A DNA stretch of 64,000 nucleotides, taken from IMG/VR virus record IMGVR_UViG_3300029319_000007; one strand, written 5' to 3'. Source of the DNA: a virus. Shown here in pieces: positions 1-64,000 of the stretch. The notes below the pieces were generated by a model. It saw nothing but the letters and a program-made list of their open reading frames with translations. It made no database searches and had not been told where the DNA came from. A program made the translations under genes and the position numbers. Numbering within the stretch: the first letter of the stretch is position 1; every line of letters begins with the position of its first letter.

Positions 1-150
1 TCTTTTGAACTTGTCAGCAAACCCCTTCATCTGCCTGTCTTTTTTCATCTTTGCAATGACTTTATTAACTTTCATTGAAAGGTCTTTCATTCTGCCTTCT
101 TGCGCTTGCATTTCAGACAATATCTGTGCCATTGATTGATTATATCTCAT
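1..150 (-). CDS. Hypothetical protein, 5' part only (MRYNQSMAQILSEMQAQEG...), runs off the window edge
   Basis: ATG at 150-148 with GGAGAG SD; open to position 1; TATAAATA upstream. Confidence 0.65.
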   Translation of the reverse strand, partial: MRYNQSMAQILSEMQAQEGRMKDLSMKVNKVIAKMKKDRQMKGFADKFKR

Positions 151-167
151 TTTTCTCTCCATTGTAC

Positions 168-175
168 TATTTATA
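168..175 (-). promoter_or_regulatory. T4-type late (gp55) promoter TATAAATA
   Basis: Exact consensus in the gap upstream of the ORF starting at 150. Confidence 0.75.
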
Positions 176-532
176 CTAATTGTCTACTTTAGCGCCTGCA
201 CGCCATTGATAACATGACCAATATCTTGCTTTGTATTTGGGTCCTGGGTTATCACAGTTATGTCTGGCACGAAAGTTTGCTCGTCTACCAGGATCATCTC
301 TTTTGATTTCCATGTTTGGATCACCAAATCCTAACTTGATTACATTACCTTTTTCATTCTTTACATAAACATAAAACTTCTTTTTACCATCACTAGAACG
401 AGTTGGGTTATTTAATTCTACTTTTTTGCCTTGATACTCTGCTTCTGTGATTTCTAAGTCTTCATATAAATCACAGGACTCACAATAGTCATCTATGCGT
501 TGTACCTCTTGTAATGATTTTATTCTACTCAT
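176..532 (-). CDS. Conserved marine T4-like phage hypothetical protein
   Basis: 118-aa ORF coupled to the upstream gene; KKFYVYV...FGDP...RRANFRARHNC...ARYWSC motif. Confidence 0.7.
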   Translation of the reverse strand: MSRIKSLQEVQRIDDYCESCDLYEDLEITEAEYQGKKVELNNPTRSSDGKKKFYVYVKNEKGNVIKLGFGDPNMEIKRDDPGRRANFRARHNCDNPGPKYKARYWSCYQWRAGAKVDN

Positions 533-2058
533 TAGTCTTTACCTGCTGCCCTAACTTTTGCTGCTAAGTCTGAATCTGCTTTACCCCAAGTACCGCTTGA
601 CTTAGTGACAAAACTATTAACTCTTGCCATTGCCCATTGTTGTTGAGAAGCACCAGGTCTGTGACCACCACGCCATGCTGCCATACCTCTGTTATATACT
701 TTCATTAATATACCATAAGGCATACCTGTTTTCTTCGCTTTGTTTCTAACACCTGTGTTCTCACTTACAACATCATCTATCATTTCAGAAACAACTTTGT
801 CTAAATGTTCTCTCCACTCTGTGCCGTATTCATCTCTATATTTGTCTATTGTTTCTTGACTTTCTGACCATGATTTAATATCTTGTATTTCTTTTACTTC
901 TTCTTCACCATACATTTTATCAAACTTCTTTGTAAATGTAGATGGTTTTGTTTTTGCACCTTTATCACCAGGATGTTGTCCTGATTTAGGATATGCGTCT
1001 GGATCATCATGATGTTTGCCGCCAAATCTTTTAAATGATCTGTCTCTTGTTTTTTTATCTTTCTTAGATAATGTCTTATAATATTTTTTAGGTTGTGTGC
1101 CTTTTCTTTTCTTTATATCAGGATCTTGTGCGACTGCTCTCTCATTTATTTCATCTTCGAATGATGAAAAAGATTTTAGTTGATCACTATTTTTTTGTAA
1201 TACTAGTTTCTTTTTGTCAACACTTTCTGATTGTAATTCACTATTGATTTGAGGTGCAGGATTTACTTCATCTAACCATGCTTTTTCTACACCACCATCT
1301 TCCATTTCATACTGAATATAATTAGGTCCTCTTTTAATCACTTTACCCACATTACCATTTTTTGTATTTTCAACAATATCACCCATATTAAATAAATCAT
1401 TATTGTGATAATGTTCTCTTATGTTTCGTAAATTCTCATCATCTGGTGCCATCGCCTCATTCACTCCCATACCTTTTTTTAAGTCTTTAAATAATTTCAT
1501 AGCATCTTTCTCCTTAGTGCCTGTTATTAAACCTTGTTTGAAACTTGTAAAGTCATTAGCAGAAGCATATGCTCTCATCTTACTAGCACTCATACCTTTT
1601 GCACCAGCAGCGTCAGCGTCTCTTTCGCCTGCACTCACAACATTTACTGAATCAAAGTTATAATCTTTCTTATTATATTTGTTGATTAGTGTTTTAAATT
1701 CACTAACTCTATCACTACCTGCAACCATATATACATCTGTGTATCTACTATCAAATCTATTTTTCAATATTTCCATAAATGTTCTTTCACGACCTGTTGC
1801 AGTTCTAATGTCAATACCTCGTGGATATACTTTTTTTAAGTAATCTACTTTTTGTTTAGCAGTCAGAGGATTTTTATTTTTATCTTGACTTGCACTTACA
1901 TATAGCACAGGTAAACCTTTTACCCTTTTTGCCATAGTAATAATTCTGTCTATGAGTTTTTGATGACCAATAGTAGGTGGGTTCAAACGACCAAATGCAA
2001 AAACAACTGGTTGTTTTCTACCTACTACTTTCTTCGTTAACTCACTAAACTTTTTCAT
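532..2058 (-). CDS. HIGH-class cytidylyl/nucleotidyltransferase-like protein with long C-terminal extension
   Basis: FGRLNPPTIGH (HxGH), VAGSDRV and MSASKMR (KMSKS-like) motifs. Confidence 0.8.
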   Translation of the reverse strand: MKKFSELTKKVVGRKQPVVFAFGRLNPPTIGHQKLIDRIITMAKRVKGLPVLYVSASQDKNKNPLTAKQKVDYLKKVYPRGIDIRTATGRERTFMEILKNRFDSRYTDVYMVAGSDRVSEFKTLINKYNKKDYNFDSVNVVSAGERDADAAGAKGMSASKMRAYASANDFTSFKQGLITGTKEKDAMKLFKDLKKGMGVNEAMAPDDENLRNIREHYHNNDLFNMGDIVENTKNGNVGKVIKRGPNYIQYEMEDGGVEKAWLDEVNPAPQINSELQSESVDKKKLVLQKNSDQLKSFSSFEDEINERAVAQDPDIKKRKGTQPKKYYKTLSKKDKKTRDRSFKRFGGKHHDDPDAYPKSGQHPGDKGAKTKPSTFTKKFDKMYGEEEVKEIQDIKSWSESQETIDKYRDEYGTEWREHLDKVVSEMIDDVVSENTGVRNKAKKTGMPYGILMKVYNRGMAAWRGGHRPGASQQQWAMARVNSFVTKSSGTWGKADSDLAAKVRAAGKD

Positions 2059-2345
2059 TTGTATTTGTCACTTTTCTTTTTTGTTCCGTCTGCTCTAGGA
2101 ATTAATCCTTTTGCTTTTAGATGTGCTTTGTCTGTAAAACCTGCCTTACCTGCTTTGTATCTTTTCATTGCGTCAGCAGTATTAGGTGCGTTTTCAGCAA
2201 ACTCTCTAAAACTTTCTTTTATCTTTGCGTCTTTAATAGGTACACAATTAGGCACCATTCTATCGCCTTTCTTTTTCATACCTACTTGTTTATAACCCGA
2301 CCAACATGCCTCGGTGATAGGATCATAAAAATCTTCATCACTCAT
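2055..2345 (-). CDS. Hypothetical protein with ACWxGYKQVGMKKK...PNCVP module
   Basis: Start revised from 2381 to 2345 (MSDEDF), which has a GGAG SD and overlaps the upstream stop (ATGA). Confidence 0.65.
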   Translation of the reverse strand: MSDEDFYDPITEACWSGYKQVGMKKKGDRMVPNCVPIKDAKIKESFREFAENAPNTADAMKRYKAGKAGFTDKAHLKAKGLIPRADGTKKKSDKYK

Positions 2346-3013
2346 TTTGCTCTCCTTTTTTCTAACTCTTTTGTCATCCATGTTTTCGCTGTATAGTTCG
2401 TTATAGGTTGTTTAACTAGTTTACGAACCATCTTATAAGATTTTTCTAAGATATCTTCATCTGCTTTATTGTTGTCAATTACAATAAAGTTTTTTTGACC
2501 AAACAATCTCTGTAATTTACCCATGTTAGATTGTATTTGTGAATGACTTTTTTTCACAATATCCACTGGTACTGTTCTACTTCTAGCAGCATTTCTTGCT
2601 AATGCAACATCTAAACTTGTATTGACAAATATCATATAGGTATCATAACCTAATCTTTTCAATGCTGCAAGCCCTTTTTCTATCTTTTGTACATCTCTAG
2701 CGGTACTGTCAATAATTAAACCTAGTCTACCCATAATATATAAATCTAGTCTTTTTGCTGTCAAACTTTTTGATCTTGCTCTTATCTCATCTCTTTCTTT
2801 TTCCTCATCAGGTGGCATATCTAAAGATAGTCCTGCTTTCTTTAATGCTTTTTCAAATGCTGTATCTGAATTAACATTCTTCAATCCTAGACCGCCTGTT
2901 ATTTTTGAAGTGACATAAGTCTTACCTGAACCAGGACCACCGGCAAGAAAGAATGCCTTGAAGATACCTGGGTCATATAAACCTTCTTTTATAATAAATC
3001 TTTCTAGTTTCAT
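2342..3013 (-). CDS. P-loop kinase (zeta-toxin/AAA_33/polynucleotide-kinase-like)
   Basis: Walker A GGPGSGKT, LIIDST, lid-like ALARNAARSR. Confidence 0.8.
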   Translation of the reverse strand: MKLERFIIKEGLYDPGIFKAFFLAGGPGSGKTYVTSKITGGLGLKNVNSDTAFEKALKKAGLSLDMPPDEEKERDEIRARSKSLTAKRLDLYIMGRLGLIIDSTARDVQKIEKGLAALKRLGYDTYMIFVNTSLDVALARNAARSRTVPVDIVKKSHSQIQSNMGKLQRLFGQKNFIVIDNNKADEDILEKSYKMVRKLVKQPITNYTAKTWMTKELEKRRAK

Positions 3014-4239
3014 TAACCTTTATCCCAATTCTTTGCAACAGTAAAGTTTTGAAGACTAAACTCCATTCTATCTACAAGTTTTACTGCCTTACCTTTTTTA
3101 TCTACCGCAACATAACCTTCAGGATTTGTTGCCTGTAAACCATCAGAGGTTGTTTTAAATGTACCTATAGATTTTGCTTTATTTAACTTATCAATTAATA
3201 CTTTTTTTGCTGTCTGTAATGTTTTATAAGTTGCAACAGCAAAGTAAATACTTTCAGTATGATTATCAATAAATTTTAAACCTGTATCTTGTATTGTTTT
3301 ATATTTGTCTTTTGCTTTATCTGTCTTAACACCATCTATTTCTTTTTGCGTTCTCTCTTTATAAAACTCTCTAAATTTATTTGCAGTTTCTTTTGTACTT
3401 GGTAAATCAGTTGCTGCTCGTATGAAAGAGTTAAGATATGTTTTTAGTTGCACACCTACAGACAAAGTGTTTTTTTGTGTTGACATTATATTTAACATTT
3501 CTTTTGCTTTCTTTAATGAACCTGACGCCATGTTGATAGTCTTTTGTAGTGATTGACTTTCACCTATTGTCATCAACGCATTACCTGATACATCTTTATA
3601 ACTTGCGTCATCAAACCATACCTTTGATGTTTTTCTTAATTTAGATACATCAGCACCAAAACTTGTTTTTAGTTTTTCAAAACTTGCACCTTTATATGTT
3701 GTATGAAAAACAATACCTAGTTTACTAGTGTCTATCTTTTTACCAAAAGGTGTATTTTCTGGCACCATATAAACTATTGTGTTAGGTTGAAAAGAAATCA
3801 TTTGTTCAGATTTACCTGTTGGGTCTTTGTATGTTGTTTTCTTTTTTGTAGAACTAGTGTACATTAAATCACCTTGTAGTATCTGTTTCATACCTATACC
3901 AGAAAGATATTGTAAACACTCTCTTAATATATTTGCAACAGCACCATCATGATTTTTTCTTATATCTGCAATATTATAATTTACTTTAGGTGTTTTGTTA
4001 AATACAGATTTAGTACCTACAAAAAATTTACCATTTTCAGGACTAGGTCCACAAACTATCGCAGGTGCACCATCCCACTTTACAGAAACATTTACTTTTT
4101 TTTCAGAATGACCTGATAACATTTCGTTTAGTGATTCTAAAAAGGCAATTGCATTTTTACCACCCTCATGACCATTATTAATAATGTCATCTTCTAAATG
4201 TTCTAGATGTGTATTCTTATCTTCGTTTAATAGTTCCAT
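3013..4239 (-). CDS. Conserved phage protein with ATP-dependent ligase-like (covalent nucleotidyltransferase) motifs
   Basis: Motif I KWDG, III LQGDLMY, IIIa IVFH, IV EGYVA, V VKLV in canonical order. Confidence 0.6.
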   Translation of the reverse strand: MELLNEDKNTHLEHLEDDIINNGHEGGKNAIAFLESLNEMLSGHSEKKVNVSVKWDGAPAIVCGPSPENGKFFVGTKSVFNKTPKVNYNIADIRKNHDGAVANILRECLQYLSGIGMKQILQGDLMYTSSTKKKTTYKDPTGKSEQMISFQPNTIVYMVPENTPFGKKIDTSKLGIVFHTTYKGASFEKLKTSFGADVSKLRKTSKVWFDDASYKDVSGNALMTIGESQSLQKTINMASGSLKKAKEMLNIMSTQKNTLSVGVQLKTYLNSFIRAATDLPSTKETANKFREFYKERTQKEIDGVKTDKAKDKYKTIQDTGLKFIDNHTESIYFAVATYKTLQTAKKVLIDKLNKAKSIGTFKTTSDGLQATNPEGYVAVDKKGKAVKLVDRMEFSLQNFTVAKNWDKG

Positions 4240-5594
4240 TATTTTACTTTTATTCCTGGTGTGTTAATGTATAGTGATTTACCTGCCCAACCACCTGCTG
4301 TTCTTGTTCTTGCTGTGATTGGTATTGAAACATCTATATCTAATAATTTGTATTTAAAAGATAAAGTGAATTGTTGTGACTTACCATCATAGGTATATTT
4401 TATTGAACCATAATTTCTTGCTTTTTTGTTTAATAGAAATTCTTTGTATTCTTCATTACTTGCAACATCTTTTATTGTAGCACTTGTTTCTGTACCAACT
4501 AAAAGTTTATAAGGACATGGTGTACTATCAGCACTATCAGGATACATGTATAATCCTATTGTGTTTAAAAAGTACATTAAATTTTTTGATGATTTTAAAT
4601 AAGAACCAAAACTATCAATTAAACTATTTCTATAACCATAATAGAAATCATCTTTATAAAAGTTTAATTTATCTTTTTTAAATTCTTTTGCCAATGTAGC
4701 GAATGATCTTTTACTAATACTCTCACTAGGTTTTTCTTTTTCGATTTTAAATTTACTTAATGCCTTCTTTGCGTTTTTACCTTTTACAGTTTTTGCTGTA
4801 TCATTCCATGCTTTATCCATTAGAGAAACAACAGCATTATATTGTTTTTTGTCTTCTAACTTTTTATAGAAACTATGAATTGCAGTATTGAATTTAGGTG
4901 TGACATCTTTACCTACTGTCGCTTTATTAGAATAACCAATATAGTCTGTCTTGCCTATTTGTAAAATAATATCACTAGGATTATTTTTATGAATACCACC
5001 AGGTTTACCACGAGCAGTCCAGAAATACTTTGTTGGTTTTTTAGGCAAATCTTTTCTAACTGCTTTTGCCATTTGATAACCTATGTTGATATCTGCCTCA
5101 GGTGTTTCATCTTTGTCTATCATTTGTTTTAAAAAATCAAAAGTTATTTCTTCCTCTGTACCTTTGACTACCATATGAATACCTGTGCCACCAGTCTTAC
5201 CACCTATGTCATTTAAAAATGTTTCAACATCAGTAAATTTAGGATACTTTGCAAAATACAAAGAACAAAATTCATTTACATTTGAGGATGCTGTAGAGTT
5301 TTTTCTAGTCTTCATGCCATAGTGACCTATGACATCTTTCATTCTGAGATTTACTGAATATGGTGTTTGTTTTTCACCATCAAATATTTGAAACGAAAAC
5401 TTACCTTTATCACTTAGAGATGTGCCTTTAGTTTTATCGACACTCTTAAACTTTAATTCTTTTTTAGGTTTGACTTCTTTTTTAACAGATTTCTCTACTT
5501 CAGGCGTGACAGTATAGAAAGGATTAAACTGCCCCTTTTGTTGATAATCTGGCGATATAGTTAATTCTCGTATGTAGTCTTTAAACTTTAACAT
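4239..5594 (-). CDS. Putative PD-(D/E)xK restriction-endonuclease-fold protein
   Basis: NVNEF helix, then PSDII...GYSNK; start revised to 5594 (MLKFKDYIRE) downstream of a GGAG SD. Confidence 0.5.
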   Translation of the reverse strand: MLKFKDYIRELTISPDYQQKGQFNPFYTVTPEVEKSVKKEVKPKKELKFKSVDKTKGTSLSDKGKFSFQIFDGEKQTPYSVNLRMKDVIGHYGMKTRKNSTASSNVNEFCSLYFAKYPKFTDVETFLNDIGGKTGGTGIHMVVKGTEEEITFDFLKQMIDKDETPEADINIGYQMAKAVRKDLPKKPTKYFWTARGKPGGIHKNNPSDIILQIGKTDYIGYSNKATVGKDVTPKFNTAIHSFYKKLEDKKQYNAVVSLMDKAWNDTAKTVKGKNAKKALSKFKIEKEKPSESISKRSFATLAKEFKKDKLNFYKDDFYYGYRNSLIDSFGSYLKSSKNLMYFLNTIGLYMYPDSADSTPCPYKLLVGTETSATIKDVASNEEYKEFLLNKKARNYGSIKYTYDGKSQQFTLSFKYKLLDIDVSIPITARTRTAGGWAGKSLYINTPGIKVK

Positions 5595-5605
5595 CATTAC
5601 TCCCA

Positions 5606-5634
5606 TTTATATACTAAAATAACTATTTAGTCAA
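5606..5634 (-). promoter_or_regulatory. Composite promoter for the 1-5594 operon: sigma70-like TTGACT-N17-TATAAA overlapping late-like CTAAATA and TATAAAT
   Basis: Motifs read directly in the intergenic gap. Confidence 0.5.
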
Positions 5635-5642
5635 GGAGAAAC

Positions 5643-5915
5643 TTAGGTTATACAAAGAAAATTAGGTATACCCCCATTTACTAACCAGACTTGTTTTTTA
5701 TTGTGAAAATCTGCAAATTCTTTTGCTTGACCTTTAACATCAAATGTGCTAATAACCTTAGTATTATCTTTAAAATGTTCTAATACTTGAAATCTGTACT
5801 TGCGTCCTTTCTTGACTGTTTCGACTTCGTAAACTAATTTACTCCTCGAACTTGAAGTCTTGGAACTTTTTGTACTTTTCTTCTGGCGTTTCTTTTTCAA
5901 GGTTGTGTTCGACAT
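5643..5915 (-). CDS. Hypothetical basic protein overlapping the 3' end of gp41
   Basis: 90-aa ORF with a GAGGAG SD. Confidence 0.6.
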   Translation of the reverse strand: MSNTTLKKKRQKKSTKSSKTSSSRSKLVYEVETVKKGRKYRFQVLEHFKDNTKVISTFDVKGQAKEFADFHNKKQVWLVNGGIPNFLCIT

Positions 5916-7242
5916 ATTTCTCCTCTTCTGGTTGTATTAGATTCTGTGCTGCTTGTTCAATATCAAACAGTTTCATTCTTGCACGATCAACACCAATAAT
6001 AAACTTACGATTAAGTGTTGGGTCATTATATCTGTTCTTCAATTGTTTGACAAGCATTTGCCCGGCACGCTCTAATTCTTCACTTGATATTAAGGCAAAC
6101 ATAAAATCTGCTGTCGCAGGTAAACCAAAACTTTCTGATGTATCTTCAAGACCAATGTCACTTGACACGAAACCTGTTCTTGTAGTTTGTGTTGCAGTCA
6201 CAATAGGTAAATCTAATTCAACAGCAAGACCTCTCATTTCTTCGGCAATCGCCTTGATGTAAGTATAACTATTGACATTACTACCTGGTCTAAATCTTGC
6301 ACTTGCACATATATTAATATAATCAACAAAGATAATATCAGGTTTAAATGTTCGTTTAAGTGCTAGTTCGTTTACTAATGTTCTTATATGTCCTGTGTGA
6401 GCAGAAGCAGTAGGATATTCTTTTATGATCAAAGTACCTGTTGTTTTACTTTGTAAGTTTGTAATCTTATCATTGAATAGTTTTCTATTCAACATGTGTA
6501 AATCTTCCATAGAAATATTAAGTAAGTTTGCGTCTATTCTTTCGGCAATTCTTTCTTCTGCCATTTCTAAAGTGATATACAAAACATTTTTATTTTGAGA
6601 TAATGCCGCTGCCGCTTGATGACACATGAATAAAGTTTTACCTACACCGGTACCTGCAAGGGCAACATTCAAAGTTTTTGTAGGCAAACCACCTTTTGTG
6701 ACTTTGTTGAAAAAGTCTAGATCAAAAGGTATTCTTGTTTCTCTTTTATGATAGAAATCAAATCGTTTTTCTATATCAAGTAAATAATCATGACCTACAG
6801 CACGATCAAAACTAACAGATAATGCGTCACGCAATATCTCAGGTATCGCTTCAGGTGAATGTTGTTTATCTTTACCATCTAATATTTGAATGCCGTTCAT
6901 GACAGCATTATGAATGGCACGATCTTTACAAAACTTTTCTGTAGTGTTAACTAACCAGTCTAAGTCTATTTCTTCTTTATTAAGAGTAGAAACTAAATCT
7001 ACAATCTTTTTAAATTCATCTTCATTTAGGTCTTTGCGTTTGCCTAAATCTATTTGTAGAGTTTCTTTTGTAGGGCGTTTATTATATTGTTGAATAAACT
7101 TTTGTATTTCAGAAAATACGATACGCTCAGTACGATCATCAAAATACTCAGGTTTAAGAAAGGGTAAAACCTTTCGTGTGTAATCTTCGTTATGTAGAAG
7201 ATTCTTTAGTGTCGTCTTCTCTATTCTTTCCGCTGTCGCCAT
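5839..7242 (-). CDS. gp41: Replicative DnaB-like helicase
   Basis: AGTGVGKT Walker A, ITLEMAEE, VDYINI, TSESFGLPATAD, QLKNRY. Confidence 0.97.
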   Translation of the reverse strand: MATAERIEKTTLKNLLHNEDYTRKVLPFLKPEYFDDRTERIVFSEIQKFIQQYNKRPTKETLQIDLGKRKDLNEDEFKKIVDLVSTLNKEEIDLDWLVNTTEKFCKDRAIHNAVMNGIQILDGKDKQHSPEAIPEILRDALSVSFDRAVGHDYLLDIEKRFDFYHKRETRIPFDLDFFNKVTKGGLPTKTLNVALAGTGVGKTLFMCHQAAAALSQNKNVLYITLEMAEERIAERIDANLLNISMEDLHMLNRKLFNDKITNLQSKTTGTLIIKEYPTASAHTGHIRTLVNELALKRTFKPDIIFVDYINICASARFRPGSNVNSYTYIKAIAEEMRGLAVELDLPIVTATQTTRTGFVSSDIGLEDTSESFGLPATADFMFALISSEELERAGQMLVKQLKNRYNDPTLNRKFIIGVDRARMKLFDIEQAAQNLIQPEEEKYVEHNLEKETPEEKYKKFQDFKFEE

Positions 7243-7492
7243 TGTTCTCCTTCTCTACTTCGATTGCTAAAATATCACCCATTACATTTATAAAGTCACT
7301 AGAATCTGTATCACACTCGTTAGGATTCTCATGCACATTATATTCAAATTTAAGTCTTAACTTTTCATCTTCTTCAATAGGCGAAACTTTTCCATATGTG
7401 TATATGACATCTTTATATGTACCTTCTTCTATCTTAAATCCTGTTAATTGATTTTTAGGATTTTCTTGATAACTATACTTCGGGATTGCCAT
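7190..7492 (-). CDS. Conserved hypothetical protein at the T4 gp40 position
   Basis: 100-aa ORF between uvsX and gp41; synteny only. Confidence 0.6.
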
Positions 7493-8498
7493 AACTATAT
7501 TCTTTTGTTGCTGCTTCGTCTATTTGTTTTAGTATATCGTCAGTAAAGTATTTCTCTGGATCAGCGTAAATACTTTTTGCATATTGTTTTGTACCATCTG
7601 GTAGTTCTATTCTTGTTGAAACTTGTTTGAAGATACCATACTTAGTTGCTAAGTCTAGTAAACCATAATATTTATCTAAACCAGTATCGTATCGTAATCT
7701 AACATCTACCATCATATTCTCTTTTGATAATCTACTCTTTTGAGTTTTACAATGTATAATATTACCTACAACTTCTGTGCCTTCTTTATCTTTTTTCTTA
7801 GATAGATAAATGATTGTTGAAGCAGCATATTTCAAACCAGAACCGCCACCCATTTCTTTTGTAGGCATATATGCACCCACAACATCATAAGTATGATTTG
7901 TTATAACCATTGGCACTTTTGCACGACCTAGTTTTAAAGTTAACACTCTAAACGCTGCCTTCAATACTTGTGCTCTAGTCATATCTCTAGTTTCTTTACC
8001 GTCTGCTGTATCTTCAACTTCTTTAGTTGTTGATAACATACCTAAACTATCTAAGACTAATAATAATGGTTTTCTATCTGCTTCATTTTGTTCCATATAT
8101 TTGTCTAGTACAGTTAAGGATTGTGTTCTAAATTCTTGTACTGTTGTCACAGGCATGATAATCATTCTTTCACTATCAATACCTCTGTCTTCAATTAATT
8201 TTTTTGTTAATGCACTTTCACTCTCAAAATAGATAACACCTGCGTCAGGATTATTATCTAGAAAATGTTTTACCATACCTAATACAAAGAAAGTTTTACC
8301 TGTCGCACTTTCACCTGCAAGAGCAGTTATTTTATTTGAAGGTATGCCGCCATGAATACTTCCTGATAACAAAGCATTAAACATGTATGAACCTGTATTA
8401 ATAAATGTATCGACATCACCTGCCTCGACACCTTCACTCACTAGTGAAGCATATTCATTTCCTGTTTCTTTAATTATCTGTTTTAGAAAGTCCGGCAT
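7473..8498 (-). CDS. uvsX: RecA-like recombinase UvsX
   Basis: [29 protein letters not shown]; probable start at MPDFL. Confidence 0.96.
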
Positions 8499-8682
8499 TA
8501 TCATTCTCCTTTTGTTGTTTCTGTATCATGTATTGTAATTTTTCATACAGTTTACCTACAGTTGTACATTCGTCAGCACGAATACTACCTCTTTGTAAAG
8601 ACGCTTGTATTATTTTTATCATTGTGCCATAGTCTGCAACTGTCATGTTTTGTTGATCTAGTTTTTCTAATAGTTCTTTCAT
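8470..8682 (-). CDS. Hypothetical protein (70 aa)
   Basis: GAGGAG SD; fills the gap between the methyltransferase and uvsX. Confidence 0.65.
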
Positions 8683-8705
8683 TATATCACACTCCTCTCA
8701 TAAAA

Positions 8706-9989
8706 TCAAGCAAAAAATTCATCTATTGTTGTTTTCTTAAATAAATCAATATCTTCGTTAGAAAAATACCATATATTTTCTATGAATATATTATTCATAA
8801 AGTCTTTTTTCTCTTGTTCGTCTTTGAACAATTTATCACTTTTAGGTCGTTGCATAATTCTCATGCCTATCTGACCTTTGAATCTAGTATCGTATTTACT
8901 ACTATACTTATCACATATTTCATCACCAGTTCTATATCTTTTACCTTTTATTTGTGGATCCATAATATTAATAAGTGTGTGTTTTGATCTTTTAATACAT
9001 TGATCACTTACAGGTAAAAAGAAATTATCACGCCATTTATCATACTCATTAAACTTATGCCATGATTGATCTTCTTCATGTTCGCCACCTTTATTATATT
9101 CTTCAGTAGAAAAATAAGGAGGACTTGTAAATGAACAATCTACATTATTAATATCGTCCCAAGGCAAATCTTCTGCACCACATCTATATATCGTGACTTT
9201 CTTAGACGCATTAATAGTAAATACATTTCTGTCTTCTTTAATTATAGGATTATTATTACCTAATATTCTTTCATACTCATCAACTTGTTTCATATACATT
9301 GCAAAAGTATTAGGATTAGGATCACAACCAATATATTCTTTTGCATTTGATGTATAAAAACCTGCAAGTCTATCGCCCCAACCACAACTTGTATCTAAAA
9401 CTTTATTTGCGTTTGTTAAGTCATATATTGCCTTTGCAACAACTGGTTTAAATTGTGTTGCAATATATGTGCCTAATCTAAATGCACTCATGTAAACTTT
9501 CTCATCTAATATTTTCTTTTCATTAATGCCTCGCCAGATAGGACCAAAACAACGCCATATATCTTTTGCATTGCCATTTTGCCATACATCTACAGGTGAT
9601 CGAAAACCATAACTACTACAATTTAATCTTAACTCTTGCATAAAGTAATTTGAAACTGTACTATATGCACTTGTGCCTTCTATTAAACCTAAACCATATT
9701 CATCAAAAGAATATTTGTAATCATCATATTTTTCAAATACAGTTTTTTCTATTTGTTCTTTTGATTTTATATTCTTACTTGTGTCAAAAGATTTTAAATC
9801 AAGAAAGTTAGTAATCATATCTTGTTTAGATATAAACTTAAATGGAAAAGGTGGGCGATTAACAGAGATATATTCTGCTAAGTCTTCTCTAAATTTTTCT
9901 TTGCCATATTTTTCTGTGACATATTGAAACTGTTCTTTATTCATAACAGGCAACTTAACATCATTTAAATAAGGTGTAAAATCTATCAT
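8706..9989 (-). CDS. DNA amino-methyltransferase (N4-C/N6-A)
   Basis: SAM motif VLDTSCGWG before catalytic FTSPPYF. Confidence 0.85.
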   Translation of the reverse strand: MIDFTPYLNDVKLPVMNKEQFQYVTEKYGKEKFREDLAEYISVNRPPFPFKFISKQDMITNFLDLKSFDTSKNIKSKEQIEKTVFEKYDDYKYSFDEYGLGLIEGTSAYSTVSNYFMQELRLNCSSYGFRSPVDVWQNGNAKDIWRCFGPIWRGINEKKILDEKVYMSAFRLGTYIATQFKPVVAKAIYDLTNANKVLDTSCGWGDRLAGFYTSNAKEYIGCDPNPNTFAMYMKQVDEYERILGNNNPIIKEDRNVFTINASKKVTIYRCGAEDLPWDDINNVDCSFTSPPYFSTEEYNKGGEHEEDQSWHKFNEYDKWRDNFFLPVSDQCIKRSKHTLINIMDPQIKGKRYRTGDEICDKYSSKYDTRFKGQIGMRIMQRPKSDKLFKDEQEKKDFMNNIFIENIWYFSNEDIDLFKKTTIDEFFA

Positions 9990-12463
9990 GCAAAAAAGTC
10001 CTCTACAGTATTACTATCAGAAGCGTCAATCTTCCATCTTATTGCGTCAAGAATAAATCTGAAAGGTTCCATGAATGCCTTGTTAAATTGTTGTTCATAA
10101 TCTATAAGACCATGCATATCAAATTCTTTAGGTAGTTTAGAAACAAAAGTAATAACATTTGCATTCCATTTGTTTTTTCTTAAATGAACAAATCGTATTT
10201 TATCACCATTCATTATCTTAGGATATTTGTGTTCTAGTTTATGTTGTTTAAGTAAATGATTATAAATCAATGCACCTTTAACATGCATGGGTGTGCCCTT
10301 TTTGTAAATAGATGTTTCATCTTTATATTTACCTGTGCCGTTAACACTTCTAGGAAAACCAATATCTTCAGGTTGTAATAATTCAAAATCTCTACGAAAG
10401 TTTACAATAAACTCTTTCATTTCTTTTTGATCGCCGCCCATGATAACTTTAAAACCTTCTTTCATTTTTTCTCGACAAGGTAAAGGTGTTGATGTTTTTA
10501 CTGCCTCGATACCCATAATCTTTAATTTAGGTTCTTTATATTGTACACCCTCTGAGTTATGCACATTGAGAATATATCTTTTCTTAGCAGTCCAGATACC
10601 TTTGTCTGCGATAACTTCTCGTTTCATAACCATTTTGTTTTGAAACACATTCATATATTTACCAAGTTCAGCATAACAATCTGCAATATAAGGTTCTAGT
10701 TTATCTGAACAAAACTTATCTAACGCTTTTACAATTTTTACTTTGTCAGTTGCACCCGACATGTTAACAAGTGGCGCCATGTTAATATAAACTGAATCTG
10801 TATCAGAAGCAATAATATAATCTTTTCTATCTGTTTGATATAGTTTATTAAAGTATGCGTTTAGTTTCATTTCAATCCATTTAATATTCAACTGACCTGA
10901 TAGTGTGACTGCTTCTGCTTGTCTGTGATCGTAAAATCTAAAGTATCTATTACCTATCGCACCGTAGGCACTATTCAATGCAATCTTTTTAGAATGTTGA
11001 ATGATATAATATTTTCTAGCAAGTTTTTCATATTTTTTATCTTTAGTGTTAGCATATTGTTGTTCTGCTTCTAACATCTTCTTTTTAAATGTCACTCTAT
11101 CATCATATTCTTTTTGTATAATTCTAGGCAACATGCCTTGTTTATCTCTTTTAAACATTGCACCGTTTGCCGCTAAACAATTACCATCGCTTGTATCTAT
11201 TCTTTTATTCAGTAAATCATCTTGATTAACAGGTCTCTTTTCAGGAAACATTGTCTCAGGTGAAATATTATATTGCATAATTAAGTGAGGATATAGTGAG
11301 TTCAAATCAAATGATACAACCCAATCATGAAAACCTGTTTGAGGTTCTTTTACAAAAGCACCTACAAGTTCTTCTTTATGTTCTTTAGGTTTCATATCAC
11401 GCATAGGTATGATGATATTATATTTTAATAAGTCATTGTAAATAATAGTATCCCAAATACGAACAGGTGAGAATATATCTTCATAGTTTGCTTTTGCGTT
11501 GTAAGTTGTACCTAAAGTCAAATCAATAAGTTGTAATCTATCTTCTAGTTTATCGACTAACTCAACATCAACAATATTATATTCTATGAATGATTGTATG
11601 TCTTGTTGATACCATTCTTTGAAAGTATCATAAGGGTTTTCATCTTTGCGTTCACCTAGTTCTACAAATGCAATATGATCAAGAGTATATCTCTCTTGCA
11701 TTTTAATTGTAAATTTTGTATAGAGTTGTAGATAGTCAAGTTGTGCGATACCTAACAATCTAAAAAATGTTTGTGATTTACCTCTTACATATGCAGTATC
11801 TTCATCAATAATATTCCAAGGTGATAATCTCTTAGTTGCACTTTCACCTATTATCTTTTTCATTCTATTAACAAGATAAGGTAAGTCAAAGTATTTACTA
11901 TTCCAACCTGTGATAATATCAGGAGGATACTTAGACCAGAATTTTAAAAATTTTATAAGTAAATCTTTTTCACCTGTACATTTTACATAGTGAACATTTT
12001 TTTGTTTTACTTGAAAATCAACAAGACCCCAAACTAAAATGTTTTTTGTATTGTGATCTTTTACAGTAATACATATCATTTCTTCTACTGCTTGATTTAC
12101 ATTAGGAAAACCTTGTTCAGCAGTCACCTCAATATCTATTGTATAGATACGAAGTTTTTCTCTTTCGTAATCTACAATGCCAGGATATGCGTCTGAAATA
12201 TATTGATATTGAAATCTATCTGTGCCATGAATAAATTCAGAATGATCCTCGTATCGTTTGATTGCTGATCTTGCTTCTTTGATTGATTGATATGTTTTAG
12301 GTGCTAGTTTTTTACCACTTAATGATTGATATTTTGAATCGCCTCTGGTAGGTAGATATAGTCTAGGTGTCCAGGTAATACGATCTTCAAATCGTTCACC
12401 ATTCTCAAAACCTCTAACTAATAATTGATCACCATAAGGCGAAACATTGGTATAAAAACGCAT
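9986..12463 (-). CDS. gp43: Family B DNA polymerase
   Basis: Exo motifs DIE, TGWNS..FD, YNIVD; polymerase motifs SFDLNSLYP, KIALNSAYG, SDTDS, KKRY. Confidence 0.98.
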   Translation of the reverse strand: MRFYTNVSPYGDQLLVRGFENGERFEDRITWTPRLYLPTRGDSKYQSLSGKKLAPKTYQSIKEARSAIKRYEDHSEFIHGTDRFQYQYISDAYPGIVDYEREKLRIYTIDIEVTAEQGFPNVNQAVEEMICITVKDHNTKNILVWGLVDFQVKQKNVHYVKCTGEKDLLIKFLKFWSKYPPDIITGWNSKYFDLPYLVNRMKKIIGESATKRLSPWNIIDEDTAYVRGKSQTFFRLLGIAQLDYLQLYTKFTIKMQERYTLDHIAFVELGERKDENPYDTFKEWYQQDIQSFIEYNIVDVELVDKLEDRLQLIDLTLGTTYNAKANYEDIFSPVRIWDTIIYNDLLKYNIIIPMRDMKPKEHKEELVGAFVKEPQTGFHDWVVSFDLNSLYPHLIMQYNISPETMFPEKRPVNQDDLLNKRIDTSDGNCLAANGAMFKRDKQGMLPRIIQKEYDDRVTFKKKMLEAEQQYANTKDKKYEKLARKYYIIQHSKKIALNSAYGAIGNRYFRFYDHRQAEAVTLSGQLNIKWIEMKLNAYFNKLYQTDRKDYIIASDTDSVYINMAPLVNMSGATDKVKIVKALDKFCSDKLEPYIADCYAELGKYMNVFQNKMVMKREVIADKGIWTAKKRYILNVHNSEGVQYKEPKLKIMGIEAVKTSTPLPCREKMKEGFKVIMGGDQKEMKEFIVNFRRDFELLQPEDIGFPRSVNGTGKYKDETSIYKKGTPMHVKGALIYNHLLKQHKLEHKYPKIMNGDKIRFVHLRKNKWNANVITFVSKLPKEFDMHGLIDYEQQFNKAFMEPFRFILDAIRWKIDASDSNTVEDFFA

Positions 12464-12468
12464 AATAT

Positions 12469-12497
12469 ATTATATCACTATTGACTTAAAAAGTCAA
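12469..12497 (-). promoter_or_regulatory. Sigma70 promoter TTGACT-N17-TATAAT (extended -10) for gp43
   Basis: -35 at 12497-12492, -10 at 12474-12469, 5 nt from the ATG, no SD. Confidence 0.8.
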
Positions 12498-12499
12498 GC

Positions 12500-12727
12500 C
12501 TAGTTTTCACGAATAAAGTGTTTTTTGATTACATCTAATTGATCTTCATATTGAGCAATCTTATCTAATTCTTTTTCTATTGTTTCTACAATATCAGAAT
12601 GCTCGCCAATACCTATAGCAGTTCTAAGATAGATTTCCACATTTGCTTTGTGTTTCTCTATTTGCCCTTCAGCATGCTTTCGTAAAGCGTCTAGTAAGAT
12701 ATGTCTGTTATGTGGGTCAGGTGTCAT
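12500..12727 (-). CDS. Conserved T4-like hypothetical protein (75 aa)
   Basis: HKANVEIYL...IGIGEHSDIVETIEKEL motif; GAGG SD. Confidence 0.75.
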   Translation of the reverse strand: MTPDPHNRHILLDALRKHAEGQIEKHKANVEIYLRTAIGIGEHSDIVETIEKELDKIAQYEDQLDVIKKHFIREN

Positions 12728-14125
12728 TTATTTCCTCTCATCTAGACTATACTTAGTTGTTGCAACATATTTTCTTGAAGGATTTACTGCAACATTAAGT
12801 AGTCTTAATATATTTCTGTTTAATAGAACAGGAGTTCTATCCTCTCTGTCGTCTATCATGAAATTACTAGTGTAATTAGTACCTTCAAACTCAAAATTTA
12901 ATTTTACTGTATATCTCTTTTCAGAATAATTATTTAATCCTCCTACATCTACATTAGATATTTTTACGATACTACTTGTAATTGTTTTATCATTTAATGT
13001 CCATGTTATAGATTTACCTTTTACATCAATTTTATCTGCATGTATTGTTGGCGCTGACGCACCATTACCAGTATCAAATTTTGCAATCAGTTCGCCAAAA
13101 GGTTTTATGTTTATGACTTCTAAAAATCCACATTGTGTTGAAACAGGATATCTATTATCAGGATTTGCAAAATGATCGATTACTGTTTTAACAATATTCT
13201 TACCTGACGCTTCTTCAATACCTTCTGTGCCTGGTGAATGATTAACTTCTAATATATATGGTGGTTCTGTTTTAGGATTTTTACTAGGTATAAAATCAAC
13301 TGCTGTCCATGAACCGTCAATTGCTTTTGACGCTTTTAAACTTTCTTCTATTTCTAGTTCAGTCATTTTATATTCTTTTACTTTTGCACCTTGCGAAACA
13401 TTTGATCTAAAGTCGCCTTCAATTACATCTCTTTTCATAGACGCAATAATTTTACCACCTAAGATTATTACTCTTATGTCGCCGTCTGTTTTAATATATT
13501 CTTGTAATAGTAAATCTATATCAGGATTTTCATTGTATAATAATTGCACTATAGATTCCATTTGTCTTTCAGATTCAATAAACAAAACACCTATGCCTTT
13601 AGAACCTTCTATTGTTTTCATGATACAAGGATATTTTAAATCAATACTTTCAAACGCTTGTTTCCAACCATCTTTGTTAGGTATTAATGCAGTTCTAGGT
13701 TGGGTTAAACCAAAGTCTTGTAGTTTTACATAAGTTCTATATTTGTCAGAAGATATCTCAACAACTTCTCTACTGTTTACCATAGTAATACCAGTTTTTT
13801 CAAGTCTAGATACTAAATTTAAATAACTTTTTTTTAATCTAACTGTGCCACGAACAAAGGCAACTGTATTGTCTCTGTTTAACTCAAAACCTTTTTTATC
13901 ATCTAGATTGTATATCTTATATACACCATCATGAAAACCAATATATGCACCTTCTATTTCTGCAATATATAATTCATGACCTGCTTTTTCTGCTTCTTCT
14001 TTAAATCTTCGTGCTGTACGAAATAGTTTTTGACCTTTAGGTTTTGGATCACCAGAAACTACAAGTATTCTGTATTTTGTATTTCCTGTTTGTTCTAGAA
14101 AAGATTTAATCTTGTTGACTTTCAT
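12728..14125 (-). CDS. RimK-family ATP-grasp ligase fused to a retropepsin-like (RimB-like) protease domain
   Basis: GSKGIGV, LQEYI, DIRV, FRSNVSQG, AVDF, LEVNHSPG; C-terminal AKFDTG...VLLNR. Confidence 0.8.
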   Translation of the reverse strand: MKVNKIKSFLEQTGNTKYRILVVSGDPKPKGQKLFRTARRFKEEAEKAGHELYIAEIEGAYIGFHDGVYKIYNLDDKKGFELNRDNTVAFVRGTVRLKKSYLNLVSRLEKTGITMVNSREVVEISSDKYRTYVKLQDFGLTQPRTALIPNKDGWKQAFESIDLKYPCIMKTIEGSKGIGVLFIESERQMESIVQLLYNENPDIDLLLQEYIKTDGDIRVIILGGKIIASMKRDVIEGDFRSNVSQGAKVKEYKMTELEIEESLKASKAIDGSWTAVDFIPSKNPKTEPPYILEVNHSPGTEGIEEASGKNIVKTVIDHFANPDNRYPVSTQCGFLEVINIKPFGELIAKFDTGNGASAPTIHADKIDVKGKSITWTLNDKTITSSIVKISNVDVGGLNNYSEKRYTVKLNFEFEGTNYTSNFMIDDREDRTPVLLNRNILRLLNVAVNPSRKYVATTKYSLDERK

Positions 14126-14537
14126 TTGGGTCTTCTTCTTTTTTCTTGCCTATGTTATATTTAGGTTCAAGTACCCATTCGTTCTTTTCTTTAAATGGTA
14201 ATACTTTTATCTGTGATAACGGTGCCTTAGTTGTCACTTCACCTACTAATTCAATTAAACCCCAATCACTTAAAAGTTGTGCAATTGTGTTTCTTCTTTC
14301 TATATCGTTAATAAAAATATTTGCTGTCTTGCCGTCTAGGGCAAACAGTTCTTTAAAATGTACAATAAAATATCTACCTTGTTTATGTAGAATATGACAC
14401 GACTGGTATATCTTGCGTTCTTTTCTACTTGCAACCCCTATTCGTGTAAGTGTCTCTCTTATTTTTAGGAAATCATCTGGCTCTTTGATCTTCACCTCGA
14501 GCATACTGTCTGGTTTCCATTCTATAACCTCACTCAT
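14106..14537 (-). CDS. regA: Translational repressor RegA
   Basis: DDFLKIRETLTRIG, QSCHILHKQGRYFIVHFKEL. Confidence 0.97.
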   Translation of the reverse strand: MSEVIEWKPDSMLEVKIKEPDDFLKIRETLTRIGVASRKERKIYQSCHILHKQGRYFIVHFKELFALDGKTANIFINDIERRNTIAQLLSDWGLIELVGEVTTKAPLSQIKVLPFKEKNEWVLEPKYNIGKKKEEDPNESQQD

Positions 14538-14932
14538 TTCTTTTTCCCACCTTTACTTATTTTTTCTTTAATATAATCAATCTGTTCTTTAGTCAGTAAA
14601 GATAAAACTTCTTTCGCCCTATTATTACTATATTTGTAATACTCTTTGATTGCCTCTAAATCTTTGATTTTAGACGCTTTCAACCATTTGCTAAATCTTT
14701 TTTGACTTCTTATAGTATTTAGTAGAAACGAAAATTGCATATGTTTTGTTGCATGATGTAATCTATTCATTTCGTTTGCCATCATAACAGTATCAGAAAA
14801 GTATGATAGACCCTTATTGATTATATAAGGTGGGTATTTCTTTTCCCATGCTTCATCATCTGTGTCCATCAATTTCTTTTTAGACCAGTTGATTGCTGTG
14901 AGATAACTTGTTAAACTATAATCTTCACTCAT
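14534..14932 (-). CDS. gp62: Clamp loader small subunit
   Basis: YPPYIINKGLSY..D, KRFSKWLK, EYYKYS; synteny. Confidence 0.93.
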   Translation of the reverse strand: MSEDYSLTSYLTAINWSKKKLMDTDDEAWEKKYPPYIINKGLSYFSDTVMMANEMNRLHHATKHMQFSFLLNTIRSQKRFSKWLKASKIKDLEAIKEYYKYSNNRAKEVLSLLTKEQIDYIKEKISKGGKKK

Positions 14933-15545
14933 TAATATACCTATCTAATGTTGCTTCTTTAGGTTTATGTAAAGCAGTTTTTGTAGCACATTGCCAAACA
15001 TCCCAAGCAGGTTTAGATATTGGCTTTTTAGTGGGTTGATCTAACTCTATTAGACCTTGTCCGTCTGTAATAAATTTTGTGTACACATGTCTTTGTTTTT
15101 CGTTAGGACCTGCTTTAGTGGTTATCATCGCTAATTGACCAGGCATAAAAGTACATTTATCTCTATTATCTCTAATGTCTTTTACTTCACCATATACATC
15201 AATATATTTGTAATCAACATGTTTACTATCACCTTTAGTTTCTAATTTGTTCATGTGTTCTAATAAAAAATTTGTTGCTACATCTCTCTCACCATCACCA
15301 CCTATAATGAATTGTTCTAATGAATTTCTATGTACATCATATCGTTTTTTTAGAAGTCTTATAAGTTCTTGTTCTTTTCTATGTAATAATGATTTAGGTA
15401 TTTCTTGAAAGAAATTAAATTCTATACTGGCAAGAGTAGTTCTATAATCTGATAATCTAGATTCTTTATTTTCACATTTACCTACAGTTAAAATCCATCT
15501 CAAAGTGTAAGGACAAATATTGAAAAATGCATATATACCACTCAT
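14925..15545 (-). CDS. Hypothetical protein with divergent GIY-YIG/T5orf172-like N-terminus
   Basis: GIY...TVGK...RL.DY...E; inserted between gp44 and gp62. Confidence 0.5.
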   Translation of the reverse strand: MSGIYAFFNICPYTLRWILTVGKCENKESRLSDYRTTLASIEFNFFQEIPKSLLHRKEQELIRLLKKRYDVHRNSLEQFIIGGDGERDVATNFLLEHMNKLETKGDSKHVDYKYIDVYGEVKDIRDNRDKCTFMPGQLAMITTKAGPNEKQRHVYTKFITDGQGLIELDQPTKKPISKPAWDVWQCATKTALHKPKEATLDRYINE

Positions 15546-16486
15546 TTGAATTTACACTCGCCCATAATCTCAGTTAAACAGGCGACCATATTCAATTCAG
15601 GATCAGCAACAAAAGCATTTTTATATTGATATTCTGCAAGTAGAATAACCATAGGTGGGATTGATTGTGGTTGTAATGTACCATAAAAGTTTTGATACAA
15701 CTCTTTATAAAGACCTGCAGGATCTTGATCAATATTATCAACAACCCATTTTCTCATATCATTAAACTTTTTGTTTTTTAATGCCTGATTAAGTGATTGT
15801 ATATTTGCTTCAGATACGGTGACTAGAATACCTGTGTCTATTTTACCAGATACAGAATATCTTTGTAGTTCGTTTATCGTTCTTCTAAAGTCAGGATAAT
15901 ATTTTACAATAAGTTCTGCCAATACTTTTGGGTCAAACTCAATATTCTCTTGTTCTAAGATTGTAGATAATCGTTTATGAAATAAACCTGCTAGGTTTTG
16001 TTTATCTTTATTCTGAATACTAAAATTAATAACAGTACACCTACTATGAATTGCAGGTATAATTTTATTCTTATAATTACATGTAAAGATAAATCTACAG
16101 TTATTACTAAATGTTTCGATAAAGTTTCTTAGAGCAGGTTGAACACTTTCAGCATTCATATAATCTGCTTCGTCAACTATAACAACTTTAGGTTTATTTG
16201 ATTCTGATAAACTTACTGTAGAAGCAAATGACTTGATTTGATTTCTTACTGTGTCAATAGAACGACCTTCGTCAGAACCATTGATCATCATAACATCTAA
16301 ATCAAGTTCATTACATAATGCTTTTGCAACAGTAGTTTTGCCTGTGCCGGCAGTACCTGATAATAAGAGATTAGGTATCTCACCTTGTTTAAGTATAGAT
16401 TTAAATGTATTTTTTATTTCAGCGGGTAAAATACATTCGTCAATTGTAGAGGGTCTATACGCCTCTACCCATAATAAATTATCCAT
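15542..16486 (-). CDS. gp44: Clamp loader ATPase subunit
   Basis: WVEAYRP, GTAGTGKT, DEAD, SRC. Confidence 0.97.
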   Translation of the reverse strand: MDNLLWVEAYRPSTIDECILPAEIKNTFKSILKQGEIPNLLLSGTAGTGKTTVAKALCNELDLDVMMINGSDEGRSIDTVRNQIKSFASTVSLSESNKPKVVIVDEADYMNAESVQPALRNFIETFSNNCRFIFTCNYKNKIIPAIHSRCTVINFSIQNKDKQNLAGLFHKRLSTILEQENIEFDPKVLAELIVKYYPDFRRTINELQRYSVSGKIDTGILVTVSEANIQSLNQALKNKKFNDMRKWVVDNIDQDPAGLYKELYQNFYGTLQPQSIPPMVILLAEYQYKNAFVADPELNMVACLTEIMGECKFK

Positions 16487-16489
16487 GAA

Positions 16490-17158
16490 TTACCCCTCAT
16501 ACTTAGAAGTATTTTCTAGGGCAATCCAATATTGTACTGTTTTATTTTTATGTCTAAAATTAGAAATAAGTTTAGAAGATATAAAGACATTATAATCACC
16601 AGGCAACATTTTGAAATGTTCTGTTTTAAAGTGAAAGTCAAATTTCTTATTTGTAGAACCAACCTTAACACCGTAAGTATTTGCTGTATCGTTTTTCTTA
16701 TCAACAGCAGACATGATGATATCACCATCAACAGACTTAACAGATATGTCAGGTAGTTGCAACATTGCCGCCGCCTTTTTAACTTTAGATAAGTCAGTTT
16801 CAGTAAGTGTAAACTCTACCTCTGTTTCAGGCATTTTTACATCTTTTTGAGGTGTTGTTAAAATAGAAGGGTCTGCAAAATAATATTTAGATTTTGTAGA
16901 TGTACCTTCTTCATTGATTGTCATTGATTTATCATCAAACGCAAATGTTGGTTTGTTGAATAAAGATAACATGCCTAAAAATTCAGACAAGTCATAGATA
17001 GCGATGTCTTGTGGAAAGTCTTCTTCAACACCAGCAGTCGCTAATATATTCTTCATTGTTGATATTGTCTTAACAACCTTACCTGGTTGTATTAACAAGT
17101 TAGGATTTATTTCACTAAAGTTTTTTAGTATCTCTTTAGTATTATCACTTAGTTTCAT
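16490..17158 (-). CDS. gp45: DNA polymerase sliding clamp
   Basis: MKLS..T..ILKNFS.IN, IYDLSEFL, YWIALE. Confidence 0.96.
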   Translation of the reverse strand: MKLSDNTKEILKNFSEINPNLLIQPGKVVKTISTMKNILATAGVEEDFPQDIAIYDLSEFLGMLSLFNKPTFAFDDKSMTINEEGTSTKSKYYFADPSILTTPQKDVKMPETEVEFTLTETDLSKVKKAAAMLQLPDISVKSVDGDIIMSAVDKKNDTANTYGVKVGSTNKKFDFHFKTEHFKMLPGDYNVFISSKLISNFRHKNKTVQYWIALENTSKYEG

Positions 17159-17170
17159 TATATAATCTCC

Positions 17171-17482
17171 TTAATCATTAGGGTTAGTTAATTTTTCAGA
17201 TAGTACAGAGGCAAGTGGTTTGTCTTCGTAATGATCCTGGGACAATTGTATTATGGCATAATGAATAACTTTCATAAGGTCTTTCTTATTCTTGCCTTCT
17301 TTTTTACCATATCGTTGGGCATACTTTAAAATATTGCCCATACAAAAACCTTCACCGTGTCCTTGATCGATAATGATTTCTGTTGCTTGTTTTTGTGTTG
17401 TAGAATAGTGGGATGAATAAGTTTCATCAATATATCTTTTCACATCATCAAGTATAATCTTTTCTTTAAATTTATACATCAT
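17171..17482 (-). CDS. DUF3310-like conserved phage protein
   Basis: HY...GFCMGNILKYAQRYGKK.G...DL.K..HY; the second Met (17479) may be the true start. Confidence 0.75.
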   Translation of the reverse strand: MMYKFKEKIILDDVKRYIDETYSSHYSTTQKQATEIIIDQGHGEGFCMGNILKYAQRYGKKEGKNKKDLMKVIHYAIIQLSQDHYEDKPLASVLSEKLTNPND

Positions 17483-17485
17483 ATA

Positions 17486-17521
17486 ATTATATCATAAAAG
17501 GGGGCCGTTGTCAACCCCCTT
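17486..17521 (-). terminator. Rho-independent terminator of hsp20 with an embedded sigma70 promoter TTGACA-N17-TATAAT
   Basis: AAGGGGG...CCCCCTTTT hairpin; -35 at 17514-17509, -10 at 17491-17486. Confidence 0.8.
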
Positions 17522-17531
17522 ATCTATTTTT

Positions 17532-17951
17532 TTATGCAATCTCAATTGTTCTAGGTTTTTTACCCTCAGGTACAATTTTTTCTAGTGCAATTGATAACAT
17601 ACCATCTTTCATTTCGGCGCCTCTAACTTCTACATCATCAGCAGTTGTGAATGATCTTGTAAAATGTCTTTTGGCAATACCTCTATGAATTGTATCTTTA
17701 TCGTCCTCATCTTTATGAGTTGATTTGATTGTGATAGTATTGTCGGCATATTTTACCTCAATATCATTTTTATTATAACCAGCAAGTGCCATTTCAATTT
17801 TCCAATTGAGATCGTCTTTACCTTTCACGATATTGTATGGTGGGAATGAATTTGATCTATTATCTACATAATGATCAAACTGTGAGAACAAATCATCAAA
17901 CCCGATTGTGTATGGTCTTAGATCGTTCCATATAGATAAGTTTCTTGTCAT
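17532..17951 (-). CDS. hsp20: Small heat-shock protein, Hsp20/IbpA family
   Basis: IGFD, FPPYNI, EMALAGY, HRGIAKRHFTRSF, A.MKDGML.I. Confidence 0.95.
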   Translation of the reverse strand: MTRNLSIWNDLRPYTIGFDDLFSQFDHYVDNRSNSFPPYNIVKGKDDLNWKIEMALAGYNKNDIEVKYADNTITIKSTHKDEDDKDTIHRGIAKRHFTRSFTTADDVEVRGAEMKDGMLSIALEKIVPEGKKPRTIEIA

Positions 17952-18003
17952 ATTTTCTCCTTTATAAGCAAGTTAAAACTGATACCCTTAATGGCGTATC
18001 AAT
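17949..18003 (-). ncRNA. ROSE-like RNA thermometer in the hsp20 5' UTR
   Basis: 5' hairpin UGAUAC..CC/GG.GUAUCA, then CUUGCUU pairing with the SD AAGGAG with a bulged G. Confidence 0.65.
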
Positions 18004-18005
18004 AA

Positions 18006-18038
18006 TATTTATATAGTTATTATATTTCATTTTTCAAG
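18006..18038 (-). promoter_or_regulatory. Overlapping RpoH-like (CTTGAA-N16-CTATAT) and late (TATAAATA) promoters of hsp20
   Basis: CTTGAA at 18038-18033, CTATAT at 18016-18011, TATAAATA at 18013-18006. Confidence 0.6.
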
Positions 18039-18145
18039 TGGTAGTTTTTTCTAGGATTCATTATCCAGAGGGAAACTACCAAACCTAAAATGTGTTGTCT
18101 TTACGAGAGGCAACACTCATGAGGACTTACGGATTGCCTCATGAC
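18039..18145. ncRNA. Candidate structured RNA: three tandem hairpins, possible pseudoknot
   Basis: Inverted repeats TGGTAGTTT/AAACTACCA, GTGTTG/CAACAC, TCATGAGG/CCTCATGA; CATAAATA at 18153-18146. Confidence 0.45.
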
Positions 18146-18154
18146 TATTTATGC

Positions 18155-18409
18155 TTATGCATAAACTGATGGTTCTAAAGCGGCAAAACCAGCGGCAATT
18201 AACGCTTTAGATGGAGTACCTATTCTGTAATAAGTACCTGATTTGTTTTTGTTGATATAGACACAATGTCCTTCCTCACGGATTTTATCAACAACCGCTC
18301 TAGGTCTAGAGAGGTTAAACTTGGATTGTGCTTCTTTCCAAGTCACACTTTCGCCTCTTAATAAAGCATTAAGAAACTTCGTGCTATTTGCAAGTGTTTT
18401 TCTACCCAT
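18155..18409 (-). CDS. Small winged-HTH-like conserved phage protein
   Basis: LLRGESVT...FNLSRPRAVVDKIREEGHCVY...YRIG; AAGGA SD. Confidence 0.7.
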   Translation of the reverse strand: MGRKTLANSTKFLNALLRGESVTWKEAQSKFNLSRPRAVVDKIREEGHCVYINKNKSGTYYRIGTPSKALIAAGFAALEPSVYA

Positions 18410-18430
18410 AATATAAGGTCCTTTCTTATG

Positions 18431-18640
18431 TTAGTTGTTATCAAGTCGCTCTTGCAAGCGTCTTAATTTGTTTACACGCTTAATAGATTCCTTCTTTAAG
18501 CGTTGTCTCTTTAACGAAGGTTTTTCGTAAAACTGTCTTCGTTTTAATTCTTTTAATAAACCATCTTTCATAACTTTCTTTTTAAGTTGTCTCATGGCTT
18601 TTTCTACATTGTTATTTCTAACTCTTACCTCAAGTGTCAT
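18431..18640 (-). CDS. rpsU: Ribosomal protein bS21
   Basis: V.VRNNNVEKAMRQLKKK...ELKRRQFYEKPS.KR signature. Confidence 0.93.
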   Translation of the reverse strand: MTLEVRVRNNNVEKAMRQLKKKVMKDGLLKELKRRQFYEKPSLKRQRLKKESIKRVNKLRRLQERLDNN

Positions 18641-18700
18641 TATATCACCTCCTCAATGTGAGGGACAGATTTCTCTGCCCCTCTGAGGTCTACATTATGA
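18641..18700 (-). ncRNA. Structured rpsU leader: GNRA hairpin within a predicted SD-masking pseudoknot
   Basis: GAGGGGCAGA-GAAA-UCUGUCCCUC stem; AAUGU/ACAUU and ACCUC/GAGGU pairings. Confidence 0.5.
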
Positions 18701-18709
18701 ACGATAGAT

Positions 18710-19879
18710 TTAAGCATTATCACTAATACTTTCCTCACTATCATTGGAAGGTCCTTGATTTAGTTCTTCTATACTAACGCCGGAATCGACTTTAGTATAT
18801 AAATCAAGGAAACTGTTTTTAGTATCTGTATCAAATCTGTTGATACAAACCTCAACTGCTTTCAACTTGTTTTTAAAGATTGCAAAAGCATTGATGATAT
18901 GTACAAGTCTTCTTGTAGCGATTATCTCATCAATACCGCCGTCATAGAAAGTTCTTCTAATGACATCTGCCCATTTAACAAGGTTGCCAGTAAACTCATT
19001 ATCTTTTAAACTGTAATGCGACATTACATTATCTAAGATTTTTTGTTCGATCTTAGCACTAGGATATTCTTGTTCGAATGTCACAGGAAATCTTTCAAGA
19101 AACGCTTCGTTAAGAATGTTAGTACCAATAAATCTACCATCATCACTACCTTTACCTTTAGTATTGGCAGTTGCGATAATATTAAAACCGTCTTTAGGTT
19201 CGATAAACTGACCTATCTTTTTAAGAAAGATACCGTTGCCTTCAAGAACAGGTTGTAAACACATTATCTTATTTGAGGCAAGGTCAATCTCATCTAAGAG
19301 AAGAACAGCACCTCTTTTCATTGCGTCAACAACAGGACCGTCATGCCAGACAGTTTCGCCGTCTTGCAATCTGAAACCACCAAGTAAATCGTCTTCGTCA
19401 GTTTCAATGGTAATATTAACTCTAATAAGTTCTCTTTTAAGTTCGGCACAACTCTGAATAATATTTAAAGTTTTACCGTTACCAGATAAACCAGTAATAA
19501 AAGTAGGATAAAAGATACCTGATTTAATAATATTTTTGATATCTTTAAAATTACCAAAAGGTACGAATGTGTCTTCTTTTGAAGGCACAAGATTGTCGGC
19601 ACTAGATTGTGATACGGCAATCTTTTTACTTACAGTTTCAGTTTGTTTTGAAACTTTTTGTTTTACATGTTTAGAAGGATTTACAATACCTTCAACAGGT
19701 AATTTGTAAACGCCTCTAGTTAATCTGAATGTATCAGATTTTAACCATTCAGGATATTTAAGACCATTGTCTTTTGCGAATGAGTTAATCTCAACTCTAG
19801 ACAATTGATCTTTCCCAAAGTGTTTGTACGCTAAATCGACAAACTCTTTTTGTTCAATGTTTAGTTCTTTATAGTTCAT
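18710..19879 (-). CDS. MoxR/CobS-like AAA+ ATPase
   Basis: GLSGNGKT, LLLDEID, ATANTKG, LNEAFLERF. Confidence 0.92.
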   Translation of the reverse strand: MNYKELNIEQKEFVDLAYKHFGKDQLSRVEINSFAKDNGLKYPEWLKSDTFRLTRGVYKLPVEGIVNPSKHVKQKVSKQTETVSKKIAVSQSSADNLVPSKEDTFVPFGNFKDIKNIIKSGIFYPTFITGLSGNGKTLNIIQSCAELKRELIRVNITIETDEDDLLGGFRLQDGETVWHDGPVVDAMKRGAVLLLDEIDLASNKIMCLQPVLEGNGIFLKKIGQFIEPKDGFNIIATANTKGKGSDDGRFIGTNILNEAFLERFPVTFEQEYPSAKIEQKILDNVMSHYSLKDNEFTGNLVKWADVIRRTFYDGGIDEIIATRRLVHIINAFAIFKNKLKAVEVCINRFDTDTKNSFLDLYTKVDSGVSIEELNQGPSNDSEESISDNA

Positions 19880-19906
19880 AATATATTCCTTTCAAAATAC
19901 TGGTAT

Positions 19907-19935
19907 ATGCTATCACAGTTCGACATTAAAGTCAA
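19907..19935 (-). promoter_or_regulatory. Early sigma70 promoter TTGACT-N17-TAGCAT
   Basis: 17-nt spacer, extended TG, upstream of the AAA gene SD. Confidence 0.7.
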
Positions 19936-20004
19936 GCACAATCGTAAAATTAAAATCGTTATTTATCAATGATTTAGTCATTTTTTTAGGTGCGACATCC
20001 TGTC

Positions 20005-22299
20005 TCATGCAATTCTTTCAATAAATTTGTTCAATAAAACTCTAGAAACCTTCTTAGTTTTAAAGTTTTTAAGAAATTGTTGTTTCATTTTAGCAGTAGT
20101 CATATCAGAATTAATATCGACATTTTCATCAGATACTTTTAGTTGACTTCTTGGTATGATAAAAAACTCATCATAACCAATATCTGTAATTGAATGACAT
20201 TTATGTTTTCTGATATTCGCTTTTGCGATCTCATATTGTTCATAACCTTCTACTTTATTAAAGTTAGCAACATCCCAATACTTAACTGATTTGCCTGCAA
20301 TGTAATAACCAATAACAGTTGAATTAGTTTTATATTTAAAATACTTTAATGAAGAATAATGATAATTAAAGTGATTAGTGTTAGGTAAACTTTTACTATG
20401 TTTAGAACCAAACACACTAGAAAATGTACCGTCTTTCATAACTATTCTAGTTTCGTATTGACCGTAAGCGTGACTTAATTTACCTTCTTTATCATAATCT
20501 GTATAATTATGATTAGTATGACCACAACCGTCAGTTAAGAATATTGTTGACATTTTTTGTACTTTGTTTTTTTCTCTAAACTTATTTACAACAGGAATAG
20601 TACATAAGATAGCACTATCAAAAGGTGTACCACCAAATCTTAAAGTGTATGGTAATTCAATTGTTTTTTCATATTCATCTTCTTGATCAGTCCATCTATA
20701 CATGCGTTTTTTTCTAGTATTTTCTAGATTGTAATACATTGCAATTTGATATAAATTTGCCATTGCTTCATTAAACTTAGCAATTCTCATATCAGAAGAA
20801 ACAAATTGTAATAGTGAAACTTCTTCCATGATTTTTAGATTTCTTTCACCATAGTCAAATACTGATGAATTTAATCCATCATATCTCTGATAACCAGAAT
20901 TTTCTGATTTCATAAAATTACTTTTTCTCATATCAGTAAATGCATAAACTTCAAAAGGTATGTTAACTGATTTACAGAATAAAACTAAGTTTATTGTCTG
21001 ACAAATAGTATCATAAGTTTTATCTGACATAGAACCTGACCAGTCAATGATCATAACCATACCGTGGTTTTTTGCACCGGGTTCAATTTGTATTCTTTTA
21101 AAGATATCATCATTGTATTTGTATGAATGTAAAGCATTAGTATTAATCATACCAGTTCTAGAAGTTCTAGTTCTAGAATAAGAATCTGCTCTTTTCTTCA
21201 TTTCAAATTCTTTAGTCATATAACTAACTGATCGCATACATTGATTTTTATATTTTTTCCATACAAGTAATCTTTTAGACATTGGAAAATCTGCATTACT
21301 ATCATTAATTTTTTGAGCAATAATATCATAAGGCACAACAGCGTCTTTTACTTTAGGATATTTCAAGTAAAGATTATCCCAAGTCTTACTATCAAGTTGA
21401 GCAAGTTTTGAAGATTGTTTTTGATAATTATTATCAGTAGCAGATTCATTGATATCACCTGATCTTTCATCAGGACTATAACCGGCACCTGATGGTGCAG
21501 TACCTACATCTGATTTTTGTTCTTCTTTTTCTTTTTCTTCTTCTTTTTCTTCTTTACTAGATTGACTAGATTGTTGTTCTTCTTCTGATTTATCATTATC
21601 AGATTCAGATGAGGTAGTATCTTTCTGATCTTGCTCTTGTTGCTCATCAGTATCTCCTTGTTGAGGTTGCATGTCTTGTTCTTCGTCACCTTCTTCAAAG
21701 TTTACATCATCAGATACACTAGATAATTGTTCTTGTTCTTGTTCATCAAATTGTTCTTCTTGCGAATAAGCATAAATGTCTTTTGTAAGTTTTACAACAT
21801 CTTCCCAAGTTTCTAGATTATCTGATCTAGTAATAAATTCTTTTTCAATATCATTAAACTCAATTATTTCTCTTTGACCTGATTTAGCAAACATATTAAG
21901 TCTATCAATAAATCTAATTTTGTTTACATCAATTTCACTAGTACCAAAGAAATCTTTCTCAATCAGTTCATTATAACCATTATAATATGATTTTCTTAAA
22001 CCAGGATATTTCTTTTTCATTTTCTTGTCGATACGAATATCTTCGACAACATTAAAATAAGAATGGGGAATATCGTATTTTTTAAATTCGTTTTCATCAG
22101 TAGGTGTATATAAAGCATGACCTACTTCATGCCCAACTAATAAGTCATATAAATCATTAGTCATATCTTCCCAAATAGGAAGACATAAAACTCTAGTCTT
22201 AGGAATGAAATATGCAGTTTTTACTTTTTTGTGTTCTACTGTGATATTTTCAGTAGCAAGTAATTTTGCAAGATTTGATTTTTGTTCTTGTGTAATCAT
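20005..22299 (-). CDS. CobT-like protein: HExxH metallopeptidase-like domain, acidic linker, vWA (MIDAS) domain
   Basis: HEVGH...NVVED.R; E/Q/S-rich linker; IDWSGSM, GGTP, FLTDG. Confidence 0.88.
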   Translation of the reverse strand: MITQEQKSNLAKLLATENITVEHKKVKTAYFIPKTRVLCLPIWEDMTNDLYDLLVGHEVGHALYTPTDENEFKKYDIPHSYFNVVEDIRIDKKMKKKYPGLRKSYYNGYNELIEKDFFGTSEIDVNKIRFIDRLNMFAKSGQREIIEFNDIEKEFITRSDNLETWEDVVKLTKDIYAYSQEEQFDEQEQEQLSSVSDDVNFEEGDEEQDMQPQQGDTDEQQEQDQKDTTSSESDNDKSEEEQQSSQSSKEEKEEEKEKEEQKSDVGTAPSGAGYSPDERSGDINESATDNNYQKQSSKLAQLDSKTWDNLYLKYPKVKDAVVPYDIIAQKINDSNADFPMSKRLLVWKKYKNQCMRSVSYMTKEFEMKKRADSYSRTRTSRTGMINTNALHSYKYNDDIFKRIQIEPGAKNHGMVMIIDWSGSMSDKTYDTICQTINLVLFCKSVNIPFEVYAFTDMRKSNFMKSENSGYQRYDGLNSSVFDYGERNLKIMEEVSLLQFVSSDMRIAKFNEAMANLYQIAMYYNLENTRKKRMYRWTDQEDEYEKTIELPYTLRFGGTPFDSAILCTIPVVNKFREKNKVQKMSTIFLTDGCGHTNHNYTDYDKEGKLSHAYGQYETRIVMKDGTFSSVFGSKHSKSLPNTNHFNYHYSSLKYFKYKTNSTVIGYYIAGKSVKYWDVANFNKVEGYEQYEIAKANIRKHKCHSITDIGYDEFFIIPRSQLKVSDENVDINSDMTTAKMKQQFLKNFKTKKVSRVLLNKFIERIA

Positions 22300-22320
22300 A
22301 ATAACCTCAATTATGTTGCT

Positions 22321-22349
22321 ATGCTAACATGATTTTTAAAAATTTGCAA
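22321..22349 (-). promoter_or_regulatory. Early sigma70 promoter TTGCAA-N17-TAGCAT
   Basis: Same -10 and extended TG as the 19907 promoter. Confidence 0.65.
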
Positions 22350-22428
22350 GCATTATCGTAAAAAAAGTTAAAGAAAAAACCCTTGTTTTTCAACGATTTA
22401 TTTAGGTGCGACAAAATGCACACCCTAT

Positions 22429-22443
22429 GTTCGTGTTTTGTTC
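22429..22443. promoter_or_regulatory. Possible alphaproteobacterial LexA box GTTC-N7-GTTC
   Basis: GTTCgtgttttGTTC in the intergenic region about 80 bp upstream of the early promoter. Confidence 0.35.
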
Positions 22444-23510
22444 TACTTTTCGAAGATAAAAGTAGGTTCAAATTTGCGACCGGATATGTCTGGTCTTTCA
22501 AATTCACCCATATATCGTTGTTTTTGTTTTTTCTCTGTGACCTCGCCGTCTAATGTTCTCACACTAGAACCGCCTTGTTGAGTAGATAAAGATAACCACC
22601 AGGTATCGACATGTTTAAATCCTACCTCTTTTGCTAGTCTTACTGTATCTTCTTCAAACTCTTTATATTGTTTTGTATTTGCAACATTTAATGCTAGATA
22701 TTTACCTGTCTTCAAACCTATATGTGCATTTGCAATTGTCTTTTTTAAGAAGTGTTCTTTCCACATATAACTTGTATCAAACTTAATACTAGATTGTTCA
22801 GGTTCATCACCATATGCTTCCCAACCAAAGTATGGCGGACTAGTAAATACAAAATCTAAACTTTCTTCTTCAGGTATATAAGTCTCACTACCTTGTCTTA
22901 ATAATTCATATTTCTTATCTTTGTGACCAAATGTATCTCTGATTTGTTCTAAACCTTTGTATGTAGGTATACAAGGATCAGTACCTATATAATTAACACC
23001 GGCAATAATCGCCCCTAATAGTCTACCGCCATAACCCATACTAGGATCCCAAACTGTTCCTGCTTCTGTGCCTTCTATAATACTATCTTTATCAACAAAG
23101 ATATCATACATTGCAGCGGCAGCAGTAGGTCTAAAATTAGAAACCATTTGTGTGCCTGTATATCTTCTTAACATAGAACGCAAATCACTATCAGTTATTT
23201 TGTGTAAAGGTTTTTGTACAAAGAATACACCATTAAGTATTTTGTTAATACCTTTTTCAAGTTGTTCTTCATCTTCCCATATTTCCATAGGTGTTTTCAT
23301 TTTACCACATTTAATGCCCCAAGCATGCTTCATATAAGACCATGCAAGATTAAGACCATGTGGCGATTGACCTATGACTTTGTTTTTTCTATCTACTAAA
23401 TTTGTTCTATCAAAACTTAACATAGTTTCAAATGTTTTATTACGCCATTTACTGTCTTCAGGATAATAAGGAAAACCTTTATCTTTTATTTGTTTTACTA
23501 TTTCACTCAT
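22443..23510 (-). CDS. DNA amino-methyltransferase
   Basis: WDPSMGYGG and FTSPPYF; start revised to 23510 (MSEIVKQ, ATGA overlap with upstream stop). Confidence 0.85.
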   Translation of the reverse strand: MSEIVKQIKDKGFPYYPEDSKWRNKTFETMLSFDRTNLVDRKNKVIGQSPHGLNLAWSYMKHAWGIKCGKMKTPMEIWEDEEQLEKGINKILNGVFFVQKPLHKITDSDLRSMLRRYTGTQMVSNFRPTAAAAMYDIFVDKDSIIEGTEAGTVWDPSMGYGGRLLGAIIAGVNYIGTDPCIPTYKGLEQIRDTFGHKDKKYELLRQGSETYIPEEESLDFVFTSPPYFGWEAYGDEPEQSSIKFDTSYMWKEHFLKKTIANAHIGLKTGKYLALNVANTKQYKEFEEDTVRLAKEVGFKHVDTWWLSLSTQQGGSSVRTLDGEVTEKKQKQRYMGEFERPDISGRKFEPTFIFEK

Positions 23511-24115
23511 TGTGTTCTCTCTTTTGTCAAGTCTGCATATTCTTGATTTATTTCTGAACCTATCCATTGTCTCTTAGTATTCATAGCAGCAACTGCTGTT
23601 GTACCAGAACCCATAAAAGGATCATAAACAATATTATCTTTATCTGTATAGTTTTGTATTAATAGTTCTATTACTCTTACAGGCATACCATAACCATAGT
23701 TTTTATATTTACTAGAATTAATAATAAACACATCTGGTTTAAAATCTGCAATAGGTTTTCTCTTTGCATTTTTTCTACTAAATGTCATTACATGTTGATA
23801 GTTCATTCTATAATCATTTACACCTGTACCTTTTACCCAAATCTTATGTGAATGTAAAATATAACCTAGTGTTTTAAATACATCAATAACTATACTATGT
23901 TTAGACACTATTTGACCACCACTCTTTCTATCACTTATGCATATAGAAACAAAGTTGCTAGCAGGTTCTAATTTTACTGCCCATGATTTAATAAAGTCTG
24001 CATATGAAAAATCTATTGCCTTATCTAACTCATCAAAGTCAGGTGGCGAACAAACAACATAATCATAATATAATTTACGATCTAATGTTTTTAAACAATC
24101 TTCAACATATATCAT
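23507..24115 (-). CDS. Beta-class DNA methyltransferase-like protein with atypical SPPD motif
   Basis: N-terminal VCSPPDF; C-terminal YDPFMGSGTT...IGSEI. Confidence 0.8.
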   Translation of the reverse strand: MIYVEDCLKTLDRKLYYDYVVCSPPDFDELDKAIDFSYADFIKSWAVKLEPASNFVSICISDRKSGGQIVSKHSIVIDVFKTLGYILHSHKIWVKGTGVNDYRMNYQHVMTFSRKNAKRKPIADFKPDVFIINSSKYKNYGYGMPVRVIELLIQNYTDKDNIVYDPFMGSGTTAVAAMNTKRQWIGSEINQEYADLTKERTQ

Positions 24116-24145
24116 TATAAAACCTTTTTACAGTATATCAAATTT

Positions 24146-24415
24146 TTATAGATTTGTCAAGGTTGAAAAAGTCTTTAGTTTTTCTCGTTTTTCAACTATT
24201 CTCTTATTCAATTCTGCTTGATTTACTAAACCTTTCTCTATTAACAATTGTATCATACACAGGACATCACCTGCTTCTTTTGTAATATTTTCATTCTCTT
24301 TACCAAATCTAACAATCTTCATGGTTTCTTGTGTTAGTTCACCACATTCTTCAGCAGTTATTGCTAACAGTTCTATTGTTTCTTGTGATAAAGCGTATTT
24401 CAAACCTTTTGTCAT
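24146..24415 (-). CDS. MazG-like NTP pyrophosphohydrolase
   Basis: EECGEL...EAGDVL acidic motifs. Confidence 0.75.
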   Translation of the reverse strand: MTKGLKYALSQETIELLAITAEECGELTQETMKIVRFGKENENITKEAGDVLCMIQLLIEKGLVNQAELNKRIVEKREKLKTFSTLTNL

Positions 24416-26118
24416 TCTACTACCTTTGTAAAGTTTCCTACTTTCTCATACTTAATAACATTTTTAAATTTATCAGCAATCATATCTGTTTTGTGTGATA
24501 TAATAAAAACATTCTCATTATCTAATGTATTTAGGATTTTAAGAAAATCATCTGTGCCTTGTCCGTCAAGACTGCCATCAAATATTTCATCTAATAATAA
24601 TAAATTTGTTGATATACTATTTTTCATTTTTGCAATAGCACGCCATGTAAATAATAATGCAAGATTTATTCTCATCTTTTCACCTTCACTAAATGATGTA
24701 TATGAAAACTCATCTCGATATCTAGATTTAATTATTTCTTTAAACTCACCATCTAATCTAAAGTTTACAAAGAAGTCCATACTTGCAAGATACTTGTTTA
24801 TTAATTGATTGATAACAGGTAAGTATTGTTTTATAATTTTTGTTTTAATACCTGTGTCTAATAACATTTGTTTTGCGGCATGTAAATAATCGTGTTCTTC
24901 TAACTTAGATAATTTTGTTTTTTGAAACTCATCTTGACTTTCTTCTAAAACTTTTAGTTTGCCTTTTGCCTCGCCTGTGTCACTAGATTGTTCAGTTAGT
25001 TTTGTAATGTTATGTGTTAATTTTGTGTTAATGTTTTTTAGTTCAGTTTTTGATTGATCAAATTTTGCAATATCAATTTCTGTTGATCTTATATCTGTTT
25101 CTATATTTCTTATCTTATCTATTCTGTTTGATAATGATTTTAATTCTTTTTGTGCGTCTTCTATCGCCTGATTCCATTTCATTATCTCTTTATTATTATC
25201 TGCAATCATAACTTGTTTATTAGATAATACTTGTTTACATGTAGGACAATTATCATTATCTTCATAAAACTTTTTATGTTTATTACATGATGTTAGTTTA
25301 CTTTGAAACTGTGCCTGAAAGTTTTGCATTTTATCAAACTTATTATTTGTGTTATCTTTGTCAGTTATTGTATGTTTTAGTTTTTGTATTTCGTTTTGTA
25401 ATCCTAGTATGTGTGAATTATATTTTTCAACAGCAACTTTGTTTTGTTCTATCTTTTCTTTTTCACTCTTTATTGTTTCTTCAAGTTGACTATCTAACTT
25501 AGCAACATATTCTTTTTGAGTATTAATATTATTTTCTACTATTGTTAAATCTCTATCAATATCTTTTACTTGTTCGTCTATTTCTTTTAGTCTTACTTTT
25601 GTTAACATATTCATTACAGAAAATATCTTAATATCAAGTATGTCTTCTATAACTTCTCGTCTATGAGGTGCTTTTAGTTCCATGAAAGGCACAAATGTAC
25701 TACTACCTAAAATAACAACTTGTGTAAATGTTCTATAATTAAATTTAAGTATTTGATGTTCTAGTTGTTTTTGATAATCTGCAACTGTAGATGTTTGATT
25801 AAGTAATTCGTCATTTTGATATACTTCAAATATATTAGGTTTGATACCTCGTTTTATTTTATAACGATTTGAAGATATACGAAACTCTAACTCAACTTCT
25901 GTGCCGCCTAGATTAATACTATTGACTAATTGTTCTTTCTTTATTTCTCTAAAAGGTTTACTAAACAAAGCAAAACACAATGCGTCTAGTATTGTTGACT
26001 TACCTGCACCGTTATGACCTACAACTAAGGTTGTAGAATTATTATTTAAATCAACTTCAATAAATGAATTACCTGATGATAGAAAGTTTTTCCATCTTAT
26101 CTTTTCAAATATTATCAT
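24412..26118 (-). CDS. gp46: Rad50/SbcC-like recombination ATPase
   Basis: GHNGAGKS, CPTC zinc hook, FSEGEK, LLDEIFD. Confidence 0.97.
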   Translation of the reverse strand: MIIFEKIRWKNFLSSGNSFIEVDLNNNSTTLVVGHNGAGKSTILDALCFALFSKPFREIKKEQLVNSINLGGTEVELEFRISSNRYKIKRGIKPNIFEVYQNDELLNQTSTVADYQKQLEHQILKFNYRTFTQVVILGSSTFVPFMELKAPHRREVIEDILDIKIFSVMNMLTKVRLKEIDEQVKDIDRDLTIVENNINTQKEYVAKLDSQLEETIKSEKEKIEQNKVAVEKYNSHILGLQNEIQKLKHTITDKDNTNNKFDKMQNFQAQFQSKLTSCNKHKKFYEDNDNCPTCKQVLSNKQVMIADNNKEIMKWNQAIEDAQKELKSLSNRIDKIRNIETDIRSTEIDIAKFDQSKTELKNINTKLTHNITKLTEQSSDTGEAKGKLKVLEESQDEFQKTKLSKLEEHDYLHAAKQMLLDTGIKTKIIKQYLPVINQLINKYLASMDFFVNFRLDGEFKEIIKSRYRDEFSYTSFSEGEKMRINLALLFTWRAIAKMKNSISTNLLLLDEIFDGSLDGQGTDDFLKILNTLDNENVFIISHKTDMIADKFKNVIKYEKVGNFTKVVE

Positions 26119-27185
26119 ATCTCTAAATCTCCTGCCTCAACATATAAACTTCTCATTAAAGTTTTTAGTTTTTCTTTATTTAAATCAGTTTCAAGTTCGT
26201 TAACATAGTTATCTAATAAAGTAGGTGTATCTTCACTTCTTTCTGCAATATCATCTGCCACAGTAGAAGCGTCTAAGTCTGTGTAATCTTCTATTACTTT
26301 TAAATCATGTATATTTGTTTTCTTATAAAAACCGTCTATGAATTTATCAAATAAGTAATAATCTTTTTTCTTTTCTACTATTAGTTTGATAAACTTATCT
26401 TTATATGGTTTATAATCAAAGTCTTTGTAATCATTAGTCTCATCATTATAAAATATCTTTTCATGTATAGTATATGGATTAGGTATTCTTTCTATTTCTC
26501 TTGTTTCTGTATCAAATATATGAAAACCTTTAGGACATTTATAATCATTCCACATAAATTCATAAGGGCAACCAAGATAATATATTTGACCATCATCACT
26601 CTTTTTATGAAAGTGACCTGAATATACTTTTTCAAATCTACGAAATAAACTTTTATTTAAACCTGTAGCAGATTTTATGCCGTTATGCATTTCAAATCCT
26701 TCTATCTCTAGATGACCCATAATAACATCTGCTCTTTCTTGTTCAAGTGCTTGTATTGTTTGATCTTTATTATCAGCACATACCCAAGGCAACATTAACA
26801 TTTTTGTGCCACCTAACTCTACTACTTTAGGATTAGTATAAATGTAAGGTTCATGTATACCGTCATAAGTTGTTAATAACTCATCAACAGCATTTACTTC
26901 GTTTGTATTTTTATAATAAGTGTCATGATTACCTATTATAATATGTGTATCTATTTTTTCTTCCCACAATCTTTTCATAAAGTTAAGACGAAAATCATGA
27001 GATGTTTTAAAGTTAATAAACTTACGCCTATCAACAATATCACCTAAATGAATTAGTGTATTAATATTATGTTGTTTTAAATATGGGAAAAACACATCAT
27101 CATAAAACTTGAAAAAATAATTTGCATATGCAGGATTATCATTTCTCGCCCCAAAATGTGTGTCAGTAATTAGAGCAATCTTCAT
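26115..27185 (-). CDS. gp47: Mre11/SbcD-like nuclease
   Basis: DTHFG, LGD, GNHD, SGHFH. Confidence 0.96.
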   Translation of the reverse strand: MKIALITDTHFGARNDNPAYANYFFKFYDDVFFPYLKQHNINTLIHLGDIVDRRKFINFKTSHDFRLNFMKRLWEEKIDTHIIIGNHDTYYKNTNEVNAVDELLTTYDGIHEPYIYTNPKVVELGGTKMLMLPWVCADNKDQTIQALEQERADVIMGHLEIEGFEMHNGIKSATGLNKSLFRRFEKVYSGHFHKKSDDGQIYYLGCPYEFMWNDYKCPKGFHIFDTETREIERIPNPYTIHEKIFYNDETNDYKDFDYKPYKDKFIKLIVEKKKDYYLFDKFIDGFYKKTNIHDLKVIEDYTDLDASTVADDIAERSEDTPTLLDNYVNELETDLNKEKLKTLMRSLYVEAGDLEI

Positions 27186-27742
27186 AACATAAAGTATTCT
27201 AGTTTTTTAACTTTTGTAATCTTTCTTTTTAGTTTAGGTTTATCTTCTTTCTTTTCTGGTTCAGAATCAATAATCATGTTCTTTCTTAAAAAATCAGCAT
27301 ATTGATTTTGATAATCTGTGTTATCACCTTCTTGTCTTACTATTTCATCTAATCCACTTTTTAGAATTAACTTTTGTTTAATTGTTGTTTGTTTTTTTTC
27401 TTTCTGTATTCTTCTAATAAAGGCGTAATAAATTATTTGTGTAAAGTAAGCAAAAGGATTACTAGATTTTTCAGGATCAAAGTTTGCTACATATTGTAAA
27501 CAATTTTCAATACCATCACTTATCATATCTTCTTTATATGTGTAATTAATAAAGTTAGGTCTATATGATAAATGATTTGCAATCTTTAAAAAACATTCGC
27601 CAATATAATCATTTATAGGAGGATCTTTTCTTTTTCTCTTTCGAGCAGATACCACTTTCTTGTGATACTTTTTCATTTCCTCTAAAAACTTCTTATTATC
27701 AACATAATGTTCTGTTTTTTTCTTCTTTAATTGTACAGTCAT
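27182..27742 (-). CDS. gp55: Late-transcription sigma factor
   Basis: HYVDNK, NFINYTY..DMISDG.ENC, NPFAYFTQI. Confidence 0.97.
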   Translation of the reverse strand: MTVQLKKKKTEHYVDNKKFLEEMKKYHKKVVSARKRKRKDPPINDYIGECFLKIANHLSYRPNFINYTYKEDMISDGIENCLQYVANFDPEKSSNPFAYFTQIIYYAFIRRIQKEKKQTTIKQKLILKSGLDEIVRQEGDNTDYQNQYADFLRKNMIIDSEPEKKEDKPKLKRKITKVKKLEYFML

Positions 27743-27752
27743 AATGTTTCAC

Positions 27753-27781
27753 ATTCTATCACGAAATAGTATAAAAGTCAA
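27753..27781 (-). promoter_or_regulatory. Sigma70 promoter TTGACT-N17-TAGAAT for the gp55-47-46 operon
   Basis: -35 at 27781-27776, -10 at 27758-27753. Confidence 0.75.
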
Positions 27782-27828
27782 GCGTTATATACTACATTTT
27801 GTGATTATTTTTTTTTTGATAAAAGTGC

Positions 27829-27857
27829 TTGACTAAACTCGATTTTTGAAGTATAAT
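27829..27857 (+). promoter_or_regulatory. Divergent antisense sigma70 promoter TTGACT-N17-TATAAT
   Basis: Near-consensus promoter on the + strand with no credible + strand gene downstream. Confidence 0.65.
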
Positions 27858-27886
27858 ACGGATGTCCCGTTTTGATGAGACCTGCT

Positions 27887-28351
27887 TTAATGCTTAGTTG
27901 TTTTACCTTTTAGATATTCAATCATTTCAAAATAATCTTCATCATTCATTTTATCCATCATATCATCAAATTTTTGATCCATTTCAATTTTAGATTGTAT
28001 AGGTTCTAATTCTTTTTTTATAGAAGGAAACAATCCCATTCTAACATTATTATAATATTCTGTCAAGTTATTATTTGGCGAACCTATTGTAATTACATGT
28101 TCTCTCAATACAGAATATACTTTATCAGTTGTTTGAAACACTAAAGGTGTCAAAGACATTTTTTCTTCGACAAATCCTATATTATTACCTACAAGGTTTT
28201 CATGTATTCTCACTTTGTAAGGATCATGTAATCTTATAAAATTAGAACCTTCTTGTACTGTGACACCTGCGATAACTTGTTGCCCATTTGATAACATAAT
28301 TACTTTAGGGGTAGGTATATTTACTTTTGTTTCTTTTACTGTTTCGTTCAT
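27887..28351 (-). CDS. Conserved hypothetical protein between uvsW and gp55
   Basis: 154-aa ORF; CATAAATA at 28364-28357. Confidence 0.75.
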   Translation of the reverse strand: MNETVKETKVNIPTPKVIMLSNGQQVIAGVTVQEGSNFIRLHDPYKVRIHENLVGNNIGFVEEKMSLTPLVFQTTDKVYSVLREHVITIGSPNNNLTEYYNNVRMGLFPSIKKELEPIQSKIEMDQKFDDMMDKMNDEDYFEMIEYLKGKTTKH

Positions 28352-28359
28352 ATAATTAT

Positions 28360-29829
28360 TTATGTTATGTCAACATGATGTAATTCATAGTCAAACTCTT
28401 GTTCAGAATAGATGTTTATTCTTTCCATAAAATGATTGAGGGTAAAGTTCTTTCTTTCTTTATATGAAAAGTCATCAGCAATATCATATAAAGTTGCTTT
28501 AGTTTTATCATCACCAAGACGCAACCCACGACCAAGAGACTGTAAAACACGAATTTTAGATTTTGTAGGACTTGCAAATATAACATTATGTAAGTTTCTA
28601 ATATTAATACCAGTAGAAAAAGTTCCATAACTTGCGACAATAATTGCGTTGTTTTCATTTTCTGTAATACTTCTAACTGTTTCTCTATCTTTAGTATCAG
28701 TACCACCATATACAAAAAATAATTTTCTTGTTTGATGATCTAATGTGTCACCTATGAGATCATGTAAAAATCTACCATGTTTCTCTACATATTGAAATAA
28801 AACTAAAGTATTACCTATTTGTGTTTTGGCAAGATTCTTTATAAAGTTATTTCTTTTTTGATGTGTGACTATGTAGTCCATTTCTTCTTGATAGTTTAAA
28901 CGCTTTACATTCATACATTCTTCTTTAGAATATTTTAAAATAAGACATTGTATCTTTAAATCTGCAAGTTGTTCTTTATCTATGAGTTCTCTTGTTGTTG
29001 TGACATTATGAACAGGACCAAATAATCCTTCTAATACTAATTTATGTACTTTACTGTCATCTAAAGTACCAGTCGTGCCAACTCTATATTTTGCATTTAC
29101 ACATGCACTCATAATTTTCTGCAATTCTTTAGATTTGTATAAATGTGCCTCATCACCTATAACACAATCAAATTGTTCAAAGTATTTCTTATCAAAAGTT
29201 GCAAGTGATTGCCATGTTGATATGACAACAGGTTTCTTTTCATCTATTTCATAACCATAATATTTTCTTTGTACATGTTTATCTGGCACCCAACCATAAT
29301 CTTCAAAGTCTTTATACATTTGTTCTACAAGTGAAGTTGTCGGCACAATCAATAAACTTCTTTTTTGTAATGTAGTCATCATTCGAATGATACAATATAT
29401 GATTAAAGACTTACCTGAAGCAGTAGGTGATAGTAAAATACTACGCTCATTTGTAAATGCATGTATAAACGCATTTAATTGATAATCTCGTATTTCTATT
29501 GATTTTGTTAAAATTTTGTTAATAAACTTGGAAAAATCCTCCCTAGCAAGGGCACCAGGGGTTTTTTCCAGACCCTCTAGTGTGATTGTATGTCGTGAAT
29601 TTTCGCAAAAATACTTAACATAGGGTAGCAACCCATGATACAACTTACCTGTTGCTTTTGAAAATAATCTTATTTTGCCGTCCCATCTCTTTGCACGAAC
29701 ACTCGGCATAAAAGAAGAACCAGGTACTTGAAAAGTAAAAAACTCTGATATATCTTGTAAGAGTCCTAAATCTTCACTAGTACACTTAATATAAGATTCA
29801 TTATACTTTGTTATTTTTAATTCGCTCAT
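28360..29829 (-). CDS. uvsW: SF2 DNA helicase UvsW
   Basis: SPTASGKS, GDEAH, GTTGT, QSLGRGLR. Confidence 0.96.
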   Translation of the reverse strand: MSELKITKYNESYIKCTSEDLGLLQDISEFFTFQVPGSSFMPSVRAKRWDGKIRLFSKATGKLYHGLLPYVKYFCENSRHTITLEGLEKTPGALAREDFSKFINKILTKSIEIRDYQLNAFIHAFTNERSILLSPTASGKSLIIYCIIRMMTTLQKRSLLIVPTTSLVEQMYKDFEDYGWVPDKHVQRKYYGYEIDEKKPVVISTWQSLATFDKKYFEQFDCVIGDEAHLYKSKELQKIMSACVNAKYRVGTTGTLDDSKVHKLVLEGLFGPVHNVTTTRELIDKEQLADLKIQCLILKYSKEECMNVKRLNYQEEMDYIVTHQKRNNFIKNLAKTQIGNTLVLFQYVEKHGRFLHDLIGDTLDHQTRKLFFVYGGTDTKDRETVRSITENENNAIIVASYGTFSTGINIRNLHNVIFASPTKSKIRVLQSLGRGLRLGDDKTKATLYDIADDFSYKERKNFTLNHFMERINIYSEQEFDYELHHVDIT

Positions 29830-30625
29830 CTAATTCTTCGTATGATATGTTTGTCCAGTATTTTCTTTCTAGTTCTTCTATTTCAGGTATAGGTTCACCT
29901 ACATGTATAAATTCATGTTCAGTATCGTATTTGTTTAAAAGTCTTTTTGTATGATTAATCCATTTATTAGGGTCAATCGCTTTCGCTTGAGGTCCTAGAT
30001 AACCTGTTGAACCTTTGTAAATGTTGTTTACTTGTTTTGATTTCGAATGATAATCGTATCCTATCAGATATATCTTTTTGTCTACATCTGCTGCCATTAA
30101 TGCAATCAAAACACCTGCGTTTGTCTTCTCGTCTTGATACTTGCCCAAACCCATTACCTTGTCTTTCTTCTTTGTCCATGTTATTTTATATCCTTCTTGA
30201 TCTTTACCAAAGTGTAATTTAAAATCATCTTCATGCCAGTCTTTATTCTTATCTCTAAACTCTTTCATTAAGTCAACATTGTTTGCCCAACACACAAAAA
30301 ATCTTTTCTTTTCACCCGGCCATTCATGTTCGTCTGTGTATTCATTTGGGTCTACATCACCTATAAATTTTTTGACTGTTTCAGGATAAAATAATTTATC
30401 ATATAAAGTATGAGGGTTTTTTGACCATTGTTTTAAGTAAACAGGATTTTCAAAAGCATAACCACTACGATATATTTCATGACATATATTGTAATCCATG
30501 GCAACTAATACATCAGGTGTAAAATCTCGATACAAACCATTACAACCATATATTTTACCAAACTGTCTTAATCTTTCTAAATTAAAGTCTTTTCTACTTT
30601 CACCATTGCCTATACAAAAAATCAT
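29801..30625 (-). CDS. Hypothetical protein with glycosyltransferase/Maf-like Rossmann N-terminus
   Basis: CIGNGESR...YGCN..YRDF.PD.LVAMD and IYLIGYDY motifs. Confidence 0.55.
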   Translation of the reverse strand: MIFCIGNGESRKDFNLERLRQFGKIYGCNGLYRDFTPDVLVAMDYNICHEIYRSGYAFENPVYLKQWSKNPHTLYDKLFYPETVKKFIGDVDPNEYTDEHEWPGEKKRFFVCWANNVDLMKEFRDKNKDWHEDDFKLHFGKDQEGYKITWTKKKDKVMGLGKYQDEKTNAGVLIALMAADVDKKIYLIGYDYHSKSKQVNNIYKGSTGYLGPQAKAIDPNKWINHTKRLLNKYDTEHEFIHVGEPIPEIEELERKYWTNISYEELDERIKNNKV

Positions 30626-31131
30626 CTATACACCTCGTAGTTTATGTTTATGTTTATCTTTGCTGAATGATCAGTTTGACTAACTGATCTGTGTGGTAGG
30701 TCACCATCAAATATTATCGCATTATTCTCAACTGCATTAAATATAGTGCCATTTTCAAATTCTGTATAACCATTGTTTGTATTGATTGATAATAATAATA
30801 CTTTGTGTTTTGCGTTTTGATCTATATGAAATGCACTTTTGAAAGGTTCATTTTGATAAGGATATAAATTAACTTTTGATCTAATTACTCTTATTATTCT
30901 ATGTTCTTCACCTAATCTATTAATAATAGGTTGCATAATCATATGATGTAATTTAGGGTCTGATACTTTTTCATATTTAACAATTAACATGTGTGTAAGT
31001 AAACTACCTAGTGTTATATCTTCTGCTGTTCCTACATGCTCTTGTCTATAAAACGGAAAATTAGAAGACATTAATAAGTCTTGTATTTCTTTGAAATAAT
31101 TTTCAGATAAAAAATTTTCTATTTGTTTCAT
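30622..31131 (-). CDS. 2OG-Fe(II) oxygenase-like protein
   Basis: FHID...NGYT.F...N..IIFDG..PH. Confidence 0.7.
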   Translation of the reverse strand: MKQIENFLSENYFKEIQDLLMSSNFPFYRQEHVGTAEDITLGSLLTHMLIVKYEKVSDPKLHHMIMQPIINRLGEEHRIIRVIRSKVNLYPYQNEPFKSAFHIDQNAKHKVLLLSINTNNGYTEFENGTIFNAVENNAIIFDGDLPHRSVSQTDHSAKINININYEVYR

Positions 31132-31271
31132 TTTTTAAACATCTTCGAAACTACCTTAATAGGATTTCTCAATGCCTCATATACTTTCCATATCTTATCA
31201 ATATGAATATCTAATTTTTTATTAAGATCATCTATCTTTTTTTCTATGCGTTTTAAATCTTCTTTACTCAT
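31128..31271 (-). CDS. Small coiled-coil protein (47 aa, MSKEDLKRIEKKIDDLNKKL...), absent from the ORF track
   Basis: Translated by hand; start overlaps the uvsY stop and stop overlaps the next ATG. Confidence 0.7.
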   Translation of the reverse strand: MSKEDLKRIEKKIDDLNKKLDIHIDKIWKVYEALRNPIKVVSKMFKK

Positions 31272-31699
31272 TACATACTGCCCATAGTAAACTTTTTCCA
31301 TTCTATTGCATTTTTAATTTGAAATGTGCGATTGTTTATTTGTTTTAGTGTGCTTTCACAATAGTGACATATCTGTTTAAGATATTCTATCTTTTGTCTT
31401 AGTTTAATTATCTCATCATCACTATCAATAAACTTATCTACATCTTGTCGTAATACTTTTAGATCAAAGTTTTTTTCTTTGTATTCTTCAGGTTCTGCTT
31501 TACCTGTAAAAAACAACCATTTTTTTATGTGTAGTTTAGAATAGTCACCCTCTGCCTTTTTTAACATGAGAGCATATGTTGAATATGTTTTTAGATATTG
31601 AGAATGTAGTTGTGGTGTCTTTAGACTTTCTAAGTCTAATTCAGTATCGTCTATCTTCAAATCTTTTTCGGCCTGCGCCTGTAGTTCATCAAGTGTCAT
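31271..31699 (-). CDS. uvsY: Recombination mediator UvsY
   Basis: DLKID...ESL..P.LHS.YL, R.FQIKNAIEW.KF. Confidence 0.92.
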   Translation of the reverse strand: MTLDELQAQAEKDLKIDDTELDLESLKTPQLHSQYLKTYSTYALMLKKAEGDYSKLHIKKWLFFTGKAEPEEYKEKNFDLKVLRQDVDKFIDSDDEIIKLRQKIEYLKQICHYCESTLKQINNRTFQIKNAIEWKKFTMGSM

Positions 31700-31728
31700 A
31701 ATTTAATCCTTATATAATATATAGTAGT

Positions 31729-32328
31729 CTAAAACGGAGTAGTATATTCGTGTAGTTTATATCCGAATGAGACTGTGGCAAGTAAATACTCTATATCAGT
31801 TGCATTTTGATTGTATTCTAACGCTGACAATGTTTTAGGATAACAATCTCTAAATGTCACTTCTACTAGAGGTGTATTACGAGCAGATAATATAATTAAC
31901 TTACTATCAGAAAATATCGCACCATCAGGTGTTGCTGATGTAGTTCTACCTGCGTCTTGTAAATTGTTTTGTTGTGACAATGGCATTCTATCATTGCCAC
32001 TAGCAATCAATTCTCTATATTTGTCGTCACTATCAACTTGTGAAAGACCTGCCATCCAGTCATGCACACTACGATAGTTTGTTAAATCTTCATCAACAAT
32101 AAAAGATATAGTTAAATCTTCAAATGTTAAATCATTACCTGGTATTCTTATAGGCATAAGTCTAGTAGGTTGTTGTATTTCTGCAAGTGATACACCTGGT
32201 ATATTTGCTGTAATACAATTAAACTCTACTCTAGGTAATTTTGTTGTTTGAAATCTAAACTTAGTAGGATCTGAATAGTCTAATCCTGTGCCTGTTGCTT
32301 GTTTACTTGCTAATGTTGTTTCTGTCAT
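31729..32328 (-). CDS. gp3: Tail tube terminator/completion protein
   Basis: ANIPGVSL, LTFEDL...FIVDEDL.NY...HDW, F..CYP..LS; follows gp23. Confidence 0.85.
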   Translation of the reverse strand: MTETTLASKQATGTGLDYSDPTKFRFQTTKLPRVEFNCITANIPGVSLAEIQQPTRLMPIRIPGNDLTFEDLTISFIVDEDLTNYRSVHDWMAGLSQVDSDDKYRELIASGNDRMPLSQQNNLQDAGRTTSATPDGAIFSDSKLIILSARNTPLVEVTFRDCYPKTLSALEYNQNATDIEYLLATVSFGYKLHEYTTPF

Positions 32329-32333
32329 ATTAG

Positions 32334-32372
32334 TATTTATGCATAAAAAAAGGGGGCATAAACGCCCCCTCT
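32334..32372 (-). terminator. gp23 terminator followed by late promoter CATAAATA
   Basis: AGGGGGC..GCCCCCT hairpin with T-tract; CATAAATA at 32341-32334. Confidence 0.85.
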
Positions 32373-32399
32373 CTTAATTCTCGTTGTATAAACGATCTC

Positions 32400-33665
32400 T
32401 TACATAAGGTTAGATACTTTAACCATTCTGTAATAGATGTTTGCTTGATCAGTTCCAGTATCAGAAGCTTGAGCAGATGATTCTGCAAATGGGTTTCTGA
32501 TTAAACCATATCTAGTTTTGAAACCAATTTTTGGTTGGAATGTATCTTCTCCAACTGCTCTCACCATTTGTAGTGGAACATATGGGCAATAGAACATACC
32601 AGCGTCATAAGGTGAAGTACCTTTATAACCTACAACATAGTATTGAGCAGCAGTATTGTTTGACGCATATGGGTCAATATATACTTTGTATCTGCCGTTT
32701 AGAGTACCAGCAAAAGTATTACCAGTATCATCTACATTGAGATTATTGTTAAGAGCAGGAGCGTAATCTAATACACCCGCCATTTGTAGAGCAGAAGCAA
32801 CATCAGAAGAACAAATAATGATATTACCTTTTCCTCTTCTTGTTTCTTGTGCGATTACATTAGCGTCTCTCTCAACTTGGAACATTAACCCTTTGAACTT
32901 CTCAACTGACCAACGACCGTTTGAATCTGTGTCAAGGTCAAAAGTACCTGAAGTTGTTGTGTTAATGTTAGCACCTTTTTTCGCTTTTTCGTAAATTGTT
33001 CTTACTACTTCTCTGTTGATCTCTGCAAGGATCTCAGCAGACAAGATGTTTGCTAATTCAGTTTCAGCGTCTAAACCGTGGATTGCTTTTAAGTCTTGAG
33101 CAAGTTCCATTGTGTATTCTGCTTTTAACTGTCTAGTTTTAGCAGTCACAGTAGATTTCTCAATACTGAAAGCCATCTCAGCGAAAGATGAACTTGCTTC
33201 AGCAGTTGCTGTTGCAATACCAGTACCAGCGGTTACACTAGTAGTAGTATCGTTCATTAACCCTGGATTTAGGGACGCACTATGTGTACCAGTTCCAGAG
33301 AAATCTGAATCTGCTTCGTTGAATAGTGCTTCTGTGCCTGAGTTTGAAGTAAATCTGGACTTCATTGCAAAGATAAGACCAGTTGGTCCTGTCATTGGTT
33401 GAACGCCACAGATGTCGTATGCGATAAGATTTGGCATCGCTCTTCTTACAAGTGAGATTAGGATTGGATCCCAATTCGCAACAGCAGCGTCACCTGTTAT
33501 GTTTGCAATCTCACCCAAGAATGCTTTGTCTTCTTTCGCAGCCTTTTCTTGGTTTTCAAGAATAACGGAAGTCACGGCTCTTTTGTAAGGGTTATCTATT
33601 TTTGGTAGATCCGCATGCTCAAGTACCGGAGCCCATTTTTCCTGTAAGTTTTGTGAATTAAACAT
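32400..33665 (-). CDS. gp23: Major capsid protein
   Basis: GVQPMTGPTGLIFAM, LKAEYTMELAQDLKAIHGLDAE, YCPYVPL, FQPKIGFKTRYG. Confidence 0.99.
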   Translation of the reverse strand: MFNSQNLQEKWAPVLEHADLPKIDNPYKRAVTSVILENQEKAAKEDKAFLGEIANITGDAAVANWDPILISLVRRAMPNLIAYDICGVQPMTGPTGLIFAMKSRFTSNSGTEALFNEADSDFSGTGTHSASLNPGLMNDTTTSVTAGTGIATATAEASSSFAEMAFSIEKSTVTAKTRQLKAEYTMELAQDLKAIHGLDAETELANILSAEILAEINREVVRTIYEKAKKGANINTTTSGTFDLDTDSNGRWSVEKFKGLMFQVERDANVIAQETRRGKGNIIICSSDVASALQMAGVLDYAPALNNNLNVDDTGNTFAGTLNGRYKVYIDPYASNNTAAQYYVVGYKGTSPYDAGMFYCPYVPLQMVRAVGEDTFQPKIGFKTRYGLIRNPFAESSAQASDTGTDQANIYYRMVKVSNLM

Positions 33666-33689
33666 TATGTTTATCTCTCCTTATAGTTA

Positions 33690-34967
33690 TTAATTTCCGT
33701 AGATATCTCTACTTTTTCCCCTACTGATTGCAGCCGTATAGCGTGCCATTGAATCTGACAAATCTGCTACTATGTTACCATCATTGGAATCTTGGTTTAC
33801 TGTATCAACATTTTCTGTTGATTCTGGTGCTTTTGCTTGACCAAAATAACTTTCTTTAATTGTTGAAAGTTTTTTCTTATATGCGTCTGCACCTTCGAAT
33901 GCTACATCTTCTACTAAAGATTTCATCTTTTCTTTTTCAGTATCAGCCATTCCTTCTACTGCTTCTTCAAAGATTTCGTCTTTTGTGTAACCTTCGATTA
34001 ACTTTTTGTCTTCGATAGACTTCTCTGTCATTTCATTGACTTTAGATTTCATATCTTCCAGTTCTTTTTCTTTTGCTTCTAGAACATCATACTTTTCATC
34101 TGGAACATCAATGTAATGATCTTCGAATAGTTGTTTTAGACCTCCGATAAAGTCTTCAGCGATTTCTCCCTTAATACCTTTTTCGATTGCTAATTCGTTG
34201 TCAGTCATCCATTGTTCTACAACATAGTTTAGATAATTGTCAACTTTAACTGTTAAGTCTTCTTTAACTTGTTCTTTTGCTTCAGTCATTTCACTTTCGT
34301 ATTCACCCTCTAATCTTACGATTTCAGATTTTACTTTTGACTTGACTGCTGCTTCAAAGATAGTTGCTGCTTTAGTCTTAAACTCTTCCGATAATGAATC
34401 ATCACCAGAAACAAGAGCGTTAACATCATCTGAAACATCAATAGATTTTACTCTATTTTCTACTGCTTCTTTATTAACTTTCTTATCTTCTGCTTCTTCT
34501 TCTTTATCGTGACTGTCTTCATCATGATTTTTCATTGCTGACATCATTTTGTTATATGAAGCAGCAATATCTGCTTTCTTCATTTTACTCATTTCGTCAT
34601 ACATTGCTTGAATCATACCAGACTTAGTTTTAGGCATTTCTGCTTCTTTAACTATCTCTTTATCGTCTTCCGCTTCATTACCTTCTGCTTTCATGTGCTT
34701 ATCAGCAGCAAGTTTTTGCATAGGTTCTGGTGCAGCGGCACCTTTCGTAGGCGCTGAAGTGTCTTTTTTCACCTTTTTAGCGGCAACATCTGTTGGTGAA
34801 GATTTTGCGTCAGGACTAACTACTGCTGCCCCACCGTCTTCTTTTTCACCATCAACTTTACCCATAGGATCTGCTTTACCTGCACCCTTAGTAGGTGCGT
34901 TAGCGACTTCTTCAACTCCCTGAGGAGTTTCAACGATATCATTTTCGTTTTTGATTTCGTCTGTCAT
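33690..34967 (-). CDS. gp22: Prohead core scaffold protein
   Basis: LSEEFK.KA.TIFEAAV, YLNYVVEQW; synteny. Confidence 0.93.
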   Translation of the reverse strand: MTDEIKNENDIVETPQGVEEVANAPTKGAGKADPMGKVDGEKEDGGAAVVSPDAKSSPTDVAAKKVKKDTSAPTKGAAAPEPMQKLAADKHMKAEGNEAEDDKEIVKEAEMPKTKSGMIQAMYDEMSKMKKADIAASYNKMMSAMKNHDEDSHDKEEEAEDKKVNKEAVENRVKSIDVSDDVNALVSGDDSLSEEFKTKAATIFEAAVKSKVKSEIVRLEGEYESEMTEAKEQVKEDLTVKVDNYLNYVVEQWMTDNELAIEKGIKGEIAEDFIGGLKQLFEDHYIDVPDEKYDVLEAKEKELEDMKSKVNEMTEKSIEDKKLIEGYTKDEIFEEAVEGMADTEKEKMKSLVEDVAFEGADAYKKKLSTIKESYFGQAKAPESTENVDTVNQDSNDGNIVADLSDSMARYTAAISRGKSRDIYGN

Positions 34968-35016
34968 TTGTGTATCTCTCCTAATTTGATATCAAATTTT
35001 TGCGTATAACTATTTA

Positions 35017-35673
35017 TTATTTTGTTAGTTTTCGCATAAAGTTTTCAAAAGCATGTGCCTCTGTTTTTGCTTTACGCTGTCTAGTTTCACGCTCAATTTG
35101 TTCTTGGATTTCAGAAACATCTTGTTCTTTAATGATTCCGTTGTCCCAAACCCATTCTTTACCTTCCATTACGCCATTGACGAATGCTTGAGGTGCTGAA
35201 GGATCTGCGACAATGTCAGCGGCAGTCGCTAAGTAAAAGTCTGATTTTACATAATTTGTGCCACCTTTATTCTCTAGAGTACCCATGCCTCTAGAAGAAA
35301 CTCCTAATTGTGCGCCTTCGTCTATTAAAGACTTGACGATTTTACCGTAAGGCGTATCAGTAATCTTTGCTTCACCTATATAATTACCTTTATTATCAGG
35401 TTCTAATCTAGTGATTATATGTGATACTCTCTCTAAGTTTACAGTCGGTCCATCAGGATGCCCTAATTCACCAAATGCTCTCTTACGATCTATAAATTCT
35501 TTTCTATAACGACCAACTTCTTTGTCTAGAACTTCCATAGGGTAAACACGACCATTTCTGTTTTTGATGTTCGCTTGCATAAAAATACCACGAATGTAGT
35601 GTTTTTTACTGCCATCACCCTTGTCCTCAACAATGTATTGACAATCGTTGATTTCTTCTCTTATTAGTTTCAT
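35017..35673 (-). CDS. gp21: Prohead protease
   Basis: NRNGRVYP, GELGHP, GVSSRGMG, DIVADPSAP. Confidence 0.97.
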   Translation of the reverse strand: MKLIREEINDCQYIVEDKGDGSKKHYIRGIFMQANIKNRNGRVYPMEVLDKEVGRYRKEFIDRKRAFGELGHPDGPTVNLERVSHIITRLEPDNKGNYIGEAKITDTPYGKIVKSLIDEGAQLGVSSRGMGTLENKGGTNYVKSDFYLATAADIVADPSAPQAFVNGVMEGKEWVWDNGIIKEQDVSEIQEQIERETRQRKAKTEAHAFENFMRKLTK

Positions 35674-35707
35674 TTAACTGTCCCCTATGCGTATTGTATT
35701 ATTTATC

Positions 35708-36094
35708 TTACCTAACTTCTAAAATGACAGTATAACTGTCACCTGATACGAAATTATGCGTACTAAACAATATGTCTCCTGTTGGCGATGTAGCATTATT
35801 TGCTATCTGTATCGCCGGTGTTTGTAAATCTATTGTGCCTGAACCACCTAAAAACAATGCTGACGCATTAGTTGATCCGTCAAATAAGATTTCAACGGAC
35901 CCTTTTGGGTCCGTTGTGTTGATACTATAAATTACTCTTGCAATCTTTGTACTTGATGACGCATGATTTAATGCACTTGCGTCAACCTTTGTCACAAGAC
36001 TTTCTCCTGTGCCATCACTTTTGTTTGTGAACTTCATAACGGTTTTAGAACCGCTTACATCAGATATTGTTTGACTTGTTACCGTATCAGCCAT
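35708..36094 (-). CDS. Putative virion structural protein (paralogue of 36094-36498)
   Basis: VDASAL...TGDIL motifs shared with its neighbour; lies in the head operon. Confidence 0.7.
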   Translation of the reverse strand: MADTVTSQTISDVSGSKTVMKFTNKSDGTGESLVTKVDASALNHASSSTKIARVIYSINTTDPKGSVEILFDGSTNASALFLGGSGTIDLQTPAIQIANNATSPTGDILFSTHNFVSGDSYTVILEVR

Positions 36095-36498
36095 TATCTT
36101 GTTTGTCCTGAAGCGTCATAACCTTTTGATTTAGTGACTTCGATTATAAATGTACCTGTCACAGCACTTGAGTTAGTGATAAGTATATCGCCAGTCACAC
36201 CTGTACTTTCTGGATTAGTGATCAATGGTTGTTTACCATGAAAACCATACTCACCAGAACCATGTACTGATATTGCGTGATCATCTGTGCCTGCGTCAAA
36301 CAAAAATGTCACATCACTTGTTAATGCTGTTGTGTTCCATTTAATACTTTTTATGTGTAGTGTTGGGTTAGACGAATGCCCTCTTAATGCACTTGCGTCA
36401 ACACACACTACTGCTGAATTTGTGTCGTTATTGATTTCGAACATTCTTACTGTTCTAGTTGCACTATCGACTAAGTTTCTTGCGTTTACTATTGCCAT
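36094..36498 (-). CDS. Putative virion structural protein (paralogue of 35708-36094)
   Basis: VDASAL...TGDIL; GGAG SD. Confidence 0.7.
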   Translation of the reverse strand: MAIVNARNLVDSATRTVRMFEINNDTNSAVVCVDASALRGHSSNPTLHIKSIKWNTTALTSDVTFLFDAGTDDHAISVHGSGEYGFHGKQPLITNPESTGVTGDILITNSSAVTGTFIIEVTKSKGYDASGQTR

Positions 36499-36510
36499 TT
36501 TTACTCTCCT

Positions 36511-36762
36511 TTATATGGTTAGACCTGTTTCTTTTGCGAAATAGGTTTCAATGTCTTTTGGTTGTACTCTATATTTTTTCGCTACATCTCTCATAACTTT
36601 AGGAAATGTAGTTAAAACTTTTTGTGGTGTTTTTGCCATCATAGCAAAAACATCATCAACTGCCTTCTTTGTCTTAGGCGCCAGTTTTTTATAAGTTAAA
36701 GACCTTTTGTGTTCGTCTTTTTCTTTAATTGTCGATCTCAACTGGTTCAGCGTTATCGCCAT
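36511..36762 (-). CDS. Small prohead-core-region protein
   Basis: 83-aa ORF between gp20 and gp21 (T4 gp67/gp68 position). Confidence 0.6.
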   Translation of the reverse strand: MAITLNQLRSTIKEKDEHKRSLTYKKLAPKTKKAVDDVFAMMAKTPQKVLTTFPKVMRDVAKKYRVQPKDIETYFAKETGLTI

Positions 36763-36931
36763 CTTTCGCCTCTGGTTCTTTTGTTAATATAGTGCCTGCT
36801 AAATCTTTTCTTTTAGTATCTAACTCAGCACCTACTTTGTCTGACAAAGCAGACTTAAATTCTTTTTCTGCTTCTACATTATCGCCTTTATCTAAAGCGT
36901 TAATCATGTTTCTTGTATTCTCAATACTCAT
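36725..36931 (-). CDS. gp67-like prohead core protein
   Basis: 68 aa directly after the portal gene; MINAL..GD...A...F..AL..K. Confidence 0.6.
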   Translation of the reverse strand: MSIENTRNMINALDKGDNVEAEKEFKSALSDKVGAELDTKRKDLAGTILTKEPEAKDGDNAEPVEIDN

Positions 36932-38466
36932 TAAAATCCTCCGTCATCTTGTTTTTCACTAGGGTCAGGTAATATGCCTGACGATATTTCATCTTTGATT
37001 TTTTCTTTTTCTTCTTCTACCTCAGCGTCTGTCATTTTAAGTATTCGTTTCATAACGAAATCTTTTGAATATACATCGCCTAACATACCACTCTCTTTAA
37101 TACTTCTAAAGATTTCCATTCTTTCTTTGAGCATTTCACTTTCTTTTATTTCTGCGAAATAACCGTCATTTACATAGTGATATTTAATTGTTTGAGATAG
37201 ATTGTTTTCCCAATCCTCGATAGTCACAATACCTTTGAGAATAAGTTGTGTTTTGAGTAGATCATGAAATAAAGTATTGAATCTATTTCTTAATCTAGAA
37301 ACAAATTTTGTGAACTTTAATTCATCACGATTTATCTCAGTTGATCTACCTAACTGTAATCCACCTGCTGCTTCACTATCTAATCTAGAATAAGGCACAT
37401 TTAGAGATTGATATAACTTTTTTTGAAAGTATTTTATATCATCTATCTCACCTAGATTTGAACCACCAGGTAGTGTAGTTATTTCAGTACCTCGACCTCC
37501 TTCTCGTCTTGGTAACCAAAAATCTTCTAACATACTCATATATTTTCTATCGTCTCTAATTTCACCAGTAGAGGCGTCATATACAAGTTTGTTTCTATAT
37601 CTGTTCATTACATCTTTGAGATATTGTTCTGCCTTTATTTTAGGTAGATTACCTACATCAATGTAAAATATTCTTCTTTCAGGTGCTCTTGATATACGAT
37701 AGATAACAATACTATCTTCAATCATACGCAACTGATTAACTGGTTTGATTGCCTTATGTAGATATGATAAGATTAAATTTTTTTGTTGATCTACAAGACC
37801 ACTAGGACAAAATGCAATTGAATCTTTTGCAATCTTTAATCCTGTAGTCGCACTTGCGGCAGGTTGTACACCTTTTTCGTTGTAAATAAAAAATTCTTCA
37901 AACTCTACTGCACCAGGTTTGTTTGGGTCTTTAGGTGCAAACTCACCACCAGGTTTTGATTTTGGTGCTCTTACTTTTTTAATTTTTCTTGGGTCGATAT
38001 ATCGTAATTCAGTTATACCTTTTTTAACATCTTTAGGGTCTATTATTTTATGATAAACTATTCTACCATCAACATACCATCTACGAAATATATCATGACC
38101 TTTTTGTTCAAACTCTAATAGTCTTACTATATTTTTAAACTCGTCTTGTATTCTTTTTCTAATTCCTGCTGAGAATGGCACTTCATCAAGTGATAGTTTT
38201 ACTACCTCTTGTGTGTCGTCAACAACAATTGATTCGTTAATAATATCTTCGACTGCCATATCACACTCTGGGTGCATAGCAATTTCTCTATATCTACGAA
38301 TTAAATCTGCTTCGTTATTTACTTTTCCTTCGATATCAAGATAGGTCCCATAATGACCACCACCCATAATAGTCTGTGTACCGTCATCTGGTGTTGGTGC
38401 GGTAAATTGTTGACTATTAGGTTTAGTATCTTTTCTCTTGATCTCAAAACCAAATATTTCTGCCAC
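36931..38466 (-). CDS. gp20: Portal protein
   Basis: WYVDGR, YRISRAPERRIFYIDVGNLP, EDFWLPRREGGRGTEI; GTG start. Confidence 0.98.
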   Translation of the reverse strand: MAEIFGFEIKRKDTKPNSQQFTAPTPDDGTQTIMGGGHYGTYLDIEGKVNNEADLIRRYREIAMHPECDMAVEDIINESIVVDDTQEVVKLSLDEVPFSAGIRKRIQDEFKNIVRLLEFEQKGHDIFRRWYVDGRIVYHKIIDPKDVKKGITELRYIDPRKIKKVRAPKSKPGGEFAPKDPNKPGAVEFEEFFIYNEKGVQPAASATTGLKIAKDSIAFCPSGLVDQQKNLILSYLHKAIKPVNQLRMIEDSIVIYRISRAPERRIFYIDVGNLPKIKAEQYLKDVMNRYRNKLVYDASTGEIRDDRKYMSMLEDFWLPRREGGRGTEITTLPGGSNLGEIDDIKYFQKKLYQSLNVPYSRLDSEAAGGLQLGRSTEINRDELKFTKFVSRLRNRFNTLFHDLLKTQLILKGIVTIEDWENNLSQTIKYHYVNDGYFAEIKESEMLKERMEIFRSIKESGMLGDVYSKDFVMKRILKMTDAEVEEEKEKIKDEISSGILPDPSEKQDDGGF

Positions 38467-38491
38467 TACTTTTTTCTCCTTTATATTATAT

Positions 38492-38518
38492 AGGGGGTCA
38501 AAAAGACCCCCTTTTTAT
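38492..38518. terminator. GC-rich hairpin between gp19 and gp20 (T-tract on the + strand side)
   Basis: AGGGGGTC-AAAAA-GACCCCCT followed by TTTTATT. Confidence 0.6.
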
Positions 38519-38522
38519 TCAC

Positions 38523-39050
38523 TTATGTTGTAGTGTTGCTTTCCCAATATTGGTATCTCCAAGTACATGTGAATTGTTCTAACTCAGTCGCTGGTGCGTA
38601 AGTTAATTCAATTGCTTCTAATGACTTAGGAAACATACCTCTAAAGGTATAAGACTTGATTGTGTTTCCGTTTCTATCTAAGTGATCTACGAAAGCGTCA
38701 ACTTGATAATCTACAGGATTAACTAAACCTTCATTATCTGAATGATTGTTAATACCGTTTGACCATCTTTCAATTGCATTTCTGATACTAAAGTCTGTAT
38801 CATTAATGATTGTAGTTGTCCACTCTGCAAACTCTCTATCACCTGCTAGATAAACATTTCTGCCTCTAAAAGGTATAGTGATTTCACCTAGTGTTGACGC
38901 AGGTAGTTGAGTAGAAGTACATAAAAATGCCATGCTCTCTGTCTCTCCACCTACAGCAGCGAATCCAGGAAAAGGTAAAGTAACCTTAAACTGGTTTGCT
39001 CTTGCGCCGCCGCCTTTGAGTTTTGATACGAAATCAGTTATATTAGCCAT
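38523..39050 (-). CDS. gp19: Tail tube protein
   Basis: GGARANQF, FRGR...AGDR.F..W, F..TW.YQYWE. Confidence 0.96.
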   Translation of the reverse strand: MANITDFVSKLKGGGARANQFKVTLPFPGFAAVGGETESMAFLCTSTQLPASTLGEITIPFRGRNVYLAGDREFAEWTTTIINDTDFSIRNAIERWSNGINNHSDNEGLVNPVDYQVDAFVDHLDRNGNTIKSYTFRGMFPKSLEAIELTYAPATELEQFTCTWRYQYWESNTTT

Positions 39051-39064
39051 TTTCTATCTCCCTC

Positions 39065-41074
39065 CTATGCGCCTGCAACTTCACTAAATGCAACACCTGA
39101 TCGTGTAGCAATAAAGTTAAGTTTGATGAAGTTAATAGAACGATTAGGTTTGATGAATATGTCAGCAATAAATTCGTTTCTATCAATTACTTCACCTGTG
39201 TTGTTTGTTTCGTCACACACTACTGAGAAGTCTGTTAAACCTCTTCTACCTTGTATATCTCTTAGGAAAGGTTCTACTAAGTTTCTAAATTGTGCTCTTG
39301 TAAATTCATCATTGAACTCAAAGAGTTGAAATTTAGCAGCAGTAGATATTGCTTTCTCTAAAGTGATAAACAGTCTTCTAACATTAATTCTGTCAAAAGC
39401 ACTAGGTTTTGTTTGTGCCGTTTTGTCCCCAAATAGAACAGTACCTTGACCAGGGAATGTCACAACTGGATTTACTCTTGCTTTGTAGAGTTCATCTCTT
39501 TGTGTCTGATTAGGGTTGAACGCAAGTTTTACAGCACCTCTAATTTGTCCTCTACTGAAACCAGCAGGTGAAAAGTGAGGGTCTGCTACTGTGTCTGTTC
39601 TTGCACATAATCCAGCAATGTCACCGTTTAATGGTACAAATCTAAAGACATCATTATATTTGTCGTATTGATATTTGTAACCACTATCAATGACAGCATA
39701 AGAAGAACTAGAAAGTCCGTCTGCGAATGCTTTTACATTTGCTGTTTGTGATATTGGGTCTGATACATTTACAACATCTGCTCTTGCAGGTGAAATAAAT
39801 GCTACTATATCTTTTCTTGCTTCTGCAATATCAATCATTTTAGTAGCGTGAGTATCTCCAGTTGCGTCTGCTGCTGAAGCACCACCACCTTGTGATGGTC
39901 CGCCAATTAAGAAGTTGATATCTACTGATTCTGCGTCAGCAAATTTATCATATGCTAATGCCATTTCAGCAAGAGTAGGTTCGTTGTCGTCTGTGCCGCC
40001 TGATAGACTTGCACTAAACACAGCGATTGCTGATGAACCTACAGCGTCAAAAGTTACCGCTACCTTAGTAGTTGCGTTTAACTTAGGTGACCCTGCGTTT
40101 GCTAAAGTTCCTTCATGATCCATCCAGTAAATGAACTCACTATCTCTATAAAGTACATCTACATAAAAGTTTGAATTACCTTGAGCGTCTTTTGCGTCTG
40201 AAGCCTGTGATAGTCCCTCGAAAGTTTCTAAAACAGAACCAGCAGTACCTGAGATACCACCGTCTTCGTCTACAACAGCAATGTGTAATTCATCTGCTGA
40301 AGCACCTGCTGCCGCTGCGTCATCAGTAGTTGATGGTGCGTTAGAAAAATTGAAATAATATTCCCAATGTCTTCTAACATGTGCATTATCTGCTACTGCG
40401 TGTCTTAATCCGCCTGTTGAAGTGTTACCTGTTGCAGGATCAAATCTTGATATTGTTAATACATGAGTTGCAATGTTTGTAACCTTGTAATAATTGCCTG
40501 ATGGAGCAGCAGTGAAGTTACCACTTATATCTCCAAACTCTAATATGTCACCAACTTGTACACCTGTACCTGCGTCTACTGTAACCGTAGTATCGCCAAT
40601 AGATTTTGCACCATTGACCAGATTACTACCGCCTAATAAACTACGATACGCTGTTGCGTTAGTACACATAGAGACTTTAAGATTATTACCGGCCGTACCT
40701 GCTTCTCTTGCCGCCCATGACCCTACATCGGCCTGACCGGTTCCGTAATTGTCTAAGTAATCAGTTGTGTTTTTTATCTGGATACCTGTACCGCCTGAGG
40801 CAGCATTAAGGTTGCCAGTAACCGCTCTGACTACTCGTAAAGCGTTTCCGTACTGTAAAAAGTTGGTTGCACTAAAAAAGTATTCGAAAGTTTTAGCATC
40901 TGGTTTACCAAATACTCTAACATATTCGTCTTCACTAGAGATTAAAGTAATCTCATCCATTGGCCCTTTCTCACTAACAACACCAATAGCACCTATTGAA
41001 GTAGATACTGCAGGTATTACATTAGTAAGATCCTTTTCAGTCACTAGAACACCTGGTGATACTAAAAAAGCCAT
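39065..41074 (-). CDS. gp18: Tail sheath protein
   Basis: SPGV...EKDLT, FSPAGF.RG, FDRINVRRLF, FEFNDEFTR. Confidence 0.98.
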   Translation of the reverse strand: MAFLVSPGVLVTEKDLTNVIPAVSTSIGAIGVVSEKGPMDEITLISSEDEYVRVFGKPDAKTFEYFFSATNFLQYGNALRVVRAVTGNLNAASGGTGIQIKNTTDYLDNYGTGQADVGSWAAREAGTAGNNLKVSMCTNATAYRSLLGGSNLVNGAKSIGDTTVTVDAGTGVQVGDILEFGDISGNFTAAPSGNYYKVTNIATHVLTISRFDPATGNTSTGGLRHAVADNAHVRRHWEYYFNFSNAPSTTDDAAAAGASADELHIAVVDEDGGISGTAGSVLETFEGLSQASDAKDAQGNSNFYVDVLYRDSEFIYWMDHEGTLANAGSPKLNATTKVAVTFDAVGSSAIAVFSASLSGGTDDNEPTLAEMALAYDKFADAESVDINFLIGGPSQGGGASAADATGDTHATKMIDIAEARKDIVAFISPARADVVNVSDPISQTANVKAFADGLSSSSYAVIDSGYKYQYDKYNDVFRFVPLNGDIAGLCARTDTVADPHFSPAGFSRGQIRGAVKLAFNPNQTQRDELYKARVNPVVTFPGQGTVLFGDKTAQTKPSAFDRINVRRLFITLEKAISTAAKFQLFEFNDEFTRAQFRNLVEPFLRDIQGRRGLTDFSVVCDETNNTGEVIDRNEFIADIFIKPNRSINFIKLNFIATRSGVAFSEVAGA

Positions 41075-41126
41075 CTTGTTTTCTCCTTTGAGTAGTTAAA
41101 TTTTAATATTAAAATATTACTGAAAC

Positions 41127-41134
41127 TATTTATA
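41127..41134 (-). promoter_or_regulatory. Late promoter TATAAATA (gp18)
   Basis: Exact consensus, intergenic. Confidence 0.8.
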
Positions 41135-41145
41135 AAATGCACGAT

Positions 41146-42780
41146 TTACCAACCTTTCTTGTACTTGATTGGTGTCCATGTCGTGCCATATGGGTCTTGA
41201 AAACTTTCAGATTCTTGTAATCCATCATCTACAAAACCAAAAGGCGCCATATCTTGTTCTAACATTTTTGATTGTTCATCTACAAGTCTTGCTCTTATAT
41301 CTTGATCTGTCAATTCTTTAAAATATGTTTGATTAGATAACCACGCAAACATAACAAGACACGCAACTAAATCATCATTAGCACCTTCTTCTGCTTCATA
41401 CTTTTCTTTACCTTTAAGTATGTAAGTTGATAATTCACTAATAATATCAAAATCTTGTATAATGAGTTTATCATGTTCAATTAGTGTTTTTAAGTTTGAA
41501 CAACCTATTTTTTTTACTGCCTTAGTAGTTCTTAATCCTAATTGTGATTGTCTACCACTAAAACCTGTACCTGCGATTTGACCTGATCTACCTCGTTGAT
41601 TAACCATAATAAGATTATCATATTCTAAATCATATTGTAATGTGTCTGCAACTTGACCACCTATATCATTTACTTCAACTAATACCTCTGCATTGTTATA
41701 TGATTTTGCAATCTTGTAAACTATCTGAGGAAATACTAAAGGTTTTATTTCATTGTTTTTATATTTTGCGACAATATTATAAGGTATTCTTGTTGCGTCA
41801 ACAACAACAAATGCTGAATTATCGTTTACTGTGCCTCTCGCAACATCAACTGTAATAACATATCTCTTATCTTTTTTTGGTTCTTCATACATGTCAAGTC
41901 CTGCATTACTTGTTTTAGGATTAACATGAGACATTGTTCTTAATTTAGAACTATTGATTAATGTATCTACACTACCTAAGAACTCACACTCAAACTCTGT
42001 TTGAAATTGTTGTTCACTTGTATTCTTTATTGTTTCTTCTTTCCATTTTTCGTCACGACCAGGTACTTCTGACCAATGCACTTCAATGGGTTTATAACTA
42101 TTGCGTTCATGTATTGCGTCATTCCATAATTTGTAAAACATATTCATACCATGAGGTGTAGAAACTATCATAACTTTAGAACTTGTACCTGAAGATATTG
42201 TAGGATAAACTGAACTAAAAAATTGTTCTGCAATATTTGTAGGCACATATGCGAACTCATCTAAGAATATAATGTTGTATGAACCACCACGAACAGCACT
42301 AGAAGAAGTAGCAGCGGCAAGTATTCTACTACCGTTTTCTAATTCTAAACTACCTTTGTTCCAATTAATTACACCTTGTTGTATAAACTTAGGTAAGTTT
42401 TCATATGCAAGTTGTAATCGACCTAATAAGTCTCTTGCAATCGCTGCTTTGTTTGCAAGTATTGCTATGTTAACATTAGAATTAAATATTGCATAATGTA
42501 ATAAGTATGCGATAATTGTTGTTGACTTGCCTGACTGTCTAGGCAACTTACATATACTAAAACGATTAGTATGAAATGTATCAACCATTTCTTTTTGAAA
42601 GTTAAACATCTTAAATGGTTGTAAACCATGATCAAGTGTCACTATCTTTAAATAGTTTTCTATAAAGTAAATAGGGTTATCTTGACAGCGTATAAATTCT
42701 TCAACTTGTTTTTTTGTGAATTTAACTTTTTGATTTGCTGCCTTTAGATTAGGATTACCTAGATAAGTTTTATTTTCCAT
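41146..42780 (-). CDS. gp17: Terminase large subunit
   Basis: YLGNPNLK, PRQSGKST, LDEFA, STPHG, VDVARG, DDLV. Confidence 0.98.
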   Translation of the reverse strand: MENKTYLGNPNLKAANQKVKFTKKQVEEFIRCQDNPIYFIENYLKIVTLDHGLQPFKMFNFQKEMVDTFHTNRFSICKLPRQSGKSTTIIAYLLHYAIFNSNVNIAILANKAAIARDLLGRLQLAYENLPKFIQQGVINWNKGSLELENGSRILAAATSSSAVRGGSYNIIFLDEFAYVPTNIAEQFFSSVYPTISSGTSSKVMIVSTPHGMNMFYKLWNDAIHERNSYKPIEVHWSEVPGRDEKWKEETIKNTSEQQFQTEFECEFLGSVDTLINSSKLRTMSHVNPKTSNAGLDMYEEPKKDKRYVITVDVARGTVNDNSAFVVVDATRIPYNIVAKYKNNEIKPLVFPQIVYKIAKSYNNAEVLVEVNDIGGQVADTLQYDLEYDNLIMVNQRGRSGQIAGTGFSGRQSQLGLRTTKAVKKIGCSNLKTLIEHDKLIIQDFDIISELSTYILKGKEKYEAEEGANDDLVACLVMFAWLSNQTYFKELTDQDIRARLVDEQSKMLEQDMAPFGFVDDGLQESESFQDPYGTTWTPIKYKKGW

Positions 42781-43174
42781 TTTTCTTTATCAACTTTTGT
42801 AATTCTGCTGTTGAACCTACAAACAAATTATTTTCAACTTTGTTAGGTGCTTTCTTTGTTTCTTCACCTAACTTTTTCATTTTTTCTTGTAGTTGTAAAA
42901 GTTTTTCTGTGACTTCACCCACATTTTTAATTAACTGACCTGCAACTTCATATGTTCTAGGATGCTCTGTTTCTTTTGCAAGTGTTAATATACCATCAAT
43001 AGCGTCTTGTCCTCTCTCTACAAGATTATACAAATTCTCACGACTATATTTGTAATCGTTAGTGATATCCTCTTGTTCTTTAGGACGAGGTATTACAGTT
43101 TTACTTTCAACAGGTACGACATCTTTTTCTGCAATGTCTAATATCTCGTTGAGTTTATCCTCAACTTTTTTCAT
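42770..43174 (-). CDS. gp16: Terminase small subunit
   Basis: DYKYSRENLY, HPRTYEVAGQL, FVGSTAELQK. Confidence 0.94.
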   Translation of the reverse strand: MKKVEDKLNEILDIAEKDVVPVESKTVIPRPKEQEDITNDYKYSRENLYNLVERGQDAIDGILTLAKETEHPRTYEVAGQLIKNVGEVTEKLLQLQEKMKKLGEETKKAPNKVENNLFVGSTAELQKLIKKNGK

Positions 43175-43992
43175 TACGAATCTTTATCAGTACCAGAAAC
43201 AGGATCATATGTGTCAGCGTCTTGAAAGAAAGAACGCTCTTCGTTAAATCCAAAGTTATCATCAGCGTCTGCTGTTGTAGGCGTTGGTGTAATAACTATT
43301 CTTTGTTCTCTCTTAGGTGAGTTAACTGCCACATCTGTGTATTGATCAACTTGAACTCTCTTAATAACTTTTTGACTTGTGACAGGTCCATATAAGTACA
43401 TCTTTGCTGTAAAGTTTAAAGTATACATTAATACTCGTCTATCTGTAAACGCACCGTCATAAGTATCTTCGTATGCTACATCATTTAAAACGATAGGTAC
43501 ATCACGAACAATATCTAATGTTGGCATAACATTTAAAGTTATTGTGTAATCTGGTTGAAACATAGGTAATATTTGTTCTACTATTTGTAATGCGTCTTCA
43601 CTATTTTTCGCCATCGCAAATAAAGAAAAACCTACATTATAAGGTACAGGCATAAATGCATGTTGTAATGATTTACTGTCTGAGGTTTTTACCTTTTTAA
43701 ACTTTTGTATTCTATTTAATTTTCTACCTGGGTCATACTGCAAGTTTGTCATTTCAAAACCTAATCTAGGTAATGTAATTGATGTTGTCTTTGGATCTGC
43801 AGCAGAACGAGCAGTATCATTATCTATTCTTTGTAAAAATTTTTGTTTTGGTCCATACGCCAAAGGTACTTTCATTTTTTGTATTGTTTTACCAGTTGAA
43901 TTTTTACGATATACATACATATCGTTGAATAAAGTACCAAACGCAACAACGGTCTTTCGTATCAATTCATGGTATTGAGCATCCTTAAACAT
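43174..43992 (-). CDS. gp15: Tail sheath stabiliser/terminator
   Basis: FGTLFND, VPLAYGPKQKF, LPRLGFE, QIVEQILP.FQP. Confidence 0.95.
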   Translation of the reverse strand: MFKDAQYHELIRKTVVAFGTLFNDMYVYRKNSTGKTIQKMKVPLAYGPKQKFLQRIDNDTARSAADPKTTSITLPRLGFEMTNLQYDPGRKLNRIQKFKKVKTSDSKSLQHAFMPVPYNVGFSLFAMAKNSEDALQIVEQILPMFQPDYTITLNVMPTLDIVRDVPIVLNDVAYEDTYDGAFTDRRVLMYTLNFTAKMYLYGPVTSQKVIKRVQVDQYTDVAVNSPKREQRIVITPTPTTADADDNFGFNEERSFFQDADTYDPVSGTDKDS

Positions 43993-44002
43993 TGTTTATC
44001 TC

Positions 44003-44869
44003 CTATTTTCTTACATCACCAAAAGGATTGTTTTCTGAGAAATCAAATATATCATTATCTGAATCAAAGTCATCTAATCCCGCTGCTGTGTCAAATGCTT
44101 TATTATCTGCGTCACTAGTATCAGTTATCATATTCTCTGTGACTGCGTCTTCTAATATTATATATTCTAGATAGTTAGGGTCATCTTCAAGTATGATGTT
44201 ATCACTATCAGTTTCATCAACAATTGTATCGCCTGCTTCTGATAATAATACTTGTACATCACCTGTTATATTTTCTGATAGTAATGAACCTGATGAAGTT
44301 GTGCCACTTTCTAATGATATTTGATTTTCTAAAACATCTAAAGTGACTGTATCTAATCTGTCATCTATATCTTCTACACCAGTTTCAACACTTTCTGAAC
44401 TATATTCCCACATAGAACATTTAAGTTTGAAGATAGGCAGATCATTAATCTGATACATAGGATCTTCATCTTCAACAAAATCAATCTGCCAAAACTTTTT
44501 AAATAATGGCATCCATATAATATCACCTTCTCTAGGTCTATTAATTGAAAGTGTGTTTGATGTATTATCTACTAATATTTCGAATTGTCTTCTTGAAACA
44601 ACGAAAGTTAATTCATCTCTAACTTCTATGCCAAACTTACCTACTAAATCACCTTGACCTGCAAAACCATTTACATCTTCAACATACATCTCAATAGAGT
44701 ATGCGTCAGTAAATTTATCTGTAGTATTTCCTAAAATATCATCTCTAGATATTTCTTCTCTTGGCATGTAATACACATCATTGCCAAAGACTTTAAGTTG
44801 TTCTATTATTAAATCTTCGTAAAGTCTTTTTTCTGCATGTGTGCCATGTGAGAAATAAGTATTTCGCAT
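44003..44869 (-). CDS. gp14: Neck protein
   Basis: DVYYMPR, KFGIEVRDE, RPREGD, DFSE.NPFG. Confidence 0.94.
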   Translation of the reverse strand: MRNTYFSHGTHAEKRLYEDLIIEQLKVFGNDVYYMPREEISRDDILGNTTDKFTDAYSIEMYVEDVNGFAGQGDLVGKFGIEVRDELTFVVSRRQFEILVDNTSNTLSINRPREGDIIWMPLFKKFWQIDFVEDEDPMYQINDLPIFKLKCSMWEYSSESVETGVEDIDDRLDTVTLDVLENQISLESGTTSSGSLLSENITGDVQVLLSEAGDTIVDETDSDNIILEDDPNYLEYIILEDAVTENMITDTSDADNKAFDTAAGLDDFDSDNDIFDFSENNPFGDVRK

Positions 44870-44873
44870 AGCA

Positions 44874-45701
44874 TTATCCTACCATGTAATTAGGTGGTAA
44901 TTCGTAAGAAAGTTGTATTTGTTCTTCTAACTTTGTAATCTCATCTAGTGCTTGTGTATAGATTTGTTCACCATTCATTTGAACGCCACCTAACATTGCG
45001 ACACCTTGAAACTTAGATAAGTTAGCACCCCATTGTTTTTTAATTAATTGTATTAGATATTTTTTTAAAAAGATATCATCAAATACATTTGTAAAGGTTG
45101 CAGGGTCTAATTTTCTATAACATTCTATAATTAAAAAATCACCTGCGTCAACATCATTTGCCCAATCCATATCAATGTACAATCTACTTTTATGTTGATT
45201 ATATCTTAATGGTTTTTCACCAACTAATATATGATCTAATAAATCTAAATGTCTTAGTGTCATATCATAATGAATAATACTTGTAGATGAAAAGTCATAC
45301 AAGTCATTTAATCTTAATTGATATCTTACATCAAATAAATTTAGATTTGCCTTATCAGTAAAAGGGAAAACTTGTACTACAGATACAACTGACGAAGGCA
45401 TAGGTATATAATTTTTACCTTCTTTGAAAACTGCTGTTACCGTACTATCTGCTGTATCTGTGACAGTAGATAATGTTTCATTTGCTCTTGCTCTGGTCAC
45501 ATCATCTGAGGTGACTTGATATTTAAGATACATTCTCTCAACACCATCATAGTGATATTGTGCGAAATATTGTAGCGCCTCGTCAATACGATCTTCTACT
45601 TGATCATCTTCAACATTTATCTCTATAACAGGTTTACCTAATGCTCTTAGACAATACTGTTTTAGTGTTTCTCTTGTAGTTATTGGGTTATTTTGTGCCA
45701 T
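44874..45701 (-). CDS. gp13: Neck protein
   Basis: LK.YCLR.LG.PVI.INV, QWGANL.KF, GGVQ.NG. Confidence 0.95.
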   Translation of the reverse strand: MAQNNPITTRETLKQYCLRALGKPVIEINVEDDQVEDRIDEALQYFAQYHYDGVERMYLKYQVTSDDVTRARANETLSTVTDTADSTVTAVFKEGKNYIPMPSSVVSVVQVFPFTDKANLNLFDVRYQLRLNDLYDFSSTSIIHYDMTLRHLDLLDHILVGEKPLRYNQHKSRLYIDMDWANDVDAGDFLIIECYRKLDPATFTNVFDDIFLKKYLIQLIKKQWGANLSKFQGVAMLGGVQMNGEQIYTQALDEITKLEEQIQLSYELPPNYMVG

Positions 45702-45720
45702 GTTATAGTCCTTATCTGAC

Positions 45721-45728
45721 TATTTATA
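45721..45728 (-). promoter_or_regulatory. Late promoter TATAAATA (gp13)
   Basis: Exact consensus. Confidence 0.8.
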
Positions 45729-48332
45729 TTATCCTAATGCTATCGCTTGTGCAATTGCAAAAGAAGAAGACGCTTTTGCGTCTAATTGTGTTTGAATATT
45801 ACTAGAAACTCCATCTAAATGCCCTATTTCAGTAGAGGTTACGGCACTTACAGATACATCACCACTACCGTCTGAAACTAATGCTCTTGAAGCAGTTAAG
45901 TTTTCCATCTTACTAAACGCAATAGCAGCACTAGATTTAATGTCTGCATTTACTAAGTTTGTAATAGTGTTATTATCACTATCAATACTTTTGTTTGTAA
46001 GTGTATCAGTTGTTGCTTTACCTACTAAGGTATCAGTTGCATTTGGTAATGATACTGTTCTATCTGCTGTTGGGTCTACAACTGTTAATGTAGTTTCAAA
46101 ACTATCATTTGTTGCACCTTCAAATATCATAACTGCGTCTTCAAGTAAAGTTAATGAAGTACCTACAGTTGGCGTATTAATGATAGGACTTGTTAATGTT
46201 TTGTTTGTAAGTGTTTGACTTGCTGCAAGACCAACAAAACTCTCACTTTGTAATGCACTATTAAATTCTGATAAAGAACCAGTAAGTGTATTGTTTGCTA
46301 AATCAATAGATTTATTTGTGAGTGTTTCTGAACCTGTTAAAGAAGCAAAACTTTCTGATTGTAAAGCAGAGTTAAATTCTGCAAGTGAACCTGTAAGTGT
46401 ATTATTTGCTAAATCAATAGATTTATTTGTTAATGTATCAGTTGTTGCCTTACCTACTAATGTGTCAGTTGCGTTAGGTAATGTAATCGTTCTATCAGCA
46501 GTTGGATCTGTGACAGCAAGAGTTGTTTCAAAACTGTCTGCTGTACTACCTTCAAATACAATACTTGATGAGAAGACACCTGCTGATGTCACCTCTGATA
46601 AATTACCAGTTGTAATTACTGTACCTGAAACATTAGGAAAAGTTATTGTTCTATCTGCTGTTGGATCTGTGACAGCAAGAGTTGTTTCGAAACTATCTGC
46701 TGTGCTACCTTCGAATACAATAGTTGGACTATTGATTGTAGGTGAATTGATTGTAGGACTTGTTAATGTTTTATTTGTTAATGTATCAGTTGTTGTTTTA
46801 CCTACTAGTGTATCTGTAGTTGCAGGTAATGTTAAAGTTATATTGCCTGCAAACGCTGAGTGTGCTGGTGCTTGTAATCTAGCATAGTGTGCATTACTAC
46901 TTTCACAATAAAAATCTATTCGTGATTGTGTGCCACTATTTTTAAGTGATATAGAACCACTTTGTATATCTACATTACCATCTAATCTTACAACACCTGA
47001 ACCGTTAGGTGTAATTGCAATATTTCTATTCGAAGCAGATACGATAGCACTTGTTTCTACATCTAAGTCACCACCTAAACTAGGCGAACTATCGTCTGAA
47101 ACATTTGATAGACCTGCACCTGAAGCAGCAGTTGCTGATATAAATGATAAATTACCTGAACCGTCTGTTGCAAGTAGTTGATTTGCGTCACCATCATTAT
47201 TAGGTAAAACAAAACTTATATTACCTGAAATACTAGGCGAAACTAATGAAACATAATGTGAACCATCACTTGGGTCATATAATCTTAAACCTGCACTAGA
47301 AAAAGTACCTTTCGTGATTGATAAATCACCTGTAGTTGCACCAGTAAATGTACCAGTACCTACTGTAAACTCGTCAGCACTTTCATCAAAACCTATAAAG
47401 ACATTTGCACTACTACCTCTTTCACCTACAAGACCTACATCGCCTGAAGGTGTGCCAGATGTGCCAGTTGCTAATTCTATAAGTTTATCAGAAACAGTTG
47501 TATTAGTTGTAGATACAGTTGTTGTTGTACCATTGACTGTTAAATTACCTGTGACTGTTAGATTACCACCTATTGTCGGGTTATCTACAATACCTACTGT
47601 GACTGTACCTGAACTCTCTGCAACTGTAGTTTCATTTGTTGTACCAGCAAATGTTAATGTGCCACCTAATGATATAGCACTTGTATTAGAACCGTCTGAA
47701 ACTGTGATTGATGAATTACTTAATTTAGAATTGCCTATACTACCTGCAAGTTTAGAAGCAGCAATAGATCCTGCCAACATAGTATTTGTGACTGAACCTG
47801 TATCACCTGTAGTGACAATTGTACCTGTGACATTAGGTATTGTAATTGTTCTATCTGCTGTTGGGTCTGTGACTGTTAATGTTGTTTCAAAACTATCTGC
47901 TGTACTACCTTCAAATATAAAACTACCAGTTGTTGTTGCATTACCTGTAATCGCAGGTGTTGTTAATGTAGGACTTGTTAATGTTTTGTTTGTAAGTGTT
48001 TTAGATGTGCCAGAAAATAAAGTATCTAATTGTGCAAGTGTGACACGACCTTCAGTACCACCGTCTGATAATAAAAGTTTATCAGTTGTTGCTAGTGTTG
48101 CACTTTCTAGGTTAGTTGCACCGTCAATATTTACGATTGCCTCTACATTACCAAACTCTAATGCACTTGCACCAGAATTTACTTTTAATACTTGACCTGC
48201 ACTACCTATTGATAATGATACACCAAGACCACCATGTGTTAGACCTACAGTATCACCTGATTGAAATTCTGCTAGTCCTGTTGCGACATTACTGTCGTTA
48301 AAGACGGCTCTGATTGGTTTTTTATCTGCCAT
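45729..48332 (-). CDS. Thr/Ser-rich fibre-like virion protein with internal repeats
   Basis: Four FEG.T.DSFETTL.V.DPTADRT repeats and many TLTNK repeats. Confidence 0.8.
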   Translation of the reverse strand: MADKKPIRAVFNDSNVATGLAEFQSGDTVGLTHGGLGVSLSIGSAGQVLKVNSGASALEFGNVEAIVNIDGATNLESATLATTDKLLLSDGGTEGRVTLAQLDTLFSGTSKTLTNKTLTSPTLTTPAITGNATTTGSFIFEGSTADSFETTLTVTDPTADRTITIPNVTGTIVTTGDTGSVTNTMLAGSIAASKLAGSIGNSKLSNSSITVSDGSNTSAISLGGTLTFAGTTNETTVAESSGTVTVGIVDNPTIGGNLTVTGNLTVNGTTTTVSTTNTTVSDKLIELATGTSGTPSGDVGLVGERGSSANVFIGFDESADEFTVGTGTFTGATTGDLSITKGTFSSAGLRLYDPSDGSHYVSLVSPSISGNISFVLPNNDGDANQLLATDGSGNLSFISATAASGAGLSNVSDDSSPSLGGDLDVETSAIVSASNRNIAITPNGSGVVRLDGNVDIQSGSISLKNSGTQSRIDFYCESSNAHYARLQAPAHSAFAGNITLTLPATTDTLVGKTTTDTLTNKTLTSPTINSPTINSPTIVFEGSTADSFETTLAVTDPTADRTITFPNVSGTVITTGNLSEVTSAGVFSSSIVFEGSTADSFETTLAVTDPTADRTITLPNATDTLVGKATTDTLTNKSIDLANNTLTGSLAEFNSALQSESFASLTGSETLTNKSIDLANNTLTGSLSEFNSALQSESFVGLAASQTLTNKTLTSPIINTPTVGTSLTLLEDAVMIFEGATNDSFETTLTVVDPTADRTVSLPNATDTLVGKATTDTLTNKSIDSDNNTITNLVNADIKSSAAIAFSKMENLTASRALVSDGSGDVSVSAVTSTEIGHLDGVSSNIQTQLDAKASSSFAIAQAIALG
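46071..47920 (-). repeat. Intragenic direct repeats in the fibre gene
   Basis: Related ~60-90 bp units near 46071, 46501, 46661 and 47861; tandem NKSIDLANNTLTGSL.EFNSALQSESF duplication at about 46240-46435. Confidence 0.75.
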
Positions 48333-48341
48333 ATCTTATAT

Positions 48342-49499
48342 TTAGAACTGGAAAAGAGTAGGGTCGCTATCTGCTAACGCACTACCATTTGCCAATGTAA
48401 AAGTTTTTGTTCCTGTAAATACAAACTTCTCATCAATAATAGCATTGAACTCAAAGTCTGTGTTTTTTGTTGATAATCCTCCTGCTGCACTAAAAAAAGG
48501 TATAACCCTTGATACTTGACCAGCGGCACCAGCACTACCAGTTGATACAACGGCAAGTTGATTATCACCTGCTTTTGAACCTGCAGGTAATGTCGCACCT
48601 GTTGCTGCGATTGCTATTGAACCTGTTCCGTCTGAACTGATTGTTGCACCACCTAGATTAATTGTTTCTCCTGCTAAGAATATATCTTTCCATCTTTTAG
48701 CAGAACTACCTAAACTTCTAGTGCCATTACCATCAGGTACGATATCTTGATCTACTGCTGATAAATCACTTGCGACTTCACCAAAATCAAACTTATCAGT
48801 TGATGAATTATACTTTAATGCAAAACCATTTGCTTTTGAACTGTCGTCAACATCATCTAATTTTCTTAGATTAACTTCACCACCGCCACCTATTGATGAC
48901 ATTTGTTGTGTGACTATATCTTTAAATTTTTGAAACTCTTTTTTAACTTCATCTAAAGAACCTAATTCAGGTTGTTCTTTTAATGATTTATTTTTACTTA
49001 ATTCTTTTGATGTTAAATCTACTATGGGCGAAATGGTCTTGAGCGTTTCTGTTTCTTCGGGTTGCCTGTGTTCCAAGGTGTCCACAGATTCTCTACTGTC
49101 CACAGATTTTTTTCTTGTTCTTTTCTTTTTAGGTTTTTCTTGACCTGGCGTAATTTCTTTCGTGTGGTCTGCATAGTCTTTGCCAATTTCATAACTTTCT
49201 TCTTTCTTTGTTTCTTTTGCAAGTTGTGATAGTTGAGATAATAAACCTACTTTATCTTCTTTAGTAGTGACCTCTGGTTCTTTAAGTAATTTCTTTTTAG
49301 GTTCTGGTTGTGGTACAGGTTTTACTTTTGTTACCTTTGCAACCTGAGATAATTCTGCCATCATAGTGGCAAAAGAACTATCTTGATTTAACTCTTTTAT
49401 TTTGTCTTGTTTCTTTTGTTCTTCTTCTTGACGAACTTTACTTAGTTCATCTAGTAAAGAACCTAGATCATTAGAAACATCAACATTATCTTTACTCAT
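48342..49499 (-). CDS. Hypothetical virion-associated protein (charged N-terminus, fibre-like C-terminus)
   Basis: GGGGEVNLR.LDDVD and LGSSAKRWKDIFL motifs. Confidence 0.7.
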   Translation of the reverse strand: MSKDNVDVSNDLGSLLDELSKVRQEEEQKKQDKIKELNQDSSFATMMAELSQVAKVTKVKPVPQPEPKKKLLKEPEVTTKEDKVGLLSQLSQLAKETKKEESYEIGKDYADHTKEITPGQEKPKKKRTRKKSVDSRESVDTLEHRQPEETETLKTISPIVDLTSKELSKNKSLKEQPELGSLDEVKKEFQKFKDIVTQQMSSIGGGGEVNLRKLDDVDDSSKANGFALKYNSSTDKFDFGEVASDLSAVDQDIVPDGNGTRSLGSSAKRWKDIFLAGETINLGGATISSDGTGSIAIAATGATLPAGSKAGDNQLAVVSTGSAGAAGQVSRVIPFFSAAGGLSTKNTDFEFNAIIDEKFVFTGTKTFTLANGSALADSDPTLFQF

Positions 49500-49501
49500 G
49501 A

Positions 49502-49867
49502 CTATCTTGTGACATTTGGTCTAACTGTCACTATCCCTTGTATTGGTCTTGTTATTGTACTATCAGAAGCAGTAATCTCAACATCATACACATATCTACC
49601 TTCTTCTAGAGCAGCAGTTTGTGTAGATGTTAAACTTAAAGTAATCTTACCAGTTGATGTATCTGAATCTATTGCAGTAGTAAAAGATGTTGATGATGAA
49701 GATGAATATGATTTACGAATCTGTGCCGCTGCTGAATAACCTGATAAATTAAGAATACTATCGTCTTGATATACTGTGATAACTGTACTAAATGTTGCAC
49801 CTTGATCCATTGTCAAATTTGCAATGGCAGCGACATTTGGGGCAGTCGTGACTGTGGTTGTTGGCAT
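49502..49867 (-). CDS. Ig/BppU-like virion structural protein
   Basis: ANL..DQGATF...AQIRK...GRYVYDVEI; CATAAATA at 49896-49889. Confidence 0.7.
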   Translation of the reverse strand: MPTTTVTTAPNVAAIANLTMDQGATFSTVITVYQDDSILNLSGYSAAAQIRKSYSSSSSTSFTTAIDSDTSTGKITLSLTSTQTAALEEGRYVYDVEITASDSTITRPIQGIVTVRPNVTR

Positions 49868-49891
49868 ACTGAAATCTCCTGTTCATACTAT

Positions 49892-50566
49892 TTATGCTTT
49901 TTTCGCCGCCTTACCTCTAAACCATGCAGGTAAACCCACATGAGGTCTTCCATCATATATGTTATCTTCTGCACCTTTTGTTTTCGCATTATTGTAATGT
50001 AAGAAAACTTGACCACAATCTTCACCTTCAAATGCTTCACGCCAATGTTCACATAGATTACCTTTGTAAACTAACATATCTCCAGGTTTTAAGACAACTT
50101 TTTTACCGTCAGTCATATCTGAATGATACCTACCATCTTTTGCATAACCTTTTTTAGGATCATTTTCAATATAGATTGGCCATGGATCACCACCTAGATT
50201 TATAGTTGTTGAAATCTCACATGAGTATCTATCTTTATGTCTTTTCAACACATCACCTTTTTTATAGATACGAGCATATGAATATGTAGGTATTAAACTC
50301 ATACCTGTATGTTTTTCCATAACAGGTTGTGTCTTTAATAATAAAGTGTCCATTGCAATATCGCAATAGTGTGAGTATGTGTTTGGTACTTGTTCGTCAG
50401 ACCATACACCCCATTCTTCTGTAAATGGTGAAATAAATCTTTCATCAAACATTGTTCTTGCAACTTGTCGTTTCATTAAAAAATAATTATAGACAAATTC
50501 TGCTACTTTAGGTTCTACTGCTTTTTTAATTACAATATAATTGTTTTTATCAAATTCTGTTTTCAT
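49892..50566 (-). CDS. 2OG-Fe(II) oxygenase
   Basis: RHKDR...EHWRE...QVFLHY. Confidence 0.85.
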   Translation of the reverse strand: MKTEFDKNNYIVIKKAVEPKVAEFVYNYFLMKRQVARTMFDERFISPFTEEWGVWSDEQVPNTYSHYCDIAMDTLLLKTQPVMEKHTGMSLIPTYSYARIYKKGDVLKRHKDRYSCEISTTINLGGDPWPIYIENDPKKGYAKDGRYHSDMTDGKKVVLKPGDMLVYKGNLCEHWREAFEGEDCGQVFLHYNNAKTKGAEDNIYDGRPHVGLPAWFRGKAAKKA

Positions 50567-51276
50567 TGTCCTTTTACTCCGTTTACAATCTGATTGCGAA
50601 TTGCTTGAATATTAAAATGTATAAATCTAAAATCTTCATAACCATCATGTAAAGAATATTGATGTGGCATGTAAGAATTAAAAAATATTAATGTGCCAGG
50701 TTTAGGTACATAGTGTACTTTTTCATTTGCATAAGATAATTTAGTTGTATCTTTCTGTTTTAATCCTGTCATCAATGCACCTGGTCTAGGATCATGAAAA
50801 ATAGGTATTGATGTATTAGGTGAACATTTAAGATAATAAAAACCTGATATGTGATTATCAGAATGAATGTGTGTGTTATGATGACCGCCACCATGTTTAC
50901 TAAATTCTTGTACCCAACACTCTGTAAAAAACATTGTGTAATTAGACATATCAAAACCTTGTTCATCTAATATATTTCTTGCTGTATTACCACAATAATC
51001 AACAAACTCACTTAATGCAGGATCTCTTTCAATAGGTCCTGAATGATAAGACATGCCGTGATCTTTTACAGCATTATAATGTTTTGTGCCTAATTCTTTT
51101 TTTCTTTTTTCTTGGTGAGGTTTTTCTCTTTTGTATGCTTCTTTTATATGTTTGTCACATGCTTTATCAATTTTTTTAACCCATTGAGGTTTTTCAATTG
51201 TATATACAGGACAAGAAAAATAATTCTGTGTTTCTAATGTATCTATTTCATTTGTGTTATTAGTCAATAATGCCAT
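50563..51276 (-). CDS. Putative 2OG-Fe(II) oxygenase (HxH type)
   Basis: THIH...ISGFYYL..F.DPRP...FNSYMPH. Confidence 0.85.
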   Translation of the reverse strand: MALLTNNTNEIDTLETQNYFSCPVYTIEKPQWVKKIDKACDKHIKEAYKREKPHQEKRKKELGTKHYNAVKDHGMSYHSGPIERDPALSEFVDYCGNTARNILDEQGFDMSNYTMFFTECWVQEFSKHGGGHHNTHIHSDNHISGFYYLKCSPNTSIPIFHDPRPGALMTGLKQKDTTKLSYANEKVHYVPKPGTLIFFNSYMPHQYSLHDGYEDFRFIHFNIQAIRNQIVNGVKGQ

Positions 51277-51279
51277 AAT

Positions 51280-51939
51280 CTATCTCCATGGTTGTCCTAG
51301 ATTCCAAACTACTAATGAATATCTAGTTCCTTTTGTCACTGGTGCAACTCTATGCCACACAAAACTTGGAAAAACAATAATAGAACCACGAGGTCTAATC
51401 TCTGTACATTCATGTATTGCTTTCTTTTTATCTTGTTCCCAATCTTTTTGATTTCTCATATCAAATTCTAAATTACCACCTGTATACTCATCAGGTTCAG
51501 ACAATGATATCGTCACAGATAACTTTCTTATTTTACCGTGTGAGTTAGGATCATCTGGTTTATTATAAGGAACATCCCAACTATCACAATGCCAACCATA
51601 ATATTGACCAGGACCATATCTTGTGAATTGACAAGATTCAGAAAAATCCCAATCAAAGTTCCAACCTGCTTTTTCGTTTGCTTCTCTAACATATGGATGT
51701 ATTTCTTTATACAACCATGCGTCATTCATCCAAACGATATCAGATTTTCTTTTTACATGAAGTTTTTTAAGTGCTGACTTTTTGAAAGTGCCGTCTTTCT
51801 TAACATTGTTTTCGTTTGCTTCTGCACCACCTGTGACAGCAATTTCAGGTTTGTGTCTTTTTCCATATTCAATTATTTCATCACATGTACGAGGAGTTAA
51901 TGCTGATTGAAAATAATAATAGTAGTTTCTTAAATTCAT
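51280..51939 (-). CDS. PKHD/prolyl-4-hydroxylase-like 2OG-Fe(II) oxygenase
   Basis: YGWHCD, RKLSVT, Y.GG.L, FPSFVWHRVAPVTKGTRYSLV. Confidence 0.92.
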   Translation of the reverse strand: MNLRNYYYYFQSALTPRTCDEIIEYGKRHKPEIAVTGGAEANENNVKKDGTFKKSALKKLHVKRKSDIVWMNDAWLYKEIHPYVREANEKAGWNFDWDFSESCQFTRYGPGQYYGWHCDSWDVPYNKPDDPNSHGKIRKLSVTISLSEPDEYTGGNLEFDMRNQKDWEQDKKKAIHECTEIRPRGSIIVFPSFVWHRVAPVTKGTRYSLVVWNLGQPWR

Positions 51940-51984
51940 TTTATAATCACCTTTTTAATATATAGTAGTCTTAAAAAAGACTAA

Positions 51985-53427
51985 TTAATTCTGATACTTA
52001 TATCTAATTATAACGACACCTGATCCACCTGCAAGACCATTACCTCCTGGAGCAGCAGCACCTGGTCCGCCTGAACCTCTATTTGCTGTACCAGCAGTTC
52101 CTGCCGCTGTACCACCTGTTCCAGCAGTACCGTCACCACAGTTACCTCTTGCGGCACCTCCGCCAGCATAACCTACACTTGAACCTGTAATTTGTGTGGT
52201 TGCACCATTACCGCCAGGTCCACCTGTATTAGTTCCTGTCATACCACCTCTTGCGGCAATACCGCCTCCGCCGCCTCCGCTTTGGTCGCCTGAACCTGGA
52301 TTGCCTGGGTGTATGCCACCAGCACCACCTTTACTACCTTGTTCAGGACTTACAGGAGGTGTATTACCTGCACCACCGCCTCTTGCACAAGTACCTGGGC
52401 CGGTACCACCTCCGCCGCCTCCACCGCCGCTTCCGCCGGGTTGACCTGGAAAGATTGTACCATTACCTGGAGGAGAACCTCCTCCTCCACCTCCGCCACC
52501 TGCGGATGTGATTGTACTGAAAACTGAATTACCACCATTTGATCCTATTGATGGTGGTTGTGGCGTTGAAGGATGTCCTGTGCCTGCGGATCCTCCTCCA
52601 CCTACTGTGATTGGATATGTTGCAGCTGGAACTGCAAGACCATCTGGTGCGACAATTGGACTTGGTGAAGAAGTGTATGAATCAAATGCTGGTGCTTTAC
52701 CTTCACGATAACCTCCAGCACCTGCACCGCCACCACGGTTACTTGCTTGAGATCCTCCACCTCCACCGCCGCCTCCAACGACTAGATAAGAAACTTTATT
52801 ACTACCTGAGGCATTACCAGCACACGAAACTATAAAGTTTGCGTCACCAGTAAATGTATGTATTTTAAAATCACCTGATGTAGTGACTGTGCCGCCTGTA
52901 GCAGTCACATATTTTGAAGTGAGATTAGCAACATTACTTTCATTTGTAAATAACCAACCTTTTGTTGAATCAATGTAAACTAGTGTTAGAGAAGCACGAT
53001 TTGTGTCTATTACAGCGTCAACAGCAACACCTTGTATGTTGTGACTATTTCTTTGAATAGTAAGATTATTTGTACCAAAGTTAGCAGCATAATCTTTGAT
53101 TGATACCATATCTCCTGCACTTGCACTTGCAGGTAATTTTACAAGACCAGCAGCACTTGAATTATTTACGAAATATCCTCTACCTGCAACCATAGTAGTG
53201 ACTGTACTTCCGTCTGATACAACGACTGCTTGCCATTGAACAGGCGGTACAGTACCACTTGCACCTAGTGCTATTGACTGTCCGTTTACTGTAATACTTG
53301 AATTTGATAATTTTGCATTAGCGATTGAACCCGCTAATTTTGCACTTGTTATAGTACCAGGTGCGATATCTGCCGCTGCTACTGAACAATCTACTAAACC
53401 TTTTGTGCCTATCTGATCTACTGCCAT
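51985..53427 (-). CDS. Gly/Pro-rich adhesin/fibre paralogue 1
   Basis: Shared N-terminal module and polyglycine C-terminal domain ending GGSGVVIIRY; TATAAATA at 53440-53433. Confidence 0.85.
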   Translation of the reverse strand: MAVDQIGTKGLVDCSVAAADIAPGTITSAKLAGSIANAKLSNSSITVNGQSIALGASGTVPPVQWQAVVVSDGSTVTTMVAGRGYFVNNSSAAGLVKLPASASAGDMVSIKDYAANFGTNNLTIQRNSHNIQGVAVDAVIDTNRASLTLVYIDSTKGWLFTNESNVANLTSKYVTATGGTVTTSGDFKIHTFTGDANFIVSCAGNASGSNKVSYLVVGGGGGGGGSQASNRGGGAGAGGYREGKAPAFDSYTSSPSPIVAPDGLAVPAATYPITVGGGGSAGTGHPSTPQPPSIGSNGGNSVFSTITSAGGGGGGGGSPPGNGTIFPGQPGGSGGGGGGGGTGPGTCARGGGAGNTPPVSPEQGSKGGAGGIHPGNPGSGDQSGGGGGGIAARGGMTGTNTGGPGGNGATTQITGSSVGYAGGGAARGNCGDGTAGTGGTAAGTAGTANRGSGGPGAAAPGGNGLAGGSGVVIIRYKYQN

Positions 53428-53444
53428 AATACTATTTATACCCC

Positions 53445-54839
53445 TTATGATCCTTCTTGATATCTATATCTTAAAACTACTATACCTGAACCACCATTCG
53501 AACCTGCGGCACCTGAACCAGTTGCACCACCGCCACCGCCTCCTCTATTTGCTGTGCCTGCTGTACTTGCTTGTGGTGTTGAAGGTCCGCCACCAGTACC
53601 ACCTCCGCCTGGACCACCGGCACCAGGACCACAAGGTGAACCGCCACCGCCACCACCTGCATAAGTGACTGACGAAGCAGTTATTGAGTTTGCAGTACCA
53701 TTACCCCCATTACCTCCAGCATTAGAAGCATCGGGACCTGGTGTGCCTGCAGTAGCAGCACCGCCGCCACCTCCACCACCATCACCACCCGAAGGTGGGT
53801 ATGGCGCACCATTACCACCATTGTTGCCTTGAGGTGGACTTACTGGCGGTGTATTACCTGTACCACCTGTTTTAGTGCTGCCACCTTTGGCACCACCGCC
53901 ACCTGATCCGCCATTTTGGCCTGCACCGTATGAACCGTTTGCGTCTGAACCACCTCCACCTCCCCCAGCAGATGTGATCGTACTAAAAACTGAATTTGAA
54001 CCGTTGCCACCATAATTGTTTGCTGGTGGACCTTTACCTGCACCGCCACCACCTACTGTGATAGGATAAGTTGTTGCTGATGATAATGTTAAACCACAAC
54101 CAGGAAAATCATGTCTGAATCCTCCTGCACCTCCACCACCAGAGTTATCACAACCTCCGCCACCACCACCGGCGACTACAAGATATTGAACTTTATTTGT
54201 ACTACCAGTACCAACACCATTTGCTAAAGTAGAAACAATAAAGTTTCCACTACCAGTGAATGTGTGTATCTTATCATTACCTGATGTTGTGATCGTACCA
54301 CCTGTCGCAGTTAGATATTGGGGTCCTTGTAAATTTCCTACATTGTGTTCATCTGTGAATAACCAACCTTTTGTACTATCTACATAAACTAAAACAACAC
54401 TAGCACGATCAGTTTCTAATATTGCGTCAGCAGCAGTACCTTGTATGTTGTGACTATTTCTTTGTATTGTTAAATTATTAGTGCCAAAGTTTTCTGAATA
54501 ATCTTTTATTGCAATTGTATCACCTCGTGAAGCACTCGCAGGTAATTTTACTAAACCTGCAGCACTAGCGTTATCTACGAAATAACCACGACCTGCGACC
54601 ATAGTAGTCACAGTAGAACCGTCTGATGTAATCTTTGATTGCCAATCTTGTAAATTAAGAGCGTTATCAGAACCACCTAGTGATATTGCCTCACCACCTA
54701 TTGTGATTGTGGTATTTGCTAGTTTATCATTACCTATAGAACCTGCTAGTTTTGCATTAGTAATAGTGCCAGGGGCAAAATCTGCTGCCGCTACTGAGCA
54801 ATCTACAATGCCTCTAGAACCTATCTTAGAAATCGCCAT
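53445..54839 (-). CDS. Gly/Pro-rich adhesin/fibre paralogue 2
   Basis: Same architecture; TATAAATA at 54852-54845. Confidence 0.85.
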   Translation of the reverse strand: MAISKIGSRGIVDCSVAAADFAPGTITNAKLAGSIGNDKLANTTITIGGEAISLGGSDNALNLQDWQSKITSDGSTVTTMVAGRGYFVDNASAAGLVKLPASASRGDTIAIKDYSENFGTNNLTIQRNSHNIQGTAADAILETDRASVVLVYVDSTKGWLFTDEHNVGNLQGPQYLTATGGTITTSGNDKIHTFTGSGNFIVSTLANGVGTGSTNKVQYLVVAGGGGGGCDNSGGGGAGGFRHDFPGCGLTLSSATTYPITVGGGGAGKGPPANNYGGNGSNSVFSTITSAGGGGGGSDANGSYGAGQNGGSGGGGAKGGSTKTGGTGNTPPVSPPQGNNGGNGAPYPPSGGDGGGGGGGAATAGTPGPDASNAGGNGGNGTANSITASSVTYAGGGGGGSPCGPGAGGPGGGGTGGGPSTPQASTAGTANRGGGGGGATGSGAAGSNGGSGIVVLRYRYQEGS

Positions 54840-54854
54840 GAAACTATTTATAAT

Positions 54855-55379
54855 TTATGATACACTTATATCCCAAGATATTATTCTTTTAATTTTCTTA
54901 CTTTCATTAGGTGGACTAAAATGTTGAATAAATTGAGGTACTACAACGATTGTGCCTTCTTGTACTGGTATAGGATAATATACTGTTCTATCAGATACAT
55001 AATCATTCCAAGGTTGCATATAGTTTGTCATAGGTGCGTCTTTAGGTTGATCAAGATATAATATACCCGATAGACCTGTTGAACCGTGATTATGTACAGA
55101 ATGATAATCACCTTTCTTATAACTTACTGACCATGCGTCATCTATTCTAATATCTCTTTGAAGTTTATCAGATAACATTGTTAATTCTTCTTCTAGTATA
55201 ACAATTAAATCTTCTTTAAATTGAATACGAGGCGATTGTCTGTTTGTAGAAAAAGTTTGTATGCCATGTTTACTTTCAGGATGTCTTTTACATAGTGATT
55301 GTAATTTCTTTTTCTTTTCTTTAAAGTTTATAGTAGGTATTGTCCAATAAGGTATATTGAACATTGTCTCTTGAATCAT
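54855..55379 (-). CDS. Putative 2OG-Fe(II) oxygenase (HxH type)
   Basis: VHNHG..GLSGILYL...QHFSPP...RIISW. Confidence 0.8.
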   Translation of the reverse strand: MIQETMFNIPYWTIPTINFKEKKKKLQSLCKRHPESKHGIQTFSTNRQSPRIQFKEDLIVILEEELTMLSDKLQRDIRIDDAWSVSYKKGDYHSVHNHGSTGLSGILYLDQPKDAPMTNYMQPWNDYVSDRTVYYPIPVQEGTIVVVPQFIQHFSPPNESKKIKRIISWDISVS

Positions 55380-55588
55380 TCTTCTTCTCCTGCACCACTA
55401 ATTATGCTCATGACAGTATCAAAATTTTCTTCTACTGTCCAACTATTATCAGGCGTCCATAGTGTTGTATGTTTACCCTCATCAGATTTCATTACATCTT
55501 CAAAAATAGATTGTACTTTTGTTATGTCGATTGCAAGTTTTTTACCTTCAAAAGGTGCACTTGCATTTGTAAATATTCTAAACTTCAT
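55376..55588 (-). CDS. Hypothetical protein (70 aa)
   Basis: AGGAG SD; coupled to the downstream oxygenase. Confidence 0.7.
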   Translation of the reverse strand: MKFRIFTNASAPFEGKKLAIDITKVQSIFEDVMKSDEGKHTTLWTPDNSWTVEENFDTVMSIISGAGEEE

Positions 55589-55597
55589 TATATACTC

Positions 55598-56227
55598 CTA
55601 AAAATAAGTTTCTGGTAATTGTTTTCTGTTCATTATTCTTAAATTTCCTGATACACTTACTCTTGTACAATCAGATTTATATGGTAAAACCCAATGTTGT
55701 AGTAATGCAGGAAAAATATACATATCACCTGTTTGAGGTAATATTGCATGACCTGTTGTTGCCCATGGTGGGCGTGACATAGTGCCATATTCAAATTGCA
55801 AAGAACCTGGTTTTGTTCCTGTGCCTTCAAACTCTTTTATTTCTTTTTCTATTTCTTCAGGTACATCTACAAATATAACAAAAGAAAAATCACCACCATG
55901 TGTATGTAAAGGATTAAAATCACCTGGTCTCATAAAGTTAACCCATAAATCATCATATGCAATATGCACTTCTCTTTTTTCTAAACCGTGATATTCTAAA
56001 TGACCTTGTCTATATGCGTCAAAAATAGGGGATACTTGTTTATAAAACCAATCTGTGGTTTCATCATTATACTTGACTTGTCTTTTTACATGACCTGCAA
56101 GTTTCTTGTGATAAGATTCTAAATCTTTCTTACCGTCTTCGTGTAGTCTTTCTATTATATGATTGTCTATCTTTGTTGATCCTACATAAGGACCCCAATG
56201 TAAATAACGCATATTAATATTTTTCAT
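55598..56227 (-). CDS. Putative 2OG-Fe(II) oxygenase (HxH type)
   Basis: FNPLHTH...SFVIF...IFPA.LQHWV.P...RVSVSGN. Confidence 0.85.
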   Translation of the reverse strand: MKNINMRYLHWGPYVGSTKIDNHIIERLHEDGKKDLESYHKKLAGHVKRQVKYNDETTDWFYKQVSPIFDAYRQGHLEYHGLEKREVHIAYDDLWVNFMRPGDFNPLHTHGGDFSFVIFVDVPEEIEKEIKEFEGTGTKPGSLQFEYGTMSRPPWATTGHAILPQTGDMYIFPALLQHWVLPYKSDCTRVSVSGNLRIMNRKQLPETYF

Positions 56228-56270
56228 TTCAAATCACCTTTATATTATATAGTAGTCTAAAAAAAGACTA

Positions 56271-57713
56271 TTATTGAGACTTGTATCTTATGATAACAAT
56301 TCCTGAACCACCTGCAGCACCTGGCGCACTATTACCGCCTGACGCCCCACCAGCACCACCTCCTGTATTAGCAGAACCTGCATTACCGTTTTGTGTTGCT
56401 TGAGGTGTTGGTGAACCTTGAGTGACACCGTAACCACCAGCACCACCGCCACCTGAACCGCCTGCCGCTTGAACTGGTGCAAAAGGCGAAACACTTGGGT
56501 TATTCGAATAACGAGAACCCCCACCGCCGCCACCTGCTCGTGTGACATTTGAACCTGTTATAGTATTTGGTGAACCAGCGCCACCTGCACCTCCACCACC
56601 AGGAGATGAATCTCCATTACCAGCAGCGCCACCTGCACCGCCACCACCTCCACTTGTTGCTTGAGGAGTAGGTCCTGTGCCTGTGCCACCATTATTACCT
56701 TGTGAAGGACTTACTGGAGGTGTGTTGCCTGAACCACCTGATGTGCCTGGTCCACTTGCACCCCCACCTGATCCGCCATCACTACCATTTGTGACTTCTT
56801 TACCACCTTTACCACCACCAGTAGATGTAATTGTTGAGAAAACTGAATTTGATCCATTACCAGCACAGTTTGCAAAAGCGTTTGGCGCCCCAGCAGTACC
56901 ACCTGCACCTACTGTAATAGGATATGTTTGAACTGATACAGGAAAAGCACCTGCATTACAACCAGGACTAGGAAAAGATGTTCTATGACCACCTGCACCT
57001 CCGCCACCGCCACCTGATCCGCCACCACCAGCGACTACTAAGTAATCTACTGCTGTTGACCCAGCAGGTAAACCTGCGTTTGATACGACAAAGTTTCCAT
57101 CACCTGTAAATGTGTGAACTCTAAAATCTCCTGTTGTTGTGACTGTGCCACCTGTTGCCTCTACAAAAGGTGTTTGTAAAGAAGTAATATTACTTTCATT
57201 ATAATACAACCAACCTTTTGTTGCGTCAACATATACTAATCTGATTGACGCTTTATCTGTTTTTAATAAACCATTAGCAGTATTACCTTGTATCTTATGA
57301 CCATTGCGATTAATTGTCACACCATTTGAACCAAATGTGCCTGCATAATCTTTTATTGCGATATAATGACCTGCACTTGCACTACTAGGTAATGTGACTG
57401 TGTGTGTTGCTGATGATGTATCTATAAAATAACCACGACCTGAAACCATTGTAGTCGTTGTAGATCCGTCTGCTGTTATAACTGCTTGCCAATCTATAGT
57501 TGGCACACTACCTGAAGCACCTAATGTTATTGATTGACCACCAACTGTTATAGCACTATTTGCCAATTTAGCGTTTGCAATAGAACCTGCAAGTTTTGCT
57601 GTTGCGATAGAACCTGGTGCAATATCTGCTGTTCTTAATGTTCCGTCATCAATCTTTGCTGCTGTGACTGAACTATCTGTTAAACCTGATGTTGTGACTT
57701 TAGTTATTGCCAT
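56271..57713 (-). CDS. Gly/Pro-rich adhesin/fibre paralogue 3
   Basis: Same architecture. Confidence 0.85.
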   Translation of the reverse strand: MAITKVTTSGLTDSSVTAAKIDDGTLRTADIAPGSIATAKLAGSIANAKLANSAITVGGQSITLGASGSVPTIDWQAVITADGSTTTTMVSGRGYFIDTSSATHTVTLPSSASAGHYIAIKDYAGTFGSNGVTINRNGHKIQGNTANGLLKTDKASIRLVYVDATKGWLYYNESNITSLQTPFVEATGGTVTTTGDFRVHTFTGDGNFVVSNAGLPAGSTAVDYLVVAGGGGSGGGGGGAGGHRTSFPSPGCNAGAFPVSVQTYPITVGAGGTAGAPNAFANCAGNGSNSVFSTITSTGGGKGGKEVTNGSDGGSGGGASGPGTSGGSGNTPPVSPSQGNNGGTGTGPTPQATSGGGGGAGGAAGNGDSSPGGGGAGGAGSPNTITGSNVTRAGGGGGGSRYSNNPSVSPFAPVQAAGGSGGGGAGGYGVTQGSPTPQATQNGNAGSANTGGGAGGASGGNSAPGAAGGSGIVIIRYKSQ

Positions 57714-57715
57714 TT

Positions 57716-59221
57716 TTATCCTGACTGATACTTATATCTTACTATTACTACGCCTGAACCTCCAGCGCCGCCTGGGTTAGAACTACCACCACAGAATCCT
57801 GGTGAACTACCTGCACCTCCACCGCCCCCTTTATTAGCAGAACCAGCGTTGCCTGCAGTATTTCCTGATGGACCTGAAGCACCTCCGCCACCAGGACCAG
57901 CAGAACCTTGATCATATGAAACTCCGTGTATCGCACAAGCAGTACCACCGCCACCACCAGCATATCCTACAGGAGAACCTGTGATATGAGTAGTTGCACC
58001 GTTACCGCCATTACCAGCAACACCAGAACCTCCAGCAGAACCACCGTTACCGCCAGCGCCTCCACCACCACCTGAACCTGGTGTGTTAGTCGCATAATTA
58101 CCTTGACCACCTGGATTGCCTTGTGATGGACTCACGGGTGGTGTATTACCTGCACCAACAACTGCTCTTGGAGGTGGACTACTATTTTGTCCTGCACCAC
58201 CGCCTGAACCACCAGCGCCGCCGTCTGCAACTGGATTAGGTTGAGCGTCTCCTTGTTTTGCACCAGAACCGCCACCGGCAGATGTGATTGTACTAAAAAC
58301 TGAATTTGAACCTGCGTTTCCTCTACTACTACCAGGATGTGGACTACCACCTGCACCACCGCCACCTACTGTGACTGGATAAGAACCAGGCGAAGCAGAA
58401 ACAGTTAAACCTGCTGGTGCGTTTAGAGGAGAAACTGTGTATGAAGATTTAGGTGCGTCTTTACCTTCTCTAAATCCTCCAGCACCACCACCGGCGCCAC
58501 CAGCGCCTGCACCTGAACCACCACCTGCAATGACTAGATATGAAACTTTATCCCCACCACCAGCAGAATTACCTACTGACGCAACAGAGAAAGTGCCATC
58601 ACCTGTGAAAGTGTGTATCTTATCATTACCTGAAGTTGTGACTGTGCCACCTGTAGCAGATGTGAATGTTGCTTTTTGTAGATCAGAAACATCATGTTCG
58701 TCTGTGAATAACCAACCTTTTGTACTATCTACATAAACCATTGTGACTGACTTACGATTAGTTTTTAATAAACTATCAGCAGCAAGACCTTGTATGTTAT
58801 GACTATTTCTTTGTACTGTCGTATTATTAGTGCCAAAATTACCAGCATAATCTTTAATAATAATTGTATCACCTCTAGAAGCACTCGCAGGTAATTTTAC
58901 TAAACCAGCAGCACTAGAGTTATCTACAAAATATCCTTGACCTGCAACCATTGTAGTCACAGTAGAACCATCAGAAGTAATCTTTGATTGCCAATCTACA
59001 TCAACACCTACAGTATGTGAACCACCCAAAGAAACTGAGGTTCCTCTAATTGTTATTGCTGAGTTTGCTAATTTTGCATTTGTGATTGCGTCATCTGCTA
59101 ATCTATCTGACGCTACATTACAATCAGGAAAGTCTGCGGCAACAAGAACTCCGTCAGCAACTTTTGCTGCTGTGACAGCACTTGAATCTAATGCGTTTTT
59201 AGGAAGTTTCGTTATTGCCAT
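57716..59221 (-). CDS. Gly/Pro-rich adhesin/fibre paralogue 4
   Basis: Same architecture; TATAAATA at 59234-59227. Confidence 0.85.
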   Translation of the reverse strand: MAITKLPKNALDSSAVTAAKVADGVLVAADFPDCNVASDRLADDAITNAKLANSAITIRGTSVSLGGSHTVGVDVDWQSKITSDGSTVTTMVAGQGYFVDNSSAAGLVKLPASASRGDTIIIKDYAGNFGTNNTTVQRNSHNIQGLAADSLLKTNRKSVTMVYVDSTKGWLFTDEHDVSDLQKATFTSATGGTVTTSGNDKIHTFTGDGTFSVASVGNSAGGGDKVSYLVIAGGGSGAGAGGAGGGAGGFREGKDAPKSSYTVSPLNAPAGLTVSASPGSYPVTVGGGGAGGSPHPGSSRGNAGSNSVFSTITSAGGGSGAKQGDAQPNPVADGGAGGSGGGAGQNSSPPPRAVVGAGNTPPVSPSQGNPGGQGNYATNTPGSGGGGGAGGNGGSAGGSGVAGNGGNGATTHITGSPVGYAGGGGGTACAIHGVSYDQGSAGPGGGGASGPSGNTAGNAGSANKGGGGGAGSSPGFCGGSSNPGGAGGSGVVIVRYKYQSG

Positions 59222-59229
59222 ATGACTAT

Positions 59230-59790
59230 TTATATCAATTGATAGTGAGTTGATAAATTTACAAGAAACCCACTATTTTTGTTTGTTTCAATATAATGTT
59301 CAATATCTGAACTAAACAATATAAATTGATTATATTTTATCTCTTGTTTCCACAATCTATGTTTATTTCTACCATCATCATATTTAAATATCACATTACA
59401 TGGTTCTGGTGTTTCTGATACACAATATAAACAAGATATATCTGGTGAGTTTTCTAAATCCCATGGATTTACATGATTATGATAATTAATATTTTCACCT
59501 GATTGTTGAATGATTGCTCGAACATTTAAATCTGTTTTAGTTGGAGGAACAAGTGTTCTACCATGCAATTCTCTAAAATGATCTCTTATGTAATCAAAGA
59601 ACCATTGTATGTGTTGATGATACGGTAAAGCGATATAATCATCTAAATGCCAAAATTGATCGTCTGTAAGTTTGTTTTCTAAACTAAAATTAGTTAAACA
59701 ATGATTTTCAATTAGTTTTGGTTTTAAAAATGAGATATCACTTACCGTACCTGCGACTAAAAATTTTTCGCTTAAAAGTATTTTTTCCAT
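59230..59790 (-). CDS. Divergent 2OG-Fe(II) oxygenase-like protein
   Basis: YHNH...ILFSSDIEHYI. Confidence 0.6.
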   Translation of the reverse strand: MEKILLSEKFLVAGTVSDISFLKPKLIENHCLTNFSLENKLTDDQFWHLDDYIALPYHQHIQWFFDYIRDHFRELHGRTLVPPTKTDLNVRAIIQQSGENINYHNHVNPWDLENSPDISCLYCVSETPEPCNVIFKYDDGRNKHRLWKQEIKYNQFILFSSDIEHYIETNKNSGFLVNLSTHYQLI

Positions 59791-59808
59791 AACAACACCA
59801 TAACAATC

Positions 59809-60348
59809 TTATTGTGCAGCCCAAGATTTAGATGAACTATTCCATTCATATACTTTTGAAGTATCTGAACTTGCAGGTCTAGTTGCTTCCCAACCTTTTG
59901 CATTGTTTGCTTGATATGCTGCTTCATCCCAATAGATACTATATCTTTGAGTTGAACTATCTGTTTCTGTATAAGTCTCTACAGTTGGATAAGTTATTGG
60001 TGCATCCCAACCAGCAGTTGATGTATTCTTCGACCAACTAGTATATGGTTGTGGACCAAAAAATAATTGATTATCTTCATCCCATGAGTAACCTACACCT
60101 GCATAGTTGCCTCTAAATGCTTTTGATTGATCACTAGACAGATTGCCATCAGCGTCATAGTGTTTTCCACCTCTAGTGTTATAAGATGTTTGAATCCACA
60201 TTTGGGCAGGCCATCCGTGTATCTCTTGTAATCTTTGTTGACCTACTGATTCATCTTCTTGATTATCAGCATTCAACATATCACTATTATTCAAAACATG
60301 AACAGCGATTACTTTACCGTTCACACCTAGTTTTGCAAAATGTGCCAT
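59809..60348 (-). CDS. MAHFA-type fibre-associated protein (possible assembly chaperone)
   Basis: MAHFAKL...WIQTSYN...FRGNYAG.GY.WD...F..PQPY.SW; AAGGAG SD. Confidence 0.7.
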   Translation of the reverse strand: MAHFAKLGVNGKVIAVHVLNNSDMLNADNQEDESVGQQRLQEIHGWPAQMWIQTSYNTRGGKHYDADGNLSSDQSKAFRGNYAGVGYSWDEDNQLFFGPQPYTSWSKNTSTAGWDAPITYPTVETYTETDSSTQRYSIYWDEAAYQANNAKGWEATRPASSDTSKVYEWNSSSKSWAAQ

Positions 60349-60410
60349 TTTATTCTCCTTTTAATTATGAACTACCTCTCACAAGTCAGTCCAATATTAT
60401 ACTAAACTAT

Positions 60411-61829
60411 TTATTGAAACTTGTATCTAATAATGACAACACCTGAACCACCAGCAGAACCTGCCTGTGCCCCCGAAGCACCGCCTCCACCACCGCCTCT
60501 ATTTGCAGTAGCAGATGTTGCTGCTGAACCGTTATCAGCACCATTACCTGCACCAGTACCACCGGTGCCTTTCGAAGTGTTCCAAGTAGGATTACTTAGA
60601 CCACCACCGCCACCGCCGCCACTATAAACTACAGGCGAACCAGTAATGTGATTTGTTGCACCAGCACCTCCAGCACCAGCAGCATTTCCTGGCACATTTA
60701 AATCTGCACCATCATTACCACTACCAGAACCACCGCCTGCACCACCTCTTACAGAAGGCACACTGCCTTGATTACCTCGACCACCGTCACCTCCTTGAGG
60801 CGGACTCACAGGTGGTGTATTACCATTACCTCGTCCTTGATTCCAACCGCCGCCACCGCCAGATCCACCATTCTCAGCAGAATCGCCAGGACCACCTGAT
60901 CCTCCTCTACCGCCACCAGCGGATGTGATTGTTGAGAAAACTGAATTTGAACCACTTGCACTTGAACTAGGTCCAGGTGCAGCACCGCCACCACCTACTG
61001 TGATAGGAAAAGTTGCTGCTGTAATTGGAACACCTGATGTTGAACTATTTGGGTGTACAGTATATGAACCATGATTACCTGTTTTAGCAGAACGAAGACC
61101 TCCGCCTCCACCTCCACCTGCTTGTTCACCGGGTGTGTTTCCACCACCGCCGCCACCAGCAAGAACAAGATAATCAATAGTGTTATTAGGTCCTAAATTT
61201 GATACAACAAAGTTTCCATCACCAGTAAATGTATGTATCTTCTCATCACCTGATGTTGTGATTGTACCACCTGTAGCAACAATTTGTGTTTGTAAATCTG
61301 CAACATTTGATTCTACTATAACTAACCAACCCTTTGTTGCGTCAATGTAAACATATGTGACTGCTGCTCTGTTTGTTTTTATTTCTTGATCATTAGCAAC
61401 ACCTTGAATGTTATGACCATTTCTCTGAACTGTTAAACTGTTTGTGCCAAAATTACCAGCATAGTCTTTTACAATAATAGTATCGCCTGCACTAGCACTA
61501 GCAGGTAGTTTTACTAAACCTGCCGCACTTGAATTATTTACGAAATATCCTCTACCCGCCACCATTGTAGTCACAGTAGAACCATCTGAAACAACAACTG
61601 ACTGCCATGCTATTTTACCTACATCAGCAGAAGCACCTAATGCTGTTGCTGAACTATTAATAGTAATCGATTCGTTTGCTAATTTTGCGTTTGCAATAGA
61701 ACCTGCTAATTTTGCATTTGTTAAAGTACCTGGTGCAAAATCAACATTAGCAAGACCACCATCTGCTACTTCAGTAGTAGTGATTGATTCGTCTGTTAAT
61801 CCGTTTGTTGTGACTTTTGTTAAGGGCAT
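60411..61829 (-). CDS. Gly/Pro-rich adhesin/fibre paralogue 5
   Basis: Same architecture; start revised to 61829 (MPLTKVTT) by homology with the paralogues. Confidence 0.85.
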   Translation of the reverse strand: MPLTKVTTNGLTDESITTTEVADGGLANVDFAPGTLTNAKLAGSIANAKLANESITINSSATALGASADVGKIAWQSVVVSDGSTVTTMVAGRGYFVNNSSAAGLVKLPASASAGDTIIVKDYAGNFGTNSLTVQRNGHNIQGVANDQEIKTNRAAVTYVYIDATKGWLVIVESNVADLQTQIVATGGTITTSGDEKIHTFTGDGNFVVSNLGPNNTIDYLVLAGGGGGGNTPGEQAGGGGGGGLRSAKTGNHGSYTVHPNSSTSGVPITAATFPITVGGGGAAPGPSSSASGSNSVFSTITSAGGGRGGSGGPGDSAENGGSGGGGGWNQGRGNGNTPPVSPPQGGDGGRGNQGSVPSVRGGAGGGSGSGNDGADLNVPGNAAGAGGAGATNHITGSPVVYSGGGGGGGLSNPTWNTSKGTGGTGAGNGADNGSAATSATANRGGGGGGASGAQAGSAGGSGVVIIRYKFQ

Positions 61830-61830
61830 A

Positions 61831-62913
61831 TTATACTGCTGTTGTAGGCACTCCGTCTGATGAAACAAATGGGTGTTCAGCTATAGCCCACATTAACATT
61901 GTATCAGAACCGCCATTTATTTTTTGGTTATTACCTCTTATCTTGATACCATTACTACAAAAATCTAAAACAGTTGAAGTTGAAACACTATCGTGGGCAT
62001 TGTTTAAGTTTATGTATAATTGAATATTTTTAGGGTTGAAAGGATGCCTTTCACTATCCCAAACTGTTTTATCTCTTGAACCACTTTCACCATTTATTAT
62101 GATACAATATTTTGGTTTAAATCCTAGATATACAAATGGTGCTGAAGCACCAGATTGTGATTGACCTTCATATCTTACCACTTTTGAATAACCTGGTATG
62201 TTTCGAAAACAATACATGATATAATTATCACCATCTGAATTTGTACCACTATTTGTTCCTACTGTCACATTAGTTGAATCTGGTTTTGTGCTGTTAAATG
62301 CAGTTGCATTTGTAGCAAGTGGGTCTGTATTGTTCATATAAATTATTTGATTATCATTATCCATAACATCTGTCCAATGTGAGAACCAAGAGTTGCCACC
62401 ACCACCTCTATTTTTTACTATAACTAAATTAGGTGCTGCACCTAAACCATGTGCAATCGTTCCGTTAGAACCTGTTCCTACATAATCAATAATTGAAAAA
62501 CCTGCTGTAGTATTTGTTTGTCTATTACCACCAGGATTAGAACCACTTTCGTTAAAAGATGTTGTTGTACCACCATTACATTTCCATTGCCAAGCAACAT
62601 AAGTTGCACTCGATTGGTTATAGTTTTGGTCAGTCGAATCTACATCAAAACCATTTGTTTCAAAAGTAAATTTAGCAGGACTATGTGTATCCTCTGCGTC
62701 AGTTTCATGAAACTTTAATTGTTTATCAGAACCTCTATTTGAATCAAAGACGACATGATTGTCTGCTAAACTTGTAGGTTTAACCCACAACCAGTCGGGT
62801 TTAAAATCACCTGCGTTAGCAGAATTTCTAACTTGTAATCCACTACTACCACTACCTGTGTAATGATTGATAGTGAAGTATTCTGAAGGATCATCTATTG
62901 TTGTATATGCCAT
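61831..62913 (-). CDS. Tail-fibre-associated beta-rich protein
   Basis: MAYTTIDDPS..F...YTG, FKPDW.W.K, YVAWQW, HGLG.AP, AE.PFV motifs. Confidence 0.75.
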   Translation of the reverse strand: MAYTTIDDPSEYFTINHYTGSGSSGLQVRNSANAGDFKPDWLWVKPTSLADNHVVFDSNRGSDKQLKFHETDAEDTHSPAKFTFETNGFDVDSTDQNYNQSSATYVAWQWKCNGGTTTSFNESGSNPGGNRQTNTTAGFSIIDYVGTGSNGTIAHGLGAAPNLVIVKNRGGGGNSWFSHWTDVMDNDNQIIYMNNTDPLATNATAFNSTKPDSTNVTVGTNSGTNSDGDNYIMYCFRNIPGYSKVVRYEGQSQSGASAPFVYLGFKPKYCIIINGESGSRDKTVWDSERHPFNPKNIQLYINLNNAHDSVSTSTVLDFCSNGIKIRGNNQKINGGSDTMLMWAIAEHPFVSSDGVPTTAV

Positions 62914-62914
62914 T

Positions 62915-64000
62915 TTAACCGTACTCCGCTAAATTTTTTGTGTTTAATGCATAGTAACCACTAGGAGGTGAGTAGTAAAAATCACCATAACTATTTCCGT
63001 CTGCGTTACCTTGTGCAGTTGCTTTACCTGCAAAACTTCCATCTTGACCAAAGTTCCAAACAGATTGTGCGCCACCACCGCCGCCACCATCATATCCTAA
63101 CATCATAACACCTACAGCAGTTGATAGTGTCCATGACAATTGTTCGTTAGAACCACTTGCAGGATTACCACTATTGATGTATGTGCCATTTCTACCTATC
63201 CATAATTTTCTATTATCTAAGTCTAAAGCAAATTGCACTATATCATTATCTGCAAAAGTAGGCCAACCTGTATTTGTATTTGTTATAGAACCTAAAAATG
63301 TATTACTTTGATTATTTGTGGCACCATCTATTTCAAAACCTGCTGCCATCTTACTACCATTTGCATTTTTTTGATTTAAATTTCTTTGATCTACAATACC
63401 AAAGAAAGGATAGTCACCACCACTTGGACTTTCTAAATACAATTCAACATACCATTTACCTTTATCAGGCATAATTGTTGGGGCAATACCTGCACTATCA
63501 CTTGTACCATGTGCATATTGTTGTAAATTACCTTCACGCATTTCTGGTTCATCAGCACCTGCTGTTAGTAAATTCATTACTGCATAATTATTTGTGCAAG
63601 TGTCTGTCACAATATCTGTGGCTGCAAGATTAGTCACCGTAAAATGTTTATCATTACCAGATGTATCTGCACCTATACCACTAGAGTTTGCACTTGTGCC
63701 TGTTTGTTTAAATTGTAAAAAATGGCCATTGTTTCCATAAGTTCCTGTGTATGCTTTTGGAACCCAAACACCGTTAGTATTAAATTCTCCGAAAAAACTA
63801 GCATCATATTCTACACCATCGATAACATTTACCTCAGTAATATAACCATCATAGTATTGTGATGAACCCTCTCTTGTTCCTATAAAAACAGTAGTGTTAT
63901 CATTAAAATGTTTAAATGTTGAATCCCAAGTTGCAGTTGAAGCCCAATCTGTATATCTTGTTCCGTTAATATACAATTTTACTCTATCTTCGTTTGTACT
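62915..64000 (-). CDS. LamG/concanavalin plus SPRY-domain virion protein, 5' end outside the window
   Basis: YYDGYITEV..IDG, GKWYVE, ALDLDN.K.W.GRNG, WNFGQ. Confidence 0.75.
   Translation of the reverse strand, partial: STNEDRVKLYINGTRYTDWASTATWDSTFKHFNDNTTVFIGTREGSSQYYDGYITEVNVIDGVEYDASFFGEFNTNGVWVPKAYTGTYGNNGHFLQFKQTGTSANSSGIGADTSGNDKHFTVTNLAATDIVTDTCTNNYAVMNLLTAGADEPEMREGNLQQYAHGTSDSAGIAPTIMPDKGKWYVELYLESPSGGDYPFFGIVDQRNLNQKNANGSKMAAGFEIDGATNNQSNTFLGSITNTNTGWPTFADNDIVQFALDLDNRKLWIGRNGTYINSGNPASGSNEQLSWTLSTAVGVMMLGYDGGGGGGAQSVWNFGQDGSFAGKATAQGNADGNSYGDFYYSPPSGYYALNTKNLAEYG

Follow-up and report, generated by a model that had tools for sequence, protein, structure and literature searches.

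Broken tRNA is healed and sealed by a kinase acting together with a ligase, as in T4 Pnkp plus Rnl1 and in Trl1. NgrRnl of Naegleria, REL1 of T. brucei and T4 Rnl2 are nick-sealing ATP-dependent RNA ligases. MspI and HinP1I, both type IIP restriction endonucleases, have N/Q-x-K variants in their active sites. Proteins can also be sorted into the T4 head by a short leader, which reads MKTYQEFIAE in ipII and ipIII and MKTFKEF in ipI; residues 4 and 7 of this leader serve targeting, residues 8 and 10 serve processing, and cleavage follows L/I-x-E (PMC9026906).

Here we describe a locus in which these themes meet. It lies in a viral DNA stretch of 64,000 nucleotides (IMG/VR record IMGVR_UViG_3300029319_000007; hereafter the window), from a relative of the Pelagibacter phage HTVC008M. 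Six open reading frames, A to F, occupy positions 176-5597, and they and the promoter-like sequences at either end of the row are on the minus strand. All five gene junctions overlap, as TAATG at A/B, B/C and E/F and as ATGA at C/D and D/E, which confirms the row of tightly coupled genes noticed in an initial annotation, whose interpretation as a whole is partly supported. We consider that the locus may be a late-expressed, probably head-packaged enzyme cassette that heals and seals nucleic-acid ends around a DUF6267 core, and we place the probability of this reading at a little under one half (about 0.45). The promoter-like stretch and Shine-Dalgarno sequence before gene A (5598..5634) read TTGACT-17-TATAAA, overlapping a late-type TATAAATG, and then GGGAG. 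The "composite promoter" that had been assigned here is only a sequence pattern: it is not in the output of a consensus promoter scan, whose sites are rarer in this region than in shuffles. A T4-type late promoter, TATAAATA, at 168..175, immediately past the stop codon of gene F, marks the end of the six-gene unit and the beginning of the next.

Gene B (3013..4239) encodes the DUF6267 protein (Pfam PF19782, E 6.6e-130), predicted to be a covalent nucleotidyltransferase of ligase fold. The protein, with an AF2 model at pLDDT 92.4, has motif I as K54-W-D-G, followed by D124, F150/Y157, E374-G375 and K387, and this canonical order of ligase motifs, already read from the letters in the initial annotation, holds across 70 sequences (34-47% identity to B), in which K54-W-D56-G57, D124, Y157, E374-G375 and K387 are invariant. 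An N-terminal H11-L-E-H14 motif is invariant as well, and a helical insert of about 130 residues (225-353) lies between motifs IIIa and IV. In a second look with VIA, all 50 listed entries were polynucleotide (RNA/DNA) ligases, headed by NgrRnl (Z 8.4, rmsd 3.8, 184 aa) and including TbREL1 (Z 8.0, 192 aa), Trl1 (7.5), T4 Rnl1 (7.3), T4 Rnl2 (7.0) and Lig1 (6.2), where a Z of about 8 is middling on the tool's own calibration; an independent wide structural search ranks the identical ligase families first. At E ≤ 0.001, a family search reached 2615 clusters. Neither phmmer nor a profile search found anything in PDB, giving no sequence-level tie to any ligase family, hhalign against T4 Rnl2 gave a probability of 0.13 and Foldseek had no match at E ≤ 0.001. 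The OB domain and motif VI, which are required for step 1 in most ligases, are absent, and this argues against a ligase. Nevertheless, gene B is modelled with high confidence as a ligase fold, in line with the initial annotation, and corresponds to the adenylyltransferase domain that ATP-dependent ligases of RNA and DNA have; model and motifs are best explained if DUF6267 is a very divergent adenylyltransferase of the ATP-dependent polynucleotide-ligase type with an Rnl2/Rnl5-like nucleotidyltransferase domain.

Would DUF6267 then supply the replicative or repair DNA ligase that has been missing from cyanomyoviruses and pelagimyophages, as a stand-in for T4 gp30 that seals Okazaki fragments and recombination nicks in the cell, with accessory neighbours and irrelevant leaders? 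The gene does lie in the replication block, just downstream of gp41 in the window and in HTVC008M and between the gp41 helicase and gp61 primase genes in the cyanophages examined (S-CAM4, P-SSM7 and S-SZBM1), and its nearest folds are those of the nick-sealing ligases NgrRnl, TbREL1 and T4 Rnl2. PF01068, PF01653 and PF09414 are absent from six complete DUF6267 genomes (HTVC008M, S-CAM4, P-SSM7, S-SZBM1 and two IMG/VR records, CheckV 100% complete), whereas T4, 121Q and Deifobo have a PF01068 match and no DUF6267, a complementary distribution that comes from only nine genomes. PF09511 is absent from the first five of the six, which is uninformative because its model matched no control genome either. 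The lack of the other ligase domains agrees equally with the healing-and-sealing cassette that we favour. Cyanomyoviruses have no known homologue of g30, though an unrecognised distant one is allowed for, and the host's own ligase is a possible substitute that could do the job (PMC2984593). Moreover, replication genes are early or middle, whereas T4-type late promoters stand directly before B in relatives, 32 of 76 B homologues carry capsid-targeting-like leaders, and it would be left unexplained why B is fused to a kinase and to a HIGH nucleotidyltransferase. We regard this explanation as unlikely.

The neighbours of gene B recur with it. In 54 IMG/VR loci, the sequence continues for at least 2.5 kb past the downstream end of B; this stretch contains E in 51 of them, C in 26, F in 24 and D in 21, with no partner-gene match on the opposite strand; the linkage of B and E holds in 36 of the 36 loci with at least 5 kb, at B identities down to 41%. 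C-B, F-B, E-B and B-E fusions occur in relatives, as do E-C fusions in both orders. These data, which bear out the expected co-occurrence, are best explained by a cassette conserved in marine T4-like phages (Kyanoviridae, including Pelagibacter myophages). Gene C (2342..3013), annotated earlier as a P-loop kinase, has GGPGSGKT and matches AAA_33 (50.2 bits, cut-off 27), Zeta_toxin (47.2 bits) and phrog_505 polynucleotide kinase (E 7e-7); among proteins of solved structure, L-seryl-tRNA(Sec) kinase is nearest to it in sequence (E 4.5e-4). By these matches it is a kinase like PNK, zeta toxin and PSTK, the AAA_33 family including PNK, and its domain, which begins with a conserved GLYDPG, comes after a leader, MKLERFIIKE. 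Gene D (2055..2345) encodes a small protein that most likely starts at the 13th codon (2345), preceded by AGGAG. It has PHROG matches to segments of nine unknown families and a CWxGY...VPNCVP module that in relatives forms part of larger proteins encoded in this block, among them S-SZBM1_139, which has been detected in virions (PMC9146016). Gene F (176..532) encodes a small Cys-containing protein (phrog_7595, E 1.1e-11) that in some phages is fused to DUF6267 (fusion P0325) or to E.

Gene A (4239..5597) probably starts at 5597 or 5594, since the promoter-like stretch includes the listed ATG at 5606 and residue 5 is the first in the public record. Behind a leader, MLKFKDYIRE, similar to the T4 capsid-targeting sequence and a small beta domain near the N terminus (about residues 13-98), its AF2 model (pLDDT 86) resembles HinP1I, the best Foldseek match (probability 0.69). 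For residues about 100-452, HinP1I (Z 6.1, 200 aa) and MspI (Z 5.8, 194 aa) are the sole chains with Z of at least 5 in VIA, followed by Dna2, AddAB, Cas4-like proteins, I-Ssp6803I, Hjc and RecE. P210-S211-D212 and S226-N227-K228, which include the motifs quoted earlier, are invariant in 56 homologues, and the invariant E112, D212 and S226-x-K228 would form a PD-(D/E)xK site; thus, the predicted fold and motifs support the nuclease assignment. No cognate cytosine methyltransferase was seen adjoining gene A, and a methylase nearby (8706-9989) gives only a weak N6/N4 match. The initial annotation had placed all six genes in one pathway, which is not supported: the slot upstream of B contains an A-type or cyanophage-type NP[SA]D...GxSxK nuclease in only 11 of 53 loci (about one fifth) and unrelated genes elsewhere, and in HTVC008M a gene unrelated to A.

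The strongest additional signal, missed earlier, comes from leaders, late promoters and virion proteomics. The N-termini of B, C, E and F in relatives follow MK[TS]F..[FY][LI].E, a pattern like that of T4 capsid targeting, which besides the B homologues above is present in 7 of 21 C, 7 of 9 C-E fusions and 12 of 47 E proteins, and in 44 of 655 other ORFs. Whereas 2.2% of random windows contain TATAAATA, 15 of the 51 slot-gene starts have it, and in relatives 33 copies pile up within 500 bases before B. A gp21-type protease is encoded in five of five relatives, and E homologues have been reported in five virion proteomes, those of S-SZBM1, S-CREM2, S-SCSM1, S-CBWM1 and one more cyanophage. These newly noted features together point to enzymes that are packaged and injected. 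Against packaging, the leaders on the window's own B, E and F are weak or degenerate, UvsX fits the loose pattern too, and S-SZBM1_141, a homologue of DUF6267, does not occur in the text of the virion table for S-SZBM1.

Packaging need not imply a common pathway. The genes could be a set of unrelated cargo, brought together by shared late expression and head packaging much like the T4 internal-protein/Alt locus, with nuclease A working alone, for example in degrading host or rival DNA, and the fusions being polyproteins that the prohead protease cuts; if they are cut at retained I-x-E sites, the fusions do not prove a shared pathway. An I-x-E still precedes the kinase domain in E-C fusions. 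The variable slot upstream of B, a gene order (A-B-C-D-E-F) unlike that of HTVC008M (B-D-C-E-F) and the same leader on many neighbouring unknown ORFs agree with this, as do the suggestion that T4-like phages can package diverse proteins by means of the targeting sequence (PMC9026906) and the lack of denA/denB-type host-DNA nucleases in cyanomyoviruses (PMC2984593). However, B and E are linked far more tightly than any other cargo, and nuclease, kinase and ligase are the enzyme types of known cut/heal/seal chemistry, so that we regard an unrelated set as quite improbable.

Gene E is divided into an N-terminal domain (residues 1-200; 1459..2058) of the HIGH superfamily and a C-terminal half (532..1458) that consists of a linker rich in lysine and of accessory modules, one of them DUF5824 at residues 440-491 (586-741; Pfam E 7.3e-20); these modules are standalone proteins in some relatives, and split and fused forms both occur. 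The earlier assignment as an HxGH nucleotidyltransferase stands as to superfamily, the motif being H/T-x-G-H in relatives, but the window copy reads TIGH, together with the conserved motifs KNPL and SASKMR (S-x-x-x-x-R). It matches CTP_transf_like (21.2 bits, cut-off 21) and phrog_3041 (E 2.8e-119), and its profile finds MJ0951, PPAT, archaeal NMNAT and NadR weakly in PDB (E 0.0025-0.07). Its function would be nucleotidyl transfer of some kind. NMN adenylyltransferase, which had been considered, is also the label (NMNAT-like) given to E homologues by the authors of virion proteomes (PMC9602691, PMC10665884), and E and C could make NAD+ or another dinucleotide, as in NadR, which joins an NMN adenylyltransferase to a riboside kinase, or in CoA synthase, which joins PPAT to a kinase, while B would transfer AMP in using or recycling the product, for instance compensating for a loss of cofactors in early infection. 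E has T-x-G-H and KNPL in common with PPAT and archaeal NMNAT, the best named E matches are NadR/NadM-type NMNAT and PPAT models, and the domain order of NadR recurs in E-C fusions about 430 residues long. Such a cofactor pathway is nonetheless improbable, since E scores 15-31 bits against curated NMNAT/PPAT cut-offs of 103-341 over about its first 60 residues only, the kinase is AAA_33/zeta/PSTK-like and not of NadR's AAA_28 (E 0.01-0.04, P-loop only), the unit has no Nampt, Nudix or PRPP-type partner, and known NAD salvage has no role for a ligase-fold enzyme.

An outline of the healing-and-sealing cassette that we favour is as follows. Proteins with T4-like leaders would be made late, loaded into the prohead, trimmed after (I/L)-x-E by the gp21-type protease and delivered to the cell together with the DNA; if they are injected, they could work before any phage gene is expressed. 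Judged by fold and motifs, gene A would cut DNA by PD-(D/E)xK chemistry and gene B would form a Lys54-AMP adduct as ligases do. More tentatively, gene C would phosphorylate 5'-OH ends and gene B would seal 5'-PO4/3'-OH breaks, so that C and B would be a heal-and-seal pair comparable to T4 Pnkp/Rnl or fungal Trl1. In the weakest step, the reaction of gene E might yield an adenylylated or nucleotidylated phosphate compound of some kind, which B could use as a nucleotide donor or as an activated end. E homologues are also present in jumbo phages with a normal ligase and no DUF6267, and we know of no heal-and-seal system with a HIGH nucleotidyltransferase; both points count against this outline. 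An anti-defence role, as proposed initially, is conceivable, but there were no PADLOC matches of note.

How does the locus compare with known systems? The predicted fold of B is like that of Rnl2/Rnl5-type ligases (NgrRnl, 5COT/6VT1; TbREL1, 1XDN; T4 Rnl2, 1S68/2HVQ) over 173-192 aligned residues, and its KxDG, D, aromatic, EG and K motifs follow one another as they do there, at similar spacing apart from the insert. B differs in having no detectable sequence or profile similarity to them and no OB or other C-terminal domain, and it alone has the helical insert and the H-L-E-H motif, with a leader in relatives. The phage unit resembles T4 Pnkp plus Rnl1 and fungal and plant Trl1 in that a P-loop kinase, of the AAA_33 family that includes PNK, is coupled to a ligase-fold enzyme and in some phages fused to it, Trl1 and Rnl1 themselves being among the structural matches of B. 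Against healing and sealing, however, the phage unit encodes neither a phosphatase nor a cyclic phosphodiesterase that would heal 3' ends, its most constant partner is the HIGH nucleotidyltransferase, and about half of the loci have no kinase. NadR and CoA synthase, too, pair a (T/H)xGH nucleotidyltransferase with a P-loop kinase, either placed after it or fused to it, but E falls far under the family cut-offs, C is of another kinase family and a ligase-fold gene travels with E. Gene A shares with MspI and HinP1I the Asp ... x-x-Lys pattern with a non-acidic middle residue, but is twice as long, with the extra beta domain, and is phage-encoded behind a capsid-targeting-like leader. T4 IPI-III and Alt are capsid-targeted, protease-trimmed and injected, as is proposed for the proteins of the phage cassette; the T4 cargo is small basic proteins or an ADP-ribosyltransferase, where the present locus has candidate nucleic-acid and nucleotide enzymes. 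The two have in common the leader pattern, a gp21-type protease, late-promoter enrichment and, in E, a member found in virions.

The first 8 kb of the window are about 79% identical at the nucleotide level to the Pelagibacter phage HTVC008M (Kyanoviridae), the nearest isolate, with 45% of the query covered, and the gene order is as in that phage: DNA polymerase, UvsX and gp41 helicase, then a block of six genes, here called A to F. All genes lie on the minus strand. The block opens with gene A, a predicted nuclease (listed as 4239-5606, the true start being probably 5597 or 5594), followed by gene B, a DUF6267 protein (3013-4239), gene C, a kinase (2342-3013), gene D, a small protein with a CWxGY...VPNCVP module (listed as 2055-2381, true start probably 2345), gene E, a nucleotidyltransferase (532-2058), and gene F, a small Cys-containing protein of phrog_7595 (176-532). 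Successive genes overlap at every junction, three times as TAATG and twice as ATGA, and the operon structure of A-F is secure. On the 5′ side of A, TTGACT-17-TATAAA overlaps TATAAATG and is followed by GGGAG, an arrangement to be read as a sequence pattern; a scan for sigma-70 promoters and terminators gave fewer sites than in shuffled sequences and is not informative for this region. A perfect T4-type late promoter, TATAAATA, lies at 168-175 on the minus strand, directly after the stop codon of F, where the following unit starts. Exact copies of this element number seven in the window (168-175, 18006, 41127, 45721, 53433, 54845 and 59227), a total below the shuffle mean (7 vs 11.6); all are on the minus (coding) strand, a bias that fits genuine T4-type late promoters. 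Immediately upstream of the promoter-like pattern at A is a 90-residue ORF (5643-5915) without a family match, whose N-terminus is very basic and Ser/Lys-rich and which shares 77 bases with the 3′ end of the gp41 helicase gene. Adjoining the polymerase gene, a 427-residue ORF (8706-9989) has a weak match to N6/N4 DNA methylases (16.6 bits, under the cut-off).

The central member of this unit is B, which matches Pfam DUF6267 over its full length (PF19782; E 6.6e-130) and no other Pfam family. DUF6267 is labeled ‘unknown function’, is named in no paper found by full-text literature search and comprises 2615 clusters (50% identity) at E<=0.001 in a family search. The initial annotation had pointed to ligase motifs in 3013-4239, ordered from KWDG to VK, and both this order and the predicted fold bear out a ligase-type assignment. 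In an alignment of 70 sequences with 34-47% identity to B, K, D and G of motif I (K54-W-D56-G57) are invariant, and motifs III, IIIa, IV and V (D124, F150/Y157, E374-G375 and K387) are found in canonical order and are invariant or nearly so, the assignment of residues to motifs resting on pattern and spacing; H11, H14, H179 and R391 are also invariant. The AlphaFold model built on this alignment has a pLDDT of 92.4. In a wide, Foldseek-independent search against 48,161 chains, RNA ligases come out on top (NgrRnl Z 7.8, Trl1 7.6, T4 Rnl1 6.9, T4 Rnl2 6.8), followed by many DNA ligases, and in a second-look structural alignment all 50 entries listed are polynucleotide ligases, the best listed being NgrRnl (Z 8.4, 184 residues, rmsd 3.8) and Trypanosoma brucei REL1 (Z 8.0, 192 residues); these Z scores are middling on the tool's own calibration. 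Other searches were less telling: Foldseek against the PDB gave nothing at E<=0.001, the highest probabilities being those of DNA ligases, phmmer and the 70-sequence profile gave nothing relevant in the PDB, hhalign against T4 Rnl2 gave a probability of 0.13, and a protein atlas search returned unnamed viral clusters only. The curated ligase models PF01068, PF01653, PF09414 and PF09511 do not match B, which belongs to no curated ligase family. Its model lacks a C-terminal OB domain with motif VI as well as an appended C-terminal domain of the Rnl1-3 type; the chain ends about 20 residues past motif V, and the only extra modules are N-terminal helices and a helical insert (225-353) that separates the aromatic motif from EG. 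By modeled fold and motifs, B is securely placed in the ligase/capping nucleotidyltransferase superfamily, as a highly divergent protein for which adenylylation and joining are predicted activities.

The lack of a recognizable DNA ligase in cyanomyoviruses has been on record since 2010 or earlier: Clokie and colleagues did not find homologues of g30, the T4 ligase gene, and regarded distant unidentified homologues as one possibility (PMC2984593). PF01068, PF01653 and PF09414 have no match in HTVC008M, S-CAM4, P-SSM7, S-SZBM1 and two IMG/VR records rated 100% complete by CheckV, and the same search recovers the ligases of T4, 121Q and Deifobo, all three without DUF6267. PF09511 likewise has no match in the first five of those genomes, nor in any control genome, so its silence has little meaning. 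As a ligase-fold enzyme, DUF6267 is a concrete candidate to fill this gap in cyanomyoviruses and pelagimyophages, which are among the most abundant marine viruses. This candidate is linked to kinase and nucleotidyltransferase genes and bears marks of head packaging. That B is a replicative ligase is an unlikely reading in our estimate. An active B would represent a small ligase without an OB domain, possibly of practical value.

Gene A has no Pfam match and about 480 homologues in marine metagenomes. The initial annotation considered it PD-(D/E)xK-like, and a restriction-endonuclease-like alpha/beta core is indeed present in its model (pLDDT 86): the best Foldseek match is HinP1I (probability 0.69, E 0.046), and the only chains with Z>=5 in a structural search are HinP1I (Z 6.1, 200 residues) and MspI (Z 5.8, 194 residues), all modest values, followed by Dna2, AddAB, a Cas4-family protein, I-Ssp6803I, Hjc and RecE. 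Invariant residues are E112, D212 and S226-N227-K228, the middle position of the motif being Ser, neither an acid nor an amide. At the level of the model the nuclease-type fold is secure, with catalysis predicted. How constant is A as a partner of B? Their adjacency is found again in a 138-kb contig, and in another phage type 6 kb separate an A homologue from a DUF6267 fusion. An 80-kb JGI contig of a different phage type encodes, within 1-9986, an 825-residue DUF6267 fusion and a 661-residue A homologue, among consecutive small genes without known function (DUF5856, DUF5661) directly upstream of terminase and portal, which places the pair in a head-morphogenesis neighborhood. The slot gene, that is, the gene directly upstream of the B homologue, is unrelated to A in HTVC008M (gp126) and in S-SZBM1 (S-SZBM1_142), with no similarity by tblastn or hhalign. 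The slot proteins of four cyanophages (465-507 residues) share with A the signature NP[SA]DI...G-x-S-x-K, and NP[SA]D...GxSxK occurs in the slot gene of 11 of the 53 viral contigs that have a complete gene upstream of B, being essentially absent from other ORFs. The BFVD matches of A are uncharacterized cyanophage proteins (E down to 4e-9); assignment of such a match to the slot gene by length fits S-RIM44 (499 aa), not S-RIM8. The nuclease is therefore best described as a recurrent, not constant, partner.

Linkage of the other genes was assessed at 80 IMG/VR loci with DUF6267, whose ORFs were searched with the six window proteins. Where 2.5 kb or more of sequence follows B (54 loci), E is present in 51, C in 26, F in 24 and the D module in 21; with at least 5 kb downstream, the figures are 36/36 for E and 19/36 for C. 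Matches to genes of the unit on the opposite strand were not found in these loci. The co-occurrence in relatives that the initial annotation had put forward as a test is thus observed, downstream of B and on the same strand, and the linkage of B with E, and in part with C, is tight and secure. In cyanophage isolates the arrangement is conserved as gp41, (MazG), slot gene, DUF6267, ‘cytidyltransferase’, ... primase. In addition, fusions have been seen of C with B, of E with B in both orders, of F with B, and of E with C in both orders. Ten loci contain long E-containing ORFs with internal peptides (MRFKDYIKE, MKSFHTFRE) that resemble capsid-targeting leaders and directly precede a conserved SIIDIPR..Y module, which suggests polyproteins made of leader-plus-domain units.

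In T4, the leaders of internal proteins (MKTYQEFIAE in ipII and ipIII, MKTFKEF in ipI, according to the T4 record) direct proteins into the head; the gp21 protease cuts after L/I-x-E, with leader residues 4 and 7 serving targeting and residues 8 and 10 processing (PMC9026906). Similar N-termini are found on B, C, E and F of relatives, for example MQSFKQYLSE, MKQFKQIIQE, MKTFNKFLTE and MKTFKQYE. The leader has about ten residues, with an aromatic residue at 4, hydrophobic residues at 7-8, Glu at 10 and then Ala or Gly. A loose pattern for it fits 32/76 B, 7/21 C, 7/9 C-E and 12/47 E proteins, as against 44/655 other ORFs, a rate of 38% for B, C, E and F versus 6.7%; UvsX, likely a false positive, is among those 44, as are additional unknown genes from this block. 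The start of UvsX in the window (7473-8504) fits the loose pattern, as do its contig homologues (MSDFLKDIIKE), probably by coincidence, which counsels caution in leader-based calls. In the window itself, A (MLKFKDYIRE) and C (MKLERFIIKE) fit, and B, E and F fit weakly. In E-C fusions, I-x-E is still present directly ahead of the kinase domain, which would suit polyprotein processing, and a gp21-type protease (PF03420, over the cut-off) is encoded by all five relatives searched, HTVC008M and four other DUF6267 phages. Late expression is indicated by TATAAATA, which occurs at 15/51 slot-gene starts of relatives against 2.2% of random windows, with 33 copies within 500 bases upstream of B. Published virion proteomes report the E homologue in S-SZBM1, S-CREM2, S-SCSM1, S-CBWM1 and another estuarine phage, and the S-SZBM1 list also has the neighboring protein carrying the D module; their authors caution that abundant proteins may be carried over, and no report of A, B or C homologues was found in them. 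Taken together, the unit is probably late-expressed and head-packaged. That its products are unrelated cargo proteins would fit such packaging and is an unlikely alternative.

What could these proteins do together? C exceeds the Pfam cut-off for AAA_33 (50.2 bits, cut-off 27), and its family assignment stays broad because Zeta_toxin also scores (47.2 bits); its nearest solved relative by sequence, the tRNA-dependent kinase PSTK (E 4.5e-4), is a lead only. The P-loop kinase domain is secure, and phosphorylation of polynucleotide 5′-OH ends is its predicted activity. A 3′-phosphatase domain as in Pnkp is not found among the six genes. The N-terminal domain of E belongs securely to the HIGH superfamily, with a borderline match to Pfam CTP_transf_like and a strong one to phrog_3041 ‘cytidyltransferase’ (E 2.8e-119), and the remainder consists of a lysine-rich stretch, accessory modules and DUF5824. 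All motifs quoted in the initial annotation were recovered in the window genes as invariant columns of the family alignments; the HxGH of E reads TIGH in the window copy. T29-I-G31-H32 and S157...R162 do not vary among 20 relatives, and (H/T)xGH with SxxxxR marks the entire HIGH superfamily, not NMNAT alone. The E-domain profile has weak matches only in the PDB (E 0.0025-0.07: MJ0951, PPAT, archaeal NMNAT, NadR). NMNAT models score far under their cut-offs on E (TIGR01526 15.6 bits vs 341; PRK01153 15.2 vs 127) and peak at 31 bits on its relatives, over some 60 residues. Membership in NadR is rejected on these scores and on the kinase, which is of another family, and a NadR-like cofactor pathway, to which the NMNAT-type matches might point, is improbable. 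Stand-alone homologues of E occur in jumbo phages, often beside a Dam methylase, and 121Q, Deifobo and Phosso are examples of such phages; in 121Q the gene overlaps a DNA methyltransferase gene. A normal ATP-dependent ligase is encoded by 121Q and by Deifobo, which both lack DUF6267.

In our main reading, C and B may heal and seal polynucleotide ends, A may supply or exploit breaks, and E may make a nucleotide-activated compound for this chemistry. A bolder reading, to which we give a probability of roughly 0.3, is that marine T4-like phages load the capsid with an enzyme kit that is injected with the DNA, DUF6267 being both a new ligase clade and the missing cyanomyovirus ligase. Such a kit would combine a nuclease of restriction type, a novel ligase lacking an OB domain, a kinase and a HIGH nucleotidyltransferase. 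Its members would be synthesized late in leader-tagged form, as single proteins or polyproteins, with the prohead protease trimming them. Cutting, healing and sealing, or nucleotide-cofactor synthesis, could then begin before any phage gene is read. As for the anti-defence role proposed in the initial annotation, the PADLOC defence and anti-defence libraries give a weak VakA match to kinase C only. With these findings, the recurring and puzzling reports of ‘cytidylyltransferase/NMNAT in virions’ can be recast as a model, open to testing, in which enzymes are injected.

Compared with its nearest isolate, the window carries the unit in a different form. In HTVC008M (3012-8657) the order is B-D-C-E-F, unlike that at 176-5606 of the window, the D protein is longer (170 residues), and the place of A is taken by an unrelated gene of 352 residues.

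Follow-up and report, generated by a model that had tools for sequence, protein, structure and literature searches.

The region between positions 49892 and 61829 (minus strand) of the window, i.e. of the whole 64,000-nt stretch of DNA analysed (IMGVR_UViG_3300029319_000007), may best be described as a module for host recognition in a SAR11 myophage of the HTVC008M type, arranged as a mosaic array, in which the oxygenases would count among the tandem dioxygenase arrays of Syn9 type known from marine phages and would be cargo linked to the fibre module, their most likely substrate being soluble, either a host protein or a molecule derived from an amino acid. The probability assigned to this explanation as a whole is about 0.5. 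Judged by sequence, the window is that of an HTVC008M-like pelagimyophage, a T4-like myovirus infecting SAR11; its major capsid protein shows 96.9% identity to that of HTVC008M, and a gp55-like late sigma factor is encoded within it. Five fibre paralogues are interleaved with six oxygenase-fold genes, with three enzyme units between the fibres (C-Of, O5-s-O5 and O3-O5-F), and the gene order described in an earlier note on this DNA was found again on the minus strand:

61831–62913, minus: DUF7483 protein, upstream flank of the block (PF24299, E 6e-78)
60411–61829, minus: Gly5, b-type fibre paralogue, Gly_rich_2 (PF21722, E 2e-13; alignment; tree)
60349–60410, minus: intergenic stretch 5' of C, with TATAAT box and Shine-Dalgarno site (sequence)
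59809–60348, minus: C, phrog_7759 protein, probable fibre chaperone/partner (phrog_7759, E 3e-31)
59230–59790, minus: Of, divergent Oxy_5-like DSBH protein, HxH...H (hhalign; weak PF13759 on the L012 homologue)
59227–59234, minus: late promoter TATAAATA of Gly4, overlapping the Of stop codon (sequence)
57716–59221, minus: Gly4, a-type fibre paralogue (Pfam; tree)
56271–57713, minus: Gly3, b'-type fibre paralogue (Pfam, E 4e-17; tree)
56228–56270, minus: junction element, copy after Gly3, with inverted repeat, TATAAT box and Shine-Dalgarno site in turn (sequence)
55598–56227, minus: O5, 2OG-Fe(II) oxygenase of Oxy_5/TIGR02466 type (PF13759, E 5e-14; phrog_81)
55376–55588, minus: small ORF of 70 aa, conserved in L010 and L012, with no family match in profile searches
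54855–55379, minus: O5, 2OG-Fe(II) oxygenase of Oxy_5 type (PF13759, E 2e-9)
54845–54852, minus: late promoter TATAAATA of Gly2 (sequence)
53445–54839, minus: Gly2, a-type fibre paralogue, the one modelled (AF2, pLDDT 87)
53433–53440, minus: late promoter TATAAATA of Gly1 (sequence)
51985–53427, minus: Gly1, b-type fibre paralogue (Pfam; tree)
51940–51984, minus: junction element, second copy, after Gly1 (sequence)
51280–51939, minus: O3, 2OG-Fe(II) oxygenase, Oxy_3, P4H/PKHD-like (PF13640, E 2e-16)
50563–51276, minus: O5, 2OG-Fe(II) oxygenase, Oxy_5/TIGR02466 (PF13759, E 6e-14; TIGR02466, 62.6 bits)
49892–50566, minus: F, DSBH oxygenase-fold protein, database name 'ferrochelatase' (phrog_2954; motif; AF2 and Foldseek)
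49502–49867, minus: LtfC-like small fibre-region protein flanking the block (phrog_1084, phrog_3304)

All five Gly proteins, which share 54–61% mutual identity, pass the PF21722 Gly_rich_2 profile with 40–63 bits, the gathering cut-off being 24.3. The AF2 model of Gly2 combines a TNF-like sandwich with a polyglycine-II lattice; its residues 63–167 match the N-terminal region of CBA120 TSP4 (Z 17.4) and residues 187–463 the Pam3 fibre (Z 15.6, rmsd 3.0, 190 residues aligned, 29% identity), further structural matches being the Bxb1 tail tip (Z 14.7) and ALK/LTK (Z about 7). The architecture thus predicted for each of the five paralogues is an attachment domain resembling T4 gp10 and the N-terminal part of CBA120 TSP4, followed by a TNF-like and polyglycine-II receptor-binding domain, and the earlier proposal that these proteins are virion receptor-binding fibres is supported, as a prediction, by these matches. 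As regards the loops, which had been called proline-rich, alignment confirmed that the motif GNTPPVSPxQG is invariant in all five proteins, but with 4–6% proline overall these are not proline-rich proteins.

The small gene that had been termed chaperone-like, C, turned out to be a near-constant companion of such fibres in the complete genomes compared: it follows Gly_rich_2 genes in seven of them, Mosig being the sole exception among those tested, and lies directly 3' of the fibre gene in HTVC008M, HTVC023P, HTVC033P, S-SM1 and S-RSM4, as well as three times in Melnitz. By analogy with Pam3 gp25, C may act as the chaperone of the fibre.

All six enzymes are oxygenase-like, as assigned earlier, four of them by Pfam (2OG-FeII_Oxy_3, PF13640, or Oxy_5, PF13759), F by its fold and Of as a probable divergent member. 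They fall into four mutually distant families, and blastp among the six returned just one weak pair. O3 carries the conserved metal triad H117-x-D119...H196 and the 2-oxoglutarate site R206-x-S208, the basic 2-oxoglutarate-binding residue being clear, among O3, F, O5 and Of, in O3 only. The O5 proteins carry HxH...H (H136, H138, H205), and for the copy at 50563–51276 the nearest solved relatives are 3bvc and 2rg4. Of has no Pfam match itself and its L012 homologue matches PF13759 weakly; hhalign against the O5 family gave a probability of 76% (E 2e-5) and brought the metal motifs into register (H-N-H...H in Of, the second His missing in one homologue), and Of is probably a divergent Oxy_5 member. 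In the case of F, H110-x-D112...H174 is invariant, and Foldseek with the AF2 model (pLDDT 86) gave 2OG oxygenases for every match listed, these being the top-ranked of at least 500 with E <= 0.001; the best were the protein hydroxylases PPHD bound to EF-Tu, Dictyostelium PHD and MINA53. The model thus shows F to be an oxygenase-fold protein; the identity of ferrochelatase (HemH) was rejected, since the predicted fold is that of a DSBH oxygenase and no ferrochelatase domain was matched in Pfam at E <= 0.1. Proteins in which F and O3 are fused exist, which suggests that the two work together.

AlkB is also among the fold matches of F, a point in favour of the published proposals (Weigele 2007; Sullivan 2010; PMC3037559) that such enzymes repair or modify nucleic acids, or modulate 2-oxoglutarate and nitrogen status. 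Moreover, genes annotated 'denV' adjoin O3 in S-SM1, S-RSM4, P-SSM7 and Mosig. Nevertheless, the 'denV' proteins (T4-GC 100) have no Pyr_excise match and the neighbouring 'DNA endonuclease' is an Oxy_3 protein, and therefore the link with repair leans on doubtful annotation; as neither the repair nor the 2-oxoglutarate idea accounts for the conserved place after the fibre genes, both are considered very improbable.

Fibre and oxygenase genes co-occur in well over 100 related phage fragments, and the statistical linkage which the earlier note had named as a test was found: among 66 informative loci, picked by O3 alone, a Gly-rich gene lies no more than four genes upstream of O3 in 64, a linkage far tighter than a loose-cargo reading predicts. 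The order fibre, C, oxygenases forms a conserved block in pelagiphage podoviruses and myoviruses (fibre, C, sometimes Of, O3, O5, F, across no fewer than four architectures and two morphotypes), and it is also present in HTVC023P, HTVC033P, Mosig and two cyanophages. In S-SM1, S-RSM4 and Mosig the single Gly_rich_2 gene adjoins the largest oxygenase cluster of each genome. In many pelagiphages, moreover, the genes C, Of and O3 overlap or are separated by short gaps, and the putative chaperone would therefore lie in one operon with the enzymes. The O3 and F of the window are 58–64% identical to the podovirus versions and only 44–46% to those of HTVC008M, so that fibres and enzymes appear to have been exchanged together; at the level of sequence, the block is shown to move between pelagiphage podoviruses and myoviruses.

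The position of the fibre beside the largest cluster, the operon-like arrangement of C and the joint exchange all weigh against linked cargo. The latter two would also suit a direct action on the fibre, whereby at least one of the enzymes Of, O3, O5 and F would hydroxylate the Gly-rich proteins during C-assisted folding, stabilizing the polyglycine-II/polyproline-II lattice or altering the receptor-binding loops, as an optional decoration in pelagiphages and some cyanophages. The conservation of the block across architectures and morphotypes, the F+O3 fusions and the structural closeness of F to protein hydroxylases speak for it as well, and for bacteria it has been proposed that dioxygenases modify tail-collar and glycine-rich proteins encoded alongside them (PMC2938197). 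Such tailoring is nevertheless considered unlikely. In sequence, the closest counterparts of O3 are of the PiuC/YbiX type and those of O5 are uncharacterised TIGR02466 proteins, not collagen-type prolyl 4-hydroxylases, and a search for enzyme-fibre fusions gave no robust case. In E. coli, assembly of the Pam3 fibre takes place with the chaperone gp25 alone (PMC9608196).

Furthermore, fibre-oxygenase coupling is not obligate. S-PM2, P-SSM7 and S-H38 have 9–13 oxygenase matches each and no Gly_rich_2 gene, P-SSM7 retaining the O3 orthologue (T4-GC 412) and S-PM2 that of F (T4-GC 615); oxygenases form several clusters per genome; in Melnitz the three fibre-C pairs lie at least 15 kb from the oxygenases, in S-MbCM100 the oxygenase nearest to the fibre is 14 kb off, and many IMG/VR fibre arrays have no adjoining enzyme trio. 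These cyanophages with enzymes but no Gly_rich_2 fibre, together with the unlinked fibres of Melnitz and S-MbCM100, weigh against a dedicated coupling of fibre and enzyme. Nor do the proline motif and the enzymes covary: NTPPVSPxQG is found in 64 of 89 linked Gly-rich proteins, is missing at 11 loci which retain O3, and is absent from the cyanophage, Mosig and HTVC008M fibres although oxygenases adjoin them. The suggestion that TPPVSPxQG is the enzyme target is not supported by this pattern, the motif occurring with or without adjacent enzymes.

The expression signals of Gly4, Gly2 and Gly1 also differ from those of the enzyme units, a further point against tailoring. An exact T4-type late promoter, TATAAATA, stands 5 nt before the ATG of these three genes, which have no Shine-Dalgarno site; each of the seven occurrences in the window adjoins a gene start and lies on the coding strand. 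The late promoters noted before Gly4 and Gly2 are thus real matches, with a third before Gly1, while Gly3 and Gly5 each lack one (the Gly4–Gly3 gap is 2 nt). Because the enzyme units are preceded by short inverted repeats, sigma-70-like boxes and ordinary Shine-Dalgarno sites, they are probably transcribed separately from the fibre genes. The consensus TTGACA/TTTACA-N17-TATAAT lies directly 5' of O3 or C in L106, L117 and HTVC023P, the junction before C in the last reading TTTACT-N17-TATAAT. The 'motif hairpin' stood as a repeated element after Gly3 and Gly1 (a 24-nt pattern, 2 matches against 0.01 expected), but the hairpin it would form is a weak one (about -6.5 kcal/mol, z -0.3 to -0.5), and the stems differ at the corresponding junctions of relatives.

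The duplication of a single cassette, proposed earlier, is not supported: the oxygenases are barely alike and are no duplicates of one another, the enzyme units after Gly3 and after Gly1 are of different make-up, and the tree places these two fibres in separate clades. In the tree, Gly4 and Gly2 lie within a four-row clade (SH-aLRT 98), and Gly3 clusters with the second of the two fibres in 'C Of GLY GLY' contigs. The array would instead be a mosaic in which fibre pairs and enzyme units have been shuffled.

Several non-paralogous dioxygenases in fixed order could also mean a pathway, in which they and the halogenase of relatives act successively, during infection, on an amino-acid-derived metabolite or free peptide, the proximity of the fibre being incidental. 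This is the published reading of Syn9 arrays (Iyer et al. 2010, PMC2938197), and a tryptophan halogenase lies between fibre and O3 in L044 and, as gp079, adjoins an oxygenase in HTVC008M. Pfam revealed no tryptophan halogenase in 49892–61829. Against this reading, the block has no peptide synthetase, transporter or precursor gene, and the persistence of the arrays beside a Gly-rich fibre and C is left unexplained, making this quite unlikely.

Among known systems, the fibres are closest to Pam3 gp24 (PDB 7ypx; PMC9608196), with its TNF-like sandwich, polyglycine-II lattice and variable distal loops, and with a small partner gene, gp25, directly 3'; the phage S16 gp38 adhesin and the ALK/LTK glycine-rich domain are more distant likenesses. 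The window differs in having a CBA120 TSP4/T4 gp10-like attachment domain where Pam3 has a helical shaft, five paralogues with the NTPPVSPxQG insert on one lattice strand, and a partner C whose sequence has no detectable resemblance to gp25, to Tfa or to any chain in the PDB; the text of PMC9608196 mentions no oxygenases by the fibre. O3 resembles viral and bacterial P4H and PKHD-type enzymes (PiuC/YbiX) in PF13640, the HxD...H triad and the RxS 2-oxoglutarate site, but scored far below every NCBIfam cut-off, and a collagen-type or viral prolyl 4-hydroxylase was rejected, its only solved sequence relatives being PKHD-type PiuC/YbiX (E 2e-5).

The Syn9-type tandem dioxygenase(-halogenase) arrays of cyanophages have been described as sets put together from distant homologues (Iyer, Abhiman, de Souza, Aravind 2010, PMC2938197). 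As in these, the place is between the fibre genes and g13, mutually distant 2OG oxygenases (four families in the window) stand in tandem, and with respect to the T4-GC 104/240/412/611/615 genes (Sullivan 2010) O3 belongs to the T4-GC 412 and F to the T4-GC 615 lineage; the window differs in that its array is split into three units among fibre genes, with no halogenase. In HTVC023P-type phages and HTVC033P (Wittmers 2022, PMC9599517), the '2OG-Fe(II) oxygenase plus ferrochelatase' were treated as auxiliary metabolic genes and the name 'ferrochelatase' was accepted, in a text where the word 'glycine' is absent and the fibre link unmentioned. Unlike the window, a myovirus, those phages are podoviruses; the same O3 and F families occur in both and follow the Gly-rich genes and C in the same order.

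All genes of the window are carried by the minus strand. The major capsid protein shows 96.9% identity to its counterpart in Pelagibacter phage HTVC008M, portal, sheath, terminase and DNA polymerase are encoded, and so are RegA, UvsY and a gp55-like late sigma factor, which are expected in a T4-like phage. The window can therefore be assigned to a T4-like SAR11 phage of the HTVC008M type. The region studied (49892-61829) had no nucleotide-level match in a megablast search of 50,697 phage records. Within it, the gene order claimed by the earlier note, with five Gly-rich fibre genes (Gly5 to Gly1 in transcription order) and six oxygenase genes among them, is exactly that found. The features referred to are the following.

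14106-14537, minus strand: RegA
27182-27742, minus strand: gp55-like late sigma factor
30622-31131, minus strand: "DNA endonuclease V" (denV, T4-GC 100)
31271-31699, minus strand: UvsY
45729-48332, minus strand: 867-aa fibre protein
49892-50566, minus strand: F, the "ferrochelatase" (phrog_2954, T4-GC 615)
53428-53440, minus strand: exact TATAAATA and the 5 nt between it and the ATG of Gly1
54840-54852, minus strand: exact TATAAATA and the 5 nt between it and the ATG of Gly2
59222-59234, minus strand: exact TATAAATA and the 5 nt between it and the ATG of Gly4
59230-59790, minus strand: Of, a probable divergent Oxy_5-like protein
59809-60348, minus strand: C, the "chaperone-like" gene (phrog_7759)

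The five Gly-rich proteins all pass Pfam Gly_rich_2, share 54-61% pairwise identity in alignment and, as previously noted, contain an invariant GNTPPVSPxQG; their whole-protein proline content (4-6%) is ordinary. The predicted model of Gly2 (pLDDT 87) is composed of two parts, the first of which (residues 63-167) resembles the attachment region at the N-terminus of CBA120 tailspike 4 (Z 17.4, rmsd 1.5), besides matching T4 baseplate proteins. For the second (residues 187-463), matches were obtained with the cyanophage Pam3 fibre (Z 15.6) and the tail tip of Bxb1 (Z 14.7), and a weaker one with the glycine-rich domain of ALK/LTK (Z about 7). Podovirus fibres gp62 and gp64 of HTVC033P (L081) carry two tandem Gly_rich_2 domains per protein, each with its own NTPP..PPQG motif. 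The 867-aa fibre protein has internal repeats of the FEGST-DSFETTL-V-DPTADRT type, about five in number, and its N-terminus bears an AKLAGSI-N-KL motif that the five Gly-rich fibres also have.

Of the accessory genes found in ocean phages, those for 2OG-Fe(II) oxygenases are some of the commonest; together with their "ferrochelatase" partners they serve as ecological markers, and to our knowledge no substrate has been described for either. Four of the six enzymes pass Pfam Oxy_3 or Oxy_5, in agreement with their earlier reading as oxygenases. The fifth, F, belongs to a family in which HxD...H is invariant, and at E <= 0.001 its model (pLDDT 86) yields at least 500 matches in the PDB, those listed being all 2OG oxygenases and none a ferrochelatase. 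The modelled structure thus makes the "ferrochelatase" a protein of the DSBH 2OG-oxygenase fold, and inferences on haem or iron metabolism drawn from the name are therefore unsafe. Proteins fusing F to the Oxy_3-type enzyme (O3) exist, as also confirmed in the protein atlas; a search for fused forms of O3 gave only two singleton proteins with unrelated domains. The sixth enzyme, Of, has no Pfam match of its own, its metal motifs are in register with the Oxy_5 family (hhalign probability 76%), and its homologue in a related locus (L012) has a weak PF13759 match. PDB sequence searches with F and Of gave nothing usable, and a literature search on PiuC function found nothing. A flavin-dependent tryptophan halogenase lies between fibre and O3 in another locus (L044:1766-3199), and HTVC008M gp079 (L001) is likewise such a halogenase, adjoining an oxygenase.

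A role in 2-oxoglutarate/nitrogen sensing or in DNA repair was proposed for such enzymes by Sullivan 2010 (PMC3037559). The cyanophage and pelagiphage "DNA endonuclease V" proteins of T4-GC 100, present in the window and at L083:9145-9633 and L082:10511-11023, have neither a Pyr_excise nor any other Pfam match; relatives lie directly 3' of fibre genes in four loci (L008, L017, L038 and L043), and one of the relatives narrowly misses the Oxy_3 cut-off. A repair link through denV was rejected because the Pyr_excise match is missing and the neighbouring "DNA endonuclease", SSM1_053, is an Oxy_3 protein.

The components and their linkage are real. The earlier note had named statistical linkage as one test of its proposal, and in a sample drawn on O3 only (75 new loci, 66 informative) a Gly-rich-domain gene lies at most four genes upstream of O3 in 64 of the 66, the order being fibre, [C], [Of], O3, [Oxy_5-type enzyme], F. 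Among 78 IMG/VR loci sampled on the fibres, oxygenases follow within two genes after about half of the fibre arrays, several "unknown" neighbours having turned out to be Oxy_3 proteins; after the remaining arrays come small ORFs, LtfC-like genes or baseplate genes. In the complete genomes of HTVC008M, HTVC023P, HTVC033P and Mosig, no Gly_rich_2 gene is more than two genes away from oxygenases, and the same holds for the only such gene of S-SM1 and of S-RSM4; the Gly_rich_2 proteins include gp59-62 of HTVC023P, gp62 and gp64 of HTVC033P, and SSM1_049. Moreover, the O3 and F of the window are 58-64% identical to podovirus versions and only 44-46% to those of HTVC008M, and the block is located elsewhere than in HTVC008M; fibres and enzymes have thus moved together.

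Nevertheless, the link is not obligate. S-PM2, P-SSM7 and S-H38 have 9-13 oxygenase matches each and no Gly_rich_2 gene (P-SSM7 retaining an O3 orthologue and S-PM2 an F orthologue), the fibres of S-MbCM100 and Melnitz are at least 14 kb from any oxygenase, and several oxygenase clusters lie elsewhere in each genome. That the oxygenases act on a soluble substrate unrelated to the fibres is about an even bet. To the proposal that an operon of C plus three or four unrelated Fe/2OG oxygenases would hydroxylate the receptor-binding polyglycine-II fibres that SAR11 phages and certain cyanophages carry, a probability of roughly 0.2 is given. Covariation of the proline motif with the enzymes was rejected, since this motif, confined to the pelagiphage subfamily, occurs with or without adjacent enzymes and is missing from 11 O3-linked loci; it is absent from the cyanophage, Mosig and HTVC008M fibres.

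The idea of a duplicated cassette did not survive. Blastp finds next to no similarity among the six enzymes, the units after the fibre pairs differ (two Oxy_5-type genes flanking a small ORF vs O3, Oxy_5-type and F), and a tree of 102 fibres separates first-of-pair from second-of-pair genes, with Gly4 close to Gly2 (support 98), Gly1 and Gly5 in one second-type group, and Gly3 in another with contigs of different architecture. The array thus appears to be a mosaic of shuffled modules.

C is a near-constant partner of Gly_rich_2 fibres, lying directly 3' of them in HTVC008M, HTVC023P, HTVC033P, S-SM1 and S-RSM4, and three times in Melnitz. In a PDB sequence search it resembled no solved protein, so that a role as fibre chaperone can only be inferred; the protein atlas gave nothing for it. 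Assembly of the Pam3 fibre, a TNF-like plus glycine-rich receptor-binding protein, is carried out by a chaperone whose gene lies immediately downstream, and fibre and chaperone form their complex in E. coli (PMC9608196).

Regarding expression, the late promoter noted before Gly4 and Gly2 was confirmed, and Gly1 has one too: TATAAATA has seven copies in the window, all on the coding strand and beside gene starts, and many related loci repeat its 5-nt distance to the ATG. These three genes have no Shine-Dalgarno site, which suggests that their late transcripts may be leaderless or nearly so; Gly3 and Gly5, with no promoter of their own, start 1-2 nt after the upstream gene. The enzyme units have Shine-Dalgarno sites and are preceded by short inverted repeats, whose stems vary between lineages. 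The existence of the junction element described after Gly3 and Gly1 was confirmed (2 matches vs 0.01 expected), but as a hairpin it is thermodynamically weak, with energies no better than shuffles. In podovirus-type relatives (L106, L117, L123 and, at the junction before gp63, HTVC023P, L002), a consensus sigma-70 promoter (TTGACA/TTTACA, N16-17, TATAAT) stands directly 5' of O3 or C. Scanning the region for sigma-70 promoters and terminators gave no excess over shuffled background, so the promoter class was judged from the junction sequences themselves. The spacing of C, Of and O3 resembles that of a single operon, and separate promoters are therefore no argument against a role shared with the fibre partner. 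The published pelagiphage transcriptome covers other phages.

The phages concerned are the most abundant viruses on Earth. Whatever the mechanism, core pelagiphage enzymes stand in a fixed block behind Gly-rich fibres and C, which provides a concrete candidate substrate, testable in the cultured phages HTVC023P, HTVC033P and HTVC008M (host HTCC1062) and in S-SM1. Fibre hydroxylation, if true, would be the first case of an enzyme system that tailors a phage host-recognition protein after translation, and it would assign a function to the most abundant of the marine-phage enzyme genes that are still unexplained; host-range determinants would then hinge on the supply of oxygen, iron and 2-oxoglutarate.

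The literature search found neither a paper linking these enzymes to phage fibres nor anything on structural proteins as targets of cyanophage prolyl hydroxylases. Co-location of oxygenase and "ferrochelatase" in pelagiphages was described by Wittmers 2022 (PMC9599517). Iyer 2010 reported the Syn9-type arrays, made up of distant dioxygenases, proposing secondary-metabolite tailoring, and in bacterial operons proposed the co-encoded tail-collar and glycine-rich proteins as substrates (PMC2938197).
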